Shown: one piece after another, positions 1 to 64,000 of the stretch
Numbering within the stretch: position 1 is the stretch's first letter
Layout of the letters: each line of letters opens with the position of its first letter
DNA from: Acidimicrobiia bacterium
GTDB lineage: Bacteria > Actinomycetota > Acidimicrobiia > Acidimicrobiales > JANYDT01
Assembly (NCBI GenBank): GCA_031418775.1
Contig: JANOJN010000079.1
Location: 2,320-66,319, forward strand
Length of the DNA stretch: 64,000 nucleotides
Direction of reading: 5' to 3'
Notes under the pieces: model-generated
What the model was told of the DNA's origin: nothing
The model's input: only the letters and a program-made list of their open reading frames with translations
The model's database searches: none
Translations under genes and position numbers: made by a program

Positions 1-273
1 GAGGGACGGGTCATCAACCAGGGACCGCTGAACCTCAGCTACATCGTCAACATGTTGCTCGAGTGGGCCGGGCCGTCGTGCGTACGCCGCCTCACCGTTG
101 CGTTCGGTCGTCCGGTGCTCGATGGGGAACACGTCGCCGCCGGAGGAACGGTGACGTCGGTCGAGGCCCATGGTGACGAGCGATGGGCGTTCTGCGAGGT
201 GTGGCTCGACCGACAGGGTGAACATGTCGTGACCGGCACCGCGGTCGTCGCGGTACCGTCCACCGACTCCTAA
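1..273 (+). CDS. 3' end of a MaoC-like/hot-dog-fold dehydratase gene (5' part lies outside the window)
   Basis: Frame 1 is open from base 1 to TAA 271-273. The C-terminus ...GGTVTSVEAHGDERWAFCEVWLDRQGEHVVTGTAVVAVPS looks like a hot-dog fold C-terminus. Family call by eye only. Confidence 0.4.
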   Translation, partial: EGRVINQGPLNLSYIVNMLLEWAGPSCVRRLTVAFGRPVLDGEHVAAGGTVTSVEAHGDERWAFCEVWLDRQGEHVVTGTAVVAVPSTDS

Positions 274-436
274 CCCGGTTCGCGGCTGCACGGATGTGCT
301 TCGTCGCGCCCCGCGGCCGTACACTCCGGTGATGGATCGTGACCACGTAGAGTTCCGAGAACTCGCCACCGATGACCTGCCCGTCATCGACAGTTCTCTG
401 GTGTGGGTCCGTCGTCCGGGATCGGAGGGCTGAGCG

Positions 437-1699
437 ATGACCGTTACGACGTCCGCAGTCGCCGGGTCCGGCGAGAGCATGTCGGGGGTTCCCGAGGGCA
501 CGCTTCTTGAACGGGTGGCCAAGCTCCGCGACGTGATCCGCGCCGGTGGCGATGAGGCGCAACTCCTCCGTCGGTGCCCGACACCGACGATCGAGGCGCT
601 GATCGACGAAGGCCTGTTCCGATTTGCCATCCCGCGAGAGCTCGGCGGCGAGGACGCAAGCGTGGGCGAGACGATCGAAGTCCTCGAAGCGATCTCGGCG
701 ATCGACGCATCCGTTGGCTGGAACGTGATGCTCGGCTCGGAGATCAACGCCATGGCCGCCGGCGGGATGGCCACAGACCTGGCCAAAGAGGTCTACCTCG
801 ACAACCCGCGCGTCATCATGTGCGGCGGGGGAGGACCGGGCACGCTTCCGTCCAAGGCGGTCGAGCAGCCCGACGGCAGCTACCGGGTCTGGGGGCAGGC
901 CACGTTCATCAGTGGGTGTCACAACGCCACGTGGTGCTTCATGGTCGCGCCGGTATTCCAAGACGATGCGGTGAAGATCGTCGACGGGCGCCCCATCGTG
1001 AAGCTGTGGATGCTCCATCGCGACCAATGGGAGATCCACGACACCTGGGACGTTGCCGGTCTCCGCGGTTCGGGAAGCCATGACGTCAGCACTCAGGGCG
1101 GCATCGTGCCGGCCCGATTCGCCAATGTCGATCTCGTGAGTCTGCCGGCGCTCTACGACAACCCGGTCTACCGGATTCCCGTACCGCTTCGACTGGCGTA
1201 CAACAAAGCGGCCGTGGCGATCGGCATCGCGCGTGGCGCGCTCGATGCGTTCGTCGAACTGGCCAACGCCAAGACGCCGATGCTCTCCACCACCCTCCTT
1301 CGGGATCGGCCGGTGGCGCACTACCGCATGGGTGAAGGGGAGGCAACGCTGCGCTCGGCACGGGCCTTCCTCTTCGAGGCGATGGGACAGGTCGAAGACG
1401 AGCTGCGCGCTGGCGCCGAGGCGCCCTCGGCGAAGGTCACCCAGATCGCCCGGCTTGCGTGTACCCACGCCGCCAACGCGTCGATGCATGTGGTCGACTC
1501 GGTCCACAACGCCGGAGGCACGAGCGCCATGCGAATGGACAACCCCCTCGAGCGCAAGCTTCGTGACGCCCACGGCGCCGCAACCCACCGTTGGGTCGCC
1601 CACCCGCTCTACGCGGAGCTCGGCAAGATCTTCCTCGGACACGAGGCGCCACCGGAGTTCGCCGGCACCGGTGGACCGGCGCCGACGCCGGGACGGTAG
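437..1699 (+). CDS. Acyl-CoA dehydrogenase-like flavoprotein (type-2 ACAD / flavin monooxygenase-like)
   Basis: 420-aa ORF with ATG at 437 preceded by GGAGGG. ACAD-like N-terminus (LIDEGLFRFAIPRELGG...ETIEVLEAISAIDASVGW) and C-terminal helical domain (...RKLRDAHGAATH). Confidence 0.7.
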   Translation: MTVTTSAVAGSGESMSGVPEGTLLERVAKLRDVIRAGGDEAQLLRRCPTPTIEALIDEGLFRFAIPRELGGEDASVGETIEVLEAISAIDASVGWNVMLGSEINAMAAGGMATDLAKEVYLDNPRVIMCGGGGPGTLPSKAVEQPDGSYRVWGQATFISGCHNATWCFMVAPVFQDDAVKIVDGRPIVKLWMLHRDQWEIHDTWDVAGLRGSGSHDVSTQGGIVPARFANVDLVSLPALYDNPVYRIPVPLRLAYNKAAVAIGIARGALDAFVELANAKTPMLSTTLLRDRPVAHYRMGEGEATLRSARAFLFEAMGQVEDELRAGAEAPSAKVTQIARLACTHAANASMHVVDSVHNAGGTSAMRMDNPLERKLRDAHGAATHRWVAHPLYAELGKIFLGHEAPPEFAGTGGPAPTPGR

Positions 1700-1864
1700 G
1701 ACAGCGACCCGACGGTCGAGTCGGGAAGGCAGAACCGATACCCGATCGATTCCTGGCTCGATCGGGAGGCTCGGCCCCTCGCGCCGGAGGCCCCTTCGAC
1801 CGAATGTGCGACCGTTACGATGGCCGATCGGCGCGGCCGAGGGGCCCCCAAAGGACGAGTTGCG

Positions 1865-3412
1865 ATGACCGGTTGGGGTGGGAGTTGGGGAGTGGGGGCA
1901 TTCCCGGACGGTTTCGTGTGGGGGAGCGCAACGTCGGCGTACCAGATTGAAGGTTCCGTTCATGTCGCCGGTCGGGGACGTTCCATTTGGGACGAGTTCT
2001 GCACCAAACCCGGCGCGGTGTTCGACGGCTCCTCCGGCGATGGGGCGTGCGACCATCTCAACCGGATGCCGTCCGATGTTGCTCTCATGGCGCGTCTCGG
2101 CTTCAAGGCGTATCGATTCTCCGTTGCCTGGCCCCGGATCCAGCCGTCAGGGTCTGGTGCCGCGGTGTCGGCCGGTGTCAGCTTCTACGATCGGCTCGTC
2201 GACGAGTTGCTCGGTGCCGGCATCGAGCCCATGATGACGTTGTACCACTGGGATCTGCCCCAAGACCTCGAAGACCTTGGAGGGTGGACTGATCGAGAGA
2301 CCGCCAAGCGCTTCGCTGAGTATGCGGTCGAGGCGTACGGTCCGGTGAGTGACCGCGTCAGCATCGTAAGCACACTGAACGAACCGTGGTGTTCGGCGTT
2401 TCTCGGGTACGCCAGCGGCGACCATGCACCTGGCCGTCGAAATCCCGAGGACGCGATCAGCGCGGCCCATCATCTGCTGCTCGCGCACGGTTTGGGGGTT
2501 CAAGCGATCCGCTCGGTTCGAGCAGACGCCAACGCCGGGATCGTCCTCAACCCCACGGTGGTGAGCGTCCCCGGGACGCCGATGTCGTGGAACGCGAAGG
2601 AACGGGACGCGCTCCGCCGGGTTGACGGCCTCCGAAATCGCTGGTGGCTCGATGCGCTGTTCAATGGAACCTATCCGGTCGACGTCATGGCCGATCTCGA
2701 CCGCATAGTTCCAGGGCTTCAAGACCGGCTCATTCTCGACGGTGATCTCGAGACGATACGTACGCCTATCGATCACATCGGAGTGAACTTCTACAACCGC
2801 GAGGTGATCGAGCTCCGAACCCCGAAAGAGGTTGCCGCGGCTGATCGCCCATCTCCCTATGTCGGTTGCGACGACGTTCGACCGGCGGAGCAAACAGGCC
2901 CGCTCACCGAGATCGGATGGCCGGTTGACGCGACGGGACTGCGTGACCTGCTCGTCGGGATGCGTCGGTCGTATCCCAACCTGCCGCCCGTGTGGGTCAC
3001 CGAAAACGGCGCGGCGTATGACGACCTGCCCCTTGACGGTGAAGTTGCTGATGTCCGGAGGGTTTCCTACCTCGACGCGCACATCCGCGCAGTGCTGGCC
3101 GCCATGGGCGATGGTGTCGACGTTCGCGGCTACTTCGGCTGGTCGTTCCTCGACAACTTCGAGTGGGCGTGGGGTTACACGATGCGCTTCGGCCTCGTTC
3201 ACGTGGATTACGAAACGCAGATCCGGACGCCGAAGTGGAGCGGACGGTGGCTCGGCGCCGTCGCCCGGCACAACGCTCTTCCGCCGACAGTTCTGCCGGT
3301 CGACGCGCTGACCCTTGCGGCCTTCGAAACGAACACACAAGGGTCACCCGGCCGAAACCGTCGCGGTGTTTCGTCGTGGTTCGATTCACGGGAGGTCGAC
3401 GACGAACGTTGA
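1865..3412 (+). CDS. GH1 beta-glucosidase
   Basis: FPDGFVWGSATSAYQIEG N-terminal signature, TLNEPW (acid/base Glu) and VWVTENGAAY (nucleophile Glu). Start uncertain: ATG 1865, or the longer 1820. Confidence 0.9.
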   Translation: MTGWGGSWGVGAFPDGFVWGSATSAYQIEGSVHVAGRGRSIWDEFCTKPGAVFDGSSGDGACDHLNRMPSDVALMARLGFKAYRFSVAWPRIQPSGSGAAVSAGVSFYDRLVDELLGAGIEPMMTLYHWDLPQDLEDLGGWTDRETAKRFAEYAVEAYGPVSDRVSIVSTLNEPWCSAFLGYASGDHAPGRRNPEDAISAAHHLLLAHGLGVQAIRSVRADANAGIVLNPTVVSVPGTPMSWNAKERDALRRVDGLRNRWWLDALFNGTYPVDVMADLDRIVPGLQDRLILDGDLETIRTPIDHIGVNFYNREVIELRTPKEVAAADRPSPYVGCDDVRPAEQTGPLTEIGWPVDATGLRDLLVGMRRSYPNLPPVWVTENGAAYDDLPLDGEVADVRRVSYLDAHIRAVLAAMGDGVDVRGYFGWSFLDNFEWAWGYTMRFGLVHVDYETQIRTPKWSGRWLGAVARHNALPPTVLPVDALTLAAFETNTQGSPGRNRRGVSSWFDSREVDDER

Positions 3413-3520
3413 CCTTCGAGCCGAGGGTGTGGAGATCGTTCGCCGGTAAGGCTGACCGACGTCGCCGATGTCACCGGTTCATGACGTTCCCGCAGCAGAG
3501 GCTTCTCCGCCGACGGGCGG

Positions 3521-6283
3521 TCAGGAGTGATGGGCTACGGATCGGCGACGCAGTGCCTCGATCGACTCCGCAACAATACCCTCCGGGTCATCTTCGTGAT
3601 CCGCCAGCGAGAGCTGCTCCAAAAGCCGAGTGAGCCCGTCGCTTTCCCGTGAGAGCGCGAGAAGCGCGCAGGCACGCAGCCACGGGCGTCTCCAGACTCG
3701 CTGCTGATCGAGCGCGAGGTCCGTCAACTGCTCGGCCGGGGTGAGGGCGGACGGGCTGTCGATCTTGACGAGGCGGCCCAGGCGTTCAGCGGTGCTGAGG
3801 TCGGGCTCGAGAATCACGATCGCGGGACGGGAACGGGGGACGAGCGCGACCTCGAGCCACTCGACCGCGACCGCGTGCTGACGCCGGTCGCTCTGGGCGA
3901 ACTGGAACGAAACACGGTCGATGGCCTCTCGCCCGTGATGCAGCGAGAGCGCGCTCATCACGCGGGCGCGGGTGTCGGTCAGCTCATCCACGAGCGCGCG
4001 GCGAAGCTCGGAACAGTCGGCATGCTCGAGCACGGCGAGCGCACGGAGAATCCTCAGCGCGTGGTAGATCTCGGCGACAACCACATCACCGCTGACGGTG
4101 GCGGCCATCGACGAATCGTCCTGAACGAGGTCGTTGAGTGCGTTCACAATCGACAACCCGACATCTCGGTTCCGATGATTGACGTGCCCGACGAGCATCC
4201 CGGCCGCTTCGCTCGTGCCGATGTCTCGTGCCGCGCGAACAGCGAGCTCTTGACGGCGCGGCTCTCCCAAAACCCGAGCGGTCAGGCATCGATCAACCAT
4301 CGCCACACCGCGGTCCCCGGCTCGCACGATCGCATCGACGGCCGCAGACGCCGTCTCTCGACCGTCGAGCAGAGCGACAACAGCCGCTTCGAGGTGCTCA
4401 TGGTCGGGCCAGGCGACTGCGCCGAGAGCCGCAGCGGCTACCGCTGGATCTGTGTCGGCGAGGAGCGCCTCGATCATCGAGCCCGACTTCACCGCCAGCA
4501 CGGGGGCCGCGGTGAGCATCTCGGCTGCCTCCACGCGTCGGTCGGCGTCGGGATCCCGCGCCCTCGAAGCAATGATGTCATCAAGAACTCGATGGGCTTG
4601 GCAGTTCGAAAGCCCGCCGGCCGCTTTCGCTGCGGCCAGTCGGACACCGCGGTCGGCGTCGAGGAGGAGCGCGGCCACGCGTTCAGCATCGCTGTCCGTC
4701 GCGCCCGCCGAGATCGACCGTAGTGCCGCGGCCCGCACGTCCGCCCGCGGGTCGTGCAGCATGGTACGGGCGAGACCAACAGCGCTCGACGGGTCGGCCT
4801 CGGCGAGCAATTCCAGCGCCATCGCCGTGGCACCCTCGCGTTCGGACGCAACCATGCGCTCGAGGTGCTCGACGAACGTAGGGTGACCGGACCGTTGCAG
4901 CGCGGCCAGGCCGAGGCGGACGTCTCGTCGGTCGTCGCTCGCCAGCAACGCTTCGACGACGACGAGGGTTTCGGCGTCGTCGACGACGATTTCGCTCGGA
5001 TCGAGTTGACGGTGCCGAAGGGTGTCGAGGAGGTTGACCCCGTATCCTCGGTAGACACCAAGTGCGCATACGATCCAGAGTGCGAGGGTTACCACGACGA
5101 TCACCGGAATGGTGAGTCCCTTCGTCCCGACTGTCGCTCGGACGACGAGGAGTATGACCCCGGAGACACCGATGGCCAGAGGAACGGCAAGGCTTTCCAC
5201 CACGGCTTGCGATGCCGTTCTCTGCGCCGAGGGCACAGCCTGATACGCCGCGCCGACCGACGTGCGGGTCGTGCCGTCGGCGAGGACCATGTCGGACACC
5301 CGAGTGGCGACGACGAGGAGGAACACCACCGTCGACGCCGAACCCTGCACGACCGCCCCGGCAATCGACGCACCGACGAGCGAGAGCACGAACGCAGGAT
5401 TGGCGAAGAGGCCCAACCGAAGTCCGAAGCGTCCGATCAACAGACCCGCGAGGAGGATCAGGAAGATGATGTCGGCACCGTACGCGATCGCACTGAATCG
5501 GCCGACGAACGTCGCCAGATCTGTGCTGTTCGTGTAGCGGCGACCGGCGTGGTCGTACACCAGGAAGTCGAGCAGCGTGCTCTCCACCGCGGACAGCATC
5601 TGGAACACCATGATCAGGACGACGTAGCGATTGCGGAGCAGCGAGCGGAGCGAGGGCCGTGTCGTCGTCTTGTCGGATTCGTCCTCCACCTCGAGCGTCA
5701 GCAACTCTGCGGCGAAGGCCTTCGTCGTGAGCAGTACCAACGCAACGACGACAAGCGCCGAGGCGGCAGCTGTCGACAGAAGATGCTCCGCCCCACCGAG
5801 CGCCTCGAGGAGAGGCGCTCCGGAGAGGCCGCCGACGGCGAAGCCTGCGGCGAAGCCGGCGATCACCCGGGGATACATCACCTTCAACGAGCGCACATCG
5901 AGGAGGGCCCCGGCCTGTCCAACGATGAACATGAAGCCGACGGGAATGGTGATGGGGAGGACGACGAGCAGCGCGAAGGACATCCACGCGGCGTTGGCCA
6001 GCCAGAGACTCAACCACGCAATGGTGAGGGTGATGCTTGCGGCGATCATCACCCGCATCGCAACGGTGGCGAGCGGTCGGCGACGCAGCGCCCGCGCCAG
6101 CAGCACGCTCGCCACCGCGCCGACGCCGGCGGAAAGGATGTAGGTGACCGGAAGCAGTCCCGACCCGTAGGTCTGGAGGAAGATCGTGTTGGCGGGGACG
6201 GTGATCCATGCGATGACCAGACCGAGCGCCGCCGCCTGCGCAGTGAGCAGGGCGACCCGTCGGCGCGTCGTCGACGGCGTCAC
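3521..6283 (-). CDS. Multi-pass transporter-like membrane domain (MFS/Npt-like) fused to a long HEAT-repeat domain
   Basis: 920 aa. The N-terminal ~430 aa is a series of hydrophobic helices. The C-terminal half has Ala/Asp/Arg-rich helical repeats of HEAT/PBS-lyase type (HDPRADVRAAALRSIS, LDADRGVRLAAAKAAGG, ADTDPAVAAAALGAVA). The GTG start overlaps the upstream stop (GTGA). Confidence 0.7.
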   Translation of the reverse strand: MTPSTTRRRVALLTAQAAALGLVIAWITVPANTIFLQTYGSGLLPVTYILSAGVGAVASVLLARALRRRPLATVAMRVMIAASITLTIAWLSLWLANAAWMSFALLVVLPITIPVGFMFIVGQAGALLDVRSLKVMYPRVIAGFAAGFAVGGLSGAPLLEALGGAEHLLSTAAASALVVVALVLLTTKAFAAELLTLEVEDESDKTTTRPSLRSLLRNRYVVLIMVFQMLSAVESTLLDFLVYDHAGRRYTNSTDLATFVGRFSAIAYGADIIFLILLAGLLIGRFGLRLGLFANPAFVLSLVGASIAGAVVQGSASTVVFLLVVATRVSDMVLADGTTRTSVGAAYQAVPSAQRTASQAVVESLAVPLAIGVSGVILLVVRATVGTKGLTIPVIVVVTLALWIVCALGVYRGYGVNLLDTLRHRQLDPSEIVVDDAETLVVVEALLASDDRRDVRLGLAALQRSGHPTFVEHLERMVASEREGATAMALELLAEADPSSAVGLARTMLHDPRADVRAAALRSISAGATDSDAERVAALLLDADRGVRLAAAKAAGGLSNCQAHRVLDDIIASRARDPDADRRVEAAEMLTAAPVLAVKSGSMIEALLADTDPAVAAAALGAVAWPDHEHLEAAVVALLDGRETASAAVDAIVRAGDRGVAMVDRCLTARVLGEPRRQELAVRAARDIGTSEAAGMLVGHVNHRNRDVGLSIVNALNDLVQDDSSMAATVSGDVVVAEIYHALRILRALAVLEHADCSELRRALVDELTDTRARVMSALSLHHGREAIDRVSFQFAQSDRRQHAVAVEWLEVALVPRSRPAIVILEPDLSTAERLGRLVKIDSPSALTPAEQLTDLALDQQRVWRRPWLRACALLALSRESDGLTRLLEQLSLADHEDDPEGIVAESIEALRRRSVAHHS

Positions 6284-6924
6284 GTTTGCACTCGCTTGGC
6301 ATCCTGGTCAGCAAGGTCCTGCAATCGCCGGACCAGTTCAGCAATCACGGCGCGAGCGATGCCGGGGCGCTCGTCCAACAGTTCTTCGAAGGGTTTGCGG
6401 CGAAGTCGCAGTAACAAGCACGGCTCGAGCGCAGTGACCGTTGCGGAGCGTGCGGCCAACGCCAGCACGGCCAACTCACCGACGACGTCGCCGGGCCTGC
6501 GGTCAACAAGTGCGCGATCGCCCACGTGTACGCGTAGCGCCCCCTCCACGACGACATACAGCCAGTCTTCGATCGCGCCCCGCTCCATGACGACCTCGCC
6601 GGTCGCAACTCGGAGCTCCTCGACCACGCGAGCTACGGCCACGAGGGTGTGCCCGGGGACGGCGGCGAACATGGCGACGCGTTGGAGCGCAGCAACGCGC
6701 TCGATGGTCAAGAGCTCGTCTGATGAGCTCACGAACACTCCTGAAACACGCTGGTGAATGTCGGCGAAACGAGGCCGAAACGAACGCACGATTTCGGGCC
6801 GTGATCCGGTGGTGATCGGCGACGTGTTCGTGCTGGATCGACCTGCCGTGCAAACATCGGCATACCTCGGAGTGGAGCAAACAGTGTGGCAGACGGACGC
6901 GTCAACGCCCACAACATCACTCAC
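6280..6924 (-). CDS. Cyclic nucleotide-binding (CAP effector domain) protein
   Basis: cNMP-binding fold with phosphate-binding cassette PGDVVGELAVLALAARSATVTAL. GTGA overlaps at both ends (6921-6924 and 6280-6283). The ~70-aa N-terminal extension is unverified, so the true start may be internal. Confidence 0.75.
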   Translation of the reverse strand: MSDVVGVDASVCHTVCSTPRYADVCTAGRSSTNTSPITTGSRPEIVRSFRPRFADIHQRVSGVFVSSSDELLTIERVAALQRVAMFAAVPGHTLVAVARVVEELRVATGEVVMERGAIEDWLYVVVEGALRVHVGDRALVDRRPGDVVGELAVLALAARSATVTALEPCLLLRLRRKPFEELLDERPGIARAVIAELVRRLQDLADQDAKRVQT

Positions 6925-7859
6925 GCCATCAGGTACACGTCTCCTTCGCTGCCGACCACGACATCGATGTCGAGCGTGGACATCTCCTTCGCGATCCGGT
7001 CGAGTTCATCGTCAACACGGTCGGGATCGTGATGAAAGAGCACGAGTTTGCGTACGCCTGCTTGTCGGGCCAACGTGACGGCGTAGTCGATGGTCGAGTG
7101 ACCGAAGTGGCGTACCGCAGGAAACTCTTCCACCGTGTGCTGGGCATCGTGGAGGAGGAGATCGGCGCCTCGGCACAGCTCAATGGCAGCGTCGTGAACG
7201 ACACCGAGCCCGTCGTTGCCATCGCCCCACTCCAACGGCCCGTGGTCGGGCATGTAGACGACCGTGGCACCGTCATGTCGGACGCGGTAGCCGAACGTGC
7301 GGCCTCCCTTGTGCGGAATCTCCATCGCGAGCACGTCGAAGCCCTCGATCTTGTGCCACCCGGTTTCGAGCGAGTGGAACGACCACGCGCCGCGGAGGCC
7401 CGACGGACTGATCGGGAAGTGCGGTGGACTCATCATCTGGGCAAGAACAGCTTCCGCGTCGCCCTGCGCCGGGAGATAGAGGTCGACGCGGGCGTCGGGT
7501 CGGTCACCGGCGCGGAAGAATGGCAACCCGTAGACGTGATCCCAATGGAGATGCGAAAGCAGGATGGAGCCGTCGAACGGTTGGCCGTTGAGCACCTCGG
7601 TGAGGCGAGTGAGGCCGCTGCCCGCATCGAGGACGAGCGTGGGGGTGGAATTGCCACGCGCGATGGACACGCATGACGTGTTCCCGCCGTAGCGCACCTG
7701 ATCGGGCCCGGCCACGATGCGGGAGCCGCGGACGCCATGGAGTTGCAACCGCACGAGGGATCCCTTCGAGGTGAGGACCCTCGATCTTGGTCGATCGGGC
7801 GGCAGCTCCCGCGCCACAGACAGCAGCGACATTCCCGCATGACCCAGTGTGGGTAGCAT
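6921..7859 (-). CDS. Metallo-beta-lactamase-fold hydrolase (possible cyclic-nucleotide phosphodiesterase)
   Basis: HxHxDH motif (LLSHLHWDHVYGLPFF) plus downstream His/Asp ligand motifs (MPDHGP, LLLHDAQH, LFHHDP). ATG at 7859 is only 6 bp from the divergent cyclase start. An alternative GTG at 7754 is preceded by AAGGGA. Confidence 0.8.
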   Translation of the reverse strand: MLPTLGHAGMSLLSVARELPPDRPRSRVLTSKGSLVRLQLHGVRGSRIVAGPDQVRYGGNTSCVSIARGNSTPTLVLDAGSGLTRLTEVLNGQPFDGSILLSHLHWDHVYGLPFFRAGDRPDARVDLYLPAQGDAEAVLAQMMSPPHFPISPSGLRGAWSFHSLETGWHKIEGFDVLAMEIPHKGGRTFGYRVRHDGATVVYMPDHGPLEWGDGNDGLGVVHDAAIELCRGADLLLHDAQHTVEEFPAVRHFGHSTIDYAVTLARQAGVRKLVLFHHDPDRVDDELDRIAKEMSTLDIDVVVGSEGDVYLMA

Positions 7860-7865
7860 CGCCCA

Positions 7866-10800
7866 ATGGCGGATCGTCACCGTACTGACCATCCCCAGGC
7901 GTACATCCCCGGAGATCGGAGGCAAGCGCTCGCCGCAGGTGTCGAGATGCCCGACCGCGTCTCCGGGTCCGGGTTGTTCGCCGATGTGAGCGGTTTTACC
8001 GCGCTGACCGAGGCGCTGGCGACGGAACTGGGACCGCAGCGAGGTGTTGAAGAGCTGACCGCAGTGCTGGACCTCGTGTTCCAAGCCGTCATCGACGACA
8101 TCACCGACTTCGGCGGCCACGTCATCTACTTCAGCGGTGACGCGGTGACCTGTTGGCTCGATGGGGACGACGGGAGTCGGGCGGCGGCCGCTGCGCTCGC
8201 GGTCCAGCGGACGATGGACCGTGTAGGCCGCGTCTCGACACCAGGTGGTCGCGTCGTGGAACTCGGCATCAAGGTCGCGATTGCCGTCGGCCCGGCCCGT
8301 CGTTTCGTGGTCGGAGACCCCAACGTCCAGCTGATCGACGTGCTCGCGGGGGCGATCGTCGACGAGTTGGCCGATGCCGAGCAACTCGCCGAACGCGGCG
8401 AGATCGTGCTCGGCCCCTCGGCCGTCGCCGCGCTCGGCGAGCTCGCGGTCATTTCACGCGTTCCCCGAAAGCAGTCCACGGCCACGATCCTCGAGGGGCT
8501 CACGGACGTCGTGGTCCCCACCGAGCGTCCCCCCGAGCCAGTGGTGGACGAGGCCCTGGTACGCCCCTGGCTTCTGCCGGTCGTGCACGAACGCCTCAGC
8601 ACCGGTCGGGGTGAGTTCCTCACGGAACTCCGCTCGGCCTTCCCGATGTTCGTCCGTTTCGGCGGAATCGACGTCGACGCAGATGACGGGCCGAGCGAGC
8701 TCGACACGTTCGTGTCTCGGGCACAGGAAGTCCTCACAAGCTTCGGGGGGAACGTCCTTCAACTCATCCTCGGTGATAAGGGCGCGTACCTCTACGGCGT
8801 GTTCGGCTCGCCGGTCACCTACGGCGATGACGCGTCACGCGCCGCCGCCGCCGCCCTCGAACTTCGATCGGTCGCGGCCGACACCGCAGCGCGCGACCTC
8901 CAGATCGGCATCGGCCATGGACGGCTGCGTAGCGGAACCTACGGCCACTCGCTTCGCCGCACCTTCACGTGCCTCGGTGACGCGGTGAACCTCTCGGCCC
9001 GGTTGATGGCCGGCGCGGCGCCGGGAACGATTCGCGTAACCGATGACGTTCGACGGGAAGCCGGAGACCGCTTCCTCTGGGCGTCGGTCGGCACGTTTCC
9101 CGTCAAGGGCCGAGTCGAGCCGGTGCAGGTCTGGACCATCGAGGGGACCTCGTTCGCCACTCGGGAACGGGAGGTCCGCTACACGCTGCCTCTCGTCGGA
9201 CGCGATCAGGAGATGGCCGCGGTCGCCGAGGCCGCCGACGCTGTCCGGTCCGGCAGCGGACGCGTTGTGGCCATCTCCGCGGAAGCAGGTCGCGGGAAGT
9301 CCCGGCTCATCGCCGAAATCGTCCGCAAGCTTCGAGCTGACGGCATGCCGGTGGCGTTCGGTGAGGCTTCGGTCGTGGGCTCGACGGGTAGCTATGTGGT
9401 GTGGCGCGAGGTCGTCCACACGTTGCTCGGCATCGACGAGACGGGAAGCGACAGCGCCCGAATACGCGCGCTGCGCCGGTCACTCGCCGGCATCGGTCGG
9501 AGCCAGGCGCGCCGTGCGCCGCTGCTCGGGCCCCTGCTCGGCATCGATGTCCCCGACACCGATGTGACACGCGCCTTCGACGCCAAGCTCCGCAAGTCCT
9601 CCCTCGAGTCCCTCATCCTCGATGTGCTCGCCGAACGCACGCAGGCGTCGCCTCTGACCATCGTGCTCGAGGACTGTCATCGGATCGACGAACTCTCGCG
9701 CGATCTGCTCGAGGTCCTTGTTCGTGGTGCCGAGTCGCTTCCCGTCCTGTTCCTCCTGAACTACCGCCCCACCGGCAGTGCCGGGGCAGGCCTTGGTCTC
9801 GAATCGCTTCCGTTCTTCGCGGAGTTCGAGCTTTCCGAGCTCGGACCCGAGGCCGCTCGTACCGCTGCCGTGGCGAAGATCCACCAGCTGTACGGCGAGA
9901 GCGTCCGCCCGTCGATCACTCTGATCGACGCGGTCGTCACGAGAGCCGAGGGCAATCCGTTCTATCTGGAGCAGATTCTCGACTTCCTCCACGGCCGGGG
10001 ATTGGATCCCACCCGACCCGAACAGCTCGATGCCATCGATCTTCCGGCGAGCCTCCACAGTCTCCTCCTGAGTCGAATCGACACCCTCGACGAGGGGCCA
10101 CGCCGAACGGTGAAAGTTGCGAGCGTCCTCGGGCGCCGCTTCGAGGCTCCGACGGTCCGTCGCGTCTACCCGGACCTCGGTTCCGACACCGATGTGATCA
10201 CCCACCTGCGAGTCGGACGGTCGGCTGACCTCTTGGTGTCCGACGAGGACGAGCGGAGTTCCTGGCTGTTCCGGCACGTGATCACCCGTGAAGTGGCCTA
10301 TCAGAGCCTTCCCCACACCCTGCGGGTTGATCTGCACGAGCGGGCGGCCCTCGACCTGGAGGAGCGGGGTCCCGAGGTCGTAGAGAGCGAGCTCGACCTG
10401 GTCACGCACCACTGGTGCAGCAGCGACCGGCGGGACAAGCAGATCGAGTACCTGGGTCGAGCCGGCGAATCCGCCCAGGCCCGATACGCCAATGATGCCG
10501 CGGCTGACTACTTCGATCGGCTGGCGACGCTCGTCGACGGCGCAACCCGTGCCGATGTGCTCCTCCGGCTCGGGAAGGTGCTCGAACTGACCGGAGCGTG
10601 GGATCGCGCGCGGGCTGCGGGGACGGAGGCCACACTCCTGGCCCGTGACGCAGGCGACCCCACGCTCGAGGCATGGTGCGAGGTCTCACTGGCCGAGGTG
10701 GCCCGCAAACAGGCCCGGTTCGACGATGCCACCGACCACCTCGGCCGGGCCGTCGACTGCTTCGACCGGACCGACGACGATGCCGGTCGCGGCAAAGTGC

Positions 10801-11561
10801 TCCACCTTGCCGGCACGGTTGCCGCCCAACGAGGCGACAACGCGCTCGCACGAACGAACTACGAAGCAAGCCTCGAGATCCGCAATCGCTTGGACGATCG
10901 CGGGGCGGCTGCGTCGGTGTTGTCGAACCTCGGCGTGGTCGCGGAGTACGAGGGTGATCTCGCCGGATCGCGCCGATTCCACGAGAAAGCGCTCGGGCTC
11001 CGACGCGAACTGGGCGATCGCTGGGCGCTGGCGGTGTCGCACACGAACCTTGGCATGATCGATATCATCGAGGGGCACGCCGCCGAGGCCAAAGCGTCGT
11101 TCGAGGAGGCGATGCGCCTCAACCAAGAGGTCGGTGATCGGTGGATGGTCGCCATCAGTCACCACAACCTGGCGAACGCGTGCCGAGCAGTCGGTGAGCT
11201 CGACGGTGCCCGCGCCGCGTACCGCGAGGCGGTCGAGGCGTTCGTGACCTATGACGATCAATGGGCCTTGGCGTTCTTGTTCGAAGACGTGGCGTTGCTC
11301 GCCCTTCGGCTCGGTGAACCAATGTCGGCTTGGGAGCTGCTCGGCGCGGCTGATGCATGCCGTAAGTCGGTTGGGTCCCCCCGGCCGGCGGCGATGGAGA
11401 GCGACATGTTGTCCCAACTTGCCGCGGCATCGTCTGACGACGAGGCCAATCCGGACGGCGGAGTGAACGCCAGGGGTCGGGGTGCGGCGGCAACCCGGGA
11501 CGACATGGTCAACGTGGTCATGCAGCTGTGCGACGGCGCCGTCAGTCGTCTCGAGCGCTGA
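7866..11561 (+). CDS. Class III adenylate/guanylate cyclase (two tandem CHD-like domains) - STAND P-loop NTPase - TPR protein
   Basis: 1231 aa. CHD1 has LFADVSGFTALTE and FSGDAVTCW. CHD2 has GDKGAYLYGVFG and CLGDAVNLSARLM. Walker A is SAEAGRGKSRL. The C-terminal third is TPR-like (NLGVVAEYEGDLAGSRRFHEKAL, HTNLGMIDIIEGH, HHNLANACRAVGE). Confidence 0.85.
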   Translation: MADRHRTDHPQAYIPGDRRQALAAGVEMPDRVSGSGLFADVSGFTALTEALATELGPQRGVEELTAVLDLVFQAVIDDITDFGGHVIYFSGDAVTCWLDGDDGSRAAAAALAVQRTMDRVGRVSTPGGRVVELGIKVAIAVGPARRFVVGDPNVQLIDVLAGAIVDELADAEQLAERGEIVLGPSAVAALGELAVISRVPRKQSTATILEGLTDVVVPTERPPEPVVDEALVRPWLLPVVHERLSTGRGEFLTELRSAFPMFVRFGGIDVDADDGPSELDTFVSRAQEVLTSFGGNVLQLILGDKGAYLYGVFGSPVTYGDDASRAAAAALELRSVAADTAARDLQIGIGHGRLRSGTYGHSLRRTFTCLGDAVNLSARLMAGAAPGTIRVTDDVRREAGDRFLWASVGTFPVKGRVEPVQVWTIEGTSFATREREVRYTLPLVGRDQEMAAVAEAADAVRSGSGRVVAISAEAGRGKSRLIAEIVRKLRADGMPVAFGEASVVGSTGSYVVWREVVHTLLGIDETGSDSARIRALRRSLAGIGRSQARRAPLLGPLLGIDVPDTDVTRAFDAKLRKSSLESLILDVLAERTQASPLTIVLEDCHRIDELSRDLLEVLVRGAESLPVLFLLNYRPTGSAGAGLGLESLPFFAEFELSELGPEAARTAAVAKIHQLYGESVRPSITLIDAVVTRAEGNPFYLEQILDFLHGRGLDPTRPEQLDAIDLPASLHSLLLSRIDTLDEGPRRTVKVASVLGRRFEAPTVRRVYPDLGSDTDVITHLRVGRSADLLVSDEDERSSWLFRHVITREVAYQSLPHTLRVDLHERAALDLEERGPEVVESELDLVTHHWCSSDRRDKQIEYLGRAGESAQARYANDAAADYFDRLATLVDGATRADVLLRLGKVLELTGAWDRARAAGTEATLLARDAGDPTLEAWCEVSLAEVARKQARFDDATDHLGRAVDCFDRTDDDAGRGKVLHLAGTVAAQRGDNALARTNYEASLEIRNRLDDRGAAASVLSNLGVVAEYEGDLAGSRRFHEKALGLRRELGDRWALAVSHTNLGMIDIIEGHAAEAKASFEEAMRLNQEVGDRWMVAISHHNLANACRAVGELDGARAAYREAVEAFVTYDDQWALAFLFEDVALLALRLGEPMSAWELLGAADACRKSVGSPRPAAMESDMLSQLAAASSDDEANPDGGVNARGRGAAATRDDMVNVVMQLCDGAVSRLER

Positions 11562-11587
11562 CGTCACCAGAGTTCCTCTCGGTCAGT

Positions 11588-13027
11588 TCAGAGGCGGACT
11601 TCGACTTTTCCCCGCGTGCCCCACTTTCCCTGACGGAGGGTGAGGAGCGCGTAGATCCTGACGGGGACCAGGACGAAGATGTGGAGGAGTCCGTAGATCG
11701 GAGCGATGGCGAAGACGAATGTCCGGTCTCGCCGCTTCACACCGTCGCGTCGGTGCTCCAAGTACGCGCTGTTCCGAGCCCATGCGGCCAGCATGACGAA
11801 CACCAACGTGGCCCGGACGTGGGTGAGCTGGCCGAGCATCGGATAGAGCGCTATGGCAACGACGAGCGCGGCGCCCATGACGACCCACATCGCCACCTCG
11901 GCGACGGTGAGCCAGAACGCCGCACTACGCAGGGGGAAAGTGGAAAGCACCCACAGGGACTCTCGGAAGAAGCTCTTGTTCCAGCGCACCTGCTGACGGA
12001 CGTAGTGCGACAGTCGTTCGGGGACGGCCGTGGCGGCGCGCGATCGTTCGGCAAGGACCACCTTGCCCGACCGCAACGCGTAGTTGGTGAGGCGCCGATC
12101 GTCGCCGAAGGTCGCCGTCCTGCCGAGGAAGTACTGGCCGAGGAAGTCGTCGAGGTTGTCCCGGACGACCTCGGCCCGGTAGAAGCTGAGCGAACCGCAG
12201 CAGCAAAGCACCGCACCGAAGGCCGAATAGGCGGCACGCTCGGAGAGGAACGCACTCACGTAGCGAAGATCGATGAGCCGGGTGAGCAGGTTCCGTCGGC
12301 GGTTGTGGGCCGAGACGAGCCCGGCCACTGCGGAAACGCCCGGATCGGAGAACGGCCGCAGACCTTCGACCATCGCGTCGGGTTGGAGGACGGTATCGGA
12401 GTCGACGCAGAGGAAGATGTCGGCATCCAACGCGGCCTCGAATCCATGGGCAAGTGCGTGGCGCTTGCCGACGTTGACGGCAAGGACCGTCACCTCCCAT
12501 TGGACGGAACCGGCATTCGCTTCGAGGTGGCTGCGGACCGCGTCGGCCGCGGCCCCGCCGTCGGTCGAGCCGTCATCGACCACATGGATCCGGTGAAGCG
12601 CTCGGGTCTGGGCAAGCATCGAGGCCACGCCGGCCACCGCATAGGCCGGATCTTCGTTATGGATCGGCATGACGGCGCAAACTCGGAGGCCTGGCGGCGC
12701 CGCGCCGAAGTTCTCCCGTCGCCGATGGAGTTCGGCGACGGTCAGTTTCGTCACCATGGCGCCGATCATCGTGGCCCCGATCCACGAAATCCCGACATCG
12801 AGGTAGATGGCTGCGAACGCGGCAAGAACGATCAGAAGGATCGAGCGAGCGACAAGCCGATCAAGAAGATCGGTCGACCGAGGGCGCGAGTGGCGGCCGT
12901 GGTCACGCAGGAGCTCGTGGCGGGCACGGGCGCTGGAGCGCTGAGCGACGACGAGGAGCACCGCGCCGAGCGTGACGAAGAAGGCGGCCAGCGCTCCCGT
13001 GATGAACCTCGTCCCGACCAACGTCAT
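11588..13027 (-). CDS. Membrane-embedded processive GT2 glycosyltransferase, class I hyaluronan synthase / NodC-like
   Basis: VVDDGSTDGG, VDSDT, CCCGSLSFYR, FGDDRRLTNYAL and QQVRWNKSFFRE motifs, flanked by N- and C-terminal TM helices. Confidence 0.85.
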   Translation of the reverse strand: MTLVGTRFITGALAAFFVTLGAVLLVVAQRSSARARHELLRDHGRHSRPRSTDLLDRLVARSILLIVLAAFAAIYLDVGISWIGATMIGAMVTKLTVAELHRRRENFGAAPPGLRVCAVMPIHNEDPAYAVAGVASMLAQTRALHRIHVVDDGSTDGGAAADAVRSHLEANAGSVQWEVTVLAVNVGKRHALAHGFEAALDADIFLCVDSDTVLQPDAMVEGLRPFSDPGVSAVAGLVSAHNRRRNLLTRLIDLRYVSAFLSERAAYSAFGAVLCCCGSLSFYRAEVVRDNLDDFLGQYFLGRTATFGDDRRLTNYALRSGKVVLAERSRAATAVPERLSHYVRQQVRWNKSFFRESLWVLSTFPLRSAAFWLTVAEVAMWVVMGAALVVAIALYPMLGQLTHVRATLVFVMLAAWARNSAYLEHRRDGVKRRDRTFVFAIAPIYGLLHIFVLVPVRIYALLTLRQGKWGTRGKVEVRL

Positions 13028-13048
13028 GGCGCGACAGCGAACCGCTAA

Positions 13049-13249
13049 CTACCGGGGGCTTTGCGAGGGGAAATCCGCCGACGGCGGTTGGAACAACGAA
13101 ACCCGCGAACTCCGAAGGAGCACGATCCCCAGAACGATGCCCGAGGCCGCGACGGAAACCGTGACCGTTATGAAGGTTTGTCCTATTCCGGTGAACGCGA
13201 GCGTGGCCGGCGCGGCGACCAGTCCTGCTCCGAGCACATTCCCGTACAC
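13049..13249 (-). CDS. Possible small two-TM membrane protein upstream of the GT2 gene
   Basis: 66-aa ORF ending 21 bp before the GT2 start, with two hydrophobic stretches (LGAGLVAAPATLAFTGIG, VSVAASGIVLGIVLL). No recognisable family, and codon usage is less GC3-biased than in neighbouring genes. Confidence 0.25.
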   Translation of the reverse strand: MYGNVLGAGLVAAPATLAFTGIGQTFITVTVSVAASGIVLGIVLLRSSRVSLFQPPSADFPSQSPR

Positions 13250-13413
13250 GAAAGAAGTATCGGGAATCCGTCGCGAAACTTGAGGAGGGGCATCAGTAAA
13301 GGTCGAACGACCCAGTTGGGAAGGCTCCGTTCGGCGGTTGTCTGTTCGACGGGGGACGGCACCGTTCGGGCCCGCTGCTTACGACGGGTTCCCGCGCGCT
13401 GGCGAGGTCCTTC

Positions 13414-13629
13414 TCAGGACTTCAGGGGTGCGTCGGGAAGCGTCCCACCGAGAGGGGCGATCAGCTCCCGGAGGGTGGCCTCCCGGGCCTTGAGCATCCG
13501 CTTGAAGTCGGGGCGGTCGGTGTCGGCGATCTCATAGCGTAGGTCGCGGATCGTTCGGTCGAGCACTTCACGGAGCAGTTCCGCCTGTTCGTCGGTGATG
13601 GAGATGTCCATGAGGTGAATCGCTTTCAT
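13414..13629 (-). CDS. Small hypothetical protein (~71 aa)
   Basis: ORF 13414-13704, with a likely start at the internal MKAIHLMDISITDEQAELLREVL. Helical and charged. No family recognised. Confidence 0.35.
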   Translation of the reverse strand: MKAIHLMDISITDEQAELLREVLDRTIRDLRYEIADTDRPDFKRMLKAREATLRELIAPLGGTLPDAPLKS

Positions 13630-13746
13630 CGCAGGTAACCGGTCGGAGTCGGTCACGGTTCGGTTCGTGGCGCGCGTGGCCGTTGCGTCTCGAACGTAGC
13701 GCACCCGACTTCGAAGGGGCGAGACGAGCCCGCCGCTTCCGCTGCA

Positions 13747-14781
13747 TCAGCGCCCGTGGGTGTTCTCGCGGCGGTGTCCTTCGGCGAGCCGGGAGAGCCG
13801 CACGGTGTCGATGTCATTGGCCGGCACGGCGGCCACCTTGCACTCGGTTACGGCGCGCAGTGTCGCTGTTCGGTGTCCACCTTCCAGGAGGCCACGTTCG
13901 CCCAAGACAGCGCCCGGACCCAACTCGGCAATCTTCTCGCCGTCGACCTCGACAACGAGGACGCCGTTGAGAAGCAGGAAGAGTTCGTCGCTGCACGAAC
14001 CCTGCTCGACGAGGGCGCCGCCTGCTCTGATTCGGCGAATCTCGGGTCGCTGGCTTCCCCGCATGATCGCGCTCTGGAGCTCTCGCTCAAGGGCTGATTC
14101 GACCGCGGTGACCAATGTCGGCGAGTCCTCGTCACCCCATGGCGTGCGGTGACCGAACGACTCACTCATCCATTTCTTGTATTCCGCGACGCTGCTCTTC
14201 GCGACAAGCGAACCCGAGTCGTCGAACAGCCAATGACGCGGAAAACCAGACGCCCCGGCGAATGTCGCCTCGTGGGTACCGTCGGTTCGGATGATGAGCT
14301 CGAGCGTCGTCCACACGATTGGGGCGTGGTACTGGACGAATGGCGGATGTTTGACTGCCCGGGGCATCGGCGCTCCGGTTCGACCCCCGACGGTCTGCGT
14401 GAAGCGGACGTAGTCGGCGCCGATCTCCGGTTCGCTTCGACGATCGTCGAGTCTGATGGCCGGAACGGTGATCGATCCAACGGCGAGGCCTACCGTCGTT
14501 GCTCCCATGACGCCGCCGCCGCTGTAGCCGGCGTTGACGATCCGATGGGAGTCGTCGACCTCGATGAAGGCGCGGAGATGGTTCGCGAAACGGAACCCGT
14601 CGGCGATGCGGAGCTCCGCGAGAGTCGCGGAGATGTCGGCGCCCAGCGAGATCGGCGGCGGCGGATCGTGATGGGCCATCTTCATGCGAGTCGCGATCTT
14701 CCCCATTCCTTCGAGGAGGTCCGACGGGATCCACGAGACGGTGGCGACGCTGCGTTCGTATCGAGTGGAGGTAGTGGACAT
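13747..14781 (-). CDS. Protein with an uncharacterised ~230-aa N-terminal domain fused to a C-terminal cyclic nucleotide-binding domain
   Basis: The C-terminus has a cNMP-binding cassette (GPGAVLGERGLLEGGHRTATLRAV). The N-terminal domain (VSWIPSDLLEGMGK...YHAPIVWTTLELIIRTDG...FPRHWLFDD) matches nothing I recognise. Confidence 0.75.
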   Translation of the reverse strand: MSTTSTRYERSVATVSWIPSDLLEGMGKIATRMKMAHHDPPPPISLGADISATLAELRIADGFRFANHLRAFIEVDDSHRIVNAGYSGGGVMGATTVGLAVGSITVPAIRLDDRRSEPEIGADYVRFTQTVGGRTGAPMPRAVKHPPFVQYHAPIVWTTLELIIRTDGTHEATFAGASGFPRHWLFDDSGSLVAKSSVAEYKKWMSESFGHRTPWGDEDSPTLVTAVESALERELQSAIMRGSQRPEIRRIRAGGALVEQGSCSDELFLLLNGVLVVEVDGEKIAELGPGAVLGERGLLEGGHRTATLRAVTECKVAAVPANDIDTVRLSRLAEGHRRENTHGR

Positions 14782-14970
14782 GGCTTATCGTGAGCCGATG
14801 AAGAGGGGAGCGAGAAGGGCGGAGCCCGGCGCTTCCCCGGTGTGGCTGGCACACCCCGGACCGGTGGGGCGCACGCCCTGGTATTGAGCGCCGCCTTCCC
14901 TGTTCAATGAATGCGTGAACAACGGTCGGTTGCTCCTCGTGCGCGGCCCGGGCACGCACGGTCGGACAAC

Positions 14971-17439
14971 GTGAGAGCGGTCGTCTACCGGTACCGGTCG
15001 ACGCTCCGATCCAATTGGCGTTCCTGGACGGTCCTCGCCCTGGCGGTCGGTCTCGCATTGAGCTTCGCTCTGGCAGCCGCAGCGGATGCCCGGCGCACCG
15101 ACACCGCATTGCCCCGGGCACTCGCTTCCGGGCGTTCAGCAGATGTGTTGGTGAGCGGTGATCAATCAGCGATGGGCCGCTCGGCAGCGCTTTCCTACCT
15201 CGACGAGATCGAGCACCTTCCCGGTGTCGAGCGATCGACGCGGATCGGCGGCGTGTACCTCGTTGAGCTCAACGAAGACGGCAGTGAGGGCACGCGCCTG
15301 TCCTTCGGTTCTGCCGTCGGGAAGCTGATCTCATCGCCGGGACCTGAGGGCGTGGAGACGCTTCGGCTGCTGAAGGGCCGGTTGCCCGCGACCGATCGAC
15401 CGGAGGAGGTGATCGTGAATCCGGAACTATCGCGCGTCACCGGGTGGAAGATCGGCGACCGGGTGACATCGTTGCGGTTGGTTCGCCTGGAGGGCTTCGG
15501 CAAAGACGGCAACGCCGACCCGAAGACGGGTGAGCCGCTCGAGCTCACGATCGTCGGCGTGGGACGCCTCCCGAATGAGCTGCTCGACTCCGCGTCAAGC
15601 CGCAAGCCGCAGGTGTATCTGTTCCCTGCGTTTGCGGCGGCCCACCGCGACTCGACCTACTACATCTCGTCGGCGTTGAAGGTCTCCGATGTCGACTCGA
15701 AGATTGTGGAGCTCCGCTCGCAGGTCGAGAAGCTCGTCGACCGCTATCCCGGTGCACAGGTCCTCTTCTCGGTGACGAACGACGCTCGGGTGGCTGTCCA
15801 GAACGCGTTGCGACCGCAGGTCACGACGATCTGGCTACTGGGCGCCGTCCTGTTTTTCGCTGGTCTGTTGTTGGGCGCGCAGGCGATCGGCCGCCAGATC
15901 CTCTCCCACAATCGTGATGCGCCTGCCCTTCGGGCCCTCGGCATGGCACCTCGCGATCTCGGTGCTCTCGCCATGCTGCACGGAATCACGATCGCCGTTG
16001 CCGCGTCGATCACCGCCCTCGTGGTCGCGTGGTCCTCGAGTGCGTTCACACCGTTCGGTTCGACACGAGCTGTCGAGCCGTCACCCGGACTCAGGTTCGA
16101 CGGCGCTGTACTCGGACTGGGAGTGCTCGTGATCACCGCGACACTTGCCGTCGCCTCGTGGTTGTCGGCGATGCGCGTCACCAGGTTCTCCGTTCCCTCA
16201 CCCCGTGGAGCACAGGCTTTCGGCGGGCAAGGTCGGCCATCGCGTTTCGTGAGCTTGTTGGCGTGGGCCGGCCTGCCTCCGACCGCAGTGACGGGCTCAC
16301 GTTTCGCACTTCAGCCCGGCATCGGGCGGGATGCGACCCCGGCTCGCAGCGTCCTTTCCAGCATCGCGCTTGCGGTCGCCGTTGTCGCGGCCGCGGTCTC
16401 GTTTGCTTCAAACCTGAACCACCTCCTCGGCACGCCGAGCAACTACGGCTGGGACTGGGACGTCGGCGTCGGGAACGTCTTTGGCCCGATCCTCGACGAC
16501 GCGGTGGAGGCAATTCGCGCCCGACCCGAGGTCGCTGCGATCGCCGCGTTCTCCTACGGCAACGTTCGCATCGACGGAACGTCGATCGCTGCTGTCGGGT
16601 TCGATCAGCTCGATGGAACCGTCTTCCCGACAATGATCGACGGCCGGATACCGCAGGGGGAACGCGACATCGTTCTCGGCCCTCTCAGCATGAAGAAGCT
16701 CGGCCGCTCCATCGGCGACCGGGTCGACGTGGAAACCGGCCACGGGATGCGCACGATGACGATCGTGGGCACCGCGACCTTTCCGGCGATCGGGAACACC
16801 CGTACCAGCAACACCGGTCTCGGCACCGGCGCCGCGACCGTCGCTTCCGTGTTTCCGCCCTCTTCGGACCCCTCGGAGGGCCGGTTCAATGGCGTGTTCC
16901 TCCGGATCGATCCGACACTCGATCGGGCAACAGCAACGGAATCACTTCGGAAATTCTTCATCGAGCAGGGTTGCACCGATTCGGGCTGTTTCTTCACCGA
17001 CGGGAAGCCCGCCGCCCTGAACGGCTACGAATCGCTGGGAGCGGTGTGGCTGCCGTTCGCCGCCGCAGTTGGCGTGTTGTTCGCGATCTCCCTCGCCCAC
17101 GGCATCGTCACCACGACGAACGCCAGACGGCGCGATCTGGCCATCATGGCCGCACTCGGTCTGACCCGGCGTCAGGCAGGTCGCGTTGTGCTCTGGCAGG
17201 CGGCGACGACCATCGGGGCTGCGCTCACCGTCGGTGTACCTCTCGGCATCTTCAGCGCCAACGTGCTGTGGGGAATCTTCTGCGGGCGTCTCGGTCTGCG
17301 ACGCAGTCCGAGCATCCCCGTTCTGCGGTTGATGGTCCTCTCGTCATTGGCGATGGTGAGCGCACTTGCGGTCGGTCTCGCATTCGTTCCTTCGACCCGC
17401 AAGGCCACCGCGGCCGGTCTTTCCGTGACCGCCGAGTGA
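14971..17439 (+). CDS. FtsX/MacB-type ABC transporter permease (duplicated 4-TM module with large extracytoplasmic domains)
   Basis: ~820 aa with two clusters of TM helices separated by long soluble segments. Sits with a MacB/LolD-type ATPase gene in the same operon. Start uncertain (GTG 14971, or 14911). Confidence 0.75.
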   Translation: MRAVVYRYRSTLRSNWRSWTVLALAVGLALSFALAAAADARRTDTALPRALASGRSADVLVSGDQSAMGRSAALSYLDEIEHLPGVERSTRIGGVYLVELNEDGSEGTRLSFGSAVGKLISSPGPEGVETLRLLKGRLPATDRPEEVIVNPELSRVTGWKIGDRVTSLRLVRLEGFGKDGNADPKTGEPLELTIVGVGRLPNELLDSASSRKPQVYLFPAFAAAHRDSTYYISSALKVSDVDSKIVELRSQVEKLVDRYPGAQVLFSVTNDARVAVQNALRPQVTTIWLLGAVLFFAGLLLGAQAIGRQILSHNRDAPALRALGMAPRDLGALAMLHGITIAVAASITALVVAWSSSAFTPFGSTRAVEPSPGLRFDGAVLGLGVLVITATLAVASWLSAMRVTRFSVPSPRGAQAFGGQGRPSRFVSLLAWAGLPPTAVTGSRFALQPGIGRDATPARSVLSSIALAVAVVAAAVSFASNLNHLLGTPSNYGWDWDVGVGNVFGPILDDAVEAIRARPEVAAIAAFSYGNVRIDGTSIAAVGFDQLDGTVFPTMIDGRIPQGERDIVLGPLSMKKLGRSIGDRVDVETGHGMRTMTIVGTATFPAIGNTRTSNTGLGTGAATVASVFPPSSDPSEGRFNGVFLRIDPTLDRATATESLRKFFIEQGCTDSGCFFTDGKPAALNGYESLGAVWLPFAAAVGVLFAISLAHGIVTTTNARRRDLAIMAALGLTRRQAGRVVLWQAATTIGAALTVGVPLGIFSANVLWGIFCGRLGLRRSPSIPVLRLMVLSSLAMVSALAVGLAFVPSTRKATAAGLSVTAE

Positions 17440-17515
17440 CGGGTGTGCTGGCACCACCGAAGGACACGGGCTCACGCCCTGTGCGTGAGTCCGATCGAGG
17501 AGTTGAATCAACCAC

Positions 17516-18940
17516 ATGGGAGCAATCACGGTGTTCATCGCCGACGACAGCGTCTTCATCCGTGAGGGAGTGAAGGCCATGTTGTCTCGACAGGCCGATA
17601 TCGAGATCGTCGGCATCGCGGAGGACTACGACGGACTCATCAGCGGAGCGGAGGCCACTGCCCCGAACGTCGTGGTGAGTGATATCCGGATGCCGCCCAA
17701 CTTCCATCGGGAAGGCATCGAGGCCTGCAAGATCATCCGCAAGGCGCACCCCGGTACCGGCGTTGTCATCCTCAGTCAGTATGACGATCCGGACTACGCG
17801 ATCGCGTTGCTTTCCGAAGGTGCCAGCGGTTACGGCTACCTGCTGAAGGATCGCATCGCCGAGGGCGACCAGTTGGCTCGCGCGATTCGGGAGGTTGCCT
17901 CTGGCGGATCGATGCTCGATCCCGTCATCGTCAGTGCGCTGATGAGTCCGGTTCGGCGAACCGGCGGGTTGGACGCCAGCGACGACGCGTTGCTCGAGAT
18001 GGTGGCAGAAGGTAAGCCGATCAAGGCGATCGCGATCGCCACGAAGTCGACGCCGGGCGCCGTGGAGACGAGAGTGGAGAACCTGTTTCTGCGGCTCGCC
18101 GAAGGTGTGTCGGCCGGTACCGCGGGTTCGCTCGACCGTTTGAAGCGGCTCCACGTGGCGATTGTGTCGCGCGAGGAGCAGGGCGAGTCGCTTTCGCGTC
18201 TCCTGCCGACGGGGGTCGCCGACCGTATTCGTGCCCGAGGTGCGCATGCCGGCGACACCGAGGAGCTCAACGTGACCGTTCTGATGAGCGACATCCGCGG
18301 GTACACGACCATCAGTGAACATACTGATCCGTCGAACCTTGCTCAGCAGCTCAACCGTCACCGCTCGGAGATGAACAAAGCGATTCTTTCGGCCGGTGGA
18401 ACGGTCATGCAATACGTCGGTGACGCCGTGATGGCCGTCTTCGGAGCCCCGGAGCCGTGCACCGATCACGCCGATCGCGCCCTGGTCGCCGCACACGCGA
18501 TGCACGCCGCCCAGGACGCGGTGAACAACAGCTGGATTGCCCAAGGTCTCGAACCCTTTCCCCTCGGCATCGGGCTTTCGACAGGCGACGTCGCCGCCGC
18601 CCTGCTCGGCTCGGAAGAACGGCTCGAGTACACCGTCGTCGGCGACGCCGTGAACCTCTGCCAGCGGCTCCAGCAGTTCGCCATCGACGGCGAGACCGTC
18701 GTCAGCGATCCGACCTGGGAGCAATTCACCCAGAAGCCGGAGGCAGAGGATCTCGGTCCGCAACTGGTGAAGGGACGCTCCACGCCCGTGCGACCACGCA
18801 AGATCGCGTCACGCAACCAACCCCGCCAGCAGTCGCCGGACAGCAGTCCCGAATCGTCCGATTCGGCCGGCCGGCCGGCGCCTGGCCCAATCGACAAGAA
18901 TGCGGAACGTCCGCTCGTTTCCCAGGAGGCAATGCCGTGA
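17516..18940 (+). CDS. Response regulator: NarL-type REC + degenerate LuxR HTH + class III nucleotidyl cyclase domain
   Basis: REC domain (FIADDSVFIREG...VVVSDIRMPP...YLLKD). HTH remnant (LLEMVAEGKPIKAIAIATKSTPGAVETRVENLFLRL). CHD domain (VTVLMSDIRGYT, YVGDAVMAVFG, VVGDAVNLCQRLQ). Confidence 0.85.
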   Translation: MGAITVFIADDSVFIREGVKAMLSRQADIEIVGIAEDYDGLISGAEATAPNVVVSDIRMPPNFHREGIEACKIIRKAHPGTGVVILSQYDDPDYAIALLSEGASGYGYLLKDRIAEGDQLARAIREVASGGSMLDPVIVSALMSPVRRTGGLDASDDALLEMVAEGKPIKAIAIATKSTPGAVETRVENLFLRLAEGVSAGTAGSLDRLKRLHVAIVSREEQGESLSRLLPTGVADRIRARGAHAGDTEELNVTVLMSDIRGYTTISEHTDPSNLAQQLNRHRSEMNKAILSAGGTVMQYVGDAVMAVFGAPEPCTDHADRALVAAHAMHAAQDAVNNSWIAQGLEPFPLGIGLSTGDVAAALLGSEERLEYTVVGDAVNLCQRLQQFAIDGETVVSDPTWEQFTQKPEAEDLGPQLVKGRSTPVRPRKIASRNQPRQQSPDSSPESSDSAGRPAPGPIDKNAERPLVSQEAMP

Positions 18941-19698
18941 GCATCGACACGCTTTCCGATCAGAGCGTCACTCCAGGAGGAGAAGCGGCCGTGACCTCGG
19001 GCGTCGATCTCGTGGTCGATGTCCGGCAGGTGTTTCGAACGTTCGAGGCCGACATGGCTCCGGTCCGAGCCCTACGCGGTGCCGACCTGTCCGTTTCGCG
19101 TGGCGAGTTCGTTGCTGTCATGGGTCCGTCGGGGTGCGGGAAGTCGACCATGCTCAACATCATCGCCGGACTCGATATCGCCGACGACGGGGAGGTGAGC
19201 GTCGCCGGACAGCGACTCGACGGCAAGACCGAGAGCGATCTCGCGATCATGCGCCGTCGACACATCGGAATCGTGTTCCAGTTCTTCAACCTCCTCGAAG
19301 GAATGACGGCGCTGGAGAACGTGCTCATGCCGGCCCTCATCGCCGGGCGCAAACGAAAGGCGGCCGAGACCAGGGCCCGCGACCTGCTCGACCTCCTGGG
19401 CATCGGCGACAAGGCCAAACAGGCGCCCGCCTCTCTGTCGGGCGGTCAGCGTCAGCGGTTGGCCATTGCGCGCGCTCTTGCCAACGAGCCGACGCTCCTG
19501 CTGGCCGACGAGCCCACGGGCGCTCTTGACTCGGCCGGAGGCGACGAGGTTCTCGAACTCTTCACCCGTTTGCATCGCAACGGCCAGACGATTCTTCTGG
19601 TCACCCACGACCAACCGGTCGCCGACGCAGCCCAACGGATTGTCCGAATGAAAGATGGTCGCGTCATCGATGACGGGCGCGGCGCGCCGGTGGCGTGA
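18937..19698 (+). CDS. ABC transporter ATP-binding protein (MacB/LolD-like)
   Basis: Walker A GPSGCGKST, signature LSGGQRQR, Walker B LLLADEPT. GTG start at 18937 overlaps the regulator stop (GTGA). CAGGAGG lies 8 nt upstream. Confidence 0.9.
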   Translation: MSIDTLSDQSVTPGGEAAVTSGVDLVVDVRQVFRTFEADMAPVRALRGADLSVSRGEFVAVMGPSGCGKSTMLNIIAGLDIADDGEVSVAGQRLDGKTESDLAIMRRRHIGIVFQFFNLLEGMTALENVLMPALIAGRKRKAAETRARDLLDLLGIGDKAKQAPASLSGGQRQRLAIARALANEPTLLLADEPTGALDSAGGDEVLELFTRLHRNGQTILLVTHDQPVADAAQRIVRMKDGRVIDDGRGAPVA

Positions 19699-19735
19699 CG
19701 CACCGCTCGAAGGCACAACGAACGAACGAGGGCAC

Positions 19736-21865
19736 GTGAGCTCCCAATCGTGGGCGGGACGAGTGGTGTTTCCAGCAGGCGACGGAGACACCATCCGTCG
19801 ACGTTCCACCGCGCTCGTCGCCTGGGTCGCAGCATTGTTCATGAGCGTATGGGCCCTCGGTCTGTCACTTCGGACGGCGGCGATCTCGCCCACGGTGGTC
19901 ATCGTGGGTGCTGTAGGTCTGATGTGGTCCCTCGGAGCGGGAATGGCGGTTCGACGAAGCCCAACCCGGTGGAATGCAACGGCGCTGGCGCTTGCCGCAG
20001 TCGTCGCGACGGGCGCGCTCTCATGGTCGGCGAACAGGTCGACCGGTCTTTCCGGACCGGCATCCATGCTGGCGGACGCAGGCGAGCGCTTCGCGCTGAC
20101 GCTGACACCCGTTCTCGTCCTCCATCTGCTCCTGACGCTTCCGGACGGCCGACTGGCCGGCACCGGCTCGCGCCGCGTTCTTCTCGGCGCATATGCCATC
20201 GCCGTTGTGCTCGCTCTGGCGCTGCTCGGCGATCGAGACACGGTGAGCGCATGGCCGATCGTTGCGCTGTGGGTCCTGACGGTTGGCGCTCTCCCCATCG
20301 CTCATGCGAGTTACCGCTCCGCGAGTGTTCTGACGCAGCGTCGGATGCAGTGGACCGGATGGGGAGCCGTTGTTGCGATCGAGATCGCGTTGGTCGCGGG
20401 GGCTTTGACGCTCGCCCTCGGCTGGCCGGACCACGCGGCTGATGTGGCGCTGGTCGCGTCCGGGCTGTTGCCGATGTCGATCGCCGCAGGTACGGTTCCC
20501 CGGCTCCTGTCCCGAATCGACAGGCTGCTCACGCACACGGTGTCGGTGACCGGGCTGACCGTGCTCATCGCGGCGGCGTACCTCTTGGCGTTGGCCGCGT
20601 TCGGGCGCCGACCGTCGGGCAGCGAGCGGTCGCTGTTCGTGCTCTCCATGGCCGCAGCCGCTGGCGCGGCGCTTTGCTATCAACCGGCTCGGGCCTGGCT
20701 CGGGGATCGCGCGAACCGGGTTGTCTACGGAGAACGGGTGTCTCCCGATGAAGCACTCCGGACCTGGAGCTCGCGTCTTTCCCGGGCAATCCCGCTCGAC
20801 GAGCTACTTCTGCAACTTGCGGAGACCCTGCGGAAGTCCCTGCAACTGCGAAGTGCGCAGATCTGGACCGGCAGCCACGGGCATTACGAGGTCGCCGCGA
20901 TGGTTCCCCATCGGCCGACCTCTCCGCTCACCGTTGGCGAGAAGGAGCGTGCCGTCGTCAGTCGGGCCGGCGTCTCGGGCGGAACGTGGCTCGACATCTG
21001 GCTGTCGGGCCTCGTCGGGCCCGACGTCACGGCATCGACGAGGGTGGCCCCGATCGCGCACAGTGGTGAGATGCTCGGTCTGATCGTATGCGAACGAAGT
21101 AGTGATGCCGCTTCCTTCACCGAGGAGGACGACAGAGTGCTGACCGAGTTGGCGCGACAGGTTGGGCTCGCCCTTCACAACGTGCAACTCGACACGGCGT
21201 TGCAGGCGTCGCTGGATGAGCTCCGTCGAACGAACGAGGAGTTGCGGGCGTCCCGTATTCGCATTGTCGCGGCAGGAGACACGGAACGGCGAAAACTGGA
21301 GCGGAATCTTCACGACGGTGCCCAACAGCATCTCGTCGCGCTTGCAGTGAAGCTCCGGCTCGCGAAAGACGCCGTCGTCGACGACCCGGCCGACGCCGAG
21401 TCGATGATCGACGAGATCCGCGGCAACCTCCAGGAGGCGATCACCGAGCTGCGTTCTCTTGCCCATGGCATCTTCCCGCCATTGCTCGTCTCCGGTGGGT
21501 TGGGCGAAGCCCTACCGGCGGCCGCGGCCAGAGCGGCTCTGCCGACCATGGCCGAGGTGAACGTTGCCCGCCATCCACAAGAAGTCGAGGCGGCGATCTA
21601 CTTCTGCTGCATGGAGGCACTGCAAAACGCCGGCAAGCACGCCGGCGACAAGGCCAGCGCGCTCGTGCGGGTCTGGGAGGACGCCCAGTTCCTGCACTGG
21701 GAGGTTTCCGATGATGGTCTCGGGTTCGACCAGACCAATGGCCGCGGCGACGGACACGGTTTCGTGAACATGCGCGATCGCATGGGCGCTTTCGGTGGAA
21801 CGGTTGCTGTCGTGAGTGCGTCCGGCCGGGGCACCTCGATACACGGATCGGTACCGTTGGCTTGA
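19736..21865 (+). CDS. Multi-TM sensor histidine kinase (GAF-like + HisKA_3 + HATPase_c)
   Basis: H-box ERRKLERNLHDGAQQHLVAL, ATP-binding motifs EALQNAGKHAG and DDGLGFD...GHGFVNMRDR, and a long hydrophobic N-terminal half. Start is either GTG 19736 or the overlapping 19655. Confidence 0.85.
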   Translation: MSSQSWAGRVVFPAGDGDTIRRRSTALVAWVAALFMSVWALGLSLRTAAISPTVVIVGAVGLMWSLGAGMAVRRSPTRWNATALALAAVVATGALSWSANRSTGLSGPASMLADAGERFALTLTPVLVLHLLLTLPDGRLAGTGSRRVLLGAYAIAVVLALALLGDRDTVSAWPIVALWVLTVGALPIAHASYRSASVLTQRRMQWTGWGAVVAIEIALVAGALTLALGWPDHAADVALVASGLLPMSIAAGTVPRLLSRIDRLLTHTVSVTGLTVLIAAAYLLALAAFGRRPSGSERSLFVLSMAAAAGAALCYQPARAWLGDRANRVVYGERVSPDEALRTWSSRLSRAIPLDELLLQLAETLRKSLQLRSAQIWTGSHGHYEVAAMVPHRPTSPLTVGEKERAVVSRAGVSGGTWLDIWLSGLVGPDVTASTRVAPIAHSGEMLGLIVCERSSDAASFTEEDDRVLTELARQVGLALHNVQLDTALQASLDELRRTNEELRASRIRIVAAGDTERRKLERNLHDGAQQHLVALAVKLRLAKDAVVDDPADAESMIDEIRGNLQEAITELRSLAHGIFPPLLVSGGLGEALPAAAARAALPTMAEVNVARHPQEVEAAIYFCCMEALQNAGKHAGDKASALVRVWEDAQFLHWEVSDDGLGFDQTNGRGDGHGFVNMRDRMGAFGGTVAVVSASGRGTSIHGSVPLA

Positions 21866-21924
21866 GACGTTGCTGCTCGGCGAGCGGCCGGCGTCAGCCC
21901 TGTTCAGAAATCGCTGCCTCGGGC

Positions 21925-22359
21925 TCAGCGGCCGTGCGTGATGTAGTCGCCCAACGCCGTCGCCTCATCTTGGATCTCGGCAACCCGGCGTTTCACGACG
22001 TCGCCGATGCTGACGATACCGACGAGGGCTCCGTCTCTGATCACGGGAAGATGACGTATGTGCTGCTCGGTCATCGCGCTCATCAGCTGTTCCATGGTGT
22101 CCGTGGGCGAGCAGGTGATCACGTTGGTCGTCATCACGTCACGGACCGCCCGTTCGAGAACCGCCGCTCCGTCTCGTGAGATCGCCGCCACGATGTCACG
22201 TTCACTGAGAATGCCGGCAACGGCGCCGTCGGGGGCAACCACTACGAGAGCCCCGATGCGTCGCCTCCCGAGTTCGGCCACAGCGGAGAGCAACGTCTGG
22301 TCCGGGCCGATCGTCGCGACCTCAGATCCTTTTCCCTGTAAGACACCGTCGACGCGCAT
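21925..22359 (-). CDS. CBS-domain pair protein
   Basis: 144 aa with two CBS-like repeats (ALVVVAPDGAVAGILSERDIV; HLPVIRDGALVGIVSIGDVV). Confidence 0.85.
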   Translation of the reverse strand: MRVDGVLQGKGSEVATIGPDQTLLSAVAELGRRRIGALVVVAPDGAVAGILSERDIVAAISRDGAAVLERAVRDVMTTNVITCSPTDTMEQLMSAMTEQHIRHLPVIRDGALVGIVSIGDVVKRRVAEIQDEATALGDYITHGR

Positions 22360-22533
22360 TGCTGCCTCCTTGGCGCGATGCGGACCGGTTTGCGCCGCAT
22401 CTGTGTCCTGATCGTAGGCCGACCCCGACGAACGTGCACGGCTCGTTGAAGAGGGGCCGTTTGTTGTGACGACCGTCCCTCCGGTGATGGCATACGAGCT
22501 AGCGGACCGGAAGGCGGTTGCCGCTCCGAACGA

Positions 22534-22962
22534 TCACGCGGGATCGCGGCGCCAGGTGGGATCGCCGCCGGCCTCCCAGAGGCGACGCACGAAGCGGGGA
22601 GAGAGCTCGTCCTTGTTGACGTAGGCCACGGCACCGCATGAGCGCGCGCCGGGAGGGAGGTCGTCGACGGCGTAGGTCGACACGAGGATGACGAAGGTTT
22701 CGGGGAAGGTCATCGTGATGATGCGTGTCGCCTCGACGCCATCGATCGCCCCCATGTTGATGTCCATCAGCACCACTGCAGGACGCAATTCCTCGACGAG
22801 GACAACTGCTTCCTCCCCCGAGGTGGCTTCGCCGACGAGTTCGAAACCCGGGACCCGAGCGATCACCGCTCGGGCGGCGTCGCGGAACGGAGCCTGGTCG
22901 TCAACGACGAGAACGCGAATGCTGTCGACATCGGACCTGCTCGAATCTGTCGGTAGGTTCAT
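22534..22962 (-). CDS. Stand-alone receiver (REC) domain protein
   Basis: IRVLVVDDQAPFRD...VVLMDINMGAIDG...AYVNKD, with no output domain. Start is ATG 22962 or ATG 22977. Confidence 0.8.
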   Translation of the reverse strand: MNLPTDSSRSDVDSIRVLVVDDQAPFRDAARAVIARVPGFELVGEATSGEEAVVLVEELRPAVVLMDINMGAIDGVEATRIITMTFPETFVILVSTYAVDDLPPGARSCGAVAYVNKDELSPRFVRRLWEAGGDPTWRRDPA

Positions 22963-22997
22963 AAGCACACATCCCATGACACGTACAGCTTGACCGT

Positions 22998-23711
22998 TCA
23001 GCGAGGAGGTGAGAACCGTGCTGTTACCTCGGTCGAGGTGTTGCCAGCATCACCACTGGACAGGAACATCAACACGGCGCTCACCCGTCGATTGACGTCG
23101 GGTTCCTCATTGAGATGCAGCTTCGAGAAGATCGCGTTGATGTGTTTCTCCACTGCCCGCTCAGATAGGACAAGCGCAGCGGCGATCGCCGCGTTGGACT
23201 TCCCTTGTGCCATGGCGCCCAAGACCTCTCGCTCGCGTGGCGTGAGGAATTCGAGTGGCGTCTTCGTCGACCGGCGTGATGAGGCGACGAGGTGCTCGAC
23301 AACCTGGGGGTCGATGACTGCGCCTCCTGCGGCAACCACTCGCACCGCTTCCAGAAGATCGTCGACGGCGGCAACGCGGTCCTTGAGCAGGTACCCGCGG
23401 CGCGCCGACCCCCCGGCCAGAAGGGTGACCGCATAAGCCGGAGAGACGTACTGGCTGAGCACGATGACGCCGATCTCCGGATTGGACTCACTGAACACAG
23501 CGGCTGCTCGGATTCCTTCGTCGGTGCCGGTCGGAGGCATGCGGATGTCGGTGATGACGACGTCAGGCCGGGACTCGTCAACCACGGCGAGAAGCGTGTC
23601 GTAGTCGACAGCCGTGCCGACGAGCTCGAACCCCGCGCTCGACGAGAGCAGACGCGCCAGGCCATCGCGCAACAGTGCGTTGTCTTCGGCGACAACGACT
23701 CGAATTGTCAT
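22998..23711 (-). CDS. NarL/LuxR-family response regulator
   Basis: Starts at MTIRVVVAEDNALLRDG. REC domain (VVITDIRMPP...YLLKD) plus LuxR HTH (LTPREREVLGAMAQGKSNAAIAAALVLSERAVEKHINAIFSKL). Close paralogue of the REC domain at 17516-18940. Confidence 0.9.
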   Translation of the reverse strand: MTIRVVVAEDNALLRDGLARLLSSSAGFELVGTAVDYDTLLAVVDESRPDVVITDIRMPPTGTDEGIRAAAVFSESNPEIGVIVLSQYVSPAYAVTLLAGGSARRGYLLKDRVAAVDDLLEAVRVVAAGGAVIDPQVVEHLVASSRRSTKTPLEFLTPREREVLGAMAQGKSNAAIAAALVLSERAVEKHINAIFSKLHLNEEPDVNRRVSAVLMFLSSGDAGNTSTEVTARFSPPR

Positions 23712-23939
23712 GGGTGCAATGTAGCGGTGCGGGGCAGAAGGGGGCAGTGAGCGCGGGTCGGGCCGATGACGGGCACGCCGGGGTGAGGATACGAACGCGA
23801 CTCCTGTGTCGTGAGAGTGCAGACCTTCGTGTTGGGGGAGGGCTGGCATCACCTCGTGTCCGCGTGCCCGCGCCCTTGGTCGAGCGCTGCGGTTCACCGA
23901 AGCTGTTCTCCCCGTAGAGTCGGGGTCAAGGAGTTAGAT

Positions 23940-25367
23940 GTGAGCGCGACAACCATCGATGCCGTTGTCGTCGGGTCAGGACCCAATGGGCTCGTTGCCG
24001 CCGTCACCCTGGCGATGGCCGGTCGCTCGGTTGTCGTCCTTGAGGCTGACCCGACGATCGGCGGAGGAACCCGCAGCGGCGAGCTCACCCTCCCGGGGTT
24101 CGTGCACGACATCTGCTCGGCGATCCATCCGCTCGGTGTCGGGTCGCCAGTGATGTCATCACTGCCCCTGGCCGATCACGGCCTGCGGTGGCTGCACCCG
24201 CCCGTGGCCCTCGCCCATCCGCTCGAAGATGGACGTGCCGGACTGGTGACCCGCGACGCAACGGAGACTGCCGACGGTCTCGGGAGCGATCGCGAAGCGT
24301 GGCGCCGGCACATCGGTTCGCTTTCGGAACGCTGGGGGACGTTGCTGCCGATGCTGATGCGTCCGCTCCCGCAGGTTCCGCGTCACCCCATCACGCTCGC
24401 CCGTTTCGGCCTCCCCGCGCTCGCCCCGGCAACACGCCTGGGGAACCACTGGTTCGAGGCCGACGAAGCCCGCGCATTGTTCGCCGGGTCGGCCGCCCAC
24501 GCATTCCTTCCCCTGTCGCGTCCGATGACCGCGGGCTTCGGGCTGGTCCTGTTGGCGTCAGCGCACGCGGTCGGGTGGCCGGTCGCCGCGGGCGGCTCGC
24601 AGGCCATCGCCGACGCGTTGGTGTCGCTGCTTCGTAAGCACGGCGGAAAGGTGGAGACGGGCCGGTGCGTGACGTCGTTCGCCGACATCCCTGAGTCGCG
24701 TGCGGTGCTCTTCGATCTCTCTCCCACACAGGTCGCCCGTATCGCCGGCGACCGCCTACCACTGCGTTACCGGCGCCGACTCGAAGCCTTCCGGCATGGG
24801 CCGGCGGCCTTCAAGATCGACTACGCCCTCGCCGGTCCGGTTCCGTGGACCAACGAAGGTTGCCGTCGGGCCGGCACCGTCCACGTGGGTGGATCGGCGG
24901 AAGAAGTTGCGAAGGCGGAGGCCGAGGTTGCGGCTGGTCACCACCCTGACCGTCCGTTCGTGCTGGTCGCCCAGCAGTCGATCATCGACCCGTCCCGCGC
25001 TCCCGATGGGACGCACACTCTGTGGGCGTATTGCCACGTCCCCAACGGATCGACCGTCGATATGACGGTGGCGATCGAACGACAGATCGAACGGTTCGCT
25101 CCAGGTTTCCGTGATCTGGTGCTTGCCCGCCACGTCGCCACCCCGGCGTGGTTCGAAGCGCACGATCATGCCTACGTCGGTGGTGACATCAGCGGTGGCG
25201 CCCACGACGGCGTGCAGTTGCTCTTTCGTCCGTTGGTCGGACGGCCCTACCGAACGCCGAACCCGAGTATCTTCCTCTGTTCGGCTTCGACACCCCCGGG
25301 CGGGGGAGTGCACGGGATGTGCGGGTTCAACGCCGCACAGGTTGCTCTGCGAGGTCCTCTCCAATAG
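23940..25367 (+). CDS. FAD/NAD(P)-dependent oxidoreductase, phytoene-desaturase (CrtI)-like family
   Basis: Rossmann motif VVVGSGPNGLVAAVTLAMAG at the N-terminus. GTG start at 23940 has AAGGAG 6 nt upstream. Confidence 0.75.
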   Translation: MSATTIDAVVVGSGPNGLVAAVTLAMAGRSVVVLEADPTIGGGTRSGELTLPGFVHDICSAIHPLGVGSPVMSSLPLADHGLRWLHPPVALAHPLEDGRAGLVTRDATETADGLGSDREAWRRHIGSLSERWGTLLPMLMRPLPQVPRHPITLARFGLPALAPATRLGNHWFEADEARALFAGSAAHAFLPLSRPMTAGFGLVLLASAHAVGWPVAAGGSQAIADALVSLLRKHGGKVETGRCVTSFADIPESRAVLFDLSPTQVARIAGDRLPLRYRRRLEAFRHGPAAFKIDYALAGPVPWTNEGCRRAGTVHVGGSAEEVAKAEAEVAAGHHPDRPFVLVAQQSIIDPSRAPDGTHTLWAYCHVPNGSTVDMTVAIERQIERFAPGFRDLVLARHVATPAWFEAHDHAYVGGDISGGAHDGVQLLFRPLVGRPYRTPNPSIFLCSASTPPGGGVHGMCGFNAAQVALRGPLQ

Positions 25368-25485
25368 GCGCAAGGGACGCGGCTGGGCCCTTCGACCCAC
25401 TCGCTCGCCCGAAGCCGTCAGATCAGTTCCGGCCCCGGTTCGACCCGACTCAAGACGACGGTTTCATCCGCCGATCGACAAGGCC

Positions 25486-28119
25486 ATGGGATTGGGTGAG
25501 CACGGACGCTCCGAAATCGACGCTTCGGCGCCGCCGCGTTCTGCCGCGTCTGATCCCGCAATCGGTGGGGCGGGGCGGGTGGCGATGCTCACGTTCGGCC
25601 TTTGGGTCACTTCAGCGGCCGCCATCCTCTCGCTGAGAGGATCCGAGCACTGGACCGACCCCGCCCGCTGGCCCTGGTGGTTTGCCGTGCCAACACTGGC
25701 GTTGATGTTCGGAGCGGCCGAGATCTTCGTCGTCCATCTCCATGTTCGAGGCGAAGCCCACACCTTCGCACTGCGTGAACTGCCGGTCGCGCTCGGGCTG
25801 TTCTTCGTCTCTCCCTTCGTGGTCATCGGCACGCAGATCCTCGGCGGAACCTTGGCCCTGAAGCTGCACCGGAAGCAGGGCCCGCTCAAGCTGCTGTTCA
25901 ACACCGCCGCCTTCGTGGCGGCAGACGTCGTGTCGATCGGGCTCTTCCGCCTTCTCGCGCCCGATCGGGCCCCGATCGACGAGATGGTGCTGATCAAGGG
26001 CTCGGCTGCCCTTCTCGCCGGCTCGATCCTGTCGGTCTTCCTTGTATTCCTCGCGATATCGCTCGCCACGGGCGCCTGGCGGCTCTCCGAGCTCAGCGCC
26101 GGCGTCCGCTTCGCTCTGGTGACGAACATCTTCACCGTGAGCCTCGGGGCCATCGCGGTGATCGTGGTCGACGCCCGGCCCTGGCTCTCCGGACTGCTCG
26201 TCGTGCCCACCGGTGGCATCTACCTGGCGAATTGGGCCTACACCACGCAGCGTCGACGTCACGAGGGCCTCGAATTCCTCTACAGCTCGACCAAACTGCT
26301 GCACGAGTCGTCAGACCTGGAATCAGGTATGACCGAACTACTCCGTCATGTCCGCGACACGTTCCAGGCCGAGGCGGCCGAGCTCATCTACCTGTCGGAA
26401 ACCACCGATTCGCCGGTCTGTGTTCGGGTCGGTCCGGGGGAATTGGTGCAGGCGTTCGGCACGCTGGACGACACCCACCATCTGCTCATCGGTCTCCTCG
26501 AATCCCGACACTCGTCGATTCTCGACGCCACCGTTGCGGGTGAGGCCGGTCAGGGCGGTGAATTCCTCCGCCAGCGCGGCTACAAAGACGCCATGATCAT
26601 CCCGCTCATCGGTGAATCACGACTCATCGGCGGCTTGGTCGTTGCCATTCATCTGAGCGACGTCGTCGGGTTCGACGGGAACGATGTCCGCCTGGCCGAA
26701 ACGCTGGCCAACCACACGGCGATCGCGTTGGAGAACGGCCGTCTCGAGCAGTCACTTGCCCGGCTGCGGGTGATGGAAGGCCGGTTGACCTTCCAAGCGA
26801 CCCATGATCCCCTGACCAGCCTGGCCAACCGCTCCCTGTTCCGGACCGAGGTCCAGGACGCCATCGAGCGTTGCGAGCCGGCGCGTGGTGCGGCCCTGTT
26901 CATCGATCTCGACGACTTCAAGACCGTGAACGACAGCTTCGGCCATGCCACCGGTGACTCCCTGCTCATCGAGGTGGCGCGCCGTTTGAAGGGGTGCGTG
27001 AACCCAACCGAGACCGTCGCCCGCCTCGGCGGTGACGAGTTCGCCATCCTTCTCCCGGATGCCGAGCATGGCGGCGCCGTCGACGCCGTGGCCCAGCGGA
27101 TCCTCGACGCTCTCGATGATCCGGTCCGTATCGGTGACCTGCGTCTCCAGGTTCGCGCCAGCGTCGGCGTCGCCCTCATGGAACCGGGAACCGACGCCAC
27201 GGCGCTCATGCGCAACGCCGACACGGCGATGTACATCGCTAAGGCAAAGGGCAAGGGCCGCTCCGTCACGTTCTCGTCGTCCATGCACGAATCGACCCTG
27301 CATCGCTACAACCTTCGAACGGAACTCGAAGAGGCGTTGACCCGCGGCGAACTCTCGGCCGTCTACCAGCCGATCGTGACGCTGGCAACCAACGGGTTGG
27401 TCGGTGCCGAAGCCCTGGTGCGCTGGAACCATCCTGCGCTTGGCTATCTCGAGCCTGATGTGTTCCTCGGCGTCGCGCAGGAATCGGGACTCATCGCCGC
27501 GCTCGACATGGCCGTGCTCGACCTCGCCTGCGCGTGGGTGGCCCGAAGCGATGCCGTCGGCATCGGTGTTCCCTGGGTCTCGGTGAACATCTCCCCGCGG
27601 AGCTTCCGGGAACCGGGTCTCGTCGATCGGATCAGCTCGGCCCTCGGGCGAACCGGTCTGGCGGCGTCTCGTCTTGTCATCGAGATCACCGAAGACCTCG
27701 TCGACGAAGATCTCGATCACGCGGTCGAGGTGCTCCGTCAGCTCCGCCTGGTCGGTGTGGGCTTGGCCCTCGACGACTTCGGGACGGGGTACTCGTCGCT
27801 CAGTCATCTGCGGATGATGCCGGTCGACACCATCAAGATCGCCAAACCCTTCGTGGATGACCTCGAGACGTCAATCGACGAGCAGGCGTTCGCGACCGCC
27901 ATCGTCACCCTGGCGGACAACCTCGGGAAATTCACCGTTGCCGAGGGCATCGAACGGCCGGAACAACTCGATGCCCTTCTCGCCATGGGGTGCGACGCCG
28001 GTCAGGGATACCTCTTCGCCCGGCCGATGGACGAGGCAACGTTTGCCACCTGGATGCGTCAGTCGGCCGGCCGGGTGGGCGGAGAACCGCTTCCCTCGTT
28101 GCGCCACTCGACGCCCTGA
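25486..28119 (+). CDS. Membrane sensor - GAF - GGDEF - EAL protein (c-di-GMP turnover)
   Basis: N-terminal multi-TM region. RLGGDEFAIL (GGDEF), GAEALVRW (EAL) and LDDFGTGYSSL motifs are all intact. Confidence 0.9.
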   Translation: MGLGEHGRSEIDASAPPRSAASDPAIGGAGRVAMLTFGLWVTSAAAILSLRGSEHWTDPARWPWWFAVPTLALMFGAAEIFVVHLHVRGEAHTFALRELPVALGLFFVSPFVVIGTQILGGTLALKLHRKQGPLKLLFNTAAFVAADVVSIGLFRLLAPDRAPIDEMVLIKGSAALLAGSILSVFLVFLAISLATGAWRLSELSAGVRFALVTNIFTVSLGAIAVIVVDARPWLSGLLVVPTGGIYLANWAYTTQRRRHEGLEFLYSSTKLLHESSDLESGMTELLRHVRDTFQAEAAELIYLSETTDSPVCVRVGPGELVQAFGTLDDTHHLLIGLLESRHSSILDATVAGEAGQGGEFLRQRGYKDAMIIPLIGESRLIGGLVVAIHLSDVVGFDGNDVRLAETLANHTAIALENGRLEQSLARLRVMEGRLTFQATHDPLTSLANRSLFRTEVQDAIERCEPARGAALFIDLDDFKTVNDSFGHATGDSLLIEVARRLKGCVNPTETVARLGGDEFAILLPDAEHGGAVDAVAQRILDALDDPVRIGDLRLQVRASVGVALMEPGTDATALMRNADTAMYIAKAKGKGRSVTFSSSMHESTLHRYNLRTELEEALTRGELSAVYQPIVTLATNGLVGAEALVRWNHPALGYLEPDVFLGVAQESGLIAALDMAVLDLACAWVARSDAVGIGVPWVSVNISPRSFREPGLVDRISSALGRTGLAASRLVIEITEDLVDEDLDHAVEVLRQLRLVGVGLALDDFGTGYSSLSHLRMMPVDTIKIAKPFVDDLETSIDEQAFATAIVTLADNLGKFTVAEGIERPEQLDALLAMGCDAGQGYLFARPMDEATFATWMRQSAGRVGGEPLPSLRHSTP

Positions 28120-28277
28120 CGCCGAGCGCGGCCAGCGCTCGAAGGTGTCCGGACCGGCTGAGGGTCAGTTCAGTAGTGAGAGGTGGTGCAGAGCCTCCCG
28201 ACTCATTCATTCGACCACGCAGAGTGGCGATGATGGGTGCGTGGTCATGGAAGACCACCCGAAACCCGGAGTAGCCG

Positions 28278-29864
28278 ATGCGTCACTTCCCCAAGCCTGC
28301 CAATGTCCCTTCCGGAGCCACCTGGCTCCGTCACATCCTGCGTGGCCGCACGACAGGCCTCGTGCTCGGCACCATTCTCACCGGCGCCAGCCTTGTCCCG
28401 GCCATCGGTGCCCAGCCTGCGTCGGCCGCCGGTTACGACCCCACGACGGACCCGTACTCCATGGCCGCGGTCACCTCACAGACGGGTGCCACGGCGTGGT
28501 GGAACGCGGGCTTCACCGGGCGGGGCGTTGACGTCGCCGTCATTGATACCGGCGTGTCACCGGTTCCCGGCCTCGATGCGCCCGGCAAGATCATCCACGG
28601 CGCCGACCTCTCCCTGGAGTCCCAGGCGCCGAACCTGACCCGGCTCGACTCGAACGGCCACGGCACCTTCATGGCCGGGCTCATCGCGGGGAAGGACGCT
28701 GCTCTCACCGCGCCGTATGCCAACGCTCCCGCCACCGCGTATCGCGGGATTGCCCCGGATGCCCGCATTGTCAGCGTCAAGGTCGGCACCGCTGACGGAG
28801 GCGTCGACGTCACCCAGGTCATTGCCGCCATCGACTGGGTCGTCCAGAACAAGAACAACAACGGGCTGAACATCCGCGTGCTCAACCTGTCGTATGGGAC
28901 GAACTCGTTGCAGGACGCCGCCGCCGACCCGCTCTCGTATGCGGTGGAACAGGCGTGGAAGCGCGGCATCGTGGTCGTGGTTGCCGCCGGGAATACCGGT
29001 TACCAGAGGGGTAAGGGCGCTCCTGGCTTGGCCAACCCCGCATACAACCCGTTCGTCATCGGTGTCGGCGGCTACGACACGATGGGCACGGCCCTCCCGA
29101 ACGACGATGTGATGGGCGCCTACTCGGCGAGCTCGACCGGATGTGGGGCCAAATGCAAGAACCCTGACTTCGTTGCCGTGGGTTCGCACCTCCAGGGCCT
29201 TCGGGTTCCGAACGGGCACCGGGACGTGACGAGCCCTGAGGGCCGGATCGATGCCCGCTACTTCCGGGGTTCCGGGACTTCGCAGGCCGCCGCCATCGCG
29301 TCCGGCACGATCGCCCTGATCCTGCAGAAGTACCCGAATCTGACCCCGGACCAGGTCAAGCGCTTCATCGCCAACAACGGCAAGAAGGTTCCGGGGGCCG
29401 ACAGCCAGGCTCAGGGCGGCGGCGAGATCGACCTCGTCAAGCTCGCCGGCCTGACTCCGTCAGCCTTCACGCAGACCTTCTTCCCGTCCAAGGGCGGCGG
29501 CACGATCGAGGACGCCCGCGGTTCTGATCACCTCACGGCCAACGGCGTGACCCTCACCGGCGAGAAGGACATCTTCGGGCGGGCCATCGATACGAAGGCA
29601 CTGGCTTTGGCGCAGGCGGCCGGATCCTCCTGGTCCGGTGGCACCTGGAACGGCTCGACGTGGTCGGGCAGTTCGTGGTCGGGCTCGTCGTGGTCGGGCA
29701 GCTCATGGTCGGGTAGCTCGTGGTCCGGATCGTCATGGTCGGGATCCTCCTGGTCGGGGTCCTCGTGGTCAGGTAGTTCGTGGTCGGGCTCGTCGTGGTC
29801 GGGCTCGTCGTGGTCGGGCAGCTCCTGGTCCGGCTCGTCGTGGTCCGGCGGTACCTGGAACTGA
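28278..29864 (+). CDS. Secreted subtilisin-like S8 serine protease with a C-terminal Trp-pentapeptide repeat tail
   Basis: Catalytic triad motifs VAVIDTGV (Asp), HGTFMAGLIAG (His) and GTSQAAAIASG (Ser). N-terminal signal-like segment. GGAG lies 6 nt before ATG 28278. Confidence 0.9.
   Translation: MRHFPKPANVPSGATWLRHILRGRTTGLVLGTILTGASLVPAIGAQPASAAGYDPTTDPYSMAAVTSQTGATAWWNAGFTGRGVDVAVIDTGVSPVPGLDAPGKIIHGADLSLESQAPNLTRLDSNGHGTFMAGLIAGKDAALTAPYANAPATAYRGIAPDARIVSVKVGTADGGVDVTQVIAAIDWVVQNKNNNGLNIRVLNLSYGTNSLQDAAADPLSYAVEQAWKRGIVVVVAAGNTGYQRGKGAPGLANPAYNPFVIGVGGYDTMGTALPNDDVMGAYSASSTGCGAKCKNPDFVAVGSHLQGLRVPNGHRDVTSPEGRIDARYFRGSGTSQAAAIASGTIALILQKYPNLTPDQVKRFIANNGKKVPGADSQAQGGGEIDLVKLAGLTPSAFTQTFFPSKGGGTIEDARGSDHLTANGVTLTGEKDIFGRAIDTKALALAQAAGSSWSGGTWNGSTWSGSSWSGSSWSGSSWSGSSWSGSSWSGSSWSGSSWSGSSWSGSSWSGSSWSGSSWSGSSWSGGTWN
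29625..29861 (+). repeat. In-frame 15-bp tandem repeat (~16 units) encoding (S/G)(S/T)W(S/N)G
   Basis: SSWSG GTWNG STWSG, then (SSWSG)x12, then GTWN. Ser codons vary between units (tcc, tcg, tca, agc, agt). Confidence 0.95.
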
Positions 29865-29891
29865 CCAAGTCAGTCGACCCAATCGAACACG

Positions 29892-29919
29892 AAGGAGCCG
29901 GCCGCAAGGCCGGCTCCTT
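29892..29919 (+). terminator. Intrinsic terminator-like hairpin after the S8 protease gene
   Basis: Perfect 12-bp stem AAGGAGCCGGCC / GGCCGGCTCCTT with a GCAA loop, followed by a short T run (TTT). Confidence 0.6.
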
Positions 29920-30015
29920 TAGCCGTTCACACACGCGTTCAGGTGCCGAATCGCAAGTTCATTGCGATCGTGTTCTGCGGCCGGCGTCAGAAGCGGAAGT
30001 GTACGGTCGCGGCCC

Positions 30016-30609
30016 ATGGAGTCGCCAGAACGAATCGCATGGATCGACACGATCGCCGAGGACGCAGCGGAGGGTCTGCTCCGAGAGCTTTACGACGCGG
30101 AACGCGAGAAGTCCATCGGCGTTGTCGACAACATCTTGAAGGTGCATGCTCTCCACCCCGAGACAATGCGTGCACATATCGATCTCTACCGGACCGTGAT
30201 GTACGGGCGTTCCGGTGTGACCCGCATCGAGCGGGAGATGATCGGTGTGGTCGTGTCAGAAATCAACAGCTGCCACTACTGACTTGCCCACCACGCGGCC
30301 GGTCTGGTCCGCCTCTGCAAGAACGTAGCTCTCGTACGTACGCTTATTGATGACCACGAGGCCGCCGAGATCACCGACCGTCAACGCGCCATCCTCGCCT
30401 ACGCCGTTCGCCTGACGGTCGCCCCGGGCGCGATGAACGAAGATTCACTCGCTCCGCTGCGGGACAACGGCCTGTCGGACCGTGACATCCTCGACGTCAA
30501 TCAGGTGACTGCGTACTTCGCCTACGTGAACCGGGTCGCCGACGGTCTCGGCGTGGTGACCGATGCGTACGCGGAAGACGCCTACCGGAGCATCGTCGCC
30601 CCCGACTGA
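30016..30609 (+). CDS. AhpD/carboxymuconolactone-decarboxylase-like peroxidase-related protein with in-frame TGA (30280-30282): candidate selenoprotein, alternatively a pseudogene
   Basis: The frame stays open for 108 codons after the TGA and ends at TGA 30607-30609. The motif reads VSEINSCHY-[TGA]-LAHH, where the family has C-x-x-C-x-x-x-H. The downstream half has no start codon of its own and shows protein-like codon usage. Confidence 0.6.
30295..30312 (+). promoter_or_regulatory. SECIS-like stem-loop 12 nt downstream of the in-frame TGA
   Basis: GCGGCC-GGUCU-GG(U)CCGC: 6 bp stem with one bulged U and a GGUC-containing apical loop. Confidence 0.4.
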
Positions 30610-30636
30610 GCAGGCCCGTTCCGTCGACGGTGCCGC

Positions 30637-32046
30637 TCAGAGGTCAGGATGCCCGGTGGAGAACCCGCTGGCTGCCTCATAGGCGGCACCGGCGGAGAGC
30701 AACGTCGCTTCGGACAACGCCGGCCCGATCAGCTGGAATCCGAGCGGTGAGCCCTCGGCCGCACGGCCCATCGGGAGCGTGAGTGACGGGACGCCGGCGA
30801 GGTTGAACGGAATCGTGTAGCGCATGAAGCCGGCCGAGTCGACGGGCGACGAACCCACCGACGCCTTCATCTGCGACGCCAGCAGGGGAGCGATGGGGAG
30901 GACCGGGGCGACCATCATGTCAACCTCCGCGAACACCCGGTGCAGCGCTCCACGGAACTCGCGGCGCCAAATAGCCACCGTGGCGTAATCCACCGCGGTG
31001 GAAGCGCGGCCGAGATCGAGGAGGTCGCGGTATGGCTGGCCGTAGCTGGCACGCTCCGACGGGTAGCTCGCGGCGTGGGAGATGGCCGCTTCGGCAGCCG
31101 CCGCCATCACTGCACGCGGCAGGATCGCGTCCACCTCGGGCACCCGTACATCGACGATGACAGCCCGCTGATCCTTCAACAGGGCAATGGCCGCGGTGAG
31201 CGCCGAGAACGTCGGACCGTCCACGTCGCCCAAGGCATACGCCTGATCGACACCGATCCGGACACCGTGAAGCCGCGCCGCTAGCGCTGCCGATGCGCAG
31301 TCGCCCACGGGTTCCGTCAGCGATGTGACGTCGAGAGGGTCGTGCCCGGCCATGGCCTCGTACATCAGGGCAACGTCGAGGACCGAGCGGGCCATCGGAC
31401 CGACGTGATCGAACGTGTCGGACAACGGAAACACGCCGTGGCGGCTCACCCGACCCCACGTCGGCTTCAAGCCGACCAGATGGTTGGCGGCAGACGGAAA
31501 GCGGATCGACCCCGCGGTATCGGTGCCGACGGCCCCGTACGCCAGACCGGCGGCCACCGAAACGCCCGAGCCGCTTGACGATGCACCCGACCAGCGATCC
31601 TCGGCCCACGGGTTGACCGGCGTGGCGACATCGGGATGATGGGATCCCCACGCGCCTTCGGTCAGCTGTGCCTTGCCGATAATGATGGCGCCGGCGTCCT
31701 GCAGCCTCGTCACCACCGTGGCGGTGTCGGTGGACGAGAATCCCGTCGAGAAAAACCCACCGGCACGGGTCGGCGTGCCGGCCATCGCGCACAGATCTTT
31801 GACGGCGACCGGGACGCCGTGCAGCGGGCCGAGCGCGTCCCCGCGGGCTCTACGGGCGTCAGCGTCCTCCGCGTCCCGCAACGCATCGTCGCCTCTTACG
31901 AACGCGAACGCGTGCAGGCGTGGATCGAGGCGCGTGATTCGGTCGAGTGTGTGTTGCGTGACCTCGGTGGCGGAGAGGCCGCCCGAACGGATATCGGCCG
32001 CTACGTCAGCGAGATGGCGGTAGTGGAGTTCCTCAGCGGCGGCCAC
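30637..32046 (-). CDS. Amidase (amidase-signature family)
   Basis: VAVKDL catalytic Lys region and GASSSGSGVSVAAGL signature. Likely GTG start at 32046 with GAAAGGA upstream (alternative GTG at 32088). The 567-aa ORF in the track would overlap the upstream ABC gene. Confidence 0.85.
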   Translation of the reverse strand: MAAAEELHYRHLADVAADIRSGGLSATEVTQHTLDRITRLDPRLHAFAFVRGDDALRDAEDADARRARGDALGPLHGVPVAVKDLCAMAGTPTRAGGFFSTGFSSTDTATVVTRLQDAGAIIIGKAQLTEGAWGSHHPDVATPVNPWAEDRWSGASSSGSGVSVAAGLAYGAVGTDTAGSIRFPSAANHLVGLKPTWGRVSRHGVFPLSDTFDHVGPMARSVLDVALMYEAMAGHDPLDVTSLTEPVGDCASAALAARLHGVRIGVDQAYALGDVDGPTFSALTAAIALLKDQRAVIVDVRVPEVDAILPRAVMAAAAEAAISHAASYPSERASYGQPYRDLLDLGRASTAVDYATVAIWRREFRGALHRVFAEVDMMVAPVLPIAPLLASQMKASVGSSPVDSAGFMRYTIPFNLAGVPSLTLPMGRAAEGSPLGFQLIGPALSEATLLSAGAAYEAASGFSTGHPDL

Positions 32047-32248
32047 GGCGTTCGTCCTTTCGCAGGCTCGTTCGATGTGGTGTCGCACGGCTTCACATGG
32101 CTTCAGCTGGCCAACGACACGATGACCACGACATCGTCTGTCGGCCGGGCCTTCTCGGCGCCAGCTCCCGGATGCGGCATCAGGCGCGGGTCCGGCCGGT
32201 CCGGTACCGCCTCCCCGATGGGGAGACAGCACCGGCCAAACGACGGAT

Positions 32249-33031
32249 TCAGTGCACCTCGCCGCCGAGGTAGCTCGCTTCGAGCAGGTCACGGCGAGCC
32301 AGGAGTTCGGCGGCGGTGCCGGAAAGCACCAGTTCGCCATGGTTCAGCACGTAGCCGCGGTCGGCGATGGACAGCGCCATGTGCACGTGCTGCTCGACGA
32401 TGAGGACGGCGGTGCCGGTCTCGTCGGCGATTCGGCGCACGATCGGGATCATCCGCTCCACGATGATCGGCGCCAGGCCCATGCTCATCTCGTCGATGAG
32501 AAGGGCCTTGGGCTCCGACACCAACGCACGCGCCATGGCCAGCATCTGCTGCTCGCCACCCGACAGCAGTCCCGAGAGTCGACTGCGCAACGGAGCGAGC
32601 GCCGGGAAGAGTTCCATGGCACGCTCCATGGCTGCCTTCTGTTGCGATCGCGGACCGGTGAGGCCGAGACGCAAGTTCTCCGCCACCGTGAGGTCGAAGA
32701 AGAGCGAACGATCCTCGGCCACATGGGCGAGGCCGCTGCGGGCGACCAGGTGCGGCTTGCCGAGGGGGATCTCCTTTCCGAATACCTCGACCGATCCGGC
32801 GACGGGTCGAAGGATCCCGGAGATGGTCAGCAGCGTGGTGGTCTTACCGGCGCCGTTCGGGCCGAGCAGGGCGACCACCTCACCCTTGCCGACATGGAGG
32901 TCAAGGTTGCGCACGACGGGAATCCCGCCATAGCCGGCCGCCAGGCCGGAGATCTTGATCACGGTCTCGGGAGGGGCAATGACCGCGTTCGAACTGCTAC
33001 GCAGGGGCGACTGGATTTCGGACTGACTCAT
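32249..33031 (-). CDS. Branched-chain amino acid-type ABC transporter ATPase (LivF-like)
   Basis: Walker [10 protein letters not shown], signature LSGGEQQML, Walker B LLIDEMS. Confidence 0.9.
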
Positions 33032-33840
33032 CAGTGGTTCCTTCCTGCTGCCGCAGCAGCGGCAGCACCTTCCTGGGCTTGAAGTTCGCCGGCCTCGGCG
33101 CCGAGGTACGCGCCAATCACGGCCGGGTTGGTTCGGATCTGATCAGGCGTTCCTTCGGCAATGATGCGACCGAAATCGAGCACGTAGATGTAGTCGCAAA
33201 CGTTGAGCACCAGGCCCATGTCGTGGTCGATGAGGAACACGGTGATGTCCTGGGTCAGGAAGTCACGCAGATGCGAGCCGAGCGTCTGCGACTCGGCGGT
33301 GTCGAGCCCGGCGGCCGGTTCGTCGAGGAGCACCACCTTCGGACGGCTCGCCAGTGCGCGAGCGACGCTGACGAGCTTGCGCTGACCATGGGAGAGGTCG
33401 AGCGTGAGACGATCACGCAGGTCGCCGAGGCCCATGATGTCGAGCGCCCACTCGGCCTGTTCCGACGCCGCGAGCCGTCGGTTCGGCCGTACGAGATCGG
33501 TAAGGAAAGAGGTGAACGACGGCCGTTCGGCGTGCACGAGGAGGTTGTCCCACACCGTGAGGTCGTCGAAGAGCTCGAGCGACTGGAACGTGCGAGTGAG
33601 GCCGGCATCGGCGCGCTGCGCTGGGGACAGGGACGTGATGTCGTGTCCGTTGAAATGCACCGTTCCCCGGGTCGGCGGGGTGAATCCGGTGATGGCGTCG
33701 ATGAACGTCGTCTTGCCGGCGCCGTTCGGGCCGATGAGCCCGCACACCATGCCGGACTGGACGACGAGGTCGACATCGTCGTTGGCGTTGAGTCCGCCGT
33801 AGGAGACGGTGAGTCCTTTGGCTTCGAGGATCGCAGTCAT
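33031..33840 (-). CDS. Branched-chain amino acid-type ABC transporter ATPase (LivG-like)
   Basis: Walker [10 protein letters not shown], signature LSHGQRKLV, Walker [10 protein letters not shown]. 1-bp overlap with the downstream ATPase gene. Confidence 0.9.
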
Positions 33841-33846
33841 GACGGA

Positions 33847-36180
33847 TCAGGCTCCCTGCTCGGTGACGGTCGCGGCGGGCACCGGTGCCGGCGCTCCGTG
33901 GCCGGGAGCAGCGTGGGCTCCGGCCTCGCCCTTGGTGATGACCCGCTTGAGGAAACCGAAGAGGTCCTTCGAGATGCCGCGGAAGAAGATGCCACTCAGC
34001 GGCACGAGAAGCAGGAACCAATTGCGCCACTCCTCGGCTTTGTTCCACAACAACAACGCCACCGGGATTGCCGCGACTGCCGCTCCGGGACCGACGGCGC
34101 GGATGGCTTTCAGCCACTCTTTGCCCCGGGCCCGCAGCAACCAGTTCCCGAGATACTGGAAGCCTGGCTGGAGACGTGGTGCGATACCGCCCGGGTTGTG
34201 GATGGCCGTGAAGACGAGGGCGGCGCCTCCGATGATGCTGGTGAGGTCCACGCTGATCGCGTTGTGGAAGTGGTGGTTCGCCCATGCGGTGATCAGGCCG
34301 TTGGCGAAGATGATGCCGCCGATCATCGCCCCGTTGATCGAGGTGATCCCGCCGAGGTAGGCGAAGGCCAGCACGGAGAGGCTGAGGAAGAACACCCAGT
34401 TTGCTGAGCTGATCTGGCGGGCCTGGTAACCGAACATCACGCCGGAGATGCCAGCGATGGCCGACGCGATGGCGAAGGCGAGGAGCTTGGTGCGCATCAC
34501 GTTCACGCCTGCCGCGGCGGCGGCCCGCTCGTTGGCGCGAACAGCGAGGAAGCGCCGACCAGTGCCGCTTCGGCGGATATTGGCGACGAGCACCGCCAAG
34601 CCGACGAGTACGACCACGGTGAAGATGGCGAACTTCAGACTGCTGTTGAGCCCGTTCTTGCCGACGACGCCGAGGTCGATCCCGAAGAACGTCGGGTTCT
34701 GGAGAGAGGCAGGCGATCCCGCAGTCTGATCGGTGAGCAGCTCGTTTTCGAAGTACACGCTCTGCAGACTGACCGCCGCGGCCATCGTGACGACCGCAAG
34801 CTGTACACCGCGAACCCGAAGGGCGGGCAAACCGAGGATCACGCCGACGATCACCGAGAACACGATGCCGATGCCCGCCGCTACGGGCCAGGGGAGTCCG
34901 GGACCACTGACCGGGAAGGGAGAGAGCTCATTGGGCTTGCCGTTGGCCAGCATGCGTGCCGTCATGAAGGCCGCGCAGCCGGCGATCGACATCTGCGCCA
35001 GGGAGATCTGGCCGACGTATCCCGTCAGCACCACGTAGCTGAGCATGACCATCGCGGTGATCAGGGTCGTGGTCACGGAGAAGCCGAACTTGCCGCCGTC
35101 GGCCCAGGCCGCGAGAGCAATTGCGGCGGCGCCCCAGATGAGGCTGTGCTGCCAGACGCGTTTCGGATAGGGCGCCAGGGGGAGGCGTTTCTCCTCGACC
35201 GTGCCACGGATCGGGAGGGAGCGACCTCGAACGAACAAGACGAACACGATCACGACCAACGGAAGGGCATTTGCTGCGGTCGCCTGCCAGGCCAGCGGGA
35301 ACCAGCTGTTCGTCGGCAGCCAAACTCCTGCGAGAGTTTGGAGAAGCCCGATGCCGATGCCGCCGGCGGTCGCCCACGGGATCGACGAGAGCTTCCCGAT
35401 CAAGGCCGCGCCGAGCGCCGGTACCACGAGCCCGGTGAACTTCACCGGATTGAGTGCGCCGGTGATGGAACCTACGAGCACACCGGCAAGGCCGGCGGCG
35501 AGCGACGCTACGACCCAGTTGGCGAGGGCGAGGCGTTCCGGCGAGTAGCCGAGAAGAACCGCACCCTTCTCGTTACCGGCGGCGGCTCGCGTCGCCAGCC
35601 CGAACCGCGTGTAGCGGAAGAATGCCCAGAGCGCCGCTCCGAGAACGACGGCGAACACCGAGAGGAAGAACGACTCCTTTGCCAACGGCTTCCCGAGCCC
35701 CAAGAAGTTGGTGAACAGCCCCTTCGGCAGCACCACCGTCGGCTGGGGGTTCTCTGTGCCGAAGTTCTTCAGCGCCACTCCCTGTAGGTACAGCATCAAG
35801 CCGAGCGAGCCGATCACCTTGCCGAGAGGCGCGGCGCTGCGCAGCGGCCGAAACACCAAGAAGTGGGCGATCACGCCGAGGAACCCCGACATTGCGATAG
35901 CGATGACGAAGCTCGGAAACACGCCGAGCCCTCCGCTGTCAAACGTGAGACGAACGGGGAAATTCAGCGATTTCGTCGGGAGAAAGTCGATCCAGGGAAG
36001 CTGGAGCACCCCCTTCTTGCGAAGGGAGTCGAACTCGAAGGCGATGAACATGGCGATCGCGCCTTGGGCGAAGTTGATCACACCCGATCCACGGAAGGCG
36101 ATCACGATGCCGATGGCGATCAAGGCGAAGAAGCCGCCCTGACCGAGGCCACCCAACATGATTCCAATGGGGTCTTTCAT
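33847..36180 (-). CDS. Fused LivH-LivM-type ABC permease
   Basis: ~778 aa, hydrophobic throughout. N-terminus MKDPIGIMLGGLGQGGFFALIAIGIVIAFRGSGVINFAQG is LivH-like and the second half is LivM-like. ATG at 36180. Confidence 0.85.
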   Translation of the reverse strand: MKDPIGIMLGGLGQGGFFALIAIGIVIAFRGSGVINFAQGAIAMFIAFEFDSLRKKGVLQLPWIDFLPTKSLNFPVRLTFDSGGLGVFPSFVIAIAMSGFLGVIAHFLVFRPLRSAAPLGKVIGSLGLMLYLQGVALKNFGTENPQPTVVLPKGLFTNFLGLGKPLAKESFFLSVFAVVLGAALWAFFRYTRFGLATRAAAGNEKGAVLLGYSPERLALANWVVASLAAGLAGVLVGSITGALNPVKFTGLVVPALGAALIGKLSSIPWATAGGIGIGLLQTLAGVWLPTNSWFPLAWQATAANALPLVVIVFVLFVRGRSLPIRGTVEEKRLPLAPYPKRVWQHSLIWGAAAIALAAWADGGKFGFSVTTTLITAMVMLSYVVLTGYVGQISLAQMSIAGCAAFMTARMLANGKPNELSPFPVSGPGLPWPVAAGIGIVFSVIVGVILGLPALRVRGVQLAVVTMAAAVSLQSVYFENELLTDQTAGSPASLQNPTFFGIDLGVVGKNGLNSSLKFAIFTVVVLVGLAVLVANIRRSGTGRRFLAVRANERAAAAAGVNVMRTKLLAFAIASAIAGISGVMFGYQARQISSANWVFFLSLSVLAFAYLGGITSINGAMIGGIIFANGLITAWANHHFHNAISVDLTSIIGGAALVFTAIHNPGGIAPRLQPGFQYLGNWLLRARGKEWLKAIRAVGPGAAVAAIPVALLLWNKAEEWRNWFLLLVPLSGIFFRGISKDLFGFLKRVITKGEAGAHAAPGHGAPAPVPAATVTEQGA

Positions 36181-36347
36181 GAATGCTCCAGGCGAAGAAC
36201 GCCACAGGTCAGAAGTTGATGATGGGACGCGGCGCGGGTCAAACCAGCCGGGATACAACAAGGGGTGGCCGTTCCGACCACCCCTTGCGCTGCACGCGCT
36301 CGGGTCCGGCGTCGCAATGACGCCGGACCCGAGCAATCAAGCGATGC

Positions 36348-37883
36348 TCAGCGACCGAAGTCGAGTGCCGTGCCCTTGATCAGGTAGAGCCCGGAGAAGT
36401 CGGAACGCTTCACGTCGTACCCGGCGCCGTTCCACTGCGAGGCCGTGACACGGGCGTTGCAGACGGAGAGGTACGGTGCCGCTGCTGAGGTGCACTCCAA
36501 CGGAGTGCTGCCCCACGAGTGGCTGCGCACGGTCTTGGCGAACGCGTCTTCAAGAGCCTGCGCGGTCAACGTCGCGGGATTGCCCTTCGCCGCTGCGTTG
36601 CCCTGGAGCCAGATGTTCATCATGCCGAGGAAGCCCGCGGTGGCGAAACCCTTCAGCTTCTGATCCTTGGCGCCGTACTTGTCGCTCTTGGAGAGGTAGA
36701 GCTTCGACTGCTCCTGGAGGAGTCCCTTCAGGTTGGCGGTCTGGGTGATCGGGGAAGAGCCGATGAAGTAGATGCCCTTGGCGAGATCACCTGCTGCCGT
36801 CGCCGCCTTGTCGTCGATGCATGCACCGGAAAGAACGAGCGGGATCTTCGACGGGGTCCAGCCGAGCTTCCCGAGGGCGTTCACGAAGGTCCAGCAGTCA
36901 GCGCCCTGGGCCGAGAAGACGATCACATCCGGCTTGAAGTCGAGCACCTGCTGGGCCTGCGGGGTGACGTCGGCCTGGCCCGGAAGGATCGGCACACCGA
37001 TGTGGGTCAGCGACGGCTTGGTGAGCGCAGCCGAGTTGTCCTTGGCCTGAGTCGTGCCGTTGAGAACGTTCAACGGCTTCTTCTCGAGGTCGTGGTAGCA
37101 GAACACACCTGGCGGGGTGTTGGCCCACGGAACGGCGACCTTGGTGCCCTTGAGATCGTTCGTGGCGAACTCGATGAGGCCGGTGTGGACGCCGAGGCAA
37201 CCGCCACCGCCGCCGATGGCGTAGGTGCCGGGGCTGGTGAAGTCGGCCGGGGAGATCGGGGTACCGACGATGACCGGGATCTTGGCCGCGTTGAAGGTGG
37301 CGAAGTGGTTGCCGAAGAAGTTGAGCGACGAGAAGACCATGAAGGGCTTCTTGGCGGCGAGCTCATTGGCGCACTTGGTGGAGTCGGTCGGGTTGATCGC
37401 CATCGAGCAGACCTCGAGCTTGATCGGGCGGCCGGGCTTACCGGCAGCCAGATCGGCACCGATGCCGCCCAACTCGTTGTTGATGTACTCCGTAGCTGCC
37501 TGTGCGCCGAAACGGTATTCCGGGAATGACCCGGCGGGATCTCCCTCAGGGTTCTGGAAGCCGATGACGATCTGGTCGCCGGCGGCCTTCAACGGCTTGG
37601 CTTCCGCGCAGTTCTCGATGAACTGTGCTTGGCCGGCGCCGTCACCGTTGATCTTGTCGAGCGCGGTGTCGGTCTTTGCTGCGCACGGGCCCGTGGCGCC
37701 AGCGACCGGGGCCGCGGTGGCAGCCGGAGCGGCAGTCGTGGCCGTCGGCTTCTTGGTCGTCTTCTTCGCGACCTTCTTCGTTGCCTTCTTGGTCGTGGCA
37801 GCCACGCTCGATGTCGCCGGGGCGACGAGCGCAGCGGCAACGGCGATGGCGATCAGTCCGGCGATGGACCTTTTTCTTGACAT
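36348..37883 (-). CDS. Liv-type (type I periplasmic) ABC substrate-binding protein with a Lys/Thr/Ala-rich N-terminal linker
   Basis: Signal/anchor MSRKRSIAGLIAIAVAAALVAP, then linker ATTKKATKKVAKKTTKKPTATTAAPAATAAP, then an SBP fold. ATG at 37883 is preceded by GGGGGAAG. Confidence 0.85.
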   Translation of the reverse strand: MSRKRSIAGLIAIAVAAALVAPATSSVAATTKKATKKVAKKTTKKPTATTAAPAATAAPVAGATGPCAAKTDTALDKINGDGAGQAQFIENCAEAKPLKAAGDQIVIGFQNPEGDPAGSFPEYRFGAQAATEYINNELGGIGADLAAGKPGRPIKLEVCSMAINPTDSTKCANELAAKKPFMVFSSLNFFGNHFATFNAAKIPVIVGTPISPADFTSPGTYAIGGGGGCLGVHTGLIEFATNDLKGTKVAVPWANTPPGVFCYHDLEKKPLNVLNGTTQAKDNSAALTKPSLTHIGVPILPGQADVTPQAQQVLDFKPDVIVFSAQGADCWTFVNALGKLGWTPSKIPLVLSGACIDDKAATAAGDLAKGIYFIGSSPITQTANLKGLLQEQSKLYLSKSDKYGAKDQKLKGFATAGFLGMMNIWLQGNAAAKGNPATLTAQALEDAFAKTVRSHSWGSTPLECTSAAAPYLSVCNARVTASQWNGAGYDVKRSDFSGLYLIKGTALDFGR

Positions 37884-38031
37884 GCTTCCCCCTAAGTGGA
37901 GCCTGATGTGACGGCAGGTGCCTGGATTGGACGGCGGCGCTGGGGAAGTGGGCGGCGACCCGGGATCGGGGCATCCGTCACACGTGACCGGCGACACAGA
38001 CAGTCAAGCAGGCGAACACCCCACAAAACAA

Positions 38032-38051
38032 AATTCACCGTTCAGTGAATT
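38032..38051. promoter_or_regulatory. Inverted repeat AATTCAC-N6-GTGAATT in an AT-rich patch upstream of the Liv-type operon
   Basis: Perfect 7-bp arms inside a locally AT-rich stretch (acaaaacaaaattcaccgttcagtgaattac), ~150 bp upstream of the SBP start. Its role as an operator is speculative. Confidence 0.2.
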
Positions 38052-38143
38052 ACGCCGTCTCGGTCTGATAAAAGTCGCTTACGGGGTCCGGCAGGCTCGG
38101 AACCGACACAACCGGCACCGAGTCAGGGGTCGCGTTTTCTTGG

Positions 38144-38923
38144 TCAGGGCGCGACGGGCGCAGGCGTAGCTGGCGCACCGTTGTAGATCGCCGTTTCGAA
38201 GCTCCGGAGGAGCGATGCCAGTTGGCTCGCGTCGCAGACACGGTGGTCATAGCTGACGTTCACGCCGAGGAGGTTCGTCACGGCAGGAGCGCCGTCACGC
38301 ACGACGACCCCGGGCGCGACAGCTCCGACCGAGCAGACGAGGGCGCACCGGGTGAACGGCACGAACGGAACATCGACGGCCGGAAGGTCGAACCTGGCGA
38401 CCGACGAAATGAGCGCCGCCCCGAACGGCGCACCCGGGATTCCCAAAGCGCCGATTCCCAATCCAGCGGCGAAGGCCGACCAGCACCGAAGCGCCAGCCG
38501 GCTCACGACTACCGGAACAGCCTCCACCAGGCGGGTGGCCCGGGCCAGTGGACCCGTGCGACGGCGTGCGTCACGGGCCGACGTGCGGAGCGCTCGCTGG
38601 AACTCCTGCGGGCTGAGTTCGTCGGCGCGGTCGACCACGGCGATTCGAAGGTCATTCGAGGCATGAATGGCAAAGGACAGGCGGACAGTTCGATGCGGTC
38701 GAACCTTCCAGCGGCCGGCACGCCGATTCGCTACGGGATTGGCGGCAAGGGCCTGGCCGAGTGCGAAGCCAACGATGGCGACCGGGGCGATGTTCGGATG
38801 GGTACGGGCGATGCGATCCCAGTCGAGCTGGAGGTGCATGCCAATTCGCGCGTCGACGCCTCCGGGCCAGGTCGCCATCGCCACCCGGTCGCGGCGCTTC
38901 AGCCGGCCCGACGATGCGTTCAT
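38144..38923 (-). CDS. Stand-alone 2-oxoacid dehydrogenase E2-type acyltransferase catalytic domain protein
   Basis: 259 aa ending in the catalytic-type motif SYDHRVCDAS (DHRxxDG-like). No lipoyl or subunit-binding domain. Confidence 0.6.
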   Translation of the reverse strand: MNASSGRLKRRDRVAMATWPGGVDARIGMHLQLDWDRIARTHPNIAPVAIVGFALGQALAANPVANRRAGRWKVRPHRTVRLSFAIHASNDLRIAVVDRADELSPQEFQRALRTSARDARRRTGPLARATRLVEAVPVVVSRLALRCWSAFAAGLGIGALGIPGAPFGAALISSVARFDLPAVDVPFVPFTRCALVCSVGAVAPGVVVRDGAPAVTNLLGVNVSYDHRVCDASQLASLLRSFETAIYNGAPATPAPVAP

Positions 38924-39120
38924 CCGTTGGGACGAACGGTACGTGAACCCAAAACCATGGGGTCACGCTACTGAGCGGGTGCCCCTATCCCCTGCGGGCC
39001 GGTACGAGTCGAGCTCGCCCGAACGGACCTCGCCATGACCCGTCGGATCCAAAGCCAACTGCCACGACGGGAACGCCGATTGCTGTGCGACGTTCGGCGA
39101 CCCCGCGTGAGTTCCCTGGA

Positions 39121-40314
39121 TCAGTCCCAGGCGACGGGGAGGACCTTGCGACCCCACAGGAACGGCGCATCGAGTCGCTTGGTGTCGCCGGCCAGACGCA
39201 TGGTCGGAAACCGTGACACCAGAGTTTCGACGGCGATGCGTCCGCTGAGGCGTGCTAGACCGGCGCCGAGGCAGTAGTGGATGCCCCAGGAGAAGGCGAG
39301 GTGCTTCTTCAGGTCGGTCAGCGGGCGGTCGAGGCGGAAGTCGTCGGGGTTCGTGAACAGCGCGGGGTCGCGGTTGGCCGACGCGTAGAGCACCATCACC
39401 TTCGAATCCTCGGGGATCGCCACGCCGCCGACTTCGGTGGCCACGTTGTTGGTGCGGCACAGCCCGAGCACCGGCGGATCGAACCGGAGGCTCTCCTCCA
39501 CGGCGACCTCGACGAGGGACGGATCGGCGACGAGCTGCGCCCACAGCGACGGCGTCTCGAGTACCCGCCACATCAGGTTGGTGATCAGTGAGGTCGTCGT
39601 CTCGTGTCCAGCGACGAGGAACTGCGACACCGTGTTCACGGCCTCGTCGATCGGTAGCACCCCGCCGTCGTCGTCGTAGGGCGCGGTCGCGACGTAGGAC
39701 AGGAATCCGTCGGGGAGCTCCTCTCCCTTCGCGTGGAGTGCTCGACGTAACTCGATTTGCTCGCGGGCGAAGCGGCCGATCCCGAGGCGTCCGTCGCGAC
39801 CGCGGTCCTGATACGCCATCCCGGCCACCATGTCGTCGGCCCAGCGGCTGAACTGCTCACGGTCGGCGATGTCGATGCCGAGCAGCGCGCAGAAGCTGGC
39901 GACCGGCAGCGCGAGGGCGTAGTCGTGGTTCAGCTCGCAGCCGTTGTGACCCGAAGCGCGCAGATCGTCGGCAAGCGACTCGGCGAGCTCGCGTATCGCC
40001 GGAGCGGTCCTGTTCACCGCGCTCGGCAGGAACGGGTCACGGAGGAAGCGGCGGCGATGGGTGTGGATCGGCGGATCGTCGTGCTGCACGTCGCCGACAC
40101 TCGAGGACTTCTTCACTCCCGGGCCCTTGGCGTTGGACCACACCGCCGTGTCCTGGAGAATCGACACGACGTCGGTCGGCGAGGCAACGGTGTAGAGCGA
40201 GTACTCCTCCGTCGTCTCGAAGTGGACGGGGCACTTCGCCCGCAACTCGCGGTGCGCCGCTGCGGGATCGTCGAGAACGTGCGCAGCCGTGAGCGAGTAG
40301 TCGATGTCCGTCAT
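39121..40314 (-). CDS. Cytochrome P450
   Basis: Heme-binding loop FSWGIHYCLGAGLA, I-helix LVAGHETT, ExxR (EESLR). Confidence 0.9.
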   Translation of the reverse strand: MTDIDYSLTAAHVLDDPAAAHRELRAKCPVHFETTEEYSLYTVASPTDVVSILQDTAVWSNAKGPGVKKSSSVGDVQHDDPPIHTHRRRFLRDPFLPSAVNRTAPAIRELAESLADDLRASGHNGCELNHDYALALPVASFCALLGIDIADREQFSRWADDMVAGMAYQDRGRDGRLGIGRFAREQIELRRALHAKGEELPDGFLSYVATAPYDDDGGVLPIDEAVNTVSQFLVAGHETTTSLITNLMWRVLETPSLWAQLVADPSLVEVAVEESLRFDPPVLGLCRTNNVATEVGGVAIPEDSKVMVLYASANRDPALFTNPDDFRLDRPLTDLKKHLAFSWGIHYCLGAGLARLSGRIAVETLVSRFPTMRLAGDTKRLDAPFLWGRKVLPVAWD

Positions 40315-40389
40315 GCGCGGAATCTATCGGTCGCAGGCCGTGAGAGGCGAGTCGCCATTCGATCGCCAAACCCAGCTTGGACGCGCTTG

Positions 40390-42228
40390 TTAGAGCTGCG
40401 CGACCGACCGGGCCAACAACAGCACTCCGGCGCCGGCGATCGCGAACCCCGACACCAGCGGCAGGGCGTTGGTGACGGCGTAGAGACGGGCTCCGGCCGG
40501 GGTGCTGAGTCGGGACGACCACCCGCGGACGCCGCGTTCGAAACGGACGATGAGCAGACCGGCACCGACGAGGGTTGCGGCGAGCCCGATCCCGTAGGCG
40601 ACGACGAGGGCTACCCCGAACGGCACTCGGCCAACGGCGATCGCCCCGAGCAGGACGACGAGCGCTGACGGGCTCGGAACGAGGCCGCCGGCGAGTCCCA
40701 TCATCACCAGCTCGCGCCGACGCACGACAGAACCGGGTGCCGGGAGGACGTGGTCGTGGGACCAACCCCCGTGGGCGTGGCTGGTGACGATGAACCGCGG
40801 GTCGTCCGGGTGGGCGCGTGTGGCAGCGTCGGCGGTGAGTGCCGAAGCGCGGCCAGGCGTGTCGACATGGGCATGGGCATCGGCAAGGGGGTGGGGGTCG
40901 TGGAGAACCGACGCGTCGTCGTGGTGCGCGACTGCGTGCTCGTGGTCATGCGGTTCCGGGTGCGGATGATCGTGCCCGTGGTCATGGTCATGTGGGTGCG
41001 GATGATCGTGCCCGTCGTCATGCGCGTGGTCCTGGTCTTTCGGGTGTGGATGGGCGTGCCCGTGGTCATGGTCTTGCGGGTGCGGGTGCGGGTGCGGATG
41101 ATCGTGCCCTCCCGTCCATCCCGCGACGCCATGACGACCGGGTCGGCGCCAGGCGGCCAGCCGAGTCCGCAACAACGTGAACCCGACGCCGATCACCAGG
41201 ACGCCCGACACGACGCTCGCCCATCGCACCGACCGATCCGCGGAAACCACCGTGGTGGCCGACACGAGCACACCGAGCACCATGATGCCGACGGTGTGCG
41301 TCGCCGCCACCGTGCCACCGATGGCGATGATGTCCGCAGTTCGTCCTCGACGTCCGAGTGCGTACGCCGCAATGATGGTCTTGCCGTGTCCGGGCGCCAA
41401 TGCGTGAAGACCCCCGAGAACGACGGCGAGCAGCATGGCTCCGGCGGCGAAGGGCAGCGTGACCTTGCGGTGGTCGAGCAGAGATTGGAATCGCTGCGTC
41501 AGACCGTCGTTGCCCCGATTGGTGGGCGCAGGTGACGCCGTGGCCGAGTCGGAAGCAGACGCCATTTCCGCAGCTGCACCGCGAGACACTTTGAACGATG
41601 CCCCGAGTTGCCGAAGCGGAGCGCTCACGGCTTCCTTCGGATAGCGCAGCAGGAGATCGGTGGGGGAGACGGTCGCCACCTCGCCGTCGATGCCGACACC
41701 GTTGCCTGATACGGAGATCTCCCGCCAACCGAGACGATCGGGGTAGTTGCGGTCGACAATGTTCACAGACGCCGGAGATGACTCGCCCGACGTGGCATGC
41801 AGCCGACACTCGAGCCGGAGCGTCGTCAGGCCCGCCTGACCCGAAGGGAACGAGAGCTGAGCTCCACCCGTCGGTGCGAGTGGCACAGGGACTCCGCTCC
41901 GGGTGATGTCCAGTGACTGAGCGATGGATTTGCAGCGCTCGTCACGCCAACGATCGGCGGCGATGGGCGGAACAGGACCGCTCGATGCGCCGAGTTCCTG
42001 GCGAATCTTCAGGGCCGGGATCTCGGCAAGGTCGACGACATACACAACGTCGACGTGTCCGAGCGTAAGCGTGACATGTGTCGCCGTGTTCGTGGTGAAA
42101 TTCCCGAGCGGATGAGCGATCGCGGCATCGGGGCGAAAGGCCAGCGCACTGACAATCCCGACGAGCAGTGCGATACGCCGGGCCGATTGACTGCGTCGGC
42201 GGACTACGAGCGTGAGCGTTGACATCAT
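40390..42228 (-). CDS. NicO/RcnA-like metal transporter with an N-terminal extracytoplasmic domain and a very long His-rich loop
   Basis: LHALAPGHGKT signature and a His/Asp/Pro-rich segment (GHDHPHPHPHPQDHDHGHAHPHPKDQDHAHDDGHDHPHPHDHDHGHDHPHPEPHDHEH). Its start overlaps the TPR gene stop (AUGAUG). Confidence 0.75.
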   Translation of the reverse strand: MMSTLTLVVRRRSQSARRIALLVGIVSALAFRPDAAIAHPLGNFTTNTATHVTLTLGHVDVVYVVDLAEIPALKIRQELGASSGPVPPIAADRWRDERCKSIAQSLDITRSGVPVPLAPTGGAQLSFPSGQAGLTTLRLECRLHATSGESSPASVNIVDRNYPDRLGWREISVSGNGVGIDGEVATVSPTDLLLRYPKEAVSAPLRQLGASFKVSRGAAAEMASASDSATASPAPTNRGNDGLTQRFQSLLDHRKVTLPFAAGAMLLAVVLGGLHALAPGHGKTIIAAYALGRRGRTADIIAIGGTVAATHTVGIMVLGVLVSATTVVSADRSVRWASVVSGVLVIGVGFTLLRTRLAAWRRPGRHGVAGWTGGHDHPHPHPHPQDHDHGHAHPHPKDQDHAHDDGHDHPHPHDHDHGHDHPHPEPHDHEHAVAHHDDASVLHDPHPLADAHAHVDTPGRASALTADAATRAHPDDPRFIVTSHAHGGWSHDHVLPAPGSVVRRRELVMMGLAGGLVPSPSALVVLLGAIAVGRVPFGVALVVAYGIGLAATLVGAGLLIVRFERGVRGWSSRLSTPAGARLYAVTNALPLVSGFAIAGAGVLLLARSVAQL

Positions 42229-43643
42229 GTGCTCCTGGTGGTCGGGGTGGCGGCTTGTTGGGCGGGGGCGGGGGATGGCAGCGCGGGAACAGGAAGCCCA
42301 AGTCGGTCGGCGAGCGAGCGAACGGCGCGCGTCTGGAGCGGGGACGACCATGGATTACGGATCGCTGCGGCGAGCTCACGACGGGCCGCCGCAAGATCGC
42401 CCGTTGCGGCAAAGACCTCGGCCGCGTGCCACCGAGTGGAGGAGACACCGGGTTGGGTCGCCACCGCCGCGCGTGCGTAGGGCAGGGCCTCGACCGGGCG
42501 GCCGGAGACGAACAACGACCATGCCATCGCGTCGTTGGTGAAGATCGTGCGACGTTCCGCGTACGCCCGTCGGGCCGCCCGCAGCGCCGCAGGCGCCGAG
42601 CCCGAGCCACGGTCGGCGAGCAGGATCGCCAACTCGGCGTCAACGACCGCACCGTTCGCCTCGAACAGGGCGACGCTCGCATCGACGAGCTGATCCGTGG
42701 CTGTTGCCGTCTTCTGATCACCACTCGCTCGCGCCAGATCGGCCCGGAGCCCGAGTGCTCCCGGAAGCGGAATCCTTTCGACGAGACGATCAAGGATCGT
42801 CGCGGCTCGGCGTGAATCATCTCGGGCCATGGCGACCCGAGCCGAACCGAGCATCGCCGTTCCATTTGTCGGTTCGATCCGGAGTGACTGCTCATAGGTG
42901 CGGCCAGCGGCGGCGAGGTGGCCCGACTCGAGAAGCACGTCGCCGAGATACGCAAGCGCGATGGCACGATCGATCGATCCAGTCGGCGCGGCTGACACGG
43001 CCTGGCGCATGGCGATCTCTGCGCCGAGCAGATCACCGGTGAGCTGGCGGCGATAGGAGAGCCGTGAGAGCGTGGCGACATTCGGGCGCTCCTCGACGAG
43101 CGACTCGATCTGTGCAAAGGCCTGTTCGTAGTTCCCTAGTTCAATATCGGCATCGAACAGGGAAATGCGTCCGTCCAACGCGTCTGGTCGTTGCCGGACG
43201 ACGTCGGTAGCGAGCGAGCGAGCATCCTGGAATCGATGCCGGGCAAGCGCAAGCGTGGCCTTGGTCCCCAGCAGCTCCGGGGTGGAGCCGAGGCGCTTCT
43301 CGGCTTGCCGCAACGCCGATTCGGCAAGTGGATAGAAAGCGGGATCGGCCGTCTCGAAGGCCCGCCGGACATAGGCGGCACCCAGCTGACGCCAGTCGTC
43401 ACCGTTGCTCGGGTTGGAGCGGGTGGCCGACTCGAGCCGGGTGATGCGGTCGACGGTGGAGAGGCTTCGCGACGCCGGCTTGGCCAGGCCCGGTGCCAGA
43501 GTCGATGGGGATGCGGGCGAGACCGTCGCTGCTGAGGCTGCTGCGCCCGGAATCGCTGCCAATGAGATCATAAGCACACCTATGACTGACCGGATGCCGG
43601 AGGTGATGCGGGTGCCGGACCGCACGTGGCTGGTGCATCGCAC
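42225..43643 (-). CDS. Secreted TPR-repeat protein
   Basis: Likely GTG start at 43643 with GGAAGGA 8 nt upstream. Signal-like RITSGIRSVIGVLMISLAAIPGAAASA. The remainder is TPR-like helical repeats. Confidence 0.7.
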   Translation of the reverse strand: MRCTSHVRSGTRITSGIRSVIGVLMISLAAIPGAAASAATVSPASPSTLAPGLAKPASRSLSTVDRITRLESATRSNPSNGDDWRQLGAAYVRRAFETADPAFYPLAESALRQAEKRLGSTPELLGTKATLALARHRFQDARSLATDVVRQRPDALDGRISLFDADIELGNYEQAFAQIESLVEERPNVATLSRLSYRRQLTGDLLGAEIAMRQAVSAAPTGSIDRAIALAYLGDVLLESGHLAAAGRTYEQSLRIEPTNGTAMLGSARVAMARDDSRRAATILDRLVERIPLPGALGLRADLARASGDQKTATATDQLVDASVALFEANGAVVDAELAILLADRGSGSAPAALRAARRAYAERRTIFTNDAMAWSLFVSGRPVEALPYARAAVATQPGVSSTRWHAAEVFAATGDLAAARRELAAAIRNPWSSPLQTRAVRSLADRLGLPVPALPSPAPAQQAATPTTRST

Positions 43644-43750
43644 AAGAAGTTCCTTCCACAGGGATGAGGGTGCGAACAGTGCGCCGCTTCGGGAGAACTC
43701 CGCTCGTCCGTCTGCGCCGAGCGCTCGCTTGGGTGTACCAGTCAGGCAAA

Positions 43751-43784
43751 GCCCTTCGCCGCATGGGGGGTTGCGGCGAAGGGC
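43751..43784 (-). terminator. Strong hairpin (possible attenuator or partial terminator) between the DUF4331 and TPR genes
   Basis: Perfect 12-bp GC-rich stem (gcccttcgccgc / gcggcgaagggc) with a 10-nt loop. On the transcribed strand it is followed by UUUG. Confidence 0.45.
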
Positions 43785-43795
43785 TCGTGCCAGTG

Positions 43796-43835
43796 TTGAA
43801 CGTGGCGCCAACTCCCCAGCGGGCGCCGCGTTCAA
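43796..43835 (-). other. Second strong intercistronic hairpin
   Basis: 14-bp stem (13 Watson-Crick pairs plus one G-U) with a 12-nt loop. Confidence 0.45.
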
Positions 43836-43930
43836 ACAAGCGGGACGGACAACGCCGAGGCGCGTCGGTTGTTCATCGCGCGCTCGCGACACGCGAACGC
43901 GAGCACTCCGGTCGTTGTCCGTCTTCATGA

Positions 43931-45319
43931 TCAGGCCTTGATCGGCTCGTAGGCGCGGTCGGCGCCGTATCCGTCACGGGGCAGGCCGACATACGGGAAC
44001 ACGTTCAGGAGTTCCCGATCGTTGGCGTCGACACCGTCACCGAGCGCATTGTTCGGGAATCCGGTGAAGGTCTTGTCGCTCACCAACGGGTTGGCACCGG
44101 CCACCACCTGGAGGGCGGTGTCGACGACATCATCGGTGAGGTTGCGGCCGTTGGGGAACGACGACTTGCCGATGCCGGTGTTGAGGCGGAGCATCTCGGA
44201 CGGGGCCGAGAACGTCTTCGACTTGTTCAGACCGGGGATACCCGTGAGGAAGATCACGGCGAGGTCCTGGCGGCCCGCGAAGGCCGCCGGGAGCCCGGCG
44301 TCGACGCTGGTCGGCACCTTGATGCCGGCCGGGCCGTAGAGGAACGGGATCAACTTGCCGAGCTCAGGGTCGAGGACGGACTTGGCGAACTGGCCGTCCT
44401 TGTCCGGGCTCGACGCATTGAACGTGTCCTTCTGCCCGACGGGGATGACGACCTCGTTGACGAGCGGGTTGCCAAGACGGGCAACCTGCTTCCAGTTGCC
44501 GTTGCCGTTGCCTTCACCGACACGACGTGACGTGGTCGCCCAGACACCGACGACGGGATCCCCGGCGTTGGTGATGCGACCGCTCGGAACCTGCAACACG
44601 ATCGAGCTGATGTTCTGCCCGGCGAGGTAGTCGATTCCCGCCGCAGTCGGCTGCTTGATGACGTGGAAGGAGTTCAGCGGACGCAGACCACCGAGGTCGA
44701 AGATCGCCCCGAGGTCGGCGAAGAACGGGTCATCACGTGGACCGGCAAAGACCCGGATCGCGCCCTGTTCCAGCTGATGGCTCGCCCCGGCGACGGTCGT
44801 CCGATAGTTCGGCGTCGAGCGGGTGGCGCCGACGTAGGCCGGCGCGGTCAGAAGGTTCTGTCCGATCGGCTTGCTTTCCTTTCCGCGAACTTCCGTCAGC
44901 GTGTAGGTCTGCTTGCGGTTGAGGTCCGCGTCATCGACCGACGTCACCTGGTTCGTGTTGTAGAGGAACGTGTTCGGGTTCGAATACGTCGTCTTGAAAC
45001 GGAACTGGTACTTGATGTCGGCAACGGCATCGCCGTTGTTGTCGATGTTGAGCTCATAGAGCACGTCGTCACCGAACTTCGAGAAGTTCGGTCCGCCACC
45101 GGGATTCTGGAACGGGTCGGTGTTGATGACGAACGTCGTCGAGTCCGGGCGATCCGGGCTCACGAAGGCGTAGAGGTCGGTGAGGTCGGCGACCGGATCC
45201 TCGGTGATCGCCGGCGCCTCCCGATGGCTCGATGCCGTGGTCGGTGCGGCAAGGCTGAATCCGAGCGCAGCGGCCAGGCCGATGGCGGGAATGCCCTGTC
45301 GAAGGAGTGAACGTTTCAT
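43931..45319 (-). CDS. Secreted DUF4331-family protein
   Basis: Signal peptide MKRSLLRQGIPAIGLAAALGFSLAAPTTA, then the family-typical mature N-terminus SSHREAPAITEDPVADLTDLYAF. ATG at 45319. Confidence 0.8.
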   Translation of the reverse strand: MKRSLLRQGIPAIGLAAALGFSLAAPTTASSHREAPAITEDPVADLTDLYAFVSPDRPDSTTFVINTDPFQNPGGGPNFSKFGDDVLYELNIDNNGDAVADIKYQFRFKTTYSNPNTFLYNTNQVTSVDDADLNRKQTYTLTEVRGKESKPIGQNLLTAPAYVGATRSTPNYRTTVAGASHQLEQGAIRVFAGPRDDPFFADLGAIFDLGGLRPLNSFHVIKQPTAAGIDYLAGQNISSIVLQVPSGRITNAGDPVVGVWATTSRRVGEGNGNGNWKQVARLGNPLVNEVVIPVGQKDTFNASSPDKDGQFAKSVLDPELGKLIPFLYGPAGIKVPTSVDAGLPAAFAGRQDLAVIFLTGIPGLNKSKTFSAPSEMLRLNTGIGKSSFPNGRNLTDDVVDTALQVVAGANPLVSDKTFTGFPNNALGDGVDANDRELLNVFPYVGLPRDGYGADRAYEPIKA

Positions 45320-45391
45320 GACTCTCGTTTCTGTTGCGGGTGGGGGGTTGTGGTGCTGGGGATCAGGGGCCCGCTGGCCGAGGCGCACTCG

Positions 45392-46423
45392 TCATGGCGC
45401 AGCGGGGACGGGAGCGATGCCGACGACGACCCATCGGTCGGCCAGAGGCGCCGCAATCACGTGCATCTCGTGAGGCGCCGCCAGTGTCACGACGCGGGCC
45501 CATTGGTAGGCGCCGCTGCCGTAGGCATCGAGCAGAGCCTGCGGATCGTCCAAGGTGTAGATGTCGCCGACCGACTCAACGGCCACGGCGCCCGGAGTGG
45601 TGCAGAGCGCTTCGGCCAGCCACACCGCACCGAGCAGGCCGCCCCCGTACTCGCCGACCGGAGTCTTCCGGGGCTGGTTGCCCGATGATGCGCAGCCGTT
45701 CTGTCGCGCGGCAGACCAAGCGACAACGTCGTCGGCCAACCGGCTCTCCGGCGCGGCGTAGCGCTGCGTGATCGTCCGCCGTTCCCACGAAACCTTCCAG
45801 CCGGATTCGTCCTTGCGGGCCGGGAGTTTCACGACGGCGGTGGGACCGACGACGCCTCGAATCTCATCGATCGTCGGGGCCTGGTCGACGCGCAGGGTAG
45901 GCGCGTCAGGGCCTTCGCTGGCGTCGGCATCGACGGCGGACGACAGCCACGCCGGATCCCGGCTCAGGATGTCGGCGAAGCGAGTGGCCGAGCCGATGCG
46001 CTCCTGCTCGATGTCCGGAAGGAGCGCGAAGGCGTCGACGGTCCGTCCGGCGACGACTGCATCGCCGAACGCCGCCGCGGCGGCAGCCGGGCTGGCGGCG
46101 CTGGCACTGGCGGCGCGACTCCGACGAGACGACGGACCGGCCACCGGTTCGGGCCCCGGGGCGGTCTTGTCCGCCGGTGGAACGGTGAAGGAGAGGCCGG
46201 GCTCCGGCGCGCCGAGCACCAGTCGCGATTGTCCGGGGACGGCCTCGGTCGGTTGGGCCGAGGGCGCCGAAGCGCTCAGCGGGACCGGCGGAGGTGGCGT
46301 CGTGGTCGTCTGACCACTGCACCCCGAGAGCGCGAGGGCGAGAACGCCGGAGGAGAGCGCGAACCAGGTTTGAACGCTGCGCCGATGAGCGACTGCCTTC
46401 GTGAACCGATGACGTTGCGACAT
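45392..46423 (-). CDS. Hypothetical lipoprotein
   Basis: Lipobox LALSGC after a hydrophobic signal, followed by a Pro/Thr/Ala-rich linker. No family recognised. Confidence 0.6.
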   Translation of the reverse strand: MSQRHRFTKAVAHRRSVQTWFALSSGVLALALSGCSGQTTTTPPPPVPLSASAPSAQPTEAVPGQSRLVLGAPEPGLSFTVPPADKTAPGPEPVAGPSSRRSRAASASAASPAAAAAAFGDAVVAGRTVDAFALLPDIEQERIGSATRFADILSRDPAWLSSAVDADASEGPDAPTLRVDQAPTIDEIRGVVGPTAVVKLPARKDESGWKVSWERRTITQRYAAPESRLADDVVAWSAARQNGCASSGNQPRKTPVGEYGGGLLGAVWLAEALCTTPGAVAVESVGDIYTLDDPQALLDAYGSGAYQWARVVTLAAPHEMHVIAAPLADRWVVVGIAPVPAAP

Positions 46424-46722
46424 GTTGAAGGTTCGTCACCGGACGTCGCTTGGATGCCTCGGGTAAGAACAATCCGGAGCAAGCCGAGCGCAGCCGCCCC
46501 CTGACTCGGCGCTCGGCGGCCTCGTCGAAGCCTTCCCGAACTCTGGCGAGCTCCGTGCGCTTACGCCGAGATCTCAGTGCTCAGGCCAAGGCCGACGGCC
46601 GGCGGCGGCGCGAGCCGTCAAGTTCACCTCGAACGTGGTCGATGAACGGGGTGCCGCCACGACCGCGGGTAACCTGTACCCATTCGACCACACGGCCCGT
46701 CGGCCGACATCAGGAGATCACC

Positions 46723-47037
46723 ATGCTTCGTAAGGCCCTTCGTACCGCAGCCGTTTCCGTTCTCGTCGGTGGCGCCGCGTTTCTCGCCGTCCCCGCCTCC
46801 GCCCAGGAGACGACGACCACCGTCGCCCCCGTGGCCGAGGTCGTTGTCGAGGCACCGGTCGCCGACACTGCTGCGCCAGTCGACGCGGCGACCGCCGAAG
46901 TTCCGGCCGGTGGCGTTGCCGCTGGTGGCGGCTTCATGAGCAACGACAACGGCTCAGCCGTTCTTCCCCTCGCCCTGGCGCTCGGCGCCGCTGGCGTCGG
47001 AGCCGGCATTTTCGTGTCACGCCGCCGTAAGGCCTGA
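46723..47037 (+). CDS. Small secreted protein with a C-terminal hydrophobic anchor and basic tail (putative sortase substrate)
   Basis: 105 aa. Signal peptide ending ASA-QE, an Ala/Val/Pro/Thr-rich body, and C-terminus AVLPLALALGAAGVGAGIFVSRRRKA. CAGGAGA RBS before ATG 46723. Confidence 0.6.
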   Translation: MLRKALRTAAVSVLVGGAAFLAVPASAQETTTTVAPVAEVVVEAPVADTAAPVDAATAEVPAGGVAAGGGFMSNDNGSAVLPLALALGAAGVGAGIFVSRRRKA

Positions 47038-47069
47038 CCACCGCCGTCCTCGCCGCCCGGTGAGGAGCT

Positions 47070-48221
47070 ATGAACACTGACATACAGCCACCGTCCCGCA
47101 AAGCGCCCGGGCGGTGGCTGTATGTCCTTCCGGCACTTCTGCTCGCGGCAGCCGGGTGGACCGCTCTCGCCCAACGGGCCGGCTCCACGATTCGACCGGG
47201 CACCGCCGAGGAAGCAGCGGGACTCGAACCGGCCACCGATCAGAGAGATCCGAAGCGGTTCCGGATCGTTGCTCCGAACGTCATCGAGGACACCGCGACC
47301 GGCATTCGCCGGACTGTGGACCTTCGACCTGGCCAGGACATCCCGGAACGCTTCACGGAGAACCTGCCCGTCAACGACAACCTCGCCGACGACCGACGCT
47401 ACGGAATCGGTCCGCGGCCCGTGCGCGTCCTGATGGCACCGATCGGCCTCGACGCCGAAGCGATTCCGATCGGTCTCGACGCGAACGGTGCGCTCGCCGT
47501 ACCTCGTCGGGCCGACATCACGGGCTGGTGGTCGGGCGGATTCGTTCCCGGGGAGACCGGTCCGACCGTCCTCGTTGGGCATTACGACTCAAAGGTGGCT
47601 CCGGGAGTGTTTTCGCGGCTGGCGAAGGCCAAGATCGGTCAGCTCATCTTCGTGGAGCAGTCGGACGGTTCGAGGTATCTGTACAAGGTCACCGAGGTGG
47701 AGAAGCCCAAGAAGTCGGTCTTCCCGACCGACAAGGTCTACGGACCGACGGAGTCGTCGACCCTGCGACTCGTCACGTGTGGCGGGAAGTTCGACCGCAG
47801 CACCGGGCACTACGTCGACAACCTGATCGTCTATGCGGACGTCGTACCACCGCCGTTCGGGCGGGGAATCATCCTGGGATTCGAGGCGCCGGAGTATTTC
47901 CCGACGACCACCACAACAACCCTGGTCAGCGATACGACGATCGCGGAAACGACCGTCCCGACCTCGACCACGCCCGCCCCACCGACCAGCGTGGGGACCT
48001 CGGGCCCACCGACCAGCGTGGGGACCTCGGGCCAACCGACCAGCGTGGGGACGCCGGGGCCGCTGCCTCTTGCGCCGAGCAACCCGACCGGGTCCACCGG
48101 CGCACCGACGGCGCCGTCGTCGGTCGTGACCGTGGAGGCCGCCTCAACCACCACGGTGCCACCGGCCGAAGGCCCGGCCACCGCTGCGGCGGGCGAAGCA
48201 CCCACCAGCGCGCCGACGTAG
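47070..48221 (+). CDS. Sortase (class F-like) with a Pro/Thr-rich C-terminal extension
   Basis: N-terminal TM segment, catalytic His (TVLVGHYD) and Cys (TLRLVTCGG) motifs. GAGGAG RBS before ATG 47070. Confidence 0.8.
   Translation: MNTDIQPPSRKAPGRWLYVLPALLLAAAGWTALAQRAGSTIRPGTAEEAAGLEPATDQRDPKRFRIVAPNVIEDTATGIRRTVDLRPGQDIPERFTENLPVNDNLADDRRYGIGPRPVRVLMAPIGLDAEAIPIGLDANGALAVPRRADITGWWSGGFVPGETGPTVLVGHYDSKVAPGVFSRLAKAKIGQLIFVEQSDGSRYLYKVTEVEKPKKSVFPTDKVYGPTESSTLRLVTCGGKFDRSTGHYVDNLIVYADVVPPPFGRGIILGFEAPEYFPTTTTTTLVSDTTIAETTVPTSTTPAPPTSVGTSGPPTSVGTSGQPTSVGTPGPLPLAPSNPTGSTGAPTAPSSVVTVEAASTTTVPPAEGPATAAAGEAPTSAPT
47979..48059 (+). repeat. Three tandem 27-bp in-frame repeats (PPTSVGTSG x2, QPTSVGTPG)
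   Basis: Units 47979-48005 and 48006-48032 are identical at all 27 nt. The third unit differs at 4 positions. Confidence 0.95.
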
Positions 48222-48442
48222 TGCGGGGGCGGCCGCCGCATTTCCCGCCAGCCTCGACAGTACGTCTCCACCGCCACGCGAGCGCGCCGTGTCCGCTGAA
48301 CCATCCCACATGCCGGGTTCGGGCCGGGACTGGCAATTCCTGTTGGGCAGGAACCTGCCCGGCGATTCTCGGCCGATGTGGGATGCCGGCGACGGCGATC
48401 TGGGATGTCGACGGATGTCGGTGGACGGACCACCGACCGGGC

Positions 48443-49033
48443 CTAGCGGCCTCGGGCCTTCGCCTTCGCGGCCTTCTCGGCGTCCTTGCGGGCCTTGCGG
48501 GCGGCGAGCTTGACGTCACGATCCGGATCGATCGGCTTCGGCACGGTGATCGACACCAGTTCGGCCGGCGGAAGGGCGACGACCGGGTCGGACTTCAGCA
48601 GATCCTTGAGGATCGGTGACGCCAACGCCTCGCCGACGATGGCCGATGCCATCATCATCCGGGTCGCGCCGACCGAGTGACGTTCGACCAGGCCAGGCAG
48701 GGCCTCCTGAAGTTCGGCCTCCGTCGGGTTGTCGGAGGACTCGCCCAGGGCCTCGACGCAGTCGGCCAGGCAACGATCCGCCAACAGCGTGGCGATGCCC
48801 TCGAGGGTGCCGTTCATCCGGCCCTTGGTCAGCGCGGAACGGACCGACTCGGTGTCGGTCCCGTGGCAGCGCTGCTCGAGCAGTTTCGACTGCTCTTCGG
48901 TCAGGCCGCCGACCATCCCCACAAGTTCGTCGTCGGTGGCGGCCCGGACCGCACGCTCGAGCAGGCTGATGGCGATCAGACGGCTCTGGACGGCGTTGAC
49001 GGGGCGTTGGATCTTCTGCTGCGGGGAACTCAC
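48443..49033 (-). CDS. Hypothetical protein with a Lys/Ala-rich basic C-terminal tail
   Basis: 196-aa ORF with protein-like composition, ending KLAARKARKDAEKAAKAKARGR. No family recognised. Confidence 0.55.
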   Translation of the reverse strand: MSSPQQKIQRPVNAVQSRLIAISLLERAVRAATDDELVGMVGGLTEEQSKLLEQRCHGTDTESVRSALTKGRMNGTLEGIATLLADRCLADCVEALGESSDNPTEAELQEALPGLVERHSVGATRMMMASAIVGEALASPILKDLLKSDPVVALPPAELVSITVPKPIDPDRDVKLAARKARKDAEKAAKAKARGR

Positions 49034-49147
49034 GGCCGAAGAGGCTACTGGTGCGTCGCCAAGCCACCGTTCCTTCGCCCCGAAAGCGCGCGTTCGCCGG
49101 ATTCAGAAGGAGCGCGGCGAAGCGGCCGTGAACCCCCGACCGAGGTC

Positions 49148-49939
49148 CTACACCCCCATGCGCATCGTCCGATCGATGGCACCGGGTATGTCCGGATAGC
49201 GCTTGTTGGACGCGCCTCCGTCGATCAGATGGAAGGAACCGCTGACGAAACGGGCCTCATCCGAGGCGAGCCAGGCGACCAGGCCGGCGACTTCATCGGG
49301 TGATCCGTGGCGGCCAACCGTCGTGTTCTCGACGAACTCCTCGACCAGACCTGGGAGGGCGAAGAAGGTCGCGGTGGCCGGGGTCTCGATCAGCCCGGGC
49401 CCTACGGCGTTGACCCGGATCCCCCGGGAACCCAACTCCATCGCCGCGACCCGGGTCAGCATGATCACCCCGGCCTTCGCCGCACAGTAGGCCGACATGC
49501 CCGCTGACGGCTGCACGCCGTTCAGGGAGGAGATGACAACGACCGAACCCCCGTCGCCCATCACCCGTCCGCCATGTTTGATGGTCAGGAACACCCCGGT
49601 GAGGGAGAGATCGACGATGGCCCGAAACTCCTCGGCCGAGTGTTCGTCGATCATGGCGAACCCTCCGCGCCCGGCGTTGGCGACCGTGATGTCCAGCCGT
49701 CCGAACCGGGTCAACGCGAGCGTGCTGAGTGACTCGACGTCGGCCTCCAAGGTGACGTCACAGCGCTGCGCGGCGACGCGCCCGGCGAACTCGGCTTCGA
49801 GCGCCGCGCACGCAACGTCGTCGAGATCGCCGACGACAACGCGGGCGCCGTCGTCGAGGAACCGCTGGACGCACGCCCGGCCGATGCCGGATACGCCTCC
49901 GGTCACGAGCGCGACACGGCCGTCGAATCGAGTTGTCAT
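49148..49939 (-). CDS. Short-chain dehydrogenase/reductase (SDR)
   Basis: VALVTGGVSGIGRA cofactor motif and catalytic SAYCAAK (YxxxK). Confidence 0.9.
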   Translation of the reverse strand: MTTRFDGRVALVTGGVSGIGRACVQRFLDDGARVVVGDLDDVACAALEAEFAGRVAAQRCDVTLEADVESLSTLALTRFGRLDITVANAGRGGFAMIDEHSAEEFRAIVDLSLTGVFLTIKHGGRVMGDGGSVVVISSLNGVQPSAGMSAYCAAKAGVIMLTRVAAMELGSRGIRVNAVGPGLIETPATATFFALPGLVEEFVENTTVGRHGSPDEVAGLVAWLASDEARFVSGSFHLIDGGASNKRYPDIPGAIDRTMRMGV

Positions 49940-50029
49940 GGCCGGAGAGTGTTCCACGACCTGCGCACCTTCACGCAGCGAGCGGAAGGCCGTTTACGTC
50001 CTTGCCGGCGAATTCGGGAACAGTTGGGT

Positions 50030-51493
50030 ATGGCACTGCTCTCGGTTCCGGCCCTGCTCGCGTCCGCATCTGAGCGCGATCCCGATGCTCCGGCGTTGAC
50101 CTGCGGGGAGAACTCCCTGACCCGCCAACAACTACGCGAGCGAACCAATCGCCTCGCGAGGGCATTTGCCGAACTCGGCGTTCGAGAGGGTTCGCTGGTC
50201 ACGATCGCGCTGCCGAACTCGATCGGATTTCTCGAAGCTGCGGTCGCCGCGTGGAAGCTCGGAGCGGTCCCCCAGCCGGTGTCGCACCGCCTTCCCGATC
50301 GCGAACGCCAGGCGATCGTCGAACTGGCCGACAGCGCCCTGGTGCTCGGGGCGAATCCCGCAGCGCACCCCAACCGGACCGTCATCCCGATCGGATGGGA
50401 ACCCGAGTCCGCGCTTTCCACCGACGATCTACCCGACGCAATCTCGCCAACCTGGAAGGCACCGACCAGCGGGGGGTCGACCGGGCGGCCCAAGCTGATC
50501 CTGTCGGGGGCGCGAGCGGAGTTCGACGACGCCGGGGGAGGTTTCGGCATCACCGTCGACGGCTGCATCTCGGTGCCGGGGCCGCTGTATCACAACGCCC
50601 CGTTTCAGTTCAGCTCACTCGGCCTGTTCTACGGAAACCACGTGGTGATCCTGCCGAAGTTCGACGCGCGATCGGCCGTCGAGACGGTGCACCGCCACCG
50701 ACCGAACGTCATGTTGTTGGTGCCCACCATGATGAGCCGCATGGTCCGACTTCCCACCGAGGATCGTGAACAGTTCGACATGTCATCGCTCACGCATCTG
50801 TGGCACATGGCAGCACCTTGCCCCCAATGGTGCAAACAGGCGTGGATCGACTGGATCGGAGCGGAACAGGTCTACGAGCTCTATGCCGGGACGGAAGCGC
50901 AGGCGGTGACGATCATCCGTGGGGATGAGTGGGTCGGCCATCGCGGTTCCGTCGGTCGGGTCACGATGGGCGAGATGCGCGTGCTCGACCCCGACACCCA
51001 CGAAGAACTCTCGGCCGGGGAGATGGGCGAGGTGTTCATGCGGTCGACGGGCCGTTCCGCCACCTACACCTACGTCGGAGCCGAGGCGAACCGCATCGCC
51101 GATGGTTGGGAGAGCCTCGGCGACATGGGGTGGTTCGACGCCGACGGTTACCTGTATCTGGGGGACCGCAAGGGGGACATGATCCTGTCGGGCGGGGCGA
51201 ACATCTATCCGGCCGAGATCGAAAGCGCGCTGGCCGAACATCCTGCGGTGCTCTCGAGCGCAGTGATCGGTCTGCCCGACGAAGATCTCGGCAAGGTGGT
51301 GCACGCCGTTGTGCAGGTCGATCCCGCCGTCGGTGTCGAGGGTGTCGATGAGGACGAGCTCCGGCGGTTCCTCTCCGAGCGCGTCGTCCGCTACAAGGTC
51401 CCGAGGACGTTCGAGTTCACCATCGATGTCGTGCGTGACGACGCCGGCAAGGTACGTCGCAGCGCTCTCGCCGCCGAACGCACGGCGCCCTAG
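50030..51493 (+). CDS. Acyl-CoA synthetase / AMP-dependent ligase
   Basis: AMP-binding motif TSGGSTGRPK, plus YAGTE and GDMGWFDADGYLYLGDRKGDMI motifs. Confidence 0.85.
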   Translation: MALLSVPALLASASERDPDAPALTCGENSLTRQQLRERTNRLARAFAELGVREGSLVTIALPNSIGFLEAAVAAWKLGAVPQPVSHRLPDRERQAIVELADSALVLGANPAAHPNRTVIPIGWEPESALSTDDLPDAISPTWKAPTSGGSTGRPKLILSGARAEFDDAGGGFGITVDGCISVPGPLYHNAPFQFSSLGLFYGNHVVILPKFDARSAVETVHRHRPNVMLLVPTMMSRMVRLPTEDREQFDMSSLTHLWHMAAPCPQWCKQAWIDWIGAEQVYELYAGTEAQAVTIIRGDEWVGHRGSVGRVTMGEMRVLDPDTHEELSAGEMGEVFMRSTGRSATYTYVGAEANRIADGWESLGDMGWFDADGYLYLGDRKGDMILSGGANIYPAEIESALAEHPAVLSSAVIGLPDEDLGKVVHAVVQVDPAVGVEGVDEDELRRFLSERVVRYKVPRTFEFTIDVVRDDAGKVRRSALAAERTAP

Positions 51494-51524
51494 CCAGCGG
51501 TGTCTGACTCCTGGGTCAACTGGT

Positions 51525-51574
51525 GTCGTTGGGTCGGCTGATGTTCACCCACGCGCATTTCCCGACCCAACGAC
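51525..51574. terminator. Bidirectional terminator-like hairpin between convergent genes
   Basis: Perfect 13-bp stem gtcgttgggtcgg / ccgacccaacgac with a 24-nt loop, flanked by a further complementary pair ctgggtc (51511-51517) / gacccag (51582-51588). Confidence 0.5.
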
Positions 51575-51597
51575 GTGAGCCGACCCAGAACTGGCGG

Positions 51598-53946
51598 CTA
51601 CGCCGGCTTGCAGTCGTAGAGCGTGAACGAGGCGCTGGTCGGTCCGCCGGCGAACGAGGTTTCGCCGGCGGCACCGCTGCCCGATTGCCAGGCGCTGACG
51701 GGGACCTCGGCGCACTCCGTCGAGACAAACGACGACGCCGAGCCACCGGAGCGGCCGCTGCCGAACCCGCCACGACCTAATCCGCCCGCGCTGACGAGAA
51801 GGTAGCGGATCTGTCCGGCGGCGATCTTGGCTCGCAGTTGATCCTCGGTGAGGATCGGGTCGGATCCGATGAAGCCACCCATCGTCATCACCGGCTCGCC
51901 GCTCGAGATGATGATCGACTCGGCCTGTCCGGCGCTCTGCACGGCAACCAGCCACTTCTCCGTCGTGCGCTGCGAGCGGAGGTACTCGACGAGGCGCTTC
52001 TGGTCACCGGTCGGGAAGGTGAACCCGCCATTGGGCTGCAGTCCCGATCGCCCGCCGCTCAGCCCGGTCGCCTGCGCATACGGAAGCTGCGGCGTGATCC
52101 CGTTGGCGAGTGACGACTGCGTCCACAGGAGCGGGGAGAGGGCGATGAGCCCGACCGCGGCGATTCCGGCTCCGGTCGCGGTCCCCGTCCGACGCACGGT
52201 GCCCGCGATCATGGCGACGACGCCGGCCACCGCACCGAGCACGGCGAGCCATGCCAATGCCGGCCGCCAGTCGAGCGAATCGGGACGACGGAGCACCGTC
52301 CACTGCGTCACGGCGGTCGCGACAAGACCGAGCGCAGGAATCGCCAGCCACGGCCACCGTCGTTCTCTCACCACCGCGATCAACTCGGCCATCCCGACAC
52401 CGGCGAGCGCGGCAGCGGGTGGCGCCACGCTTGACAGGTAATACGGGTGGACGATTCCCTTCGTGATGCTGAACGCGCCGCCGGCGATCAGCAGCCAGCC
52501 CCCGAAGATCACCGTCACGGCCAACGATGGCGACGGACGTAACCGGCGACGGGCGAGCACGAGCAGCCCGCCGGCCAGCGAGAGCGGAAGGAACCAGGCG
52601 ATCTGTGATCCGAGCTCGGTGTTGGCGAGACGAAGCGGTCCCGGCTCACCGCCGGAGAAGCCGAGCCGGGGTATCCCGAAGCCGCCGCCCCGGCCGCCCC
52701 CGGGCCCGCCGCCGAATCCACCCGCGCCGGGTCCTCCGGCTGCGGGTCCTCCTGCTGCGGGTCCTCCTGCCGCGGAACCGCCGTCGCCGGCGCGTCCGGG
52801 CACTGGCACCCCGTTGGCCGCTCCGGGCACTCCGGGAAGAAGGCCACCGATTCCTGTCGACGCTGACCCGTTGGCCGCGGTCGGCAGGTTCACTCCCGGA
52901 AGAAGGCCGCCGAGAGCACCGCTTCCACCGTCGGCGGCACCACCCCCCGCTCCCGGTTGGAATCCCGGCACGCCGCCACGGGGAAAGCCCCCGGGAACGC
53001 CTCGGCCCCCCGGTCCGCCACCACCGCCGAACCCACCCTGCGTGCCCTCCACCTGGTTGGCGCCATTGCGCTCGAAGGCGAGTTGGAACGCCGAGTTCGT
53101 TGCGCTCGATCCCACGTAGGGCCGCGATGATTTCGGCGTCAGATCGACGTAGGCGAACCAGGCCAGCCCGACCGCGGCCATCAGGGCGACACTCATCGCC
53201 GCGCCCGCGGCGCGCCGACGCCAACCCAGGGGAGCGCACCACGCGAAGGCCAACGCGATCCCGGGCATCACCGGCACGCCAGCGAGCATCTTCGCGGTCA
53301 TCGCCAGCCCGGCGACAACGCTGGCGACCGCCAACCAGCGGAGCCGGCCACTCGTGACGGCGCGCACCGCGAGGTATGCGGCGCCCGACATCACGCAGAC
53401 CAGCACGGCATCGAGGTTGTTGGAGTGGCTGACCACGACGTGGATCGGCGTCACGGCGAGGAACAACGCGGCGACCAGGCCCGCCGTGCGCGACGACACC
53501 AGCGTCACGCCGCGGTACACGAACCACACCGACAGCACTCCGGCGACCGCTTGCGGGACCAGCAGCGACATCTGGTTGAAGCCGAAGACCTTCGCCGAGA
53601 TCGTCTGCACCCATAGCGACAGCGGCGGCTTGTCCACGGACACGAAGCCACCCGGCTCGAAGCTGGCGAACACGAAGTTGTGCCAGCTCTGCATCATCGA
53701 GCGGACAGCGGCCGAGTAATACGCGTTTCCCCACCCCACGTTGGCGAGAGCCCAACCGTTTAGTAATCCCGACAGGCTGAGCATCGCCAGGATCGGGAGG
53801 TGCGGAGCGATCCGTCGGCGAAGCGCCGCGAACGATGCGGGCACCGTCGAGGCCGGGGTGCTGGCCGCAGGCAGATCGGATCCGAGGGAGGTCACATCAA
53901 CCATTGGGGTGAGTGTCCCGGACCAAGGTGAGGAGCGGGTGAGCAT
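51598..53946 (-). CDS. GT39 (ArnT/PMT-like) membrane glycosyltransferase with a ~130-aa Gly/Pro-rich insertion
   Basis: N-terminal region typical of the family (GWGNAYYSAAVRSMMQSWHNFVFASFEPGGFVSVDKPPLSLWVQ). Many TM helices. Low-complexity block GGFGGGGGPGGRG...GGPAAGGPAAGGPGAGGFGGGPGGGRGGGFG. Confidence 0.8.
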   Translation of the reverse strand: MLTRSSPWSGTLTPMVDVTSLGSDLPAASTPASTVPASFAALRRRIAPHLPILAMLSLSGLLNGWALANVGWGNAYYSAAVRSMMQSWHNFVFASFEPGGFVSVDKPPLSLWVQTISAKVFGFNQMSLLVPQAVAGVLSVWFVYRGVTLVSSRTAGLVAALFLAVTPIHVVVSHSNNLDAVLVCVMSGAAYLAVRAVTSGRLRWLAVASVVAGLAMTAKMLAGVPVMPGIALAFAWCAPLGWRRRAAGAAMSVALMAAVGLAWFAYVDLTPKSSRPYVGSSATNSAFQLAFERNGANQVEGTQGGFGGGGGPGGRGVPGGFPRGGVPGFQPGAGGGAADGGSGALGGLLPGVNLPTAANGSASTGIGGLLPGVPGAANGVPVPGRAGDGGSAAGGPAAGGPAAGGPGAGGFGGGPGGGRGGGFGIPRLGFSGGEPGPLRLANTELGSQIAWFLPLSLAGGLLVLARRRLRPSPSLAVTVIFGGWLLIAGGAFSITKGIVHPYYLSSVAPPAAALAGVGMAELIAVVRERRWPWLAIPALGLVATAVTQWTVLRRPDSLDWRPALAWLAVLGAVAGVVAMIAGTVRRTGTATGAGIAAVGLIALSPLLWTQSSLANGITPQLPYAQATGLSGGRSGLQPNGGFTFPTGDQKRLVEYLRSQRTTEKWLVAVQSAGQAESIIISSGEPVMTMGGFIGSDPILTEDQLRAKIAAGQIRYLLVSAGGLGRGGFGSGRSGGSASSFVSTECAEVPVSAWQSGSGAAGETSFAGGPTSASFTLYDCKPA

Positions 53947-53973
53947 CGAGAAGGCCGGGCGCTTGCCACGGTC

Positions 53974-54540
53974 TCACGCGTCGAGTTCGTCCTCGCGCCA
54001 TGTCCCTAGCGCCAATCCATCGAGCGTGAGTCCGGCCATGGCGACACGGACCAGGCGAAGCGTGGGGTGGCCGACCGCGGCGGTCATTCGGCGGACCTGG
54101 CGGTTGCGGCCCTCGGTGAGCGTGAGCTCGATCCACGACGTAGGCACCGACAGGCGATGGCGCACCGGCGGCACCCGCGGCCACAACCATTCCGGCTCGT
54201 CGACCGGGACGGCCGACGCCGGACGGCAGGCGACCCCGTCGAGCGAGAGCGAGCCGTCGGCGAGCGCGGCGAGTGTCAGCCCGTCGGGCTCCCCTTCGAC
54301 CTGGGCGAGATAGGTGCGCTCGTGGCCGTGGCGGGGATCGGTGAGTCGGTGCTGCAGACGTCCGTCGGAAGTGAGGACGACGAGGCCCTCGGAGTCCCGG
54401 TCGAGGAGCCCGGCCGGATAGAGGCCCGGTTCGTGGACGAACTCGGCCAGCGTGCGGGTGCCGGGTGCGGCGTTCGCCGGGAGCGTGAAGCGGGTGACGA
54501 CGTCGAAGGGCTTGTTGAGCACGACAACACGGACCACCAT
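53974..54540 (-). CDS. Pseudouridine synthase (RsuA/RluE family)
   Basis: Starts MVVRVVVLNKPF. Catalytic Asp motif AGLLDRDSEGLVVLTSDG. C-terminal EGRNRQVRRM motif. Confidence 0.8.
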   Translation of the reverse strand: MVVRVVVLNKPFDVVTRFTLPANAAPGTRTLAEFVHEPGLYPAGLLDRDSEGLVVLTSDGRLQHRLTDPRHGHERTYLAQVEGEPDGLTLAALADGSLSLDGVACRPASAVPVDEPEWLWPRVPPVRHRLSVPTSWIELTLTEGRNRQVRRMTAAVGHPTLRLVRVAMAGLTLDGLALGTWREDELDA

Positions 54541-54664
54541 CCCAGTTGAGCAGACCGACGCCGGAGCGCCCGCTCGTCGCCGCCCAATTCGCTCTAATCG
54601 GAAGGCCGTTCGTAGCCTGGTCTCCGACCGACCGGTCAGAGACCTGTGCCTCCGGAGGCCCACC

Positions 54665-55867
54665 ATGAGTTCCAGCACCGACACGATCGCCGAATCGGAC
54701 ATCCAGCTCGTCACCAAACTGTGCGCCGAGCTCCTCGCCGAGTTCCCGCCGGCAACGACCCCGGCGGTCACGTTTCTCGGCGCCCAGTTCGACAAAGGCC
54801 TCGCGTGGGTGCAGTTCGCCCCGGGCTTCGGCGGCCTCGCCATGGCCCCGAAGGTGCAGAGCACCGTCGACGGCCGTCTGCGCGAAGCCGGTGCACCCGT
54901 CGCCTACTACCGCAACCCGATCGGCTACGGCATGGGCGCGCCGACGGTCTACACCTGGGGGTCCGAGGACCAGAAAGCGCGCTACCTGCGTCCGCTGTTC
55001 ACCGGTGAGGAGGTGTGGTGTCAGCTCTTCTCCGAGCCCGGCGCCGGGACCGATGTGGCCGGACTCGCCACCCGCGCCGTGAAGGACGGCGAGGAGTGGA
55101 TCGTCAACGGCCAGAAGGTCTGGACGACACTCGCTCACCTCGCCCGCTGGGGGATGCTCGTGGCCCGTTCCGACGCCAACGCCGAGAAGCACAAGGGCCT
55201 CACGTACTTCGTCGTCGACATGCACGCGCTGGGTGTGGAGGTTCGGCCGCTGCGCCAGATGACCGGAGATGCCGAGTTCAACGAGGTGTACTTCACCGAC
55301 GCCCGCATCCCCGATGCCGAACGTCTCGGTGAAGTCGGCGACGGATGGCGCGTGTCGATCACCACACTCATGAACGAGCGTGTCTCGATCGGCGGGTCGA
55401 TCGCCCCGCGAGGGAGCGGTCCGATCGGTCTCGCTGTAAAGGCGTTCCGCGAGTACGGCCACACCAATGCGGCGACGCGGGACGAGCTCATGAAGCTGTG
55501 GATCCGGGCCGAGGCGGCACGTCTCACCAACATCCGCGCCGCCGGCAACCGCAAGGCCGGTACGCCGGGTCCCGAGGGTTCCACGGGCAAACTCGCGTCT
55601 GCCGAGCTGAACAAGGACATCTACGACTTCTGCATGTCGCTGATGGGCGCCGACGCCATGCTCTACGGCGACTACACGATGCACCGACCGGAGACGGCGA
55701 TGGCCGGCTCCACGATGCAGCAGCAGTTCCTCCGCAGTCGGGCGAACTCGATCGAGGGCGGCACGTCCGAAGTCATGCGCAACATCCTCGGAGAGCGCGT
55801 CCTCGGACTCCCCGGCGACGTACGCGTCGACAAGGGCAAGAGCTGGCTCGAGGTACCCCGCAACTGA
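54665..55867 (+). CDS. Acyl-CoA dehydrogenase
   Basis: 400 aa. WCQLFSEPGAGTDVAGL, WIVNGQKVWTT and C-terminal IEGGTSEVMRNILGERVLGLP motifs. Confidence 0.9.
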   Translation: MSSSTDTIAESDIQLVTKLCAELLAEFPPATTPAVTFLGAQFDKGLAWVQFAPGFGGLAMAPKVQSTVDGRLREAGAPVAYYRNPIGYGMGAPTVYTWGSEDQKARYLRPLFTGEEVWCQLFSEPGAGTDVAGLATRAVKDGEEWIVNGQKVWTTLAHLARWGMLVARSDANAEKHKGLTYFVVDMHALGVEVRPLRQMTGDAEFNEVYFTDARIPDAERLGEVGDGWRVSITTLMNERVSIGGSIAPRGSGPIGLAVKAFREYGHTNAATRDELMKLWIRAEAARLTNIRAAGNRKAGTPGPEGSTGKLASAELNKDIYDFCMSLMGADAMLYGDYTMHRPETAMAGSTMQQQFLRSRANSIEGGTSEVMRNILGERVLGLPGDVRVDKGKSWLEVPRN

Positions 55868-55877
55868 CTGCGCCCAG

Positions 55878-55909
55878 CGTCGGCGCGGCGGGTGTTCGCC
55901 GCGCCGACG
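55878..55909. terminator. Bidirectional terminator-like hairpin between convergent genes
   Basis: Perfect 13-bp GC-rich stem cgtcggcgcggcg / cgccgcgccgacg with a 6-nt loop. Confidence 0.55.
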
Positions 55910-55912
55910 GGG

Positions 55913-56491
55913 TCAGCAGGGAATGAGGGACCCGTCGGCGCAGATCGCCAGGCCGGACGCGTCGCTGATGCGAAGGAGCGGCTCCGCCGATGTCGGTCCG
56001 AGGGTGAGGACGTGGCGGGCCAGCACGGTCGACATCGCCGCTCGCCCGCACGACACCGTCGCGGCGACGAGGGAATCGGGGCGCTTCGGCGCGGCGATGG
56101 CGGTGGCCATGGCGACGATGTGGGCGCCGCGGGCGACGACCATGACTGACGGGAGCACGGCGCAGTTGTCCTGGGGATCGACGAGCACGATCCCACCGGC
56201 GTCGGAGGAGCATGGATCGATGCGTCGCCCGATCGACACGACGAGGAACGGGATCTCGTCGCTCGCCACGCCGGGGAGCAGATCGTCCAGGACTCTCCCG
56301 GCGATCAGCAGTGCGTCATCGTGGAGGACGAGCATCCGCGGCAGCGTATGGGCGAGCCGGGCGAGGGTGTAGCGGGCCAGCCTCGATGCGCTGGGACCTT
56401 CGACGAGGACGTCAACCGGCACCGATCCGGCGGCGCCGGAGCAGAGGTGCCGGACATCGGTGGCGTAGCTGGCGAGGCTGATGATCGTCAT
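55913..56491 (-). CDS. Hypothetical protein
   Basis: ORF 55913-56614, with a plausible start at MTIISLASY (ATG 56491). No family recognised. Confidence 0.4.
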   Translation of the reverse strand: MTIISLASYATDVRHLCSGAAGSVPVDVLVEGPSASRLARYTLARLAHTLPRMLVLHDDALLIAGRVLDDLLPGVASDEIPFLVVSIGRRIDPCSSDAGGIVLVDPQDNCAVLPSVMVVARGAHIVAMATAIAAPKRPDSLVAATVSCGRAAMSTVLARHVLTLGPTSAEPLLRISDASGLAICADGSLIPC

Positions 56492-56649
56492 GACCCCATA
56501 ATGATCGGTCGACCACGCAGAGTGGTGGATCATCGCAAGTGATGAAAACTCCCGAACCGCCGGTCGGCGGTGAACTGGGGTTCGATGACGAATGCGCGAC
56601 TGTTGTCGGTGCAACTACGTAGAGCGCACCGGCCGGAGCCGCCCGGCCT

Positions 56650-57366
56650 CTAGGCCGTCTCGACGACCTGGAACGCCTCCGCCGTCGAGCCGGGGGGAAG
56701 CCCCCCGGACAGGGCGATGGCTTCGTTCCACATCCTGATGCGGGCCTGCATACCGTCGGGATCGGGGAGCTGGCTGGCATGGCAGAGCAGAGCAGCGATC
56801 TTGCGGTCGAACTGGGCGGTCGTGTCGACCCACTTGTTCGGCGTAGGGCCACCCATCAGCCAGATCTGCCACGCGGAGTGCGGCTCGAAGCCTTCCTCCA
56901 TGAGTTCGACGAAGGTGAAGGGATTGCGGGCGTCGGGATACACCGCTCCCATCGTCGCCTCCGCGGTGGCGAGATGGTCCGGGTGCGATCCGTAGATGCG
57001 GTTGAAGTCCCGAACCGGTGACTGGCACATGACGACGTCGGGCTTGAACCGCCGGATCTCCCGGGAGATGTCCTTGCGCAGGGCCAGGGACGGCTCGACC
57101 GCCCCATCGGGATAGCCCAAGAAGCGGAGCTCGCTCACGCCGACCTCTTTCGCCGCCGCAGTCTGCTCCTCCCTCCGGATGCGAGGGATCTCCGACCGAG
57201 GCACAGCCGGATCGAAGCCTCCGGCATCGCCGTCGGTCACGATGCAGTACCCGACCTCGACGCCGGCGTCGGTGAGCGTGGCAATGGTTCCGGCGGCGCC
57301 GAAGTCGACGTCGTCGGGATGGGCGGTGACGACGAGGAGACGATGGATCGGACGGTCGTTGCTCAT
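56650..57366 (-). CDS. PIG-L/LmbE-family N-acetylglucosaminyl deacetylase
   Basis: LLVVTAHPDDVDFGAAG zinc-binding motif, with HPDH further on. ATG at 57366. Confidence 0.85.
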   Translation of the reverse strand: MSNDRPIHRLLVVTAHPDDVDFGAAGTIATLTDAGVEVGYCIVTDGDAGGFDPAVPRSEIPRIRREEQTAAAKEVGVSELRFLGYPDGAVEPSLALRKDISREIRRFKPDVVMCQSPVRDFNRIYGSHPDHLATAEATMGAVYPDARNPFTFVELMEEGFEPHSAWQIWLMGGPTPNKWVDTTAQFDRKIAALLCHASQLPDPDGMQARIRMWNEAIALSGGLPPGSTAEAFQVVETA

Positions 57367-57493
57367 GGCACTCCAGCCAACCACGAGTCGTGCGGCTTCG
57401 CCGAGCACACGTGGGCCAGCACGCTCGCTTGGGCCAGCTTCCGGGCCGAATATCGAAGCGAGCTGACCCGAGCGAGCCAGCCGGCCCAGTGAC

Positions 57494-58795
57494 TTATGGC
57501 GGAGTCGCCGTAGTCGCCGCCGTCGCCCCAGTCGCCGGAGTGGTCTCGATGTCTTCGAAGCGATCGACGTCGCGTAGCGCGGTGAACCTCAGGGCGAAGA
57601 ACACCACCACGACGAGGGTGAGCATGCCGCCACTCACGACGGCAGCGACGGTGCCGAAGAGCGCTGCGGCCATACCGCTCTCGAACGCGCCGAGCTCGTT
57701 CGACGCCCCGATGAAGACGTTCTCGGTGGCGAGCACTCGACCGCGCTGTTCGGGAGGCGTCACCAGCGGAACGAGCGTGGTTCGGACGAACACGCTGACC
57801 GAGTCACCCGCGTTCAGGACCATGAACGCGATGAGCGCAATCCACACGTTGCGCGTCACCCCGAGCACCACCGTGGCTGCACCGAACACTGCGACGGAGA
57901 CAAGCAGCACCTGACCGACATGTCGCCGAACCGGCCACACGGCCAGGAGCAGGGTGACGACGGCCGCCCCGGCACCACCGGCGGCGCGCAGATAGCCGAC
58001 CCACACATCATCGACCTTCAAGATCTTCTCGACGATGGCGGGGAGGAGCGCTACGGCCCCGCCGAAGAGCACGGCGAAGAGGTCGAGAGAGATCGCGCCG
58101 AGCAGAACCGGTGTCCGGCGGATGAACCGGAACCCGTCGAGGGCCGCGGTCAGCGTCGGACGCTCCTGCTTCGTACCCTCGGGATGGAGAAGATGGGCGC
58201 GCCCGATCGAGCGGGGAATGAACGAGACAAGCACGACCGACCCGGTGAAACAAACAGCGGCTATCTCGTACGGAAGCGAACGGCTCGCCCGATTCGCAAG
58301 CGCGCCTACTACCGGTCCGATGATCGCGCTGCCCTGCCAGGCCAGCGACAAGGTGGCGACGACACGGGCGAGCTGGCCGGGAGGCGCGGCCGCAGGAATC
58401 AGGGCTCGCATGGCCGGGGCGCCAAAGCTCCGCGTGGTGCCGTAGAGCGCGGCAAACACGAAGAACGGCATCACGCTCGTCGGACGATCCCGTACGAAAA
58501 CTGCGAGACCGAGGAACACCAGGATCTCGAACGAGTAGAAGACGGCGACGACTCTCCGGCGATCGAAGCGGTCGGCAACAACACCCGTGATCAGTACGAA
58601 GGCGACGCTCGGAAGGAACTCGGCGAGACCGAGCAGTCCCAAGTGGAATTCGCGCTTTTCGACCTTGAAGACCTGGATGCCCAATGCGGTGACTGCGGCC
58701 ATGCCGCCGAACGACGCGAGTGCCATCGCGATGACGCCGAGAATGGCCGGACGCCACGAATGCTCGTGGACAGGTTCGGGAGTGGTCGCGGTCAT
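57494..58795 (-). CDS. MFS transporter
   Basis: 433 aa with ~12 hydrophobic helices. An MFS loop motif-like sequence (GVVADRFDRRRV) lies between TM2 and TM3. Confidence 0.85.
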   Translation of the reverse strand: MTATTPEPVHEHSWRPAILGVIAMALASFGGMAAVTALGIQVFKVEKREFHLGLLGLAEFLPSVAFVLITGVVADRFDRRRVVAVFYSFEILVFLGLAVFVRDRPTSVMPFFVFAALYGTTRSFGAPAMRALIPAAAPPGQLARVVATLSLAWQGSAIIGPVVGALANRASRSLPYEIAAVCFTGSVVLVSFIPRSIGRAHLLHPEGTKQERPTLTAALDGFRFIRRTPVLLGAISLDLFAVLFGGAVALLPAIVEKILKVDDVWVGYLRAAGGAGAAVVTLLLAVWPVRRHVGQVLLVSVAVFGAATVVLGVTRNVWIALIAFMVLNAGDSVSVFVRTTLVPLVTPPEQRGRVLATENVFIGASNELGAFESGMAAALFGTVAAVVSGGMLTLVVVVFFALRFTALRDVDRFEDIETTPATGATAATTATPP

Positions 58796-58844
58796 CGGTA
58801 CTTTCGACGCGGAGAGGGACCGTTGACCGTAGCCCGCAGCGGGT

Positions 58845-59753
58845 TTACCACTTGGGCTGAATCGTCAGTCGGGGTCCGTACTTGGGCGGACTGATCCCAG
58901 CTGCTGCGATAAGTCGGAGGACCCGACCGCGGTGTGGCCGGAACGGCTCGAGCAGCTCCACCATCCGCTCATCGGTGCCGCGGGGCTCCCCGGCGAGCGC
59001 CCAACTCGCGGCGTTCTTGAGGTGGTAGTCGCCGACGGACACCGCATCGCCGTCCCCGAGGGCGGTCTGCGACACCTCCGAGACGGTCCACTCACCGATT
59101 CCCGGGAGAGCCCGCAAACGCCCACGGCCTTCGGCCAACGGCATCTCGGCGGCCTCCTGAAGACGATGGGCGTACGCCGCGGCGCGTCGAATCGTGTCGG
59201 AGCGCTTTCGTTCGACACCGCACGCGTGGAACACGTGGCTCGGTGTCCCGGCGACCACCTCCGGATCGAGCGGAAGGACGAGGCGATGCTGGGCGAACGG
59301 TCCGGGTGCGGGTTCGGAGAGACGCGACAGCAGCGCTCCGAACGACACCCGTGATTCGAGACCGGTGACCTTCTGTTCGAGGATCACCGGCACCAGCATC
59401 TCGAACACGGCCTGGGTACAGGGCACCCGCATGGCCGGGAAGCGACGGTGCCAATCGTTCACCTGCGCATTGACGCTGGGGAAGGTGCTGTGGTCGTCGC
59501 CGCCGCCGATCAGGACAGGTGCACGTTCACAGAGCCATTCCGCCCCCGGCCCCCACGCCTGCACCTCGACCCGCCCGGCGAGCATGCGCAGCAACTGCGT
59601 GCCCGGCCCCAACGGCGTCCGCGTGGCCCGGAGCACCTCAGCGCGTAGGACCCGCATCGTGCGGTCTCGTCGCCCCCGCCACAGCACGCCGAGGGTTTGG
59701 CGCAGGTCGGTGGGGTGGACCGGCGTGAACGTTCTCGTGCAGGCCGGCAGCAA
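58845..59753 (-). CDS. DNA-3-methyladenine glycosylase II-like (HhH-GPD superfamily)
   Basis: Helix-hairpin-helix LRALPGIGEWTVSEV followed by Gly/Asp-rich GDGDAVSVGDYHL. TTG start in the track, so the true start is uncertain. Confidence 0.7.
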   Translation of the reverse strand: MLPACTRTFTPVHPTDLRQTLGVLWRGRRDRTMRVLRAEVLRATRTPLGPGTQLLRMLAGRVEVQAWGPGAEWLCERAPVLIGGGDDHSTFPSVNAQVNDWHRRFPAMRVPCTQAVFEMLVPVILEQKVTGLESRVSFGALLSRLSEPAPGPFAQHRLVLPLDPEVVAGTPSHVFHACGVERKRSDTIRRAAAYAHRLQEAAEMPLAEGRGRLRALPGIGEWTVSEVSQTALGDGDAVSVGDYHLKNAASWALAGEPRGTDERMVELLEPFRPHRGRVLRLIAAAGISPPKYGPRLTIQPKW

Positions 59754-59769
59754 CGGTGGCTACTAGACC

Positions 59770-60387
59770 TCAGAGGAACCGGTTGGAAGGCAGCAGGTCG
59801 CGACCGTGGAGGTGGGTCAGCTCGTTCATGGAACGCAACGTGCGATGGCCTCTCGACGAGGCCATCACACGGTGGATCGACGTGTACTCCGGGTGGAAGA
59901 AGCCGCCGGGACGGGGGAGCTCGAGGATGTGGGCCAGGTACGCACCGATCACCCCGCCATGGCACACCACGGCGACGCGCTCGCCGGGATGGGCGTCGAT
60001 GATTCGGTTCATCGCCGCGACAACGTTCTTCTGGAACGTGACCGGGTCGCTGGCGCCGACCCACTCGCCGGCCATCATCGCCTGCCACATCGGGTGGTTG
60101 CTGGCCTTGAGCTCCTCCACCGGGATGTAGCTGTTGGAATCGCGGTCCCATTCGGCCAGGTCGTTGTCCACCGAGACATCAAGACCCGTGCGGTCGAGGA
60201 GCGGCTGGGCGGTCTCTCTCGCACGGGCCATCGGCGACGACCAGACGGCGTCGATTCCTTCGGCGGCGAGATACTCCGCGAGCGCATCGGCCTGCCGGTG
60301 TCCGAGCTCGTCGAGCCTCGGATTGGCTGCCCCCTCCTCGACGATCACGCGGAGGGGGAGGGCATGTCGGACGATCAGGAGTTCCAT
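59770..60387 (-). CDS. Histidine phosphatase (phosphoglycerate mutase-like) family protein
   Basis: MELLIVRHALP N-terminal RH motif and a second catalytic His region (VAVVCHGGVI). Confidence 0.8.
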   Translation of the reverse strand: MELLIVRHALPLRVIVEEGAANPRLDELGHRQADALAEYLAAEGIDAVWSSPMARARETAQPLLDRTGLDVSVDNDLAEWDRDSNSYIPVEELKASNHPMWQAMMAGEWVGASDPVTFQKNVVAAMNRIIDAHPGERVAVVCHGGVIGAYLAHILELPRPGGFFHPEYTSIHRVMASSRGHRTLRSMNELTHLHGRDLLPSNRFL

Positions 60388-61463
60388 GGTGGGTTCCGAG
60401 GGTACCGGCGCTTGCCGGTGGACACCGAAACCTCCGGCGTCGGGGTGGTCTTGCGGCGTTGCGTCTGCACGGCAAGTTCAGCCTGCAGCTTGGCGAATCC
60501 GGCGTAGCGCTCCTCGGTCAGTTCGCCCGCTCCGAGCGCTTCGCGTATGGCGCATCCAGGCTCGCTCCCGTGCGAGCAGTTGGTGAAACGGCACTGGTCG
60601 GCGAGCTCGGCGACGTCGTCGAACACCTCGCCGAGCATGTCGCCGTCGGCCTCGTCGTCGGAGCTCCACGGGGCGACTTCACGGATCCCGGGCGTGTCGA
60701 TGAGCAGCGCACCCGACGGGAGCACGACGAGTTCGCGCCACGTGGTCGTGTGGCGGCCACGGCCGTCCGAGTCGCGCACTTCGCCGGTCTTCAGCCGGGC
60801 GTAGCCGAGGAAGCTGTTGGCGAGCGTCGACTTCCCCGCACCGGACGGTCCGATGACCACGAGGGTCGCGCCGCGCACGTTCCACTTGTCGAGCTGATCG
60901 ACACCCTCACCGGTCCGGGCGTTGACGGCGACCACGGGAACGCTGCGGGCGATCTGCTCGACCCACGACATGTCGGTGTCGAGGTCGGATTTCGTCAGGA
61001 CGAGAACCGGTGCCGCCCCACTGGCGGCAACAACGGTGAGTTCACGCTCAGTGCGACGAGGATTGGCTTTGGCGTCCCCGGGCACGCATACGAACACCGT
61101 GTCCACGTTGGCGGCGATGACCTGCGCTCGCGACGGGTCACCGCTGGCGCCGCGGACGAGCACACTGCGACGCTCGAGGACGCCTTCGACCGATCCGCTG
61201 CCTTCCTCGAATCTCGGAGTCACGTACACCCAGTCGCCGACGGCCAGCCCGTGTTCGTTGCGCAGTGTCGTGCGCAACCGCCCCCGCAGCCCGCACATCA
61301 GGTCGATCGTCTCCGTCCGCACCGTCCAACCACCGCGATCGTGTCGCACGATCCGGCCGGGAACCGTGCCTTCGGGCAGAACTGACGACCCGTCACGCTC
61401 CCTCGTCCATCCGAGCCCGACCAGCGCGGGGAATCGCCACGCCAGGGGGCTCGGCTCAGGCAT
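60375..61463 (-). CDS. rsgA: Ribosome small-subunit-dependent GTPase A
   Basis: Circularly permuted GTPase motifs (LTKSDL, then VIGPSGAGKSTL) and a C-terminal zinc-finger motif CRFTNCSHGSEPGCAI. Confidence 0.9.
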   Translation of the reverse strand: MPEPSPLAWRFPALVGLGWTRERDGSSVLPEGTVPGRIVRHDRGGWTVRTETIDLMCGLRGRLRTTLRNEHGLAVGDWVYVTPRFEEGSGSVEGVLERRSVLVRGASGDPSRAQVIAANVDTVFVCVPGDAKANPRRTERELTVVAASGAAPVLVLTKSDLDTDMSWVEQIARSVPVVAVNARTGEGVDQLDKWNVRGATLVVIGPSGAGKSTLANSFLGYARLKTGEVRDSDGRGRHTTTWRELVVLPSGALLIDTPGIREVAPWSSDDEADGDMLGEVFDDVAELADQCRFTNCSHGSEPGCAIREALGAGELTEERYAGFAKLQAELAVQTQRRKTTPTPEVSVSTGKRRYPRNPPWNS

Positions 61464-61528
61464 CCACGGCTTCGATCATCTCGACGCGGCGTCGCGAAGG
61501 CACCGGTCGTTGCCGTCGGCCACGTTGC

Positions 61529-62731
61529 TCACGTTCCGACTCCGGCGTGGTCGAGCGCCGCTGCCCAGGTCGCGCCGTCGGCGAGAAGCGGGCGGTAGCC
61601 CATGAGCGCTTTGATCCGGTTGAGGCCGAGTGCGCCGACGAGGAGATCACCCCTGCGATAGAGAGCGACGCCGACGCCGGCAGCGGGATCGCCGTCGACG
61701 ACCCGTACCTCGTCGAAACCCGTGGAACGGCCCAGAAACTGGATCTTGGTGCTGTACTGGTCGCTCCAGAAGTAGGGGACCGGCGTGAAAGGCTCGGTCC
61801 CTCCGAGCAAGGTCAGGGCGGCGTGCTCGGCCATCTCCACCGCGTTGGTCCAGTGCTCGATCCGCATCACCTCGCCGTAGCGATCGTTCGGCCAACGAGC
61901 GACGTCGCCACAGGCGACGACACCTTCGACCGCGCGTTGTTCGGTATCGACCACTCGACAGGTGGAATCGCAAAGGACCCCGTCGGCCACGCTGACGCCG
62001 GATCCCTCCAGCCAAGCGGTGTTCGGCGCAACTCCGATGCCCACGACGATCAGGTCGGCGCCGATGACGGAGCCATCGGCGAGGTGCACCCCGTCAGCTT
62101 CGATGGACGCAACGCCGATTCCGACGATAAGCCTCGTCCCGTTTCGTTCGTGCAGCGCGGCACACGCCGTTCCCATCGCTTCGCCGAGTTGGCGTTCCAG
62201 CGGCACCGGAGCGGCTTCGACGACGGTGACCTCGCAGCCCTTGGACCGGGCGGTCGAGGCGACCTCGGCCCCGATGAAACCGGCACCGACCACCACAACT
62301 CGCGCTCCGTCGACCAGTCTCGGCGCCAACGCCTCGGCGTCGTCAAGCGTGCGGAGGGTGAACACCGGGGCGCCATCGGCGTGCGGGAGCCGCCGCACCG
62401 AGGTGCCAGTGGCAACGACCAACAGATCGAACGGAAAGGGATCGGCGTCGGTTTGGACGGTTCGGGTGCCGAGGTCAAGTGAGGTGGCGGAGACGCCCGG
62501 ATGGTGGGTGATGTCCTGGTCGACGAACGCAGAGTCCGAACGGGTGAGCCACAGCCGATCGCGATCGGCAACACCGGCGAGAAACTGCTTGGACAACGGT
62601 GGTCGGTCGTAGGGGCGATGCGACTCGGCGCCGAGCAGCGCTATCGGTCCCTCATGCCCATGTCGACGAAGCGCTTCGGCGCAGCGGACCCCGGCGAGCG
62701 AGGCCCCGACGATGACTACCCGCGACTTCAT
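61529..62731 (-). CDS. FAD-dependent ferredoxin reductase (pyridine nucleotide-disulfide oxidoreductase)
   Basis: Two Rossmann motifs: VVIVGASLAGVRCAE and VVVVGAGFIGAEVAS. Lies 13-16 bp downstream of the ferredoxin gene. Confidence 0.85.
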   Translation of the reverse strand: MKSRVVIVGASLAGVRCAEALRRHGHEGPIALLGAESHRPYDRPPLSKQFLAGVADRDRLWLTRSDSAFVDQDITHHPGVSATSLDLGTRTVQTDADPFPFDLLVVATGTSVRRLPHADGAPVFTLRTLDDAEALAPRLVDGARVVVVGAGFIGAEVASTARSKGCEVTVVEAAPVPLERQLGEAMGTACAALHERNGTRLIVGIGVASIEADGVHLADGSVIGADLIVVGIGVAPNTAWLEGSGVSVADGVLCDSTCRVVDTEQRAVEGVVACGDVARWPNDRYGEVMRIEHWTNAVEMAEHAALTLLGGTEPFTPVPYFWSDQYSTKIQFLGRSTGFDEVRVVDGDPAAGVGVALYRRGDLLVGALGLNRIKALMGYRPLLADGATWAAALDHAGVGT

Positions 62732-62747
62732 CACGCACGCACAGCGC

Positions 62748-62939
62748 TCATCCTTCGACGGTGATCGCTTGGGTCGGACAGAGCATCGCGGCCTCTGCGA
62801 CCTTGGCGCGATGCTCCTCGCCGGGCTCCTCGATGAGGATGTAGAGGAACCCGTCGTCGCGGACTTCGAAGACCTCGGGGGCGGCGCTCATGCACAACGC
62901 GTTGGACTGACAGCGATCGAAGTCGACGGTGATCTTCAT
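62748..62939 (-). CDS. Small single-cluster ferredoxin
   Basis: 63 aa with DRCQSNALCMSAAP ... MLCPTQAI cysteine pattern. Confidence 0.85.
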   Translation of the reverse strand: MKITVDFDRCQSNALCMSAAPEVFEVRDDGFLYILIEEPGEEHRAKVAEAAMLCPTQAITVEG

Positions 62940-63047
62940 GTCCGAATCCTACGTAGTCGGGGCCACCGACCGAAACTTCGACTGTCGGAGCCCTCGTCAG
63001 GACGGCGCTCGTCGCCACCTTGCGCGCCGAGATGCCAGGATCGAACC

Positions 63048-63494
63048 ATGACCGACCGTCCTGTCACGCTGACCACGGGTCTCCCGGAAACGATCCTCGA
63101 CCTCGAACCGCCCGACGCCCTCCGTGCGCTCGCCGAGGCGCTCGCTGTCCCTGACCCGGCCGCACGGCGCGACGCGGTCTCGCTCGTGGTGGCGCGTTTC
63201 CCTCGAATGCTCGATGCGTGGTCCCAGGTCGGACGTCTCGGCCGGGATCCGATCGAGCGGTATGCGGCTCATCGTGTCGGGTATCACCGGGGTCTGGATC
63301 GACTGCGGGCTTCGGGCTGGCGGGGCAGTGGCTTCGTCCGCTGGCGGAACGAACCCAACCGCGGCTTCCTGCGGGCCCTCGATGGCCTGCGTCAGGCAGC
63401 CACCGAGATCGGGGAGGCCGACGAAGCCGAGCGTTGTGCGACGTTCCTCCACCAACTCGACCCCGACTGGGACCGCCGACCCGATGCCGACTGA
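63048..63494 (+). CDS. DUF3151-like small conserved actinobacterial protein
   Basis: 148 aa. The RVGYHRGLDRLRASGWRGSGFVRWRNEPNRGFLRAL block resembles that family as I remember it. Confidence 0.5.
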   Translation: MTDRPVTLTTGLPETILDLEPPDALRALAEALAVPDPAARRDAVSLVVARFPRMLDAWSQVGRLGRDPIERYAAHRVGYHRGLDRLRASGWRGSGFVRWRNEPNRGFLRALDGLRQAATEIGEADEAERCATFLHQLDPDWDRRPDAD

Positions 63495-63495
63495 C

Positions 63496-64000
63496 ATGTC
63501 GAGCATGCCTACCGCGACCATCGATCGGCTTGCCGGTCTCGAAGTCAACTCAGCCGACATCAGGGCGGCGCTCGCCCTTGTGGCCGGGACGGTCCACCGC
63601 ACGCCGCTCCTCCGCTCCGTCACCCTCGACGATCGCACTGGGGCGACGGTGTTCTCGAAGGCCGAGAATCTCCAGCGCACGGGTTCGTTCAAGATCCGCG
63701 GCGCGCTGCACCGTCTCCTACGGCTCAGCGCAGAGGAACGCGCCGCCGGGGTCGTGGCGTTCTCCTCCGGCAACCACGCCCAGGGCGTGGCGCTCGCGGC
63801 CCGGATCGTCGGCATCAAAGCGACGATCGTCATGCCCACGGATGCGCCCCGCGTCAAACGCGAAGCAACGGCGGCCTACGGCGCCGAGATCGTGGACTAC
63901 GACCGGGCCACGCAAGACCGCGAGGTGTTGGCCGCCCGCATCGTCGCGGAACGGGGCGGCACCGTCGTGCCACCGTTCGACGATCTTTTGGTCATCGCCG
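63496..64000 (+). CDS. Threonine/serine dehydratase (PLP-dependent), 3' end outside the window
   Basis: Not in the ORF track because no stop lies inside the window. My translation gives MSSMPTATIDRLAG...HRTPLL...SKAENLQRTGSFKIRGA (PLP-Lys motif)...AFSSGNHAQGVALAA. Confidence 0.8.
   Translation, partial: MSSMPTATIDRLAGLEVNSADIRAALALVAGTVHRTPLLRSVTLDDRTGATVFSKAENLQRTGSFKIRGALHRLLRLSAEERAAGVVAFSSGNHAQGVALAARIVGIKATIVMPTDAPRVKREATAAYGAEIVDYDRATQDREVLAARIVAERGGTVVPPFDDLLVIA

Follow-up and report, generated by a model that had tools for sequence, protein, structure and literature searches.

The locus described here raises the question of whether genes for the synthesis, degradation, sensing and membrane response of one cyclic-nucleotide signal form a single unit. 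A sequence-only reading had proposed a writer, an eraser, a reader and an effector in one place. In the window, by which we mean the whole 64,000-nt stretch of an Acidimicrobiia contig that was analysed, all four genes are present, but the MBL-fold gene stands upstream of the other two minus-strand genes in 8 of 80 related loci, and an orthologous divergent cyclase adjoins that pair in only 4 of 80. As an explanation of the whole we favour, with somewhat more confidence than doubt, a two-gene core for a cNMP-gated transporter to which cAMP genes were added, giving a composite island. This reading draws on gene models, domains, folds, synteny, fusions and conserved ligand-binding and catalytic residues. 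The features are as follows.

3521..6283, minus strand: NTT-HEAT protein, 920 aa (Pfam TLC and HEAT_2, AF2, Foldseek)
6280..6732, minus strand: cNBD150, stand-alone cyclic-nucleotide-binding protein, 150 aa (PF00027, RBS, homologue gene calls)
6733..6920, minus strand: non-coding spacer, 188 nt, from the MBL stop to the cNBD150 start (alignments, nhmmer)
6921..7754, minus strand: MBL-fold phosphodiesterase-like protein (MBL), 277 aa (PF12706, NF041851, AF2, Foldseek)
7755..7865, no strand: divergent MBL/cyclase intergenic region, 111 bp (starts fixed by homologue N-termini)
7866..11561, plus strand: soluble-adenylyl-cyclase-like protein, 1231 aa (Pfam, PDB ADCY10 4oya, CHD profile)
13747..14781, minus strand: 344-aa protein with a C-terminal cNBD (PF00027, E 1.7e-14)
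14911..21865, plus strand: second signalling cluster of permease, RR-cyclase and histidine kinase (Pfam), comprising the next three genes
14911..17439, plus strand: FtsX/MacB-type permease (Pfam)
17516..18940, plus strand: response-regulator adenylyl cyclase, or RR-cyclase (Pfam; 65% identical to that of locus L082)
19655..21865, plus strand: GAF-HisKA_3 histidine kinase (Pfam)

The mechanical ORF list of the window holds frames at 3521-6283, 6280-6924 and 6921-8384 on the minus strand and at 7866-11561 on the plus strand, and Pfam, profile and structure matches were found for them; the sequence-only reading is right about all four genes and their domains and wrong on two details. Between the cNBD150 stop and the NTT-HEAT start, the GTGA overlap at 6280-6283 is genuine, and the tight junction recurs among relatives (median estimated gap 5 nt, with 4-nt overlaps frequent). 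The other proposed GTGA overlap, at 6921-6924, arises solely because the longest ORF was called, the cNBD150 start being GTG 6732. Homologues of the 214-aa cNBD ORF align only from residue ~65-79, an AGGAG RBS at 6742-6738 precedes GTG 6732, public gene calls for close homologues give 150 aa, and the relative L002 has extra bases just past the MBL stop that are missing from four other sequences; therefore a 188-nt non-coding stretch parts MBL from cNBD150. Of the three-gene operon suggested earlier, the cNBD/NTT-HEAT part stands on overlap and synteny, but MBL is not joined to cNBD150 by an overlap. The longest-ORF start of MBL had been placed at 7859, which is an internal ATG, as the mechanical longest ORF starts at TTG 8384. 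The start guessed as an alternative, GTG 7754 with an AAGGGA RBS, is where 22 of 24 aligned homologues begin, and it thus leaves a 111-bp divergent region at 7755-7865, in which no sigma-70-like consensus was found.

The 188-nt spacer probably serves the cNBD150/NTT-HEAT operon as its promoter, operator or 5' leader. About 110 nt of it are nearly invariant in alignments of the five closest genomes, and its nhmmer profile matches only the window and loci L001-L004. It has no Rfam match, covariation is absent from the alignment of close relatives, and the fold z-score is -0.16.

The solid core of the locus is the translationally coupled two-gene operon of cNBD150 and NTT-HEAT. The 150-aa protein matches cNMP_binding PF00027 (E 4.6e-16; 8e-16 in another search), and the GELAVL...RSATV cassette noted earlier is upheld by Pfam and by its residues: the phosphate-binding cassette GEL..R[SA]A[ST] is kept in 74 of 75 orthologues, the exception being a truncated fragment. 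In 75 of 80 loci NTT-HEAT is immediately preceded by a cNBD gene on its own strand; of the remaining five, three are cut or show the downstream variant and two are apparently frameshifted or fused. Synteny holds for no fewer than 75 of the 78 loci that could be assessed. These span Acidimicrobiia, Thermoleophilia/Gaiellaceae and Chloroflexota, and for this pair the neighbourhood check on the proposed gene set thus gave synteny across three classes and phyla.

The cNBD/NTT-HEAT kind has been published: Major, Embley & Williams (2017, Genome Biol Evol; PMC5381601) reported the association in a set with one actinobacterial and two Chloroflexi sequences. Their proteins have the architecture seen in the window, with PBS-lyase-type HEAT repeats after an NTT/TLC membrane domain, and are paired with a PF00027 cNBD, encoded in an adjacent gene or fused. 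The separate cNBD gene is 3' of NTT-HEAT in the published cases, whereas in the window, as in 75 or more related loci, it is 5' and coupled. The window lineage also adds adjoining MBL phosphodiesterase-like and sAC-like cyclase genes to what the published cases contain. The transporter, HEAT and cNMP-binding fusions mentioned in the sequence-only reading appear in the same publication and were found again here: among the best 150 representatives, the 15 longest relatives (>=1019 aa) include 13 with one or two C-terminal cNBDs. cNBD150 aligns full-length to these fused domains with up to 47% identity (E 3e-33), against only ~E 1e-7 for an unrelated control cNBD from the same window. The clade of the window protein is a large one, with 3341 representatives at 50% identity reaching E<=1e-30.

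The 920-aa protein had been described as ~12 helices joined to ~480 aa of HEAT repeats, and Pfam, AF2 and Foldseek agree with this. Its NTT/TLC-like membrane domain has an MFS fold of ~12 helices (aa 1-~425, nt ~5009-6283), and its cytoplasmic part is a HEAT/alphaRep-type solenoid of ~480 aa (aa ~437-919, nt ~3527-4975), in which a C-terminal W-x3-W-x3-CA motif around aa 862 is conserved. Pfam matches are TLC (E 8e-5, 22.0 bits vs a cutoff of 21) and HEAT_2; the PDB sequence match is 9j3n (E 6.5e-5), alphaRep profile matches reach E 5e-41, and the AF2 model has a pLDDT of 81.6. With Foldseek, the membrane part matched AtNTT1 (9j3m, TMt 0.65, target-length-normalised), C. pneumoniae NTT1 and 9j3n/9j3o, NTT1 structures being the best matches among membrane proteins, and the solenoid matched PP2A-A, alphaRep solenoids and importin; the membrane domain is thus a transporter fold, as had been supposed. 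AtNTT1 and the Chlamydia/Rickettsia Npt/Tlc proteins (9j3m, 9j3n) share this 12-helix MFS-type fold at target-normalised TM-scores of 0.55-0.65, whereas sequence similarity to the characterised ATP/ADP translocases is marginal (18.7 bits against a 387-bit cutoff for TIGR00769), so that a nucleotide substrate is a guess. The window protein also differs from them in carrying a HEAT solenoid of 480 aa. The organism lives free in soil or water, so theft of host ATP is not the rationale. An exact copy of the protein is present in NCBI (P0001).

The divergent gene encodes the two cyclase-homology domains (CHDs), P-loop STAND NTPase and TPRs that had been assigned to it, as confirmed by Pfam (Guanylate_cyc, AAA_16, TPR_12), by a CHD profile built for this analysis (7974-8465 and 8643-9140) and by PDB ADCY10 4oya (E 3.6e-27, both domains aligned). 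C1 spans aa ~30-188 with metal-binding D40 and D92, and C2 aa ~223-430 with K305, N375 and R379 and a degenerate metal site; the STAND/AAA_16 NTPase follows at aa 442-629 (Walker A GRGKS, 475-479), then TPRs at aa ~880-1170. The cyclase resembles the mammalian-type soluble adenylyl cyclase (C1-C2-STAND-TPR): ADCY10 and bacterial sAC-like cyclases have the same tandem C1-C2 domains, the same one competent active site, to which C1 gives the metal Asp residues and C2 Lys/Asn/Arg, and likewise a P-loop NTPase and TPRs towards the C-terminus. Where sAC has its bicarbonate-site Lys95, the window protein has Tyr88, which makes activation by bicarbonate doubtful.

The MBL-fold hydrolase with HLHWDH is also upheld, by PF12706 (Lactamase_B_2, E 2e-19) and by a SHLHWDH metal motif at aa 67-73. 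The likeness that had been drawn to the HxHLDH of class II phosphodiesterases is a loose one; the typical class II family is not matched, but the motif is the [T/S]HXHXDH of the atypical class II enzymes Rv1339, C. glutamicum CpdA and B. subtilis YhfI (Thomson et al. 2022, PMC9293780), which share the PF12706 fold. In Foldseek searches with the AF2 model (pLDDT 85), RNase Z ranked first, with YhfI (6kns) among the top matches and the PhnP family and Apyc1 also found, and the modelled protein falls in this phosphodiesterase branch. In NCBIfam only NF041851, the model for a cyclic nucleotide-degrading phosphodiesterase, is matched over the full length, with a score of 49 bits vs a 400-bit cutoff; MBL scores far under the curated cutoffs of every named family and is no equivalog of the Rv1339-type model. 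It belongs to a large actinobacterial family without characterised members, separate from the Rv1339 type, with ~60% identity across Actinomycetota and usually operonic with a cNBD protein. A cNBD gene ends <=150 bp directly upstream of the family gene in 32 of 66 loci, and cNBD domains are 6-fold denser within 2.5 kb of family members than farther away (2.3 vs 0.39 per 10 kb). By architecture the bacterial cNBD-then-MBL pair, on separate polypeptides, may be likened to a split form of Dictyostelium GbpA/GbpB, class IIb enzymes whose MBL catalytic domain is fused to two cNBDs and activated through them by cNMP (PMC11988041). From its family's genomic association with cNBD and cyclase genes, MBL is a putative cyclic-nucleotide phosphodiesterase.

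That MBL is instead RNase Z, PhnP or another phosphodiesterase-type enzyme, acting for example in tRNA 3' processing or as a 2',3'-cyclic or phosphoribosyl cyclic phosphodiesterase, we consider unlikely. RNase Z gives the best single NCBIfam score and the top PDB sequence match besides its first Foldseek rank, but the RNase Z sequence matches are confined to the last ~80 residues (83 aa in NCBIfam) and score far under the cutoff (54 vs 293 bits), and MBL, at 277 aa, is shorter than RNase Z chains (~306-320 aa). JGI labels its homologues 'phosphoribosyl 1,2-cyclic phosphodiesterase', yet the PhnP model scores 24 against 272 bits. In Nocardioides a NUDIX gene precedes the family gene and the neighbourhood lacks a cNBD; against this stands the strong, repeated operonic link of the family to cNBD proteins and cyclases. 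A somewhat less doubtful possibility, though still an improbable one, is that neither MBL nor the sAC-like cyclase has a functional tie to the genuine cNBD150/NTT-HEAT pair beside them. The usual neighbours of the MBL family in 80 metagenome loci are a 333-aa cNBD protein (36) and an RR-cyclase (22), with NTT-HEAT in none. Their window orthologues lie at 13.7-18.9 kb, 6-14 kb away, on the expected strands. The 344-aa protein, whose N-terminal domain matches no Pfam family, is 53% identical over 335 aa to L082:4988-5989 and, judged by sequence, is the orthologue of the 333-aa protein normally directly upstream of the MBL family; the permease, RR-cyclase and kinase set is also the one that usually flanks that family elsewhere, as in L082-L084. 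MBL would then work with the 344-aa cNBD protein, the RR-cyclase and the GAF kinase of this other cluster, from which an insertion of the cyclase-STAND-TPR and glycosyltransferase genes split it, so that its place beside cNBD150 would be a by-product of rearrangement. The 188-nt spacer and the rarity of MBL upstream of the pair fit an incidental link to the transporter. However, the MBL-cNBD150-NTT-HEAT order recurs with MBL only 49-62% identical (L008, L013, L018, L021) and is therefore older than one recent rearrangement, and one diffusible messenger could be shared by all three activities.

Far less credible is a Pycsar-like anti-phage system, in which cNMP made on infection would turn a split cNBD150/membrane effector to killing or arresting the cell. 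In PADLOC, domain-level matches tie cNBD150 with PycTIR-type effectors at E 1e-21, and the cyclase with PycC at E 1e-10, and STAND NTPase and TPR architecture, which the cyclase bears, occurs in other defence sensors. These matches, however, span only generic cNBD and class III cyclase folds; PADLOC found no TIR or Pycsar transmembrane effector domain. The pair is vertically conserved across three classes and phyla, and a cyclase is found <=5 kb away in no more than 18 of 80 loci. The window cyclase is most similar to sAC and has an adenine-specifying Lys305, and a phosphodiesterase beside a defence signal would be self-defeating.

In the composite-island reading, MBL and the orthologous cyclase are lineage-specific additions to the pair. 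Because the usual neighbours of the MBL family differ and their orthologues lie at 13.7-18.9 kb, the island consists of two modules and an inserted cyclase; pair, MBL, cyclase and second cluster would make up a ~18-kb composite cAMP-signalling island and not one four-part operon. cNBD150 would bind cAMP and dock on the HEAT solenoid, to whose C-terminus the same cNBD is covalently fused in relatives, and docking would make transport by NTT-HEAT, probably of a nucleotide, respond to the intracellular cyclic-nucleotide level. MBL may hydrolyse cNMP, and the sAC-like cyclase would be the second cAMP gene beside the pair in this Acidimicrobiia lineage. Around the module, extra cNBD genes are enriched 10-30 times and CHDs ~2 times at <=2.5 kb relative to farther out.

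The four open reading frames named in the sequence-only reading are present in the window (ORF calling), where G+C content is 64-68% across the first 16 kb. An HMM check agreed with the domains proposed for their products: TLC and HEAT_2; cNMP_binding; Lactamase_B_2; and Guanylate_cyc with AAA_16 and several TPR families. The genes are, in this order:

3521-6283, minus strand: NTT-HEAT, 920-aa membrane protein with HEAT repeats
6280-6732, minus strand: cNBD150, 150-aa cyclic-nucleotide-binding protein
6921-7754, minus strand: MBL, 277-aa MBL-fold phosphodiesterase-like protein
7866-11561, plus strand: 1231-aa cyclase resembling soluble adenylyl cyclase (sAC)

The GTGA overlap at 6280-6283, between the cNBD stop and the NTT-HEAT start, is genuine; the second overlap that had been proposed, at 6921-6924, is an artefact, and 188 nt separate the MBL stop from the cNBD start. 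In the 214-aa longest ORF, the part matched by orthologues of the cNBD protein begins only at about residue 65-79 (tblastn of relatives), an AGGAG lies at 6742-6738, five bases 5' of GTG 6732, and the closest homologues are annotated at 150 aa in public gene calls; the gene was therefore set to 6280-6732. The longest MBL ORF called mechanically extends to TTG 8384. The alternative start suggested earlier, GTG 7754 after AAGGGA, is the first residue for 22 of 24 aligned homologues, and with this start the proposed 111-bp divergent region (7755-7865) is supported.

A Pfam search of the 920-aa product of 3521-6283 (minus strand) detected an NTT/TLC membrane domain at the N-terminus (PF03219, 22.0 bits against a cutoff of 21), and the closest solved structure by sequence was the Chlamydia pneumoniae ATP/ADP translocase 9j3n (E 6.5e-5). 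The canonical ATP/ADP antiporter model (TC 2.A.12, TIGR00769) gave 18.7 bits against a cutoff of 387.2, and the likeness to characterised NTTs is marginal. HEAT_2 was below cutoff in the single sequence (24.4 bits against 27.7, E 3.5e-5); the family profile matched alphaRep designs at E 5e-41, and homologues carry precomputed PF13646/PF02985 annotations, which identify the C-terminal part as HEAT repeats. The AlphaFold2 model (24 family members, mean pLDDT 81.6) shows some 12 long helices as far as residue ~425 and, after them, a solenoid of helical repeats. Foldseek searches against the PDB matched the membrane half to AtNTT1 9j3m (target-normalised TM-score 0.65) and to C. pneumoniae NTT1 9j3n and 9j3o, and the remainder to the PP2A-A, importin-alpha and alphaRep solenoids. 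Given the NTT1 matches, the objection that the membrane domain, described earlier as transporter-like, might have some other fold falls away. The shared architecture, together with fused relatives recovered inside one profile search, suggests membership in the NTT-HEAT family of Major, Embley and Williams (2017). Near the C-terminus of the solenoid, at residues ~859-873, D859, W864, W868, C872 and A873 are invariant among 24 diverse members; this motif, RVWRRPWLRACAL in the window, may be a surface on which the cNBD subunit docks.

cNBD150 matched PF00027 (cNMP_binding) with 59 bits against a gathering threshold of 27.5 (E 8e-16 with the longest ORF) and has a phosphate-binding cassette with Glu and Arg (GELAVL at aa 85, RSATV at aa 95). 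Its orthologues keep the GEL..R[SA]A[ST] cassette in 74 of 75 cases, the remaining one being a truncated fragment. Synteny was assessed in 80 genomic loci from MAGs, retrieved by the NTT-HEAT family profile and falling into three groups: Acidimicrobiia (Ilumatobacteraceae, Microthrixaceae), Thermoleophilia (Gaiellaceae) and Chloroflexota (Caldilineaceae, Limnocylindrales, Promineifilaceae). A same-strand small cNBD gene lies directly 5' of NTT-HEAT in 75 of them; the PF00027 partner of this family occurs both as an adjacent gene and within fused relatives. The distance from cNBD stop to transporter start has an estimated median of 5 nt (range -19 to +60), with an exact 4-nt overlap at many junctions. 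Two of the other five loci end at a contig edge, one has a downstream cNBD gene, and in two the cNBD ORF enters the transporter, by either frameshift or fusion. A second cNBD gene occurs within 2.5 kb in 35 of the 80 loci (1.2 per 10 kb versus 0.04-0.12 farther out); cyclase-homology domains (CHDs), counted irrespective of type, show an enrichment of about twofold inside 2.5 kb and lie within 5 kb in 18. Many Chloroflexota loci (L036, L038, L039, L042, L046, L056, L058) have the second cNBD gene just 3' of NTT-HEAT on the opposite strand, and NTT-HEAT is thus bracketed by two cNBD genes. Locus L018 carries MBL, cNBD, NTT-HEAT, cNBD and a double-CHD cyclase on a single strand.

Single polypeptides combining transporter, cNMP-binding and HEAT modules, to which the sequence-only reading referred, do exist and have been published. 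The NTT-HEAT family was described as monophyletic by Major, Embley and Williams (2017), with three-domain NTT-HEAT-cNBD fusions in cyanobacteria, deltaproteobacteria, Bacilli and oomycetes, in some cases a separate cNBD gene a few nucleotides 3' of NTT-HEAT, and the suggestion that cAMP might tune transport; their survey also placed NTT-HEAT proteins in cyanobacteria, Chlamydia trachomatis and oomycete pathogens (PMC5381601). The fusions were found again when all 1.84 billion cluster representatives (clusters at 50% identity) were scanned with HMMER, a search that returned 3341 NTT-HEAT proteins at E<=1e-30. Among the best 150 of these 3341, 15 are at least 1019 aa long and 13 of the 15 have one or two C-terminal cNBDs. 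Residues 7-139 of cNBD150 align with the fused cNBDs at up to 47% identity (E 3e-33), while a control, the cNBD of an unrelated 344-aa protein of the window, reached only about E 1e-7; it follows that cNBD150, although a separate protein, corresponds specifically to the fused domain. No fusion occurred among the best 120 homologues of NTT-HEAT or the best 120 of cNBD150, the fusions being confined to more distant NTT-HEAT representatives of the profile search. Since none of the 120 closest homologues is fused, the split state is stable in the clade of the window pair. In the window the cNBD gene comes first, opposite to the order in the published adjacent pairs and in the fusions. In loci L035 (9164-10528) and L054 (9028-12382) the upstream cNBD ORF continues into the transporter ORF, and in the database protein P0398 (879 aa) residues 76-134, on the N-terminal side of the MFS domain, form a partial cNBD; these may be fusions with the cNBD N-terminal to NTT, or else reflect frameshifts in long-read MAGs.

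The MBL protein matched PF12706 (Lactamase_B_2) at E about 2e-19 to 3e-19. Its SHLHWDH at aa 67-73 fits [T/S]HXHXDH, the motif proposed for the atypical class II phosphodiesterases (PDEs) Rv1339, CpdA and YhfI (PMC9293780), and both fold and motif are thus those of that class. The likeness to class II PDEs that had been noticed from sequence holds for the motif of the atypical enzymes but not for the typical ones, whose family PF02112 (HxHLDH) gave no match in MBL even at E<=1. The only full-length NCBIfam match was NF041851, cyclic nucleotide-degrading phosphodiesterase (49.1 bits against 400; residues 1-267 onto 1-244 of 253), and neither MBL nor any of 24 family members scanned reached the equivalog level. 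The AF2 model (pLDDT 85, pTM 0.88) found its nearest structures by Foldseek in short RNase Z, YhfI 6kns (target-normalised TM-score 0.77), BA1088, PhnP-family enzymes and Apyc1, which places it in the phosphodiesterase branch of the fold. As judged from sequence and predicted structure, MBL appears to match no named family. The family itself is large, with 7978 of 8000 scored candidates at E<=1e-5 and about 60% identity across Actinomycetota, including Nocardioides.

Of three long contigs examined, two have the MBL gene directly after a 333-aa cNBD protein and divergent from a response regulator (RR) adenylyl cyclase. The context set was extended to 84 loci, 80 from a metagenome scan and 4 from the long-contig set, in which the density of cNBD domains is 2.3 per 10 kb at distances up to 2.5 kb from the MBL gene and 0.39 per 10 kb beyond. 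In the 66 loci with enough upstream sequence, a cNBD lies within 2.5 kb in 46, and a same-strand cNBD gene ends at most 150 bp upstream of MBL in 32. The 80 MBL-family loci contain the 333-aa cNBD type in 36, as a habitual and apparently translationally coupled upstream partner, the RR-cyclase in 22 and NTT-HEAT in none. In Dictyostelium, GbpA and GbpB each join an MBL-type PDE to two cNBDs, through which the enzyme is activated (PMC11988041). This precedent and the cNBD-rich context make a putative cNMP phosphodiesterase role of MBL well motivated, as an argument from association only. Since its members habitually share an operon with a cNBD protein and an RR-cyclase, the family is a strong candidate for a cNMP phosphodiesterase so far overlooked in bacteria; no description of the MBL and 333-aa cNBD operon in Actinobacteria was found in the literature searched.

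The first 445 residues of the cyclase aligned with human ADCY10 (E 3.6e-27) over both C1 (30-188) and C2 (223-389), giving a tandem with complementary catalytic residues. C1 retains the metal-binding aspartates D40 and D92; C2 retains the adenine-specifying K305 and the Asn/Arg pair N375 and R379, and its own metal site is degenerate or lost (FVRFGG). Tyr88 occupies the position of Lys95, the bicarbonate-site lysine of sAC; the bicarbonate-binding Lys is accordingly missing. C-terminal to the catalytic domains are a P-loop (GRGKS, 475-479), AAA_16 and TPRs. The protein has a sAC-like C1-C2-STAND-TPR architecture, from which cAMP is the predicted product.

Beyond the cyclase, the window holds a glycosyltransferase gene and a second cluster:

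11588-13027, minus strand: GT2 glycosyltransferase, between the cyclase and the 344-aa cNBD gene
13747-14781, minus strand: 344-aa protein with a C-terminal cNBD and a conserved N-terminal domain of ~240 aa without Pfam match
14911-17439, plus strand: FtsX/MacB permease
17516-18940, plus strand: RR adenylyl cyclase
19655-21865, plus strand: GAF-HisKA_3 kinase

Identity is 53% between the 344-aa protein and the partner normally found upstream of the MBL family, and 65% between the RR-cyclase and the family's usual divergent neighbour. MBL has therefore apparently been split from its canonical partners by ~6 kb, comprising the GT2 gene and the cyclase-STAND-TPR gene, and now stands beside cNBD150. 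The 344-aa protein, an orthologue of the 333-aa type, could be a regulatory subunit of the putative PDE. The permease, RR-cyclase and kinase set (14911-21865) is also found beside MBL homologues on unrelated contigs (L082-L085 and others), a recurrence that suggests conservation, in Actinomycetota, of a cAMP module under two-component control. A writer, an eraser, a reader and a membrane effector had been proposed to lie in one place; the stretch between 3.5 and 21.9 kb is more aptly termed a composite cAMP island than a four-gene unit. A GH1 beta-glucosidase-family gene (1820-3412, plus strand) converges on the NTT-HEAT end, as it does in L003, and the GT2 gene was not detected among the loci listed, including L002 and L013 (tblastn E<=1e-8, >40% query coverage); gene content on the far side of the cyclase is therefore variable.

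We consider it probable that cNBD150 is a detachable cAMP-sensing subunit of the NTT-HEAT carrier, on which it would act through the HEAT solenoid, and that this lineage has added, locally, MBL and the sAC-like cyclase, which would be able to lower and to raise, respectively, that same messenger. The starting points are the observed gene models, folds, conserved ligand and catalytic residues, synteny and fusions; from them we infer the identity of the ligand, physical contact between cNBD150 and HEAT, transport and its substrate, and the PDE activity of MBL. The main rival accepts the pair and regards the position of MBL and the cyclase as incidental, a possibility to be taken seriously, if not one we favour. 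The three minus-strand genes had been presented as one operon; synteny in relatives is general for the pair but not for MBL, which lies upstream of the pair in only 8 of the 80 NTT-HEAT loci (L001-L004 at 87-95% identity; L008, L013, L018 and L021 at 49-62%), and an orthologous divergent cyclase is present in only four (L001-L003, L013).

An RNase Z- or PhnP-like role of MBL is less likely, and we think it improbable. RNase Z models slightly outscore NF041851, yet they cover only the last ~83 residues (TIGR02651, 53.8 against 292.95 bits), and PhnP TIGR03307 gave 24.3 against 272.25 bits. Pycsar-like defence is less likely still, to the point of being hardly credible: PADLOC matched only the generic cNBD and class III cyclase fold, and cNBD150 bears no TIR or transmembrane killing domain. 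The same PADLOC search for Pycsar or other defence systems returned generic domain-level matches only.

A bolder extension of the subunit model, offered tentatively and rather unlikely to hold in all its parts, is that the pair forms a second-messenger-gated nucleotide transporter of free-living bacteria and that MBL is a cNMP PDE under in-trans cNBD control. cAMP-loaded cNBD150 would clamp the HEAT solenoid and thereby open or close the NTT-type carrier, whose putative cargo would be adenine nucleotides or cAMP itself, and MBL would be the first member of a bacterial cNMP PDE family, a split counterpart of GbpA/GbpB. If true, this would provide a function for NTT-HEAT proteins as a whole, the orphans of Chlamydia trachomatis, cyanobacteria and oomycetes among them.

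Because NTT-HEAT with a partner cNBD has already been described, the pair is not categorically new. What appears new is a large Actinomycetota/Chloroflexota clade with an upstream, translationally coupled cNBD gene, the lineage-specific neighbourhood of a putative PDE and a sAC-like cyclase, and an MBL family habitually operonic with cNBD proteins. NTT-HEAT proteins are widespread, as the 3341 clusters indicate, and in genetic terms this clade sets out the regulator cleanly, as a separate, translationally coupled 150-aa cNBD orthologous to the domain fused in other lineages. With a candidate cAMP source and a candidate sink adjoining the pair in this lineage, the hypothesis of cAMP-regulated nucleotide transport becomes directly testable, and the locus gives compact access both to a widely distributed orphan family of transporters and to what may be a new family of bacterial PDEs.

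The intergenic regions were also searched for regulatory sequences. CRP-type boxes (TGTGA-N6-TCACA, <=2 mismatches) were absent from both and fewer across the entire window than in shuffled sequence, and a sigma-70 promoter scan of 6200-8000 returned nothing. A structured RNA or riboswitch in the 188-nt spacer (6733-6920, minus strand) was rejected for want of evidence, with no Rfam match, no covariation and a fold z-score of -0.16. About 110 nt of this spacer are nearly invariant in the window and L001-L004, where it is apparently better conserved than the flanking coding DNA; the element, found only in five near-identical genomes, may be a promoter, operator or leader.

Follow-up and report, generated by a model that had tools for sequence, protein, structure and literature searches.

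A conserved neighbourhood of Acidimicrobiia predicted to link a membrane histidine kinase, a receiver-controlled nucleotide cyclase and a cyclic nucleotide-binding reader

The locus studied here encodes a membrane histidine kinase, a response regulator that ends in a nucleotide cyclase domain and, divergent from the latter, a protein with a cyclic nucleotide-binding domain, and this raises the question of whether the three act in one signalling pathway. A preliminary description of the window (the whole stretch of DNA analysed, 64,000 nucleotides) had proposed a single circuit that also included an ABC transporter. Profile searches with Pfam and NCBIfam located the open reading frames and domains as claimed (Table 1), while the gene inventory proved incomplete, having left out a stand-alone REC, a NarL regulator, an MBL-fold gene, a CrtI-like flavoprotein and an upstream DNA box. 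Comparison of the window extended to 80 species-level genomes and to 80 contigs from metagenomes. The kinase, a membrane sensor, appears to activate a regulator that also carries a cyclic nucleotide-making enzyme, and we consider it reasonably probable (about 65%) that the locus represents a signalling neighbourhood conserved in Acidimicrobiia and complete in itself, comprising a kinase-to-cyclase-to-reader circuit plus partners. A comparable system was not found in the literature searched.

Table 1. Positions of the genes and DNA elements of the neighbourhood within the window.
Feature	Position	Strand	Description or support
MBL-fold (HLHWDH) phosphodiesterase-like protein, termed X	6921..7757	-	Pfam Lactamase_B_2
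cNMP reader, 344 aa	13747..14781	-	beta-rich N-domain (aa 1-240) and C-terminal cyclic nucleotide-binding domain
Box copy 1 (GGTGTGGCTGGCAC...GCCCT), ahead of permease gene	14838..14888	+	nhmmer E 2.3e-6
Double-FtsX permease (MacB-type, type VII ABC)	14911..17439, start possibly 14971	+	Pfam FtsX x2, MacB_PCD x2
Box copy 2, centre ~65 nt upstream of REC-cyclase start codon	17440..17489	+	nhmmer E 3.9e-8
-10-like hexamer TTGAAT	17503..17508	+	7 nt before REC-cyclase ATG
Response regulator-nucleotide cyclase fusion (REC-cyclase)	17516..18940	+	REC, degenerate NarL-type HTH, helical linker, class III (IIIb-like) cyclase
MacB/LolD/FtsE-like ABC ATPase	18937..19698	+	Pfam, NCBIfam; start overlaps cyclase stop
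Sensor histidine kinase	19655..21865, start possibly 19736	+	GAF, HisKA_3, HATPase_c
Stand-alone REC (REC-only) protein	22534..22977	-	Pfam Response_reg
Canonical NarL/GerE response regulator	22998..23714	-	Pfam REC and GerE; paralogue of REC-cyclase N terminus
Box copy 3, weak, uncertain, between NarL and flavoprotein genes	23841..23880	+	nhmmer E 0.035, first model only
CrtI/amine-oxidase-like FAD-dependent oxidoreductase (flavoprotein)	23925..25367	+	frequent neighbourhood member, displaced in window

Pfam recognised both the REC (E 2e-16) and the Guanylate_cyc (E 3e-21) domains of REC-cyclase, a protein that retains 60-98% identity across 80 species. The phospho-acceptor set D10, D11, D56, S87 and K111 was invariant in 14 diverse orthologues, as were the catalytic residues D259, D303, N380 and R384, the loss of which had been named in advance as evidence against the circuit. 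The base-selecting pair is Q299/T373, with Gln at the position where Lys (adenine) or Glu (guanine) is canonical, and the product is therefore uncertain; cAMP is the most likely, with the base left open by Gln299/Thr373. In mycobacterial Rv0386, too, Gln stands in place of the canonical Lys, and this enzyme produces cAMP, with guanylate cyclase as a side activity. Proteins of the Rv0386 type (cyclase, ATPase, LuxR HTH) likewise combine a LuxR-type HTH with a class III cyclase in a single chain, but in the reversed domain order, without a receiver, with a STAND ATPase and with Asn rather than Thr as second specificity residue. An alternative substrate-binding mechanism has been noted for such cyclases (PMC3466318).

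Among proteins of solved structure, those most closely related to the cyclase domain were CyaC, CyaB and Cya2. In cyanobacterial CyaC (Spirulina, Anabaena), a class IIIb-like cyclase domain is likewise under the control of a receiver. CyaC is a hybrid protein in which a kinase and other sensor domains are built in, and its specificity pair is Lys/Thr instead of Gln/Thr. In the neighbourhood described here, by contrast, the cyclase domain is joined to an entire NarL-type regulator whose HTH is degenerate, a different, membrane-bound protein supplies the kinase, and genes for a dedicated reader and a putative eraser accompany the two. The activation of CyaC by phosphotransfer, as cited in PMC1183210 (Kasahara and Ohmori 1999), is an established precedent.

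The architecture first given for this regulator, REC-HTH-cyclase, was borne out for its two ends; for the HTH, GerE was not detected by Pfam, and support came only from full-length alignment to VraR, DevR and NarL and to the neighbouring NarL paralogue, to which the N terminus of REC-cyclase is 41% identical (hhalign probability 99.9). A conserved box with the sequence GGTG-N7-CACC lies ahead of the cyclase operon, and also of some permease genes. It was found upstream of REC-cyclase in 33 sequences, window included, and upstream of the permease also in locus L002 (E 5e-6) and, more weakly, in L007 (E 4e-3) and L031 (E 3.4e-2); the position of the third copy was matched in L002 as well. Folding of the box as RNA with RNAalifold gave only four invariant pairs and no covariation was found, and the box is therefore read as a DNA operator. 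It could be that the REC-HTH-cyclase is mainly a transcription factor that itself binds this box, the cyclase domain being a dimerisation or regulatory module only, especially as the alignment spans the full NarL fold including the HTH and the box lies upstream of the protein's own gene. However, all the cyclase catalytic residues are invariant and GerE is undetected, and, in contrast to the conserved box, the recognition helix varies more than any other segment of REC-cyclase, the same helix being highly conserved in the NarL paralogue. A primary role in transcription is thus quite improbable. A scan for a sigma-70 consensus promoter found nothing, whereas at least 15 loci have an nnAAyT-type element, the end of which is in most cases 6-9 nt upstream of the start codon. 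The corresponding hexamer of the window is so close to the ATG that, on grounds of sequence conservation, a leaderless REC-cyclase mRNA is suggested.

The cNMP_binding domain of the reader (aa 249-326, Pfam E 1.7e-14) contains an intact phosphate-binding cassette, E295 and R304-T305-A306-T307, as had been claimed; among homologues E295 is invariant and R304, T305 and A306 are near-invariant. The N-terminal domain, previously listed as unrecognised, matched no Pfam family and no PDB sequence. Its AlphaFold model (pLDDT 86.6) gave a sole Foldseek match, a weak one, to 3c5p, a protein of unknown function (TM 0.42-0.50).

The gene neighbourhood is kept in hundreds of Actinomycetota, mostly uncultured; one cultured carrier is Aquihabitans sp. 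McL0605 (locus L024). It belongs to Acidimicrobiia, and is found in some Nitriliruptorales, Nocardioidaceae and Dormibacteria as well. Its core consists of the reader gene divergent from the REC/degenerate-HTH/class III cyclase gene, together with genes for the multi-TM GAF HisKA_3 kinase, the stand-alone REC and the canonical NarL regulator. The reader was directly divergent from REC-cyclase in 48 of 73 genome loci and present anywhere in the locus in 63, and a HisKA_3 kinase was encoded downstream of REC-cyclase in 44/52; with enough flank, the stand-alone REC was found in 50/52 loci and the NarL regulator in 48/52. In the reciprocal direction, 22 of the 32 metagenome loci retrieved via the reader N-terminal domain contained REC-cyclase. 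Locus L059 has a second REC-cyclase/reader pair, likewise divergent. The arrangement recurs in many species-level genomes, beyond chance, and the synteny supports a kinase-to-cyclase-to-reader circuit; this part of the single-circuit proposal was supported, whereas a transporter split by the regulator gene as a conserved feature, and the Bce analogy, were not. An alternative is that these genes are mere neighbours in a signalling-gene-rich region and functionally unlinked. Several signalling genes unrelated to these do occur in the window (another cyclase and another cNMP-binding protein, besides a CBS protein), and flanking genes vary from genome to genome, but the gene set recurs across the 80 species genomes despite local shuffling of gene order, the reciprocal search from the reader retrieves cyclases, start and stop codons overlap, and the upstream box is shared. 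This alternative is already disfavoured and we regard it as very improbable.

The reader is not always paired with REC-cyclase. At least four further reader loci contain a different class III cyclase, right beside the reader in three of them; the alternative cyclases adjoining the reader were a CHASE2-cyclase and a STAND-cyclase. Approximately 20-40% of reader genes do not adjoin REC-cyclase, and hence the reader may work with more than one cyclase.

A class III-like cyclase adjoining a cNMP-binding gene is also the arrangement of Pycsar (PycC plus a cNMP-binding effector), and the locus could be read as an anti-phage system of that kind, in which infection triggers cyclic nucleotide synthesis, with the cNMP-binding protein as toxic effector. 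PADLOC PycC models matched the cyclase domain (E 1e-21), PycTIR models matched the cNMP domain of the reader, and the base-specificity pair is non-canonical. The PADLOC scores, however, equal the generic Pfam score, and the match is therefore at domain level only. Furthermore, neither a TIR nor a TM effector domain, nor any other toxin domain, is present in the reader, the cyclase is controlled by a receiver inside a two-component operon, and viral structural relatives were looked for and none found. Defence islands are patchy, whereas here sequence conservation is high and synteny is stably inherited over 80 species and several classes. An anti-phage role is thus extremely improbable.

In the preliminary description the permease and ATPase genes of the transporter, split by the regulator gene, were said to look translationally coupled with the regulator and kinase genes as one unit. 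The 4-nt GTGA overlap of cyclase stop and ATPase start is indeed in the sequence, at 18937-18940. Such an overlap is possible in 18/44 loci, about a dozen more have a start codon one base past the cyclase stop (together ~30/44), and gene calls for L081 and L082 give the identical overlap. The permease and regulator genes are 76 bp apart, and the gap contains the conserved operator/promoter-like element; only the regulator-ATPase(-kinase) genes look coupled, not the permease and regulator genes. The ATPase gene, confined to the larger clade, directly follows that of REC-cyclase in 41 of 70 loci. One whole clade, with two HisKA_3 kinases per locus, has neither ATPase nor permease, and 13 of 44 long-flank loci are without both yet retain reader, cyclase, kinase, REC and NarL. 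ATPase and permease are therefore not essential to the core, and of the five genes proposed to co-occur, reader, cyclase and kinase do so across relatives and these two in the larger clade only. An FtsX permease lay within 10 kb in 27/31 loci with the ATPase and in 0/13 without it (Fisher p = 4.6e-8). Its position varies among loci, so the split transporter is local to the subclade of the window and not a conserved feature, and permeases evolve far more rapidly than either the cyclase or the ATPase.

One interpretation of these data is a Bce-like detoxification module, in which the FtsX/ATPase pair would be both the sensor and a regulated resistance pump controlled by the two-component system, with cyclase and reader as a side branch. 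BceRS-BceAB of Firmicutes likewise has an FtsX-family (type VII) ABC system encoded with a two-component system. The coupling of the ABC ATPase within a two-component operon, the strict co-occurrence of permeases with it and the cyclase-operon box ahead of some permease genes all favour such a module, and rapid permease evolution suits an interface with changing external ligands. Nevertheless, the core persists in the two-kinase clade and the other loci where the ABC part is dispensed with, and the Bce analogy, raised earlier, failed on TM count, kinase type and regulator type, each of the architectural criteria tested. BceB has 10 TM segments and one ectodomain, whereas hydropathy gives the permease here 8 TM segments, 2 x (TM, ectodomain, 3 TM), with two extracytoplasmic domains; BceS is a 2-TM kinase, whereas about 8-9 TM segments precede the GAF domain here; and Bce regulators are OmpR-type, those here NarL-type. 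We consider a Bce-like module unlikely.

For the kinase-to-cyclase-to-reader circuit, we infer each biochemical step from the domains, catalytic residues, synteny, co-occurrence and DNA box. The membrane-embedded GAF/HisKA_3 histidine kinase would phosphorylate three receiver proteins, a specificity predicted from gene adjacency. One of these would be a NarL paralogue in which no more than a degenerate HTH is left and to which a class III cyclase was added; once phosphorylated at Asp56, it would dimerise, assemble the two-subunit cyclase active site and make a cyclic mononucleotide. In REC-GGDEF regulators (PleD, WspR), two-component phosphorylation likewise drives cyclase dimerisation and production of a diffusible second messenger; the common logic is an analogy only, as catalytic domain and messenger (c-di-GMP) differ. 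The reader would bind the cyclase product via its canonical cassette and relay the signal through the new beta-rich N-terminal domain. At the same time, the GGTG-N7-CACC box is probably the site through which the canonical NarL regulator induces the operon of cyclase, ATPase and kinase as well as the FtsX permease genes, and the stand-alone REC may be a connector or a phosphate sink. An ABC machine of the MacB/FtsEX type, composed of the conserved ATPase translationally coupled to the cyclase and fast-evolving permeases, would in the larger clade be tied to the module as signal input or regulated output.

Finally, removal of the signal is probably the task of an MBL-fold phosphodiesterase-like enzyme, the gene for which is in most loci predicted to be cotranscribed with that of the reader. 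Homologues of X lie immediately downstream of the reader in 41/56 genome loci and 35/64 metagenome loci, X itself being displaced from the reader in the window. MBL-fold class II phosphodiesterases break down cNMPs (PMC9117128), and X has the MBL fold and HxHxDH motif of this class (YhfI, yeast PDE1, Apyc1). It aligned over the full length of NCBIfam NF041851, 'cyclic nucleotide-degrading phosphodiesterase' (E 1.3e-12), but at 47.6 bits was far below the 400-bit cut-off; its C terminus resembles RNase Z, and RNase Z/ELAC are its closest solved relatives. X is a candidate cNMP eraser. Flavoprotein homologues (36-91% identity) were found in 31/80 genome loci and 23/80 metagenome loci, and many of them directly follow the MBL gene. 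The second cyclase in the window is of the STAND type and lies 2.2 kb from the reader.

The core of the circuit put forward in the preliminary description, in which a sensor kinase acts on a cyclase and the cyclase product is read by a cNMP-binding protein (the reader), was supported by comparative evidence, and the actual unit is larger than first proposed, with three receivers, a putative eraser, a flavoprotein and a shared operator. The genes and domains named earlier were confirmed with a six-frame ORF list and with Pfam and NCBIfam scans; the genes for a stand-alone REC protein and a canonical NarL regulator had been overlooked.

Features of the neighbourhood, in order along the window
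Feature	Position	Strand	Basis or remark
920-aa membrane protein	3521-6283	-	Weak TLC-transporter and HEAT-repeat matches; after the small cNMP-binding protein
Second small cNMP-binding protein	6280-6924	-	214 aa; 4-nt overlap with X at 6921-6924
X, MBL-fold protein	6921-7757	-	Displaced in the window; 49.6% identical to the copy in locus L043
Second cyclase	7866-11561	+	1231 aa; cyclase homology region(s), AAA_16 and TPR (STAND-like); 2.2 kb from reader
GT2 glycosyltransferase	11588-13027		
cNMP reader	13747-14781	-	344 aa; cNMP-binding domain aa 249-326 (Pfam)
Box copy 1	14838-14888		Ahead of permease
Permease	14911/14971-17439	+	FtsX x2 and MacB_PCD x2 (Pfam)
Box copy 2	17440-17489		Ahead of cyclase
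REC-cyclase	17516-18940	+	REC and Guanylate_cyc (Pfam/NCBIfam scans, six-frame ORF list)
ABC ATPase	18937-19698	+	MacB/LolD/FtsE-like (Pfam/NCBIfam)
Sensor kinase	19655/19736-21865	+	~8-9 TM segments, GAF, HisKA_3, HATPase_c (Pfam and hydropathy)
CBS-pair protein	21925-22359	-	Between kinase and REC-only gene
Stand-alone REC	22534-22977	-	
Canonical NarL regulator	22998-23714	-	
Box copy 3	23841-23880	+	Weak (E 0.035); between NarL and flavoprotein genes
Flavoprotein	23925-25367	+	CrtI/amine-oxidase-like; displaced in the window, just beyond NarL gene

The distribution of the REC-cyclase, a response regulator fused to a class III cyclase, was studied by scanning one genome per GTDB species, which gave at least 344 relatives, the best 80 of them at 60% identity or more. 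The closest proteins were those of Ilumatobacteraceae and other Acidimicrobiia MAGs. Carriers among the best 80 of the at least 344 relatives were mostly Acidimicrobiia, together with Nitriliruptorales, Nocardioidaceae/Aeromicrobium, Streptosporangiaceae and Dormibacteria, and one locus (L024) is from Aquihabitans sp. McL0605, a cultured strain with a complete genome. Synteny was counted by tblastn of the window proteins against the best 80 of these at least 344 loci. The reader was directly divergent from the REC-cyclase in 48 of 73 loci (median gap ~155 bp) and was present anywhere in the locus in 63 of 73, and the ATPase was the next gene in 41 of 70. A HisKA_3 kinase was encoded downstream of the REC-cyclase in 44 of 52 loci, as such kinases are alongside NarL/FixJ-type regulators, and a stand-alone REC and a canonical NarL regulator were found in 50/52 and 48/52 loci, respectively. 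An FtsX permease lay within 10 kb in 27 of the 31 loci with the ATPase compared with none of the 13 without it (p = 4.6e-8), which indicates that permease and ATPase are a true pair. The core of the module persisted without the ABC genes in one clade; in this second clade (L029, L032, L034-L036, L046, L049-L052, L061, L068 and L071) both ATPase and permease were absent and two tandem multi-TM GAF HisKA_3 kinases followed the REC-cyclase. One of the two kinases of L071 gave a weak HisKA_7TM match.

The cyclase domain of the REC-cyclase matched Guanylate_cyc (PF00211) over residues 252-422 with 76.1 bits against a cut-off of 21.9, and its best PDB relatives were Cya2, CyaB and CyaC. Alignment found the catalytic residues all present and invariant: the metal-binding aspartates D259 and D303 and the transition-state pair N380 and R384 align with the catalytic positions of CyaC, CyaB and Cya2 and did not vary across 13 orthologues of 69-86% identity (alignment A1). 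The same 13 orthologues (69-86% identity) also kept receiver residues D10, D11, D56, S87 and K111 invariant (Pfam Response_reg, E 2e-16), and the protein has the acidic pocket, phospho-acceptor Asp, Ser/Thr and Lys of NarL/FixJ-type receivers. The base-specifying pair was Gln299/Thr373, with Gln299 near-invariant and Thr373 invariant, and it fits neither canonical set (Lys plus Asp/Thr, selecting ATP, and Glu plus Cys/Gly, selecting GTP). At the Gln299 position adenylate cyclases have Lys and Cya2 has Glu; Thr373 is as in class IIIb enzymes. Rv0386 also has Gln at the Lys position and makes cAMP with some cGMP. Its unusual substrate selection has been noted (PMC3466318). The segment ahead of the catalytic core (…LSRLLPTGVADRIRARG) resembles the helical lead-in typical of class III domains, which fits control by dimer geometry.

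The architecture of this protein had been given as REC-HTH-cyclase. The receiver and cyclase parts were borne out by Pfam, and between them alignment pointed to a putative helix-turn-helix, in which Pfam GerE was undetected even at E = 10. Full-length alignments with VraR, DevR and NarL span the HTH region, and the neighbouring NarL paralogue was 41% identical over 188 columns (hhalign probability 99.9). Among the 52 loci with both proteins, conservation within the canonical NarL regulator peaked at the recognition helix, whereas within the REC-cyclase it was lowest in the matching segment. We regard the HTH of the REC-cyclase as a probable relic, which would now act as a linker or dimerisation scaffold. 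The REC-cyclase would then be a natural example of a NarL-type regulator turned enzyme, its paralogue retaining the DNA-binding role.

Upstream regions were found to share a box (GGTGTGGCTGGCACC) with the motif GGTGTG(G/C)CT(G/A)GCACC(A/C)CC, followed after ~10 nt by …CCCT. The box was present upstream of the REC-cyclase in 33 sequences, the window included, and upstream of permease genes it was clear in the window and its close relative L002 and weak in two other loci; it occurred once upstream of a kinase gene. Loci L043 and L047 gave weak matches (E ~0.6) at a position equivalent to copy 3, ahead of a permease gene. On visual inspection, the GC-rich motif upstream of the cyclase suggested a pair of hairpins with compensatory changes, and it could have been an RNA leader or riboswitch. 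RNAalifold on 23 instances returned a 4-bp invariant stem only, with a covariation term of ~0, and Rfam over 13000-24500 gave nothing credible, a single chance-level match being at E = 1. Moreover, an nnAAyT element resembling a -10 ends mostly 6-9 nt ahead of the start codon in many loci, which suggests leaderless transcripts and would put the box between about -40 and -75, where an activator would bind. The motif would then not be transcribed. On these grounds the RNA reading was dropped in favour of a DNA operator. The conserved NarL helix, set against the variable segment of the REC-cyclase, led us to assign this operator provisionally to the canonical NarL regulator. A sigma-54 promoter (TGGCAC-N5-TTGC) was also considered and rejected as a chance fit in one subclade only, with spacing not conserved; Actinomycetota, moreover, are not known to have RpoN. 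A scan for sigma-70 promoters and terminators was uninformative.

The relationship between the transporter genes and the REC-cyclase was less fixed than first described. The GTGA overlap of cyclase stop and ATPase start is indeed present in the sequence, and a possible ATPase start codon overlaps the cyclase stop by 4 nt in 18/44 loci, with a single base between stop and start in about a dozen more; independent gene calls in L081 and L082 gave the 4-nt overlap. A 673-aa metagenome ORF, P0024, joins a REC-cyclase to an ABC ATPase (Pfam REC, Guanylate_cyc and ABC_tran) and may be either a true fusion or the outcome of read-through or a frameshift where the genes overlap by 4 nt. The suggestion that permease, regulator, ATPase and kinase form one translationally coupled unit did not hold, since permease and regulator are separated by 76 bp containing a conserved promoter/operator-like element. 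Nor is a transporter split by the regulator gene a general feature, as the permease position varies: the gene may follow the ATPase, lie past NarL, precede the reader or, as in the window, L002, L003, L006 and L081, fall between reader and cyclase, and some loci have two to four permease genes.

Hydropathy predicts eight TM segments and a pair of ectodomains for the permease, in the layout 2 x (TM, ectodomain, 3 TM). The ATPase sequence shows Walker A, signature and Walker B motifs, and it aligned with NCBIfam MacB, LolD, DevA and FtsE at E 1e-61 to 1e-64, below the equivalog cut-offs; by these sequence features, permease and ATPase qualify as a MacB/FtsEX-type (type VII) ABC system. Permeases diverge much faster than cyclase or ATPase, a cyclase identity of 86-90% corresponding to 68-76% in the permease and one of 71% to 40-55%. 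The proposed analogy with Bce-type modules extends to an FtsX-family ABC system co-encoded with a two-component system and nothing more, and it failed for permease, kinase and regulator alike. A BceB-type permease has 10 TM segments and one large ectodomain, whereas the permease here has eight and two; BceS-type kinases have two TM segments and no sensor domain, unlike the ~8-9 segments and GAF domain of the present kinase; and the Bce regulator is of the OmpR family, whereas all three receivers here are NarL-type or stand-alone. The kinase GAF domain was considered as a cNMP sensor and set aside, no NKFDE-type motif being visible by eye. L002 was the one locus besides the window in which a CBS-pair protein was found between the kinase and REC-only genes, so this protein is not a conserved member of the module.

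The reader consists of an N-terminal domain and a C-terminal cNMP-binding domain. Its phosphate-binding cassette is canonical (GERGLL…HRTATL), with E295 invariant and R304, T305 and A306 near-invariant. A Thr after the Arg of the cassette is also found in cGMP-selective sites and HCN channels, and the residue does not, as read from the sequence, settle the ligand. The arrangement is not that of CRP/FNR proteins, as the cNMP domain is C-terminal with no HTH after it, and a CRP model aligned to this domain alone. The N-terminal 240 aa matched no Pfam family when 30 members were scanned, and a profile search found no sequence relative in the PDB. An exhaustive HMMER search nevertheless gave 987 clusters at 50% identity, most members being ~335 aa and composed of N-domain plus cNMP domain. 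With a diverse alignment, AlphaFold produced a confident all-beta model (pLDDT 86.6, pTM 0.82), for which the sole Foldseek match in the PDB was 3c5p, a Bacillus anthracis protein of unknown function (E 1.5e-4, TM 0.42-0.50). No match was obtained against viral structures with Foldseek, a full-length reader model matched cNMP domains only and so gave no lead on the N-domain, and a literature search on BAS0735 for N-domain function found nothing.

The reciprocal association was explored by searching metagenome contigs with the N-domain alignment, which gave 32 loci flanked by 1.5 kb or more on either side. The REC-cyclase was present in 22 of these 32, and a different class III cyclase was present in at least four others. 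Three of the latter adjoin the reader, namely a CHASE2-cyclase in L123 and cyclase-AAA/NB-ARC-TPR proteins in L145 and L103. The recurrent partner of the reader is thus a cyclase, whatever its input domain.

A homologue of X directly followed the reader, on the same strand and at a gap of 0-90 nt, in 41/56 genome loci and 35/64 metagenome loci, and the flavoprotein was found after X or elsewhere in about half of the loci. The HxHxDH metal motif of X (H69-L-H71-W-D73-H74) was invariant in the X alignment (A5), and X matched Pfam Lactamase_B_2 (E 2e-19). It aligned over its full length with NCBIfam NF041851, 'cyclic nucleotide-degrading phosphodiesterase', scoring 47.6 bits where the cut-off is 400; Pfam PDEase_II was not matched, which leaves X outside class II at the family level, and the best PDB relatives were RNase Z/ELAC. 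Class II cNMP phosphodiesterases have the MBL fold (PMC9117128), as does X. It is a reasonable inference from context, short of demonstrated membership, that X is the eraser of the cNMP signal. Collinearity with L002 (91% nucleotide identity over 13414-28933) ends at 13414, ~330 bp past the reader stop codon, and the glycosyltransferase and STAND cyclase are absent from the corresponding part of L002, which suggests that an insertion or rearrangement split the reader from X in the window. The STAND-like second cyclase was rejected as a module member, being non-syntenic in REC-cyclase loci and absent from the 91%-identical L002. As reader homologues in L145 and L103 adjoin cyclase-AAA-TPR proteins, it may also feed the reader here. 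Taken together, these genes make the window between ~3.5 and 25.4 kb a dense island of cNMP signalling.

From the domains, residues, co-occurrence, gene overlaps and box, we infer the following biochemical steps. The kinase would respond to a cue from the membrane or envelope, perceived by its polytopic domain, by its GAF domain or, in the larger clade with the ABC genes, by the type VII ABC machine, and would phosphorylate the three receivers. The phosphorylated REC-cyclase would dimerise and make a cNMP, the reader would bind it and act through its new N-domain, and X would remove the signal. The NarL paralogue would induce the operon and the permease genes, and the REC-only protein would modulate phosphate flux. 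The general logic is already known, from CyaC for a receiver-gated class III cyclase and from PleD and WspR for a two-component system driving a nucleotide messenger. With Pycsar only the pairing of cyclase and cNMP-binder is shared; Pycsar effectors fuse the cNMP domain to a TIR or TM toxin, whereas the reader N-domain has no TIR, TM segment or Pfam family. PADLOC matches to the reader cover the cNMP domain only, and the PycC match to the REC-cyclase (E 1e-21) did not improve on that of the generic Pfam model. The stability and high conservation of the neighbourhood speak against a defence island.

It could be that the system is a private second-messenger channel nested in a two-component system. 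The Gln/Thr cyclase could make a product other than plain cAMP, for example cGMP or a pyrimidine cNMP; only the co-encoded reader could read it, the beta-rich domain being a previously unknown class of cNMP-controlled effector; its target might be the CrtI-like flavoprotein, the MBL enzyme or the ABC machine; and the type VII machine, with its fast-evolving ectodomains, could be the stimulus receptor feeding the kinase. That a non-cAMP product, an exclusive reader and an ABC stimulus receptor should all hold together is improbable in our estimate.

No description of a REC-HTH-cyclase or of the present gene set, or of a MacB/FtsEX-type machine linked to nucleotide signalling, was found in the literature searched (full text for the former). 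To our knowledge, work on cyclic-mononucleotide signalling in Actinomycetota comes almost entirely from mycobacteria, corynebacteria and streptomycetes. Acidimicrobiia occur in abundance in soil, freshwater and marine samples and have scarcely been studied. The neighbourhood would give this class a complete circuit testable as a unit, with a kinase input, a receiver-gated writer, a candidate eraser, a dedicated reader and a transcriptional branch with its own operator, and it would tie a MacB/FtsEX-type machine to nucleotide signalling. The reader N-domain family, large and nearly always fused to a cNMP-binding domain, is a candidate new type of cNMP effector. The notable novelties are chiefly this uncharacterised domain, the Gln/Thr cyclase and the type VII ABC link, in an abundant and unstudied class.

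Two module contigs are labelled Gammaproteobacteria and Myxococcaceae in MAG records (L034 and L067). Both are short and their cyclases, 62% identical to the query, are much like Acidimicrobiia copies, so that mis-binning seems likelier than transfer. A Microthrixaceae locus (L059) carries at 3873-7327 a second REC-cyclase/reader pair, divergent, ~74 bp apart and a few kb from the main copy, which may have been duplicated as a unit.

Follow-up and report, generated by a model that had tools for sequence, protein, structure and literature searches.

An unannotated AhpD-like gene with an in-frame UGA codon from an Acidimicrobiia genome is a new member of a predicted selenoprotein family

The locus, its reading frame and its neighbors

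The window, by which we mean the whole 64-kb stretch of DNA that was analyzed (GC content 66.6%), contains at 30016-30609 on the plus strand a single reading frame with one internal TGA at 30280-30282 and a terminal TGA at 30607-30609. The frame starts with the ATG at 30016, and its product comprises 197 amino acids if the position of the internal TGA (codon 89) is counted. This choice of the start codon agrees with the gene calls of 88 aa that ten public assemblies contain and also with the M-x-W-I N-termini of the homologs. In public assemblies the locus is either unannotated or split, with an N-terminal call of 88 aa, and an internal ATG at 30433 in the stretch following the TGA leads to a 58-aa fragment in the gene calls. 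The features of the gene and of the region directly upstream are as follows.

30016..30609, plus strand: complete gene of an AhpD-like (TIGR01926) predicted selenoprotein, 197 codons with Sec89 counted in, terminated by TGA at 30607-30609 (evidence: single frame, TIGR01926 score, PDB entry 3c1l)
30280..30282, plus strand: UGA codon 89, very likely read as Sec, equivalent of the second redox Cys in CxxC and of Cys133 of AhpD from Mycobacterium tuberculosis (evidence: TGA conservation and alignment with Cys)
30271..30273, plus strand: codon TGC of Cys86, the partner residue in the C-x-x-U motif, corresponding to Cys130 of M. tuberculosis AhpD; Cys (TGC or TGT) is invariant in the 17 closest sequences
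30235..30237, plus strand: codon of Glu74, putative proton-relay Glu by alignment, corresponding to Glu118 of M. tuberculosis AhpD and Glu36 of PA0269; Glu is invariant in the relatives
30292..30294, plus strand: codon of His93, putative proton-relay His by alignment, corresponding to His137 of M. tuberculosis AhpD; the HH after the Sec codon is invariant in all relatives
29891..29920, plus strand: 13-bp G-C-rich hairpin, probably the terminator of the upstream S8 peptidase gene (minimum free energy -32.5 kcal/mol, z = -6.4)

A first-pass annotation of this DNA had already proposed an in-frame TGA at the CxxC position of a joined product of about 197 aa, and both the single frame and the alignment of the TGA with the second Cys agree with this proposal. 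The same annotation described the stretch past the TGA as protein-like and GC3-rich, which fits well with the GC3 of 0.80 in the C-terminal half of the gene (0.75 in the N-terminal half) and with the purifying selection reported below. Its statement that this stretch has no start codon of its own is correct for the beginning of the stretch, where there is none nearby, but it does not hold further downstream because of the ATG at 30433.

All family searches were run with the TGA replaced by Cys. The product matches the model TIGR01926 ("peroxidase-related enzyme", AhpD/CMD superfamily) over residues 9-182 of 197 with 159.2 bits (cut-off 81.8), and it also matches the Pfam family CMD (44.6 bits versus 23, E = 1.5e-11), which confirms the earlier assignment to the AhpD/CMD-like, peroxidase-related family. 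In the HMM search of the 197-aa product, AhpD proper (TIGR00777) stayed below the threshold with 19 bits (cut-off 191.95), and so did NF041238, the AhpD_rel_CFYUT (seleno)protein model, with 45.8 bits (cut-off 175). The latter is a separate family of AhpD-related selenoproteins and not the family of the window gene. Mlr4105 (3c1l, E = 1.2e-34) is among the best PDB matches, and the entries 3c1l, 2pfx and 6k40 span E-values from 1e-34 to 1e-28. The alignment places INHCYYCLTAH of 3c1l over INSCHY-TGA-LAHH of the window protein. Since the CxxC of the PDB homologs is thereby aligned with C-H-Y-TGA, the TGA takes the place of the second Cys in this motif. The wider context of the codon reads VSEINS-C86-H-Y-TGA-L-A-H-H-AAGLVRL.

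The match to TIGR00777 is ungapped and brings residues 59-97 onto profile positions 103-141 (offset 44). By this offset, E74, C86, Y88, U89 and H93 correspond to Glu118, Cys130, His132, Cys133 and His137, respectively. A CxxC-type motif, the His following it and the relay Glu preceding it are all present in the window protein (E74...C86-H-Y-U89-L-A-H92-H93). A proton relay of Glu/Cys/(His or Tyr)/Cys/His has been described for AhpD of M. tuberculosis and for PA0269 of Pseudomonas aeruginosa (PMC3141380), and the spacing E-12-C-x-Y-U-x3-H fits the relay of these two proteins.

The gene is preceded by a gene for a 528-aa S8 peptidase (28278-29864, plus strand). The hairpin at 29891-29920 is followed by three U only, and a consensus scan based on T-runs therefore does not call a terminator at this place. 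If the hairpin terminates transcription of the S8 gene, it would probably leave the selenoprotein gene as a separate transcription unit. Downstream lie a convergent amidase gene (30637-32046, minus strand) and then an operon for a Liv-type ABC transporter. The synteny with the S8 peptidase and the amidase is common to the closest Acidimicrobiia MAGs only, and in three of these MAGs a second S8 paralog is located between the selenoprotein gene and the amidase gene. No neighbor conserved across phyla, which might have given a clue to the function, was found when the related loci were compared. Four other candidates for an in-frame TGA within the window (at least 50 open codons on each side, high GC3) turned out to be either antisense shadows or neighboring genes that share a frame.

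Conservation of the TGA codon and of the downstream hairpin

A scan of one genome per GTDB species with C-terminal halves as queries resulted in 46 loci. The motif is intact in 44 of them, and all 44 have TGA at the codon in question; the upstream part of two loci, L043 and L047, looks degraded. If one further locus (L055) is included, the count of TGA among related loci with a preserved motif is 45 of 45, and together with the window gene there are 46 sequences, all of them with TGA. However, the search peptides were drawn from the Sec clade, so that the 45 of 45 shows this clade to be uniformly Sec and does not apply to the family as a whole. The Sec forms represent five or more phyla and originate from MAGs of Acidimicrobiia, Chloroflexota (Anaerolineae, Chloroflexia, Thermomicrobiales and Thermoflexus), Acidobacteriota (Pyrinomonadaceae and Blastocatellia), Calditrichota and Halanaerobiales. 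The closest relatives are Acidimicrobiia MAGs, with 93%, 89%, 89% and 84% amino acid identity over the C-terminal 108 residues.

The homology search also returned many fragments of 108-115 aa with 60-73% identity, which either end with ...C(H)Y or start with (V/M)AHHAAGLVRL. Judging from these ends, the fragments are gene calls split exactly at the TGA codon. More distant full-length homologs (45-51% identity) have Cys at the TGA position, among them P0010, P0019 and P0024 (CAYC/CDYC-VNHH) and about 30 other proteins, and at the DNA level the codon is TGT or TGC in L053 and L056. The first-pass annotation had suggested aligning orthologs in order to see whether they carry Cys or TGA at this codon, and the answer is TGA in the motif-keeping loci and Cys in the distant homologs. 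As far as the sequences tell, the Sec clade is thus uniformly Sec, and the wider family includes Cys forms. In a rough neighbor-joining tree the Cys forms stand apart from several clades of Sec forms, but this tree is not fine enough to tell in which direction Cys and Sec were exchanged.

Both halves of the gene are under purifying selection. In comparison to eight relatives, dN/dS amounts to 0.05-0.18 before the TGA (80 codons) and to 0.12-0.36 after it (96 codons), with dS values of 0.25-1.7 in the eight pairwise comparisons. The values obtained past the TGA indicate that the downstream half is translated. A decay of the frame in relatives, which the first-pass annotation had named as evidence for a simple nonsense pseudogene, is not seen in the downstream half, which is intact. 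The TGA is also reproducible. An N-terminal product identical over all 88 aa is encoded by at least ten contigs, which were assembled independently and represent nine or more ENA or Logan samples, and codon 89 is TGA in ten of ten independent assemblies from the species of the window gene. These ten assemblies differ from the window at no more than three SNP sites, two of which are synonymous (one on each side of the TGA), while one alters the last residue. A sequencing error in place of TGC or TGT, the other objection raised at the outset, is at odds with these data, as all ten assemblies keep the TGA and strain-level SNPs segregate elsewhere in the gene.

The second conserved element at the locus is an RNA hairpin inside the coding sequence, for which two features can be given.

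30295..30312, plus strand: bacterial SECIS upper stem-loop within the coding sequence, presumed binding site of SelB (evidence: RNAfold, comparative pairing, frozen synonymous sites)
30283..30321, plus strand: possible extended lower stem CUUGC/GCAAG, 30283-30287 pairing with 30317-30321 (evidence: RNAfold of the window, L003, L004 and L006; tentative)

The hairpin begins 12 nt past the TGA and consists of GCGGCC (30295-30300), the loop GGUCU (30301-30305), GG (30306-30307), a bulged U (30308) and CCGC (30309-30312). Position and sequence are those given in the first-pass annotation, and RNAfold returns the same hairpin as the minimum-energy structure. On its own, however, the hairpin is not significant. 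In single-sequence folding its minimum free energy is no better than that of dinucleotide shuffles (z = +0.43), and a simple scan of the window yields 26 in-frame TGAs with a G-C-rich hairpin whose loop starts with GG, so that a hairpin alone is at chance level. It is only the comparison with relatives that gives the hairpin its significance. The lower stem CUUGC/GCAAG occurs in the closest relatives of the window gene only, and its register is not conserved in other clades. The loci L003 to L006 belong to the MAGs JANPDB01, JANLRD01, JANMYF01 and JANPFX01.

Every Sec form possesses a hairpin that starts 14-16 nt after the U of the UGA. Five stem variants were counted among the Sec forms, and the stems differ by clade. 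The stems found are GCGGCC/GG-U-CCGC, the pair UCGGCC/GGCCGA and UCGCGC/GCGCGA, and furthermore GGAGCC/GCUCC, GCGGAG/CUCCGC, GGAGC/GCUCC and, as an AT-rich case, GCGAA/UUCGC. Covariation was analyzed in the 26 sequences with a GGUCU loop, the loop being invariant in all 26. In this set 91% of the cells are paired, compared to 22-49% with the 3' arm shifted by 1-3 nt. Compensatory changes comprise GC to UA at pair 25:42 in four sequences and GC to CG at pair 28:39 in one sequence, the observed covariation score was reached by none of 500 shuffles, and RNAalifold finds the same stem. High conservation of the element keeps the covariation modest.

This conservation extends to synonymous sites. 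The codons +5 to +10 (GCG GCC GGT CTG GTC CGC) are near-fixed, being identical in 15-17 of the 17 sequences that encode HHAAGLVRL; equally conserved Arg, Gly, Val, Ser, Leu and Ala residues elsewhere in the gene are encoded by three to five synonymous codons. Two distinct Cys-form genes have just a 3-bp hairpin at the place of the SECIS. The Rfam models SECIS_2 to SECIS_5 gave no match at 30280-30320 when the region 29900-30700 was scanned (E ≤ 10). Since the Rfam models of bacterial SECIS elements are narrow, this says little. A match of SECIS_4 to 29916-29947 on the minus strand (E = 5.4) in the same scan is a chance match.

Decoding of UGA89

We consider it very likely that the gene encodes an intact 197-residue AhpD-like thiol/selenol oxidoreductase of the TIGR01926 subfamily, in which UGA89 is translated as Sec, and the selenoprotein proposed in the first-pass annotation is thereby supported. 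We infer the actual insertion of Sec, the binding of SelB and a catalytic role of the residue. A ribosome arriving at UGA89 would encounter the stem-loop at 30295-30312, which might recruit the complex of SelB, GTP and Sec-tRNA(Sec) from its position 12 nt downstream. Sec would then be inserted in place of termination, and translation would continue to the true stop codon at 30607. In the folded protein, C86-H-Y-U89 would form a redox center on the AhpD active-site helix in the vicinity of Glu74, Tyr88 and His93. The nucleophilic attack would come from the selenolate of residue 89, which could form a selenenyl-sulfide with Cys86, and by this chemistry Sec89 might reduce a peroxide or an oxidized partner protein.

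Within the 64-kb window and the 46 related loci, no tRNA-Sec was found by ARAGORN, and no homologs of selA, selB and selD were found by tblastn with the E. coli proteins. The genes selA, selB, selC and selD are normally unlinked, and their absence from the window and the related loci therefore says little. The literature consulted yielded no experiment that proves the incorporation of Sec into a member of the AhpD-like CxxU family.

It is very improbable that UGA89 is read not as Sec but as Trp, Cys or Gly, either via near-cognate suppression or via a reassigned code. In favor of such a reading, no Sec machinery was found in the window and the related loci, and the public records P0001 and P0006 show a W at the codon. 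However, the DNA of P0006 has TGA and its translation with table 11 does not give the stored protein, so that the W of this record stems from the gene caller and not from the DNA (the DNA was read for P0006). TGA is also the ordinary terminator of both the selenoprotein gene and the upstream S8 peptidase gene, hence the genome uses the standard code. Moreover, the position is that of the catalytic Cys, which is the classic site of an exchange between Cys and Sec, and the SECIS-like hairpin is conserved with GGUC at the fdhF position.

A real termination at the UGA, by which an N-terminal piece of 88 aa would be made either alone or together with a C-terminal piece from re-initiation, is hardly credible. 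The codon following the TGA is GTG or ATG in some relatives (P0030, P0033 and others), and gene callers open a second ORF there, but this codon varies freely (CTT, CTA, CTG, ACA, ACG, ATT, ATC, GTA, GTG, ATG and others) and often is no start codon at all, being CTT in the window gene. A split would also fall within the CxxC motif and sever the active-site helix, and it would leave a conserved hairpin with frozen synonymous sites without a role. The assumption of a nonsense pseudogene or of a sequencing or assembly error, with the 108 downstream codons as untranslated remnants, can draw on the gene callers stopping at the TGA and on the lack of visible Sec machinery in the window, but it is effectively refuted by the recurrence of the same TGA in ten independent assemblies and in 45 loci from different phyla, by a downstream half with constrained dN/dS and no decay of the frame, and by the consideration that one codon would not stay conserved over dS > 1.

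Beyond the translation of UGA89 as Sec in the window gene, we lean towards the view that there is an obligately Sec-containing AhpD-like clade, which is shared, probably by horizontal transfer, between MAGs of Acidimicrobiia, Chloroflexota, Acidobacteriota, Calditrichota and Halanaerobiales, and whose SECIS loop GGUC at nt 22-25 matches that of fdhF in position and sequence. If this is true, high-GC Acidimicrobiia beyond the Actinomarinales would commonly decode Sec; the sole report on Sec decoding in Acidimicrobiia that we found in the literature concerns marine Actinomarinales. Furthermore, the contact of SelB with G23 and U24 would be conserved over very distant phyla.

The recognition of the gene is also of importance for annotation, since standard gene callers produce fragments of 88 aa and 58 aa or a mistranslation with Trp, and dozens of public records are affected in the same way. 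It marks the host, an Acidimicrobiia-type bacterium that is known only from metagenome assemblies, as a probable user of Sec and adds a redox selenoenzyme to its predicted defence against peroxide or disulfide stress. In addition, the 45 Sec forms with their five stem variants represent a natural data set on the co-evolution of the SECIS and the peptide encoded by it, one example being Gly-Leu, which is forced at codons +7/+8 as in FdhH.

Relation to known systems

An "AhpD-like protein, COG2128, CXXU" was predicted as a new selenoprotein family from 27 Sargasso Sea sequences (Zhang, Fomenko & Gladyshev 2005, PMC1088965). In the GOS data, the AhpD-like family was the fourth most abundant one, comprising 299 forms with Sec and 902 with Cys (Zhang & Gladyshev 2008, PMC2398784), and a review from 2026 lists it in a table as "AhpD-like protein, TIGR01926, CxxU" (PMC13188914). 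The statement in the first-pass annotation that AhpD-like selenoproteins have been predicted in metagenomic surveys is therefore accurate. The window gene is an unannotated new member of this known predicted family and exhibits all of its testable characteristics. It belongs to the same TIGR01926 HMM family, has Sec at the position of the second Cys and possesses, shortly past the UGA, a stem-loop within the ORF whose small apical loop contains G. Marine members from Marinimicrobia (P0001 cluster) are approximately 52% identical to the window protein. The catalogued family was defined mainly from marine reads, whereas the window copy comes from a genome with 66.6% GC and has its closest relatives in Acidimicrobiia. 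It had also been argued that the use of Sec would be notable in a high-GC actinobacterium. This is overstated, since the family as well as actinobacterial Sec use are already documented: the Sec trait is present in several high-GC Actinobacteria (PMC5029168), and selA, selB, selC and selD occur in 84 of 84 complete genomes of Actinomarina, class Acidimicrobiia (bioRxiv 10.64898/2026.04.03.716425). Actinomarina (Actinomarinales) belongs to another order of the Acidimicrobiia than the organism of the window. The gene raises no new biological question, the family with its CxxU motif having been in the catalogs since 2005.

The structures of Cys-type TIGR01926 proteins (Mlr4105 3c1l, 2pfx, 2oyo, 2prr and 6k40) resemble the window protein over approximately residues 16-180 (E = 1e-34 to 1e-21), and their motif INxCxYC-L-x-x-H aligns with it residue for residue. 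They differ in having Cys instead of Sec at the second motif position and are therefore without a SECIS. Most of these five structures are structural-genomics entries, deposited as uncharacterized or putative proteins.

AhpD from M. tuberculosis (TIGR00777) and PA0269 have the layout of the active site in common with the window protein, namely Glu-12-Cys-x-(His/Tyr)-Cys-x3-His (PMC3141380). At the third motif position the window protein has Tyr88, as does PA0269 with a Tyr, whereas M. tuberculosis AhpD has His132. The window protein is not an ortholog of AhpD (19 bits versus 192), and the two proteins share only the active site. Unlike in the case of AhpD, there is no adjacent ahpC.

The hairpin finds its counterpart in the SECIS of fdhF from E. 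coli. The first-pass annotation had compared the two elements, and the likeness applies to the loop but not to the bulge. The bulge of the window gene is U29 on the 3' arm, and in some clades (Thermomicrobiales-type variants) there is no bulge at all; the critical bulged U17 on the 5' arm of fdhF is absent from the window gene, in which nt 17 is a paired C. The minimal SECIS of fdhF comprises nt 15-31 and begins 11 nt after the UGA, while the stem of the window gene begins at nt 16 after a spacer of 12 nt. The loop has 5 nt in the window gene and is a GGUC tetraloop in the fold of fdhF. On the other hand, both hairpins are located inside the ORF, both genes encode Gly-Leu at codons +7/+8, and a comparison with the fdhF sequence reveals GGUCUG at nt 22-27, counted from the U of the UGA, in both genes, with GGUC at nt 22-25. 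Consequently, G23 and U24, which are reported to be essential for the binding of SelB to the SECIS of fdhF (PMC8659212, summarizing Liu et al. 1998), coincide in the two elements.

Possible transfer of the selenoprotein gene together with its SECIS

Sec-form sequences from Chloroflexota, including that of Thermoflexus hugenholtzii, fall inside the acidimicrobial sequences in the NJ tree, and the SECIS hairpin (GCGGCC-GGUCU-GGUCCGC) is identical in the nested Chloroflexota sequences and in those of the Acidimicrobiia. Taken together, these two observations, made on the sequences of the Sec-form loci L011, L012, L014, L022 and L030 compared with loci L007-L018, suggest that the AhpD-like selenoprotein gene was transferred between phyla along with its SECIS.

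S8 peptidase genes in the neighbourhood

Among the four closest acidimicrobial MAGs, three have a second S8 peptidase paralogue, flanked by the selenoprotein gene on one side and the amidase gene on the other, with 64-67% identity to the S8 peptidase of the window:

L003, approximately 4099-5400: second S8 paralogue
L005, approximately 7215-8516: second S8 paralogue
L006, approximately 1020-2321: second S8 paralogue

The window and the fourth MAG (L004) lack this second paralogue. At two Cys-form loci (L053 and L056), the CMD gene is likewise located immediately ahead of a large S8 peptidase gene. The repeated adjacency of CMD or selenoprotein genes and S8 peptidase genes may be a coincidence.

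Two features mark the end of the S8 peptidase gene in the window (28278-29864) and the region behind it:

29652-29849: tandem repeat with a 15/30-nt unit at the 3' end of the gene, approximately 12.7 copies, 77% match
29891-29920: G-C-rich hairpin of 13 bp, AAGGAGCCGGCCG..CGGCCGGCUCCUU, a short way 3' of the stop codon, -32.5 kcal/mol, z = -6.4

The tandem repeat encodes the C-terminus of the peptidase, which has the form (S-S-W-S-G)n, and might cause breaks in short-read assemblies at this place. Two public metagenome contigs carrying the S8 peptidase gene stop just beyond it; their ends correspond to positions 29905 and 29957 of the window. The hairpin, which is followed only by UUU, probably acts as a terminator whose T-tract is short and which the consensus terminator scan missed.

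Other hairpins in the window

The following perfect hairpin was detected at the junction of two minus-strand ORFs (42225-43928 and 43931-45388):

43928-43975 (+): GGCGC-GGUCG-GCGCC, after two in-frame TGAs

At this position the frames on the plus strand probably represent non-coding shadows, and an intergenic or junction structure is the likely identity of the hairpin itself. A weak match to the Rfam model SECIS_4 (14.6 bits, where the gathering score is 38; E = 5.4) at 29916-29947 (-), which is intergenic, upstream of the selenoprotein gene and on the opposite strand, was judged to be due to chance.

Fusions, degraded copies and public records

In five homologous database proteins (P0049, P0050, P0063, P0072 and P0075), the AhpD-like C-terminal half runs on in frame into further domains, namely glyoxalase/PhnB, DUF1349 (PF07081), a second CMD with its own CRYC motif, a SnoaL-like domain and NAD(P)H-hydrate epimerase. 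These extensions may be natural selenoprotein fusions or artefacts of gene calling. Two loci, L043 (Halanaerobiaceae) and L047 (Bacillota), retain a recognisable gene only in its C-terminal part; further upstream the frame is rich in stops, and no C-x-x-TGA motif was found. These copies may represent either divergent forms or genuine pseudogenes.

The public protein records P0001 and P0006 render the Sec codon as Trp (...CHYW... and ...CKYW...), and the DNA behind the W of P0006 reads TGA (locus L055, 818-1357, is noted alongside). The P0001 cluster also contains N-terminal fragments of 84 aa from Marinimicrobia, which are named 'peroxidase' and occur on 192 contigs. The Trp calls and the 'peroxidase' fragments are a systematic mis-annotation of this AhpD-like selenoprotein family.
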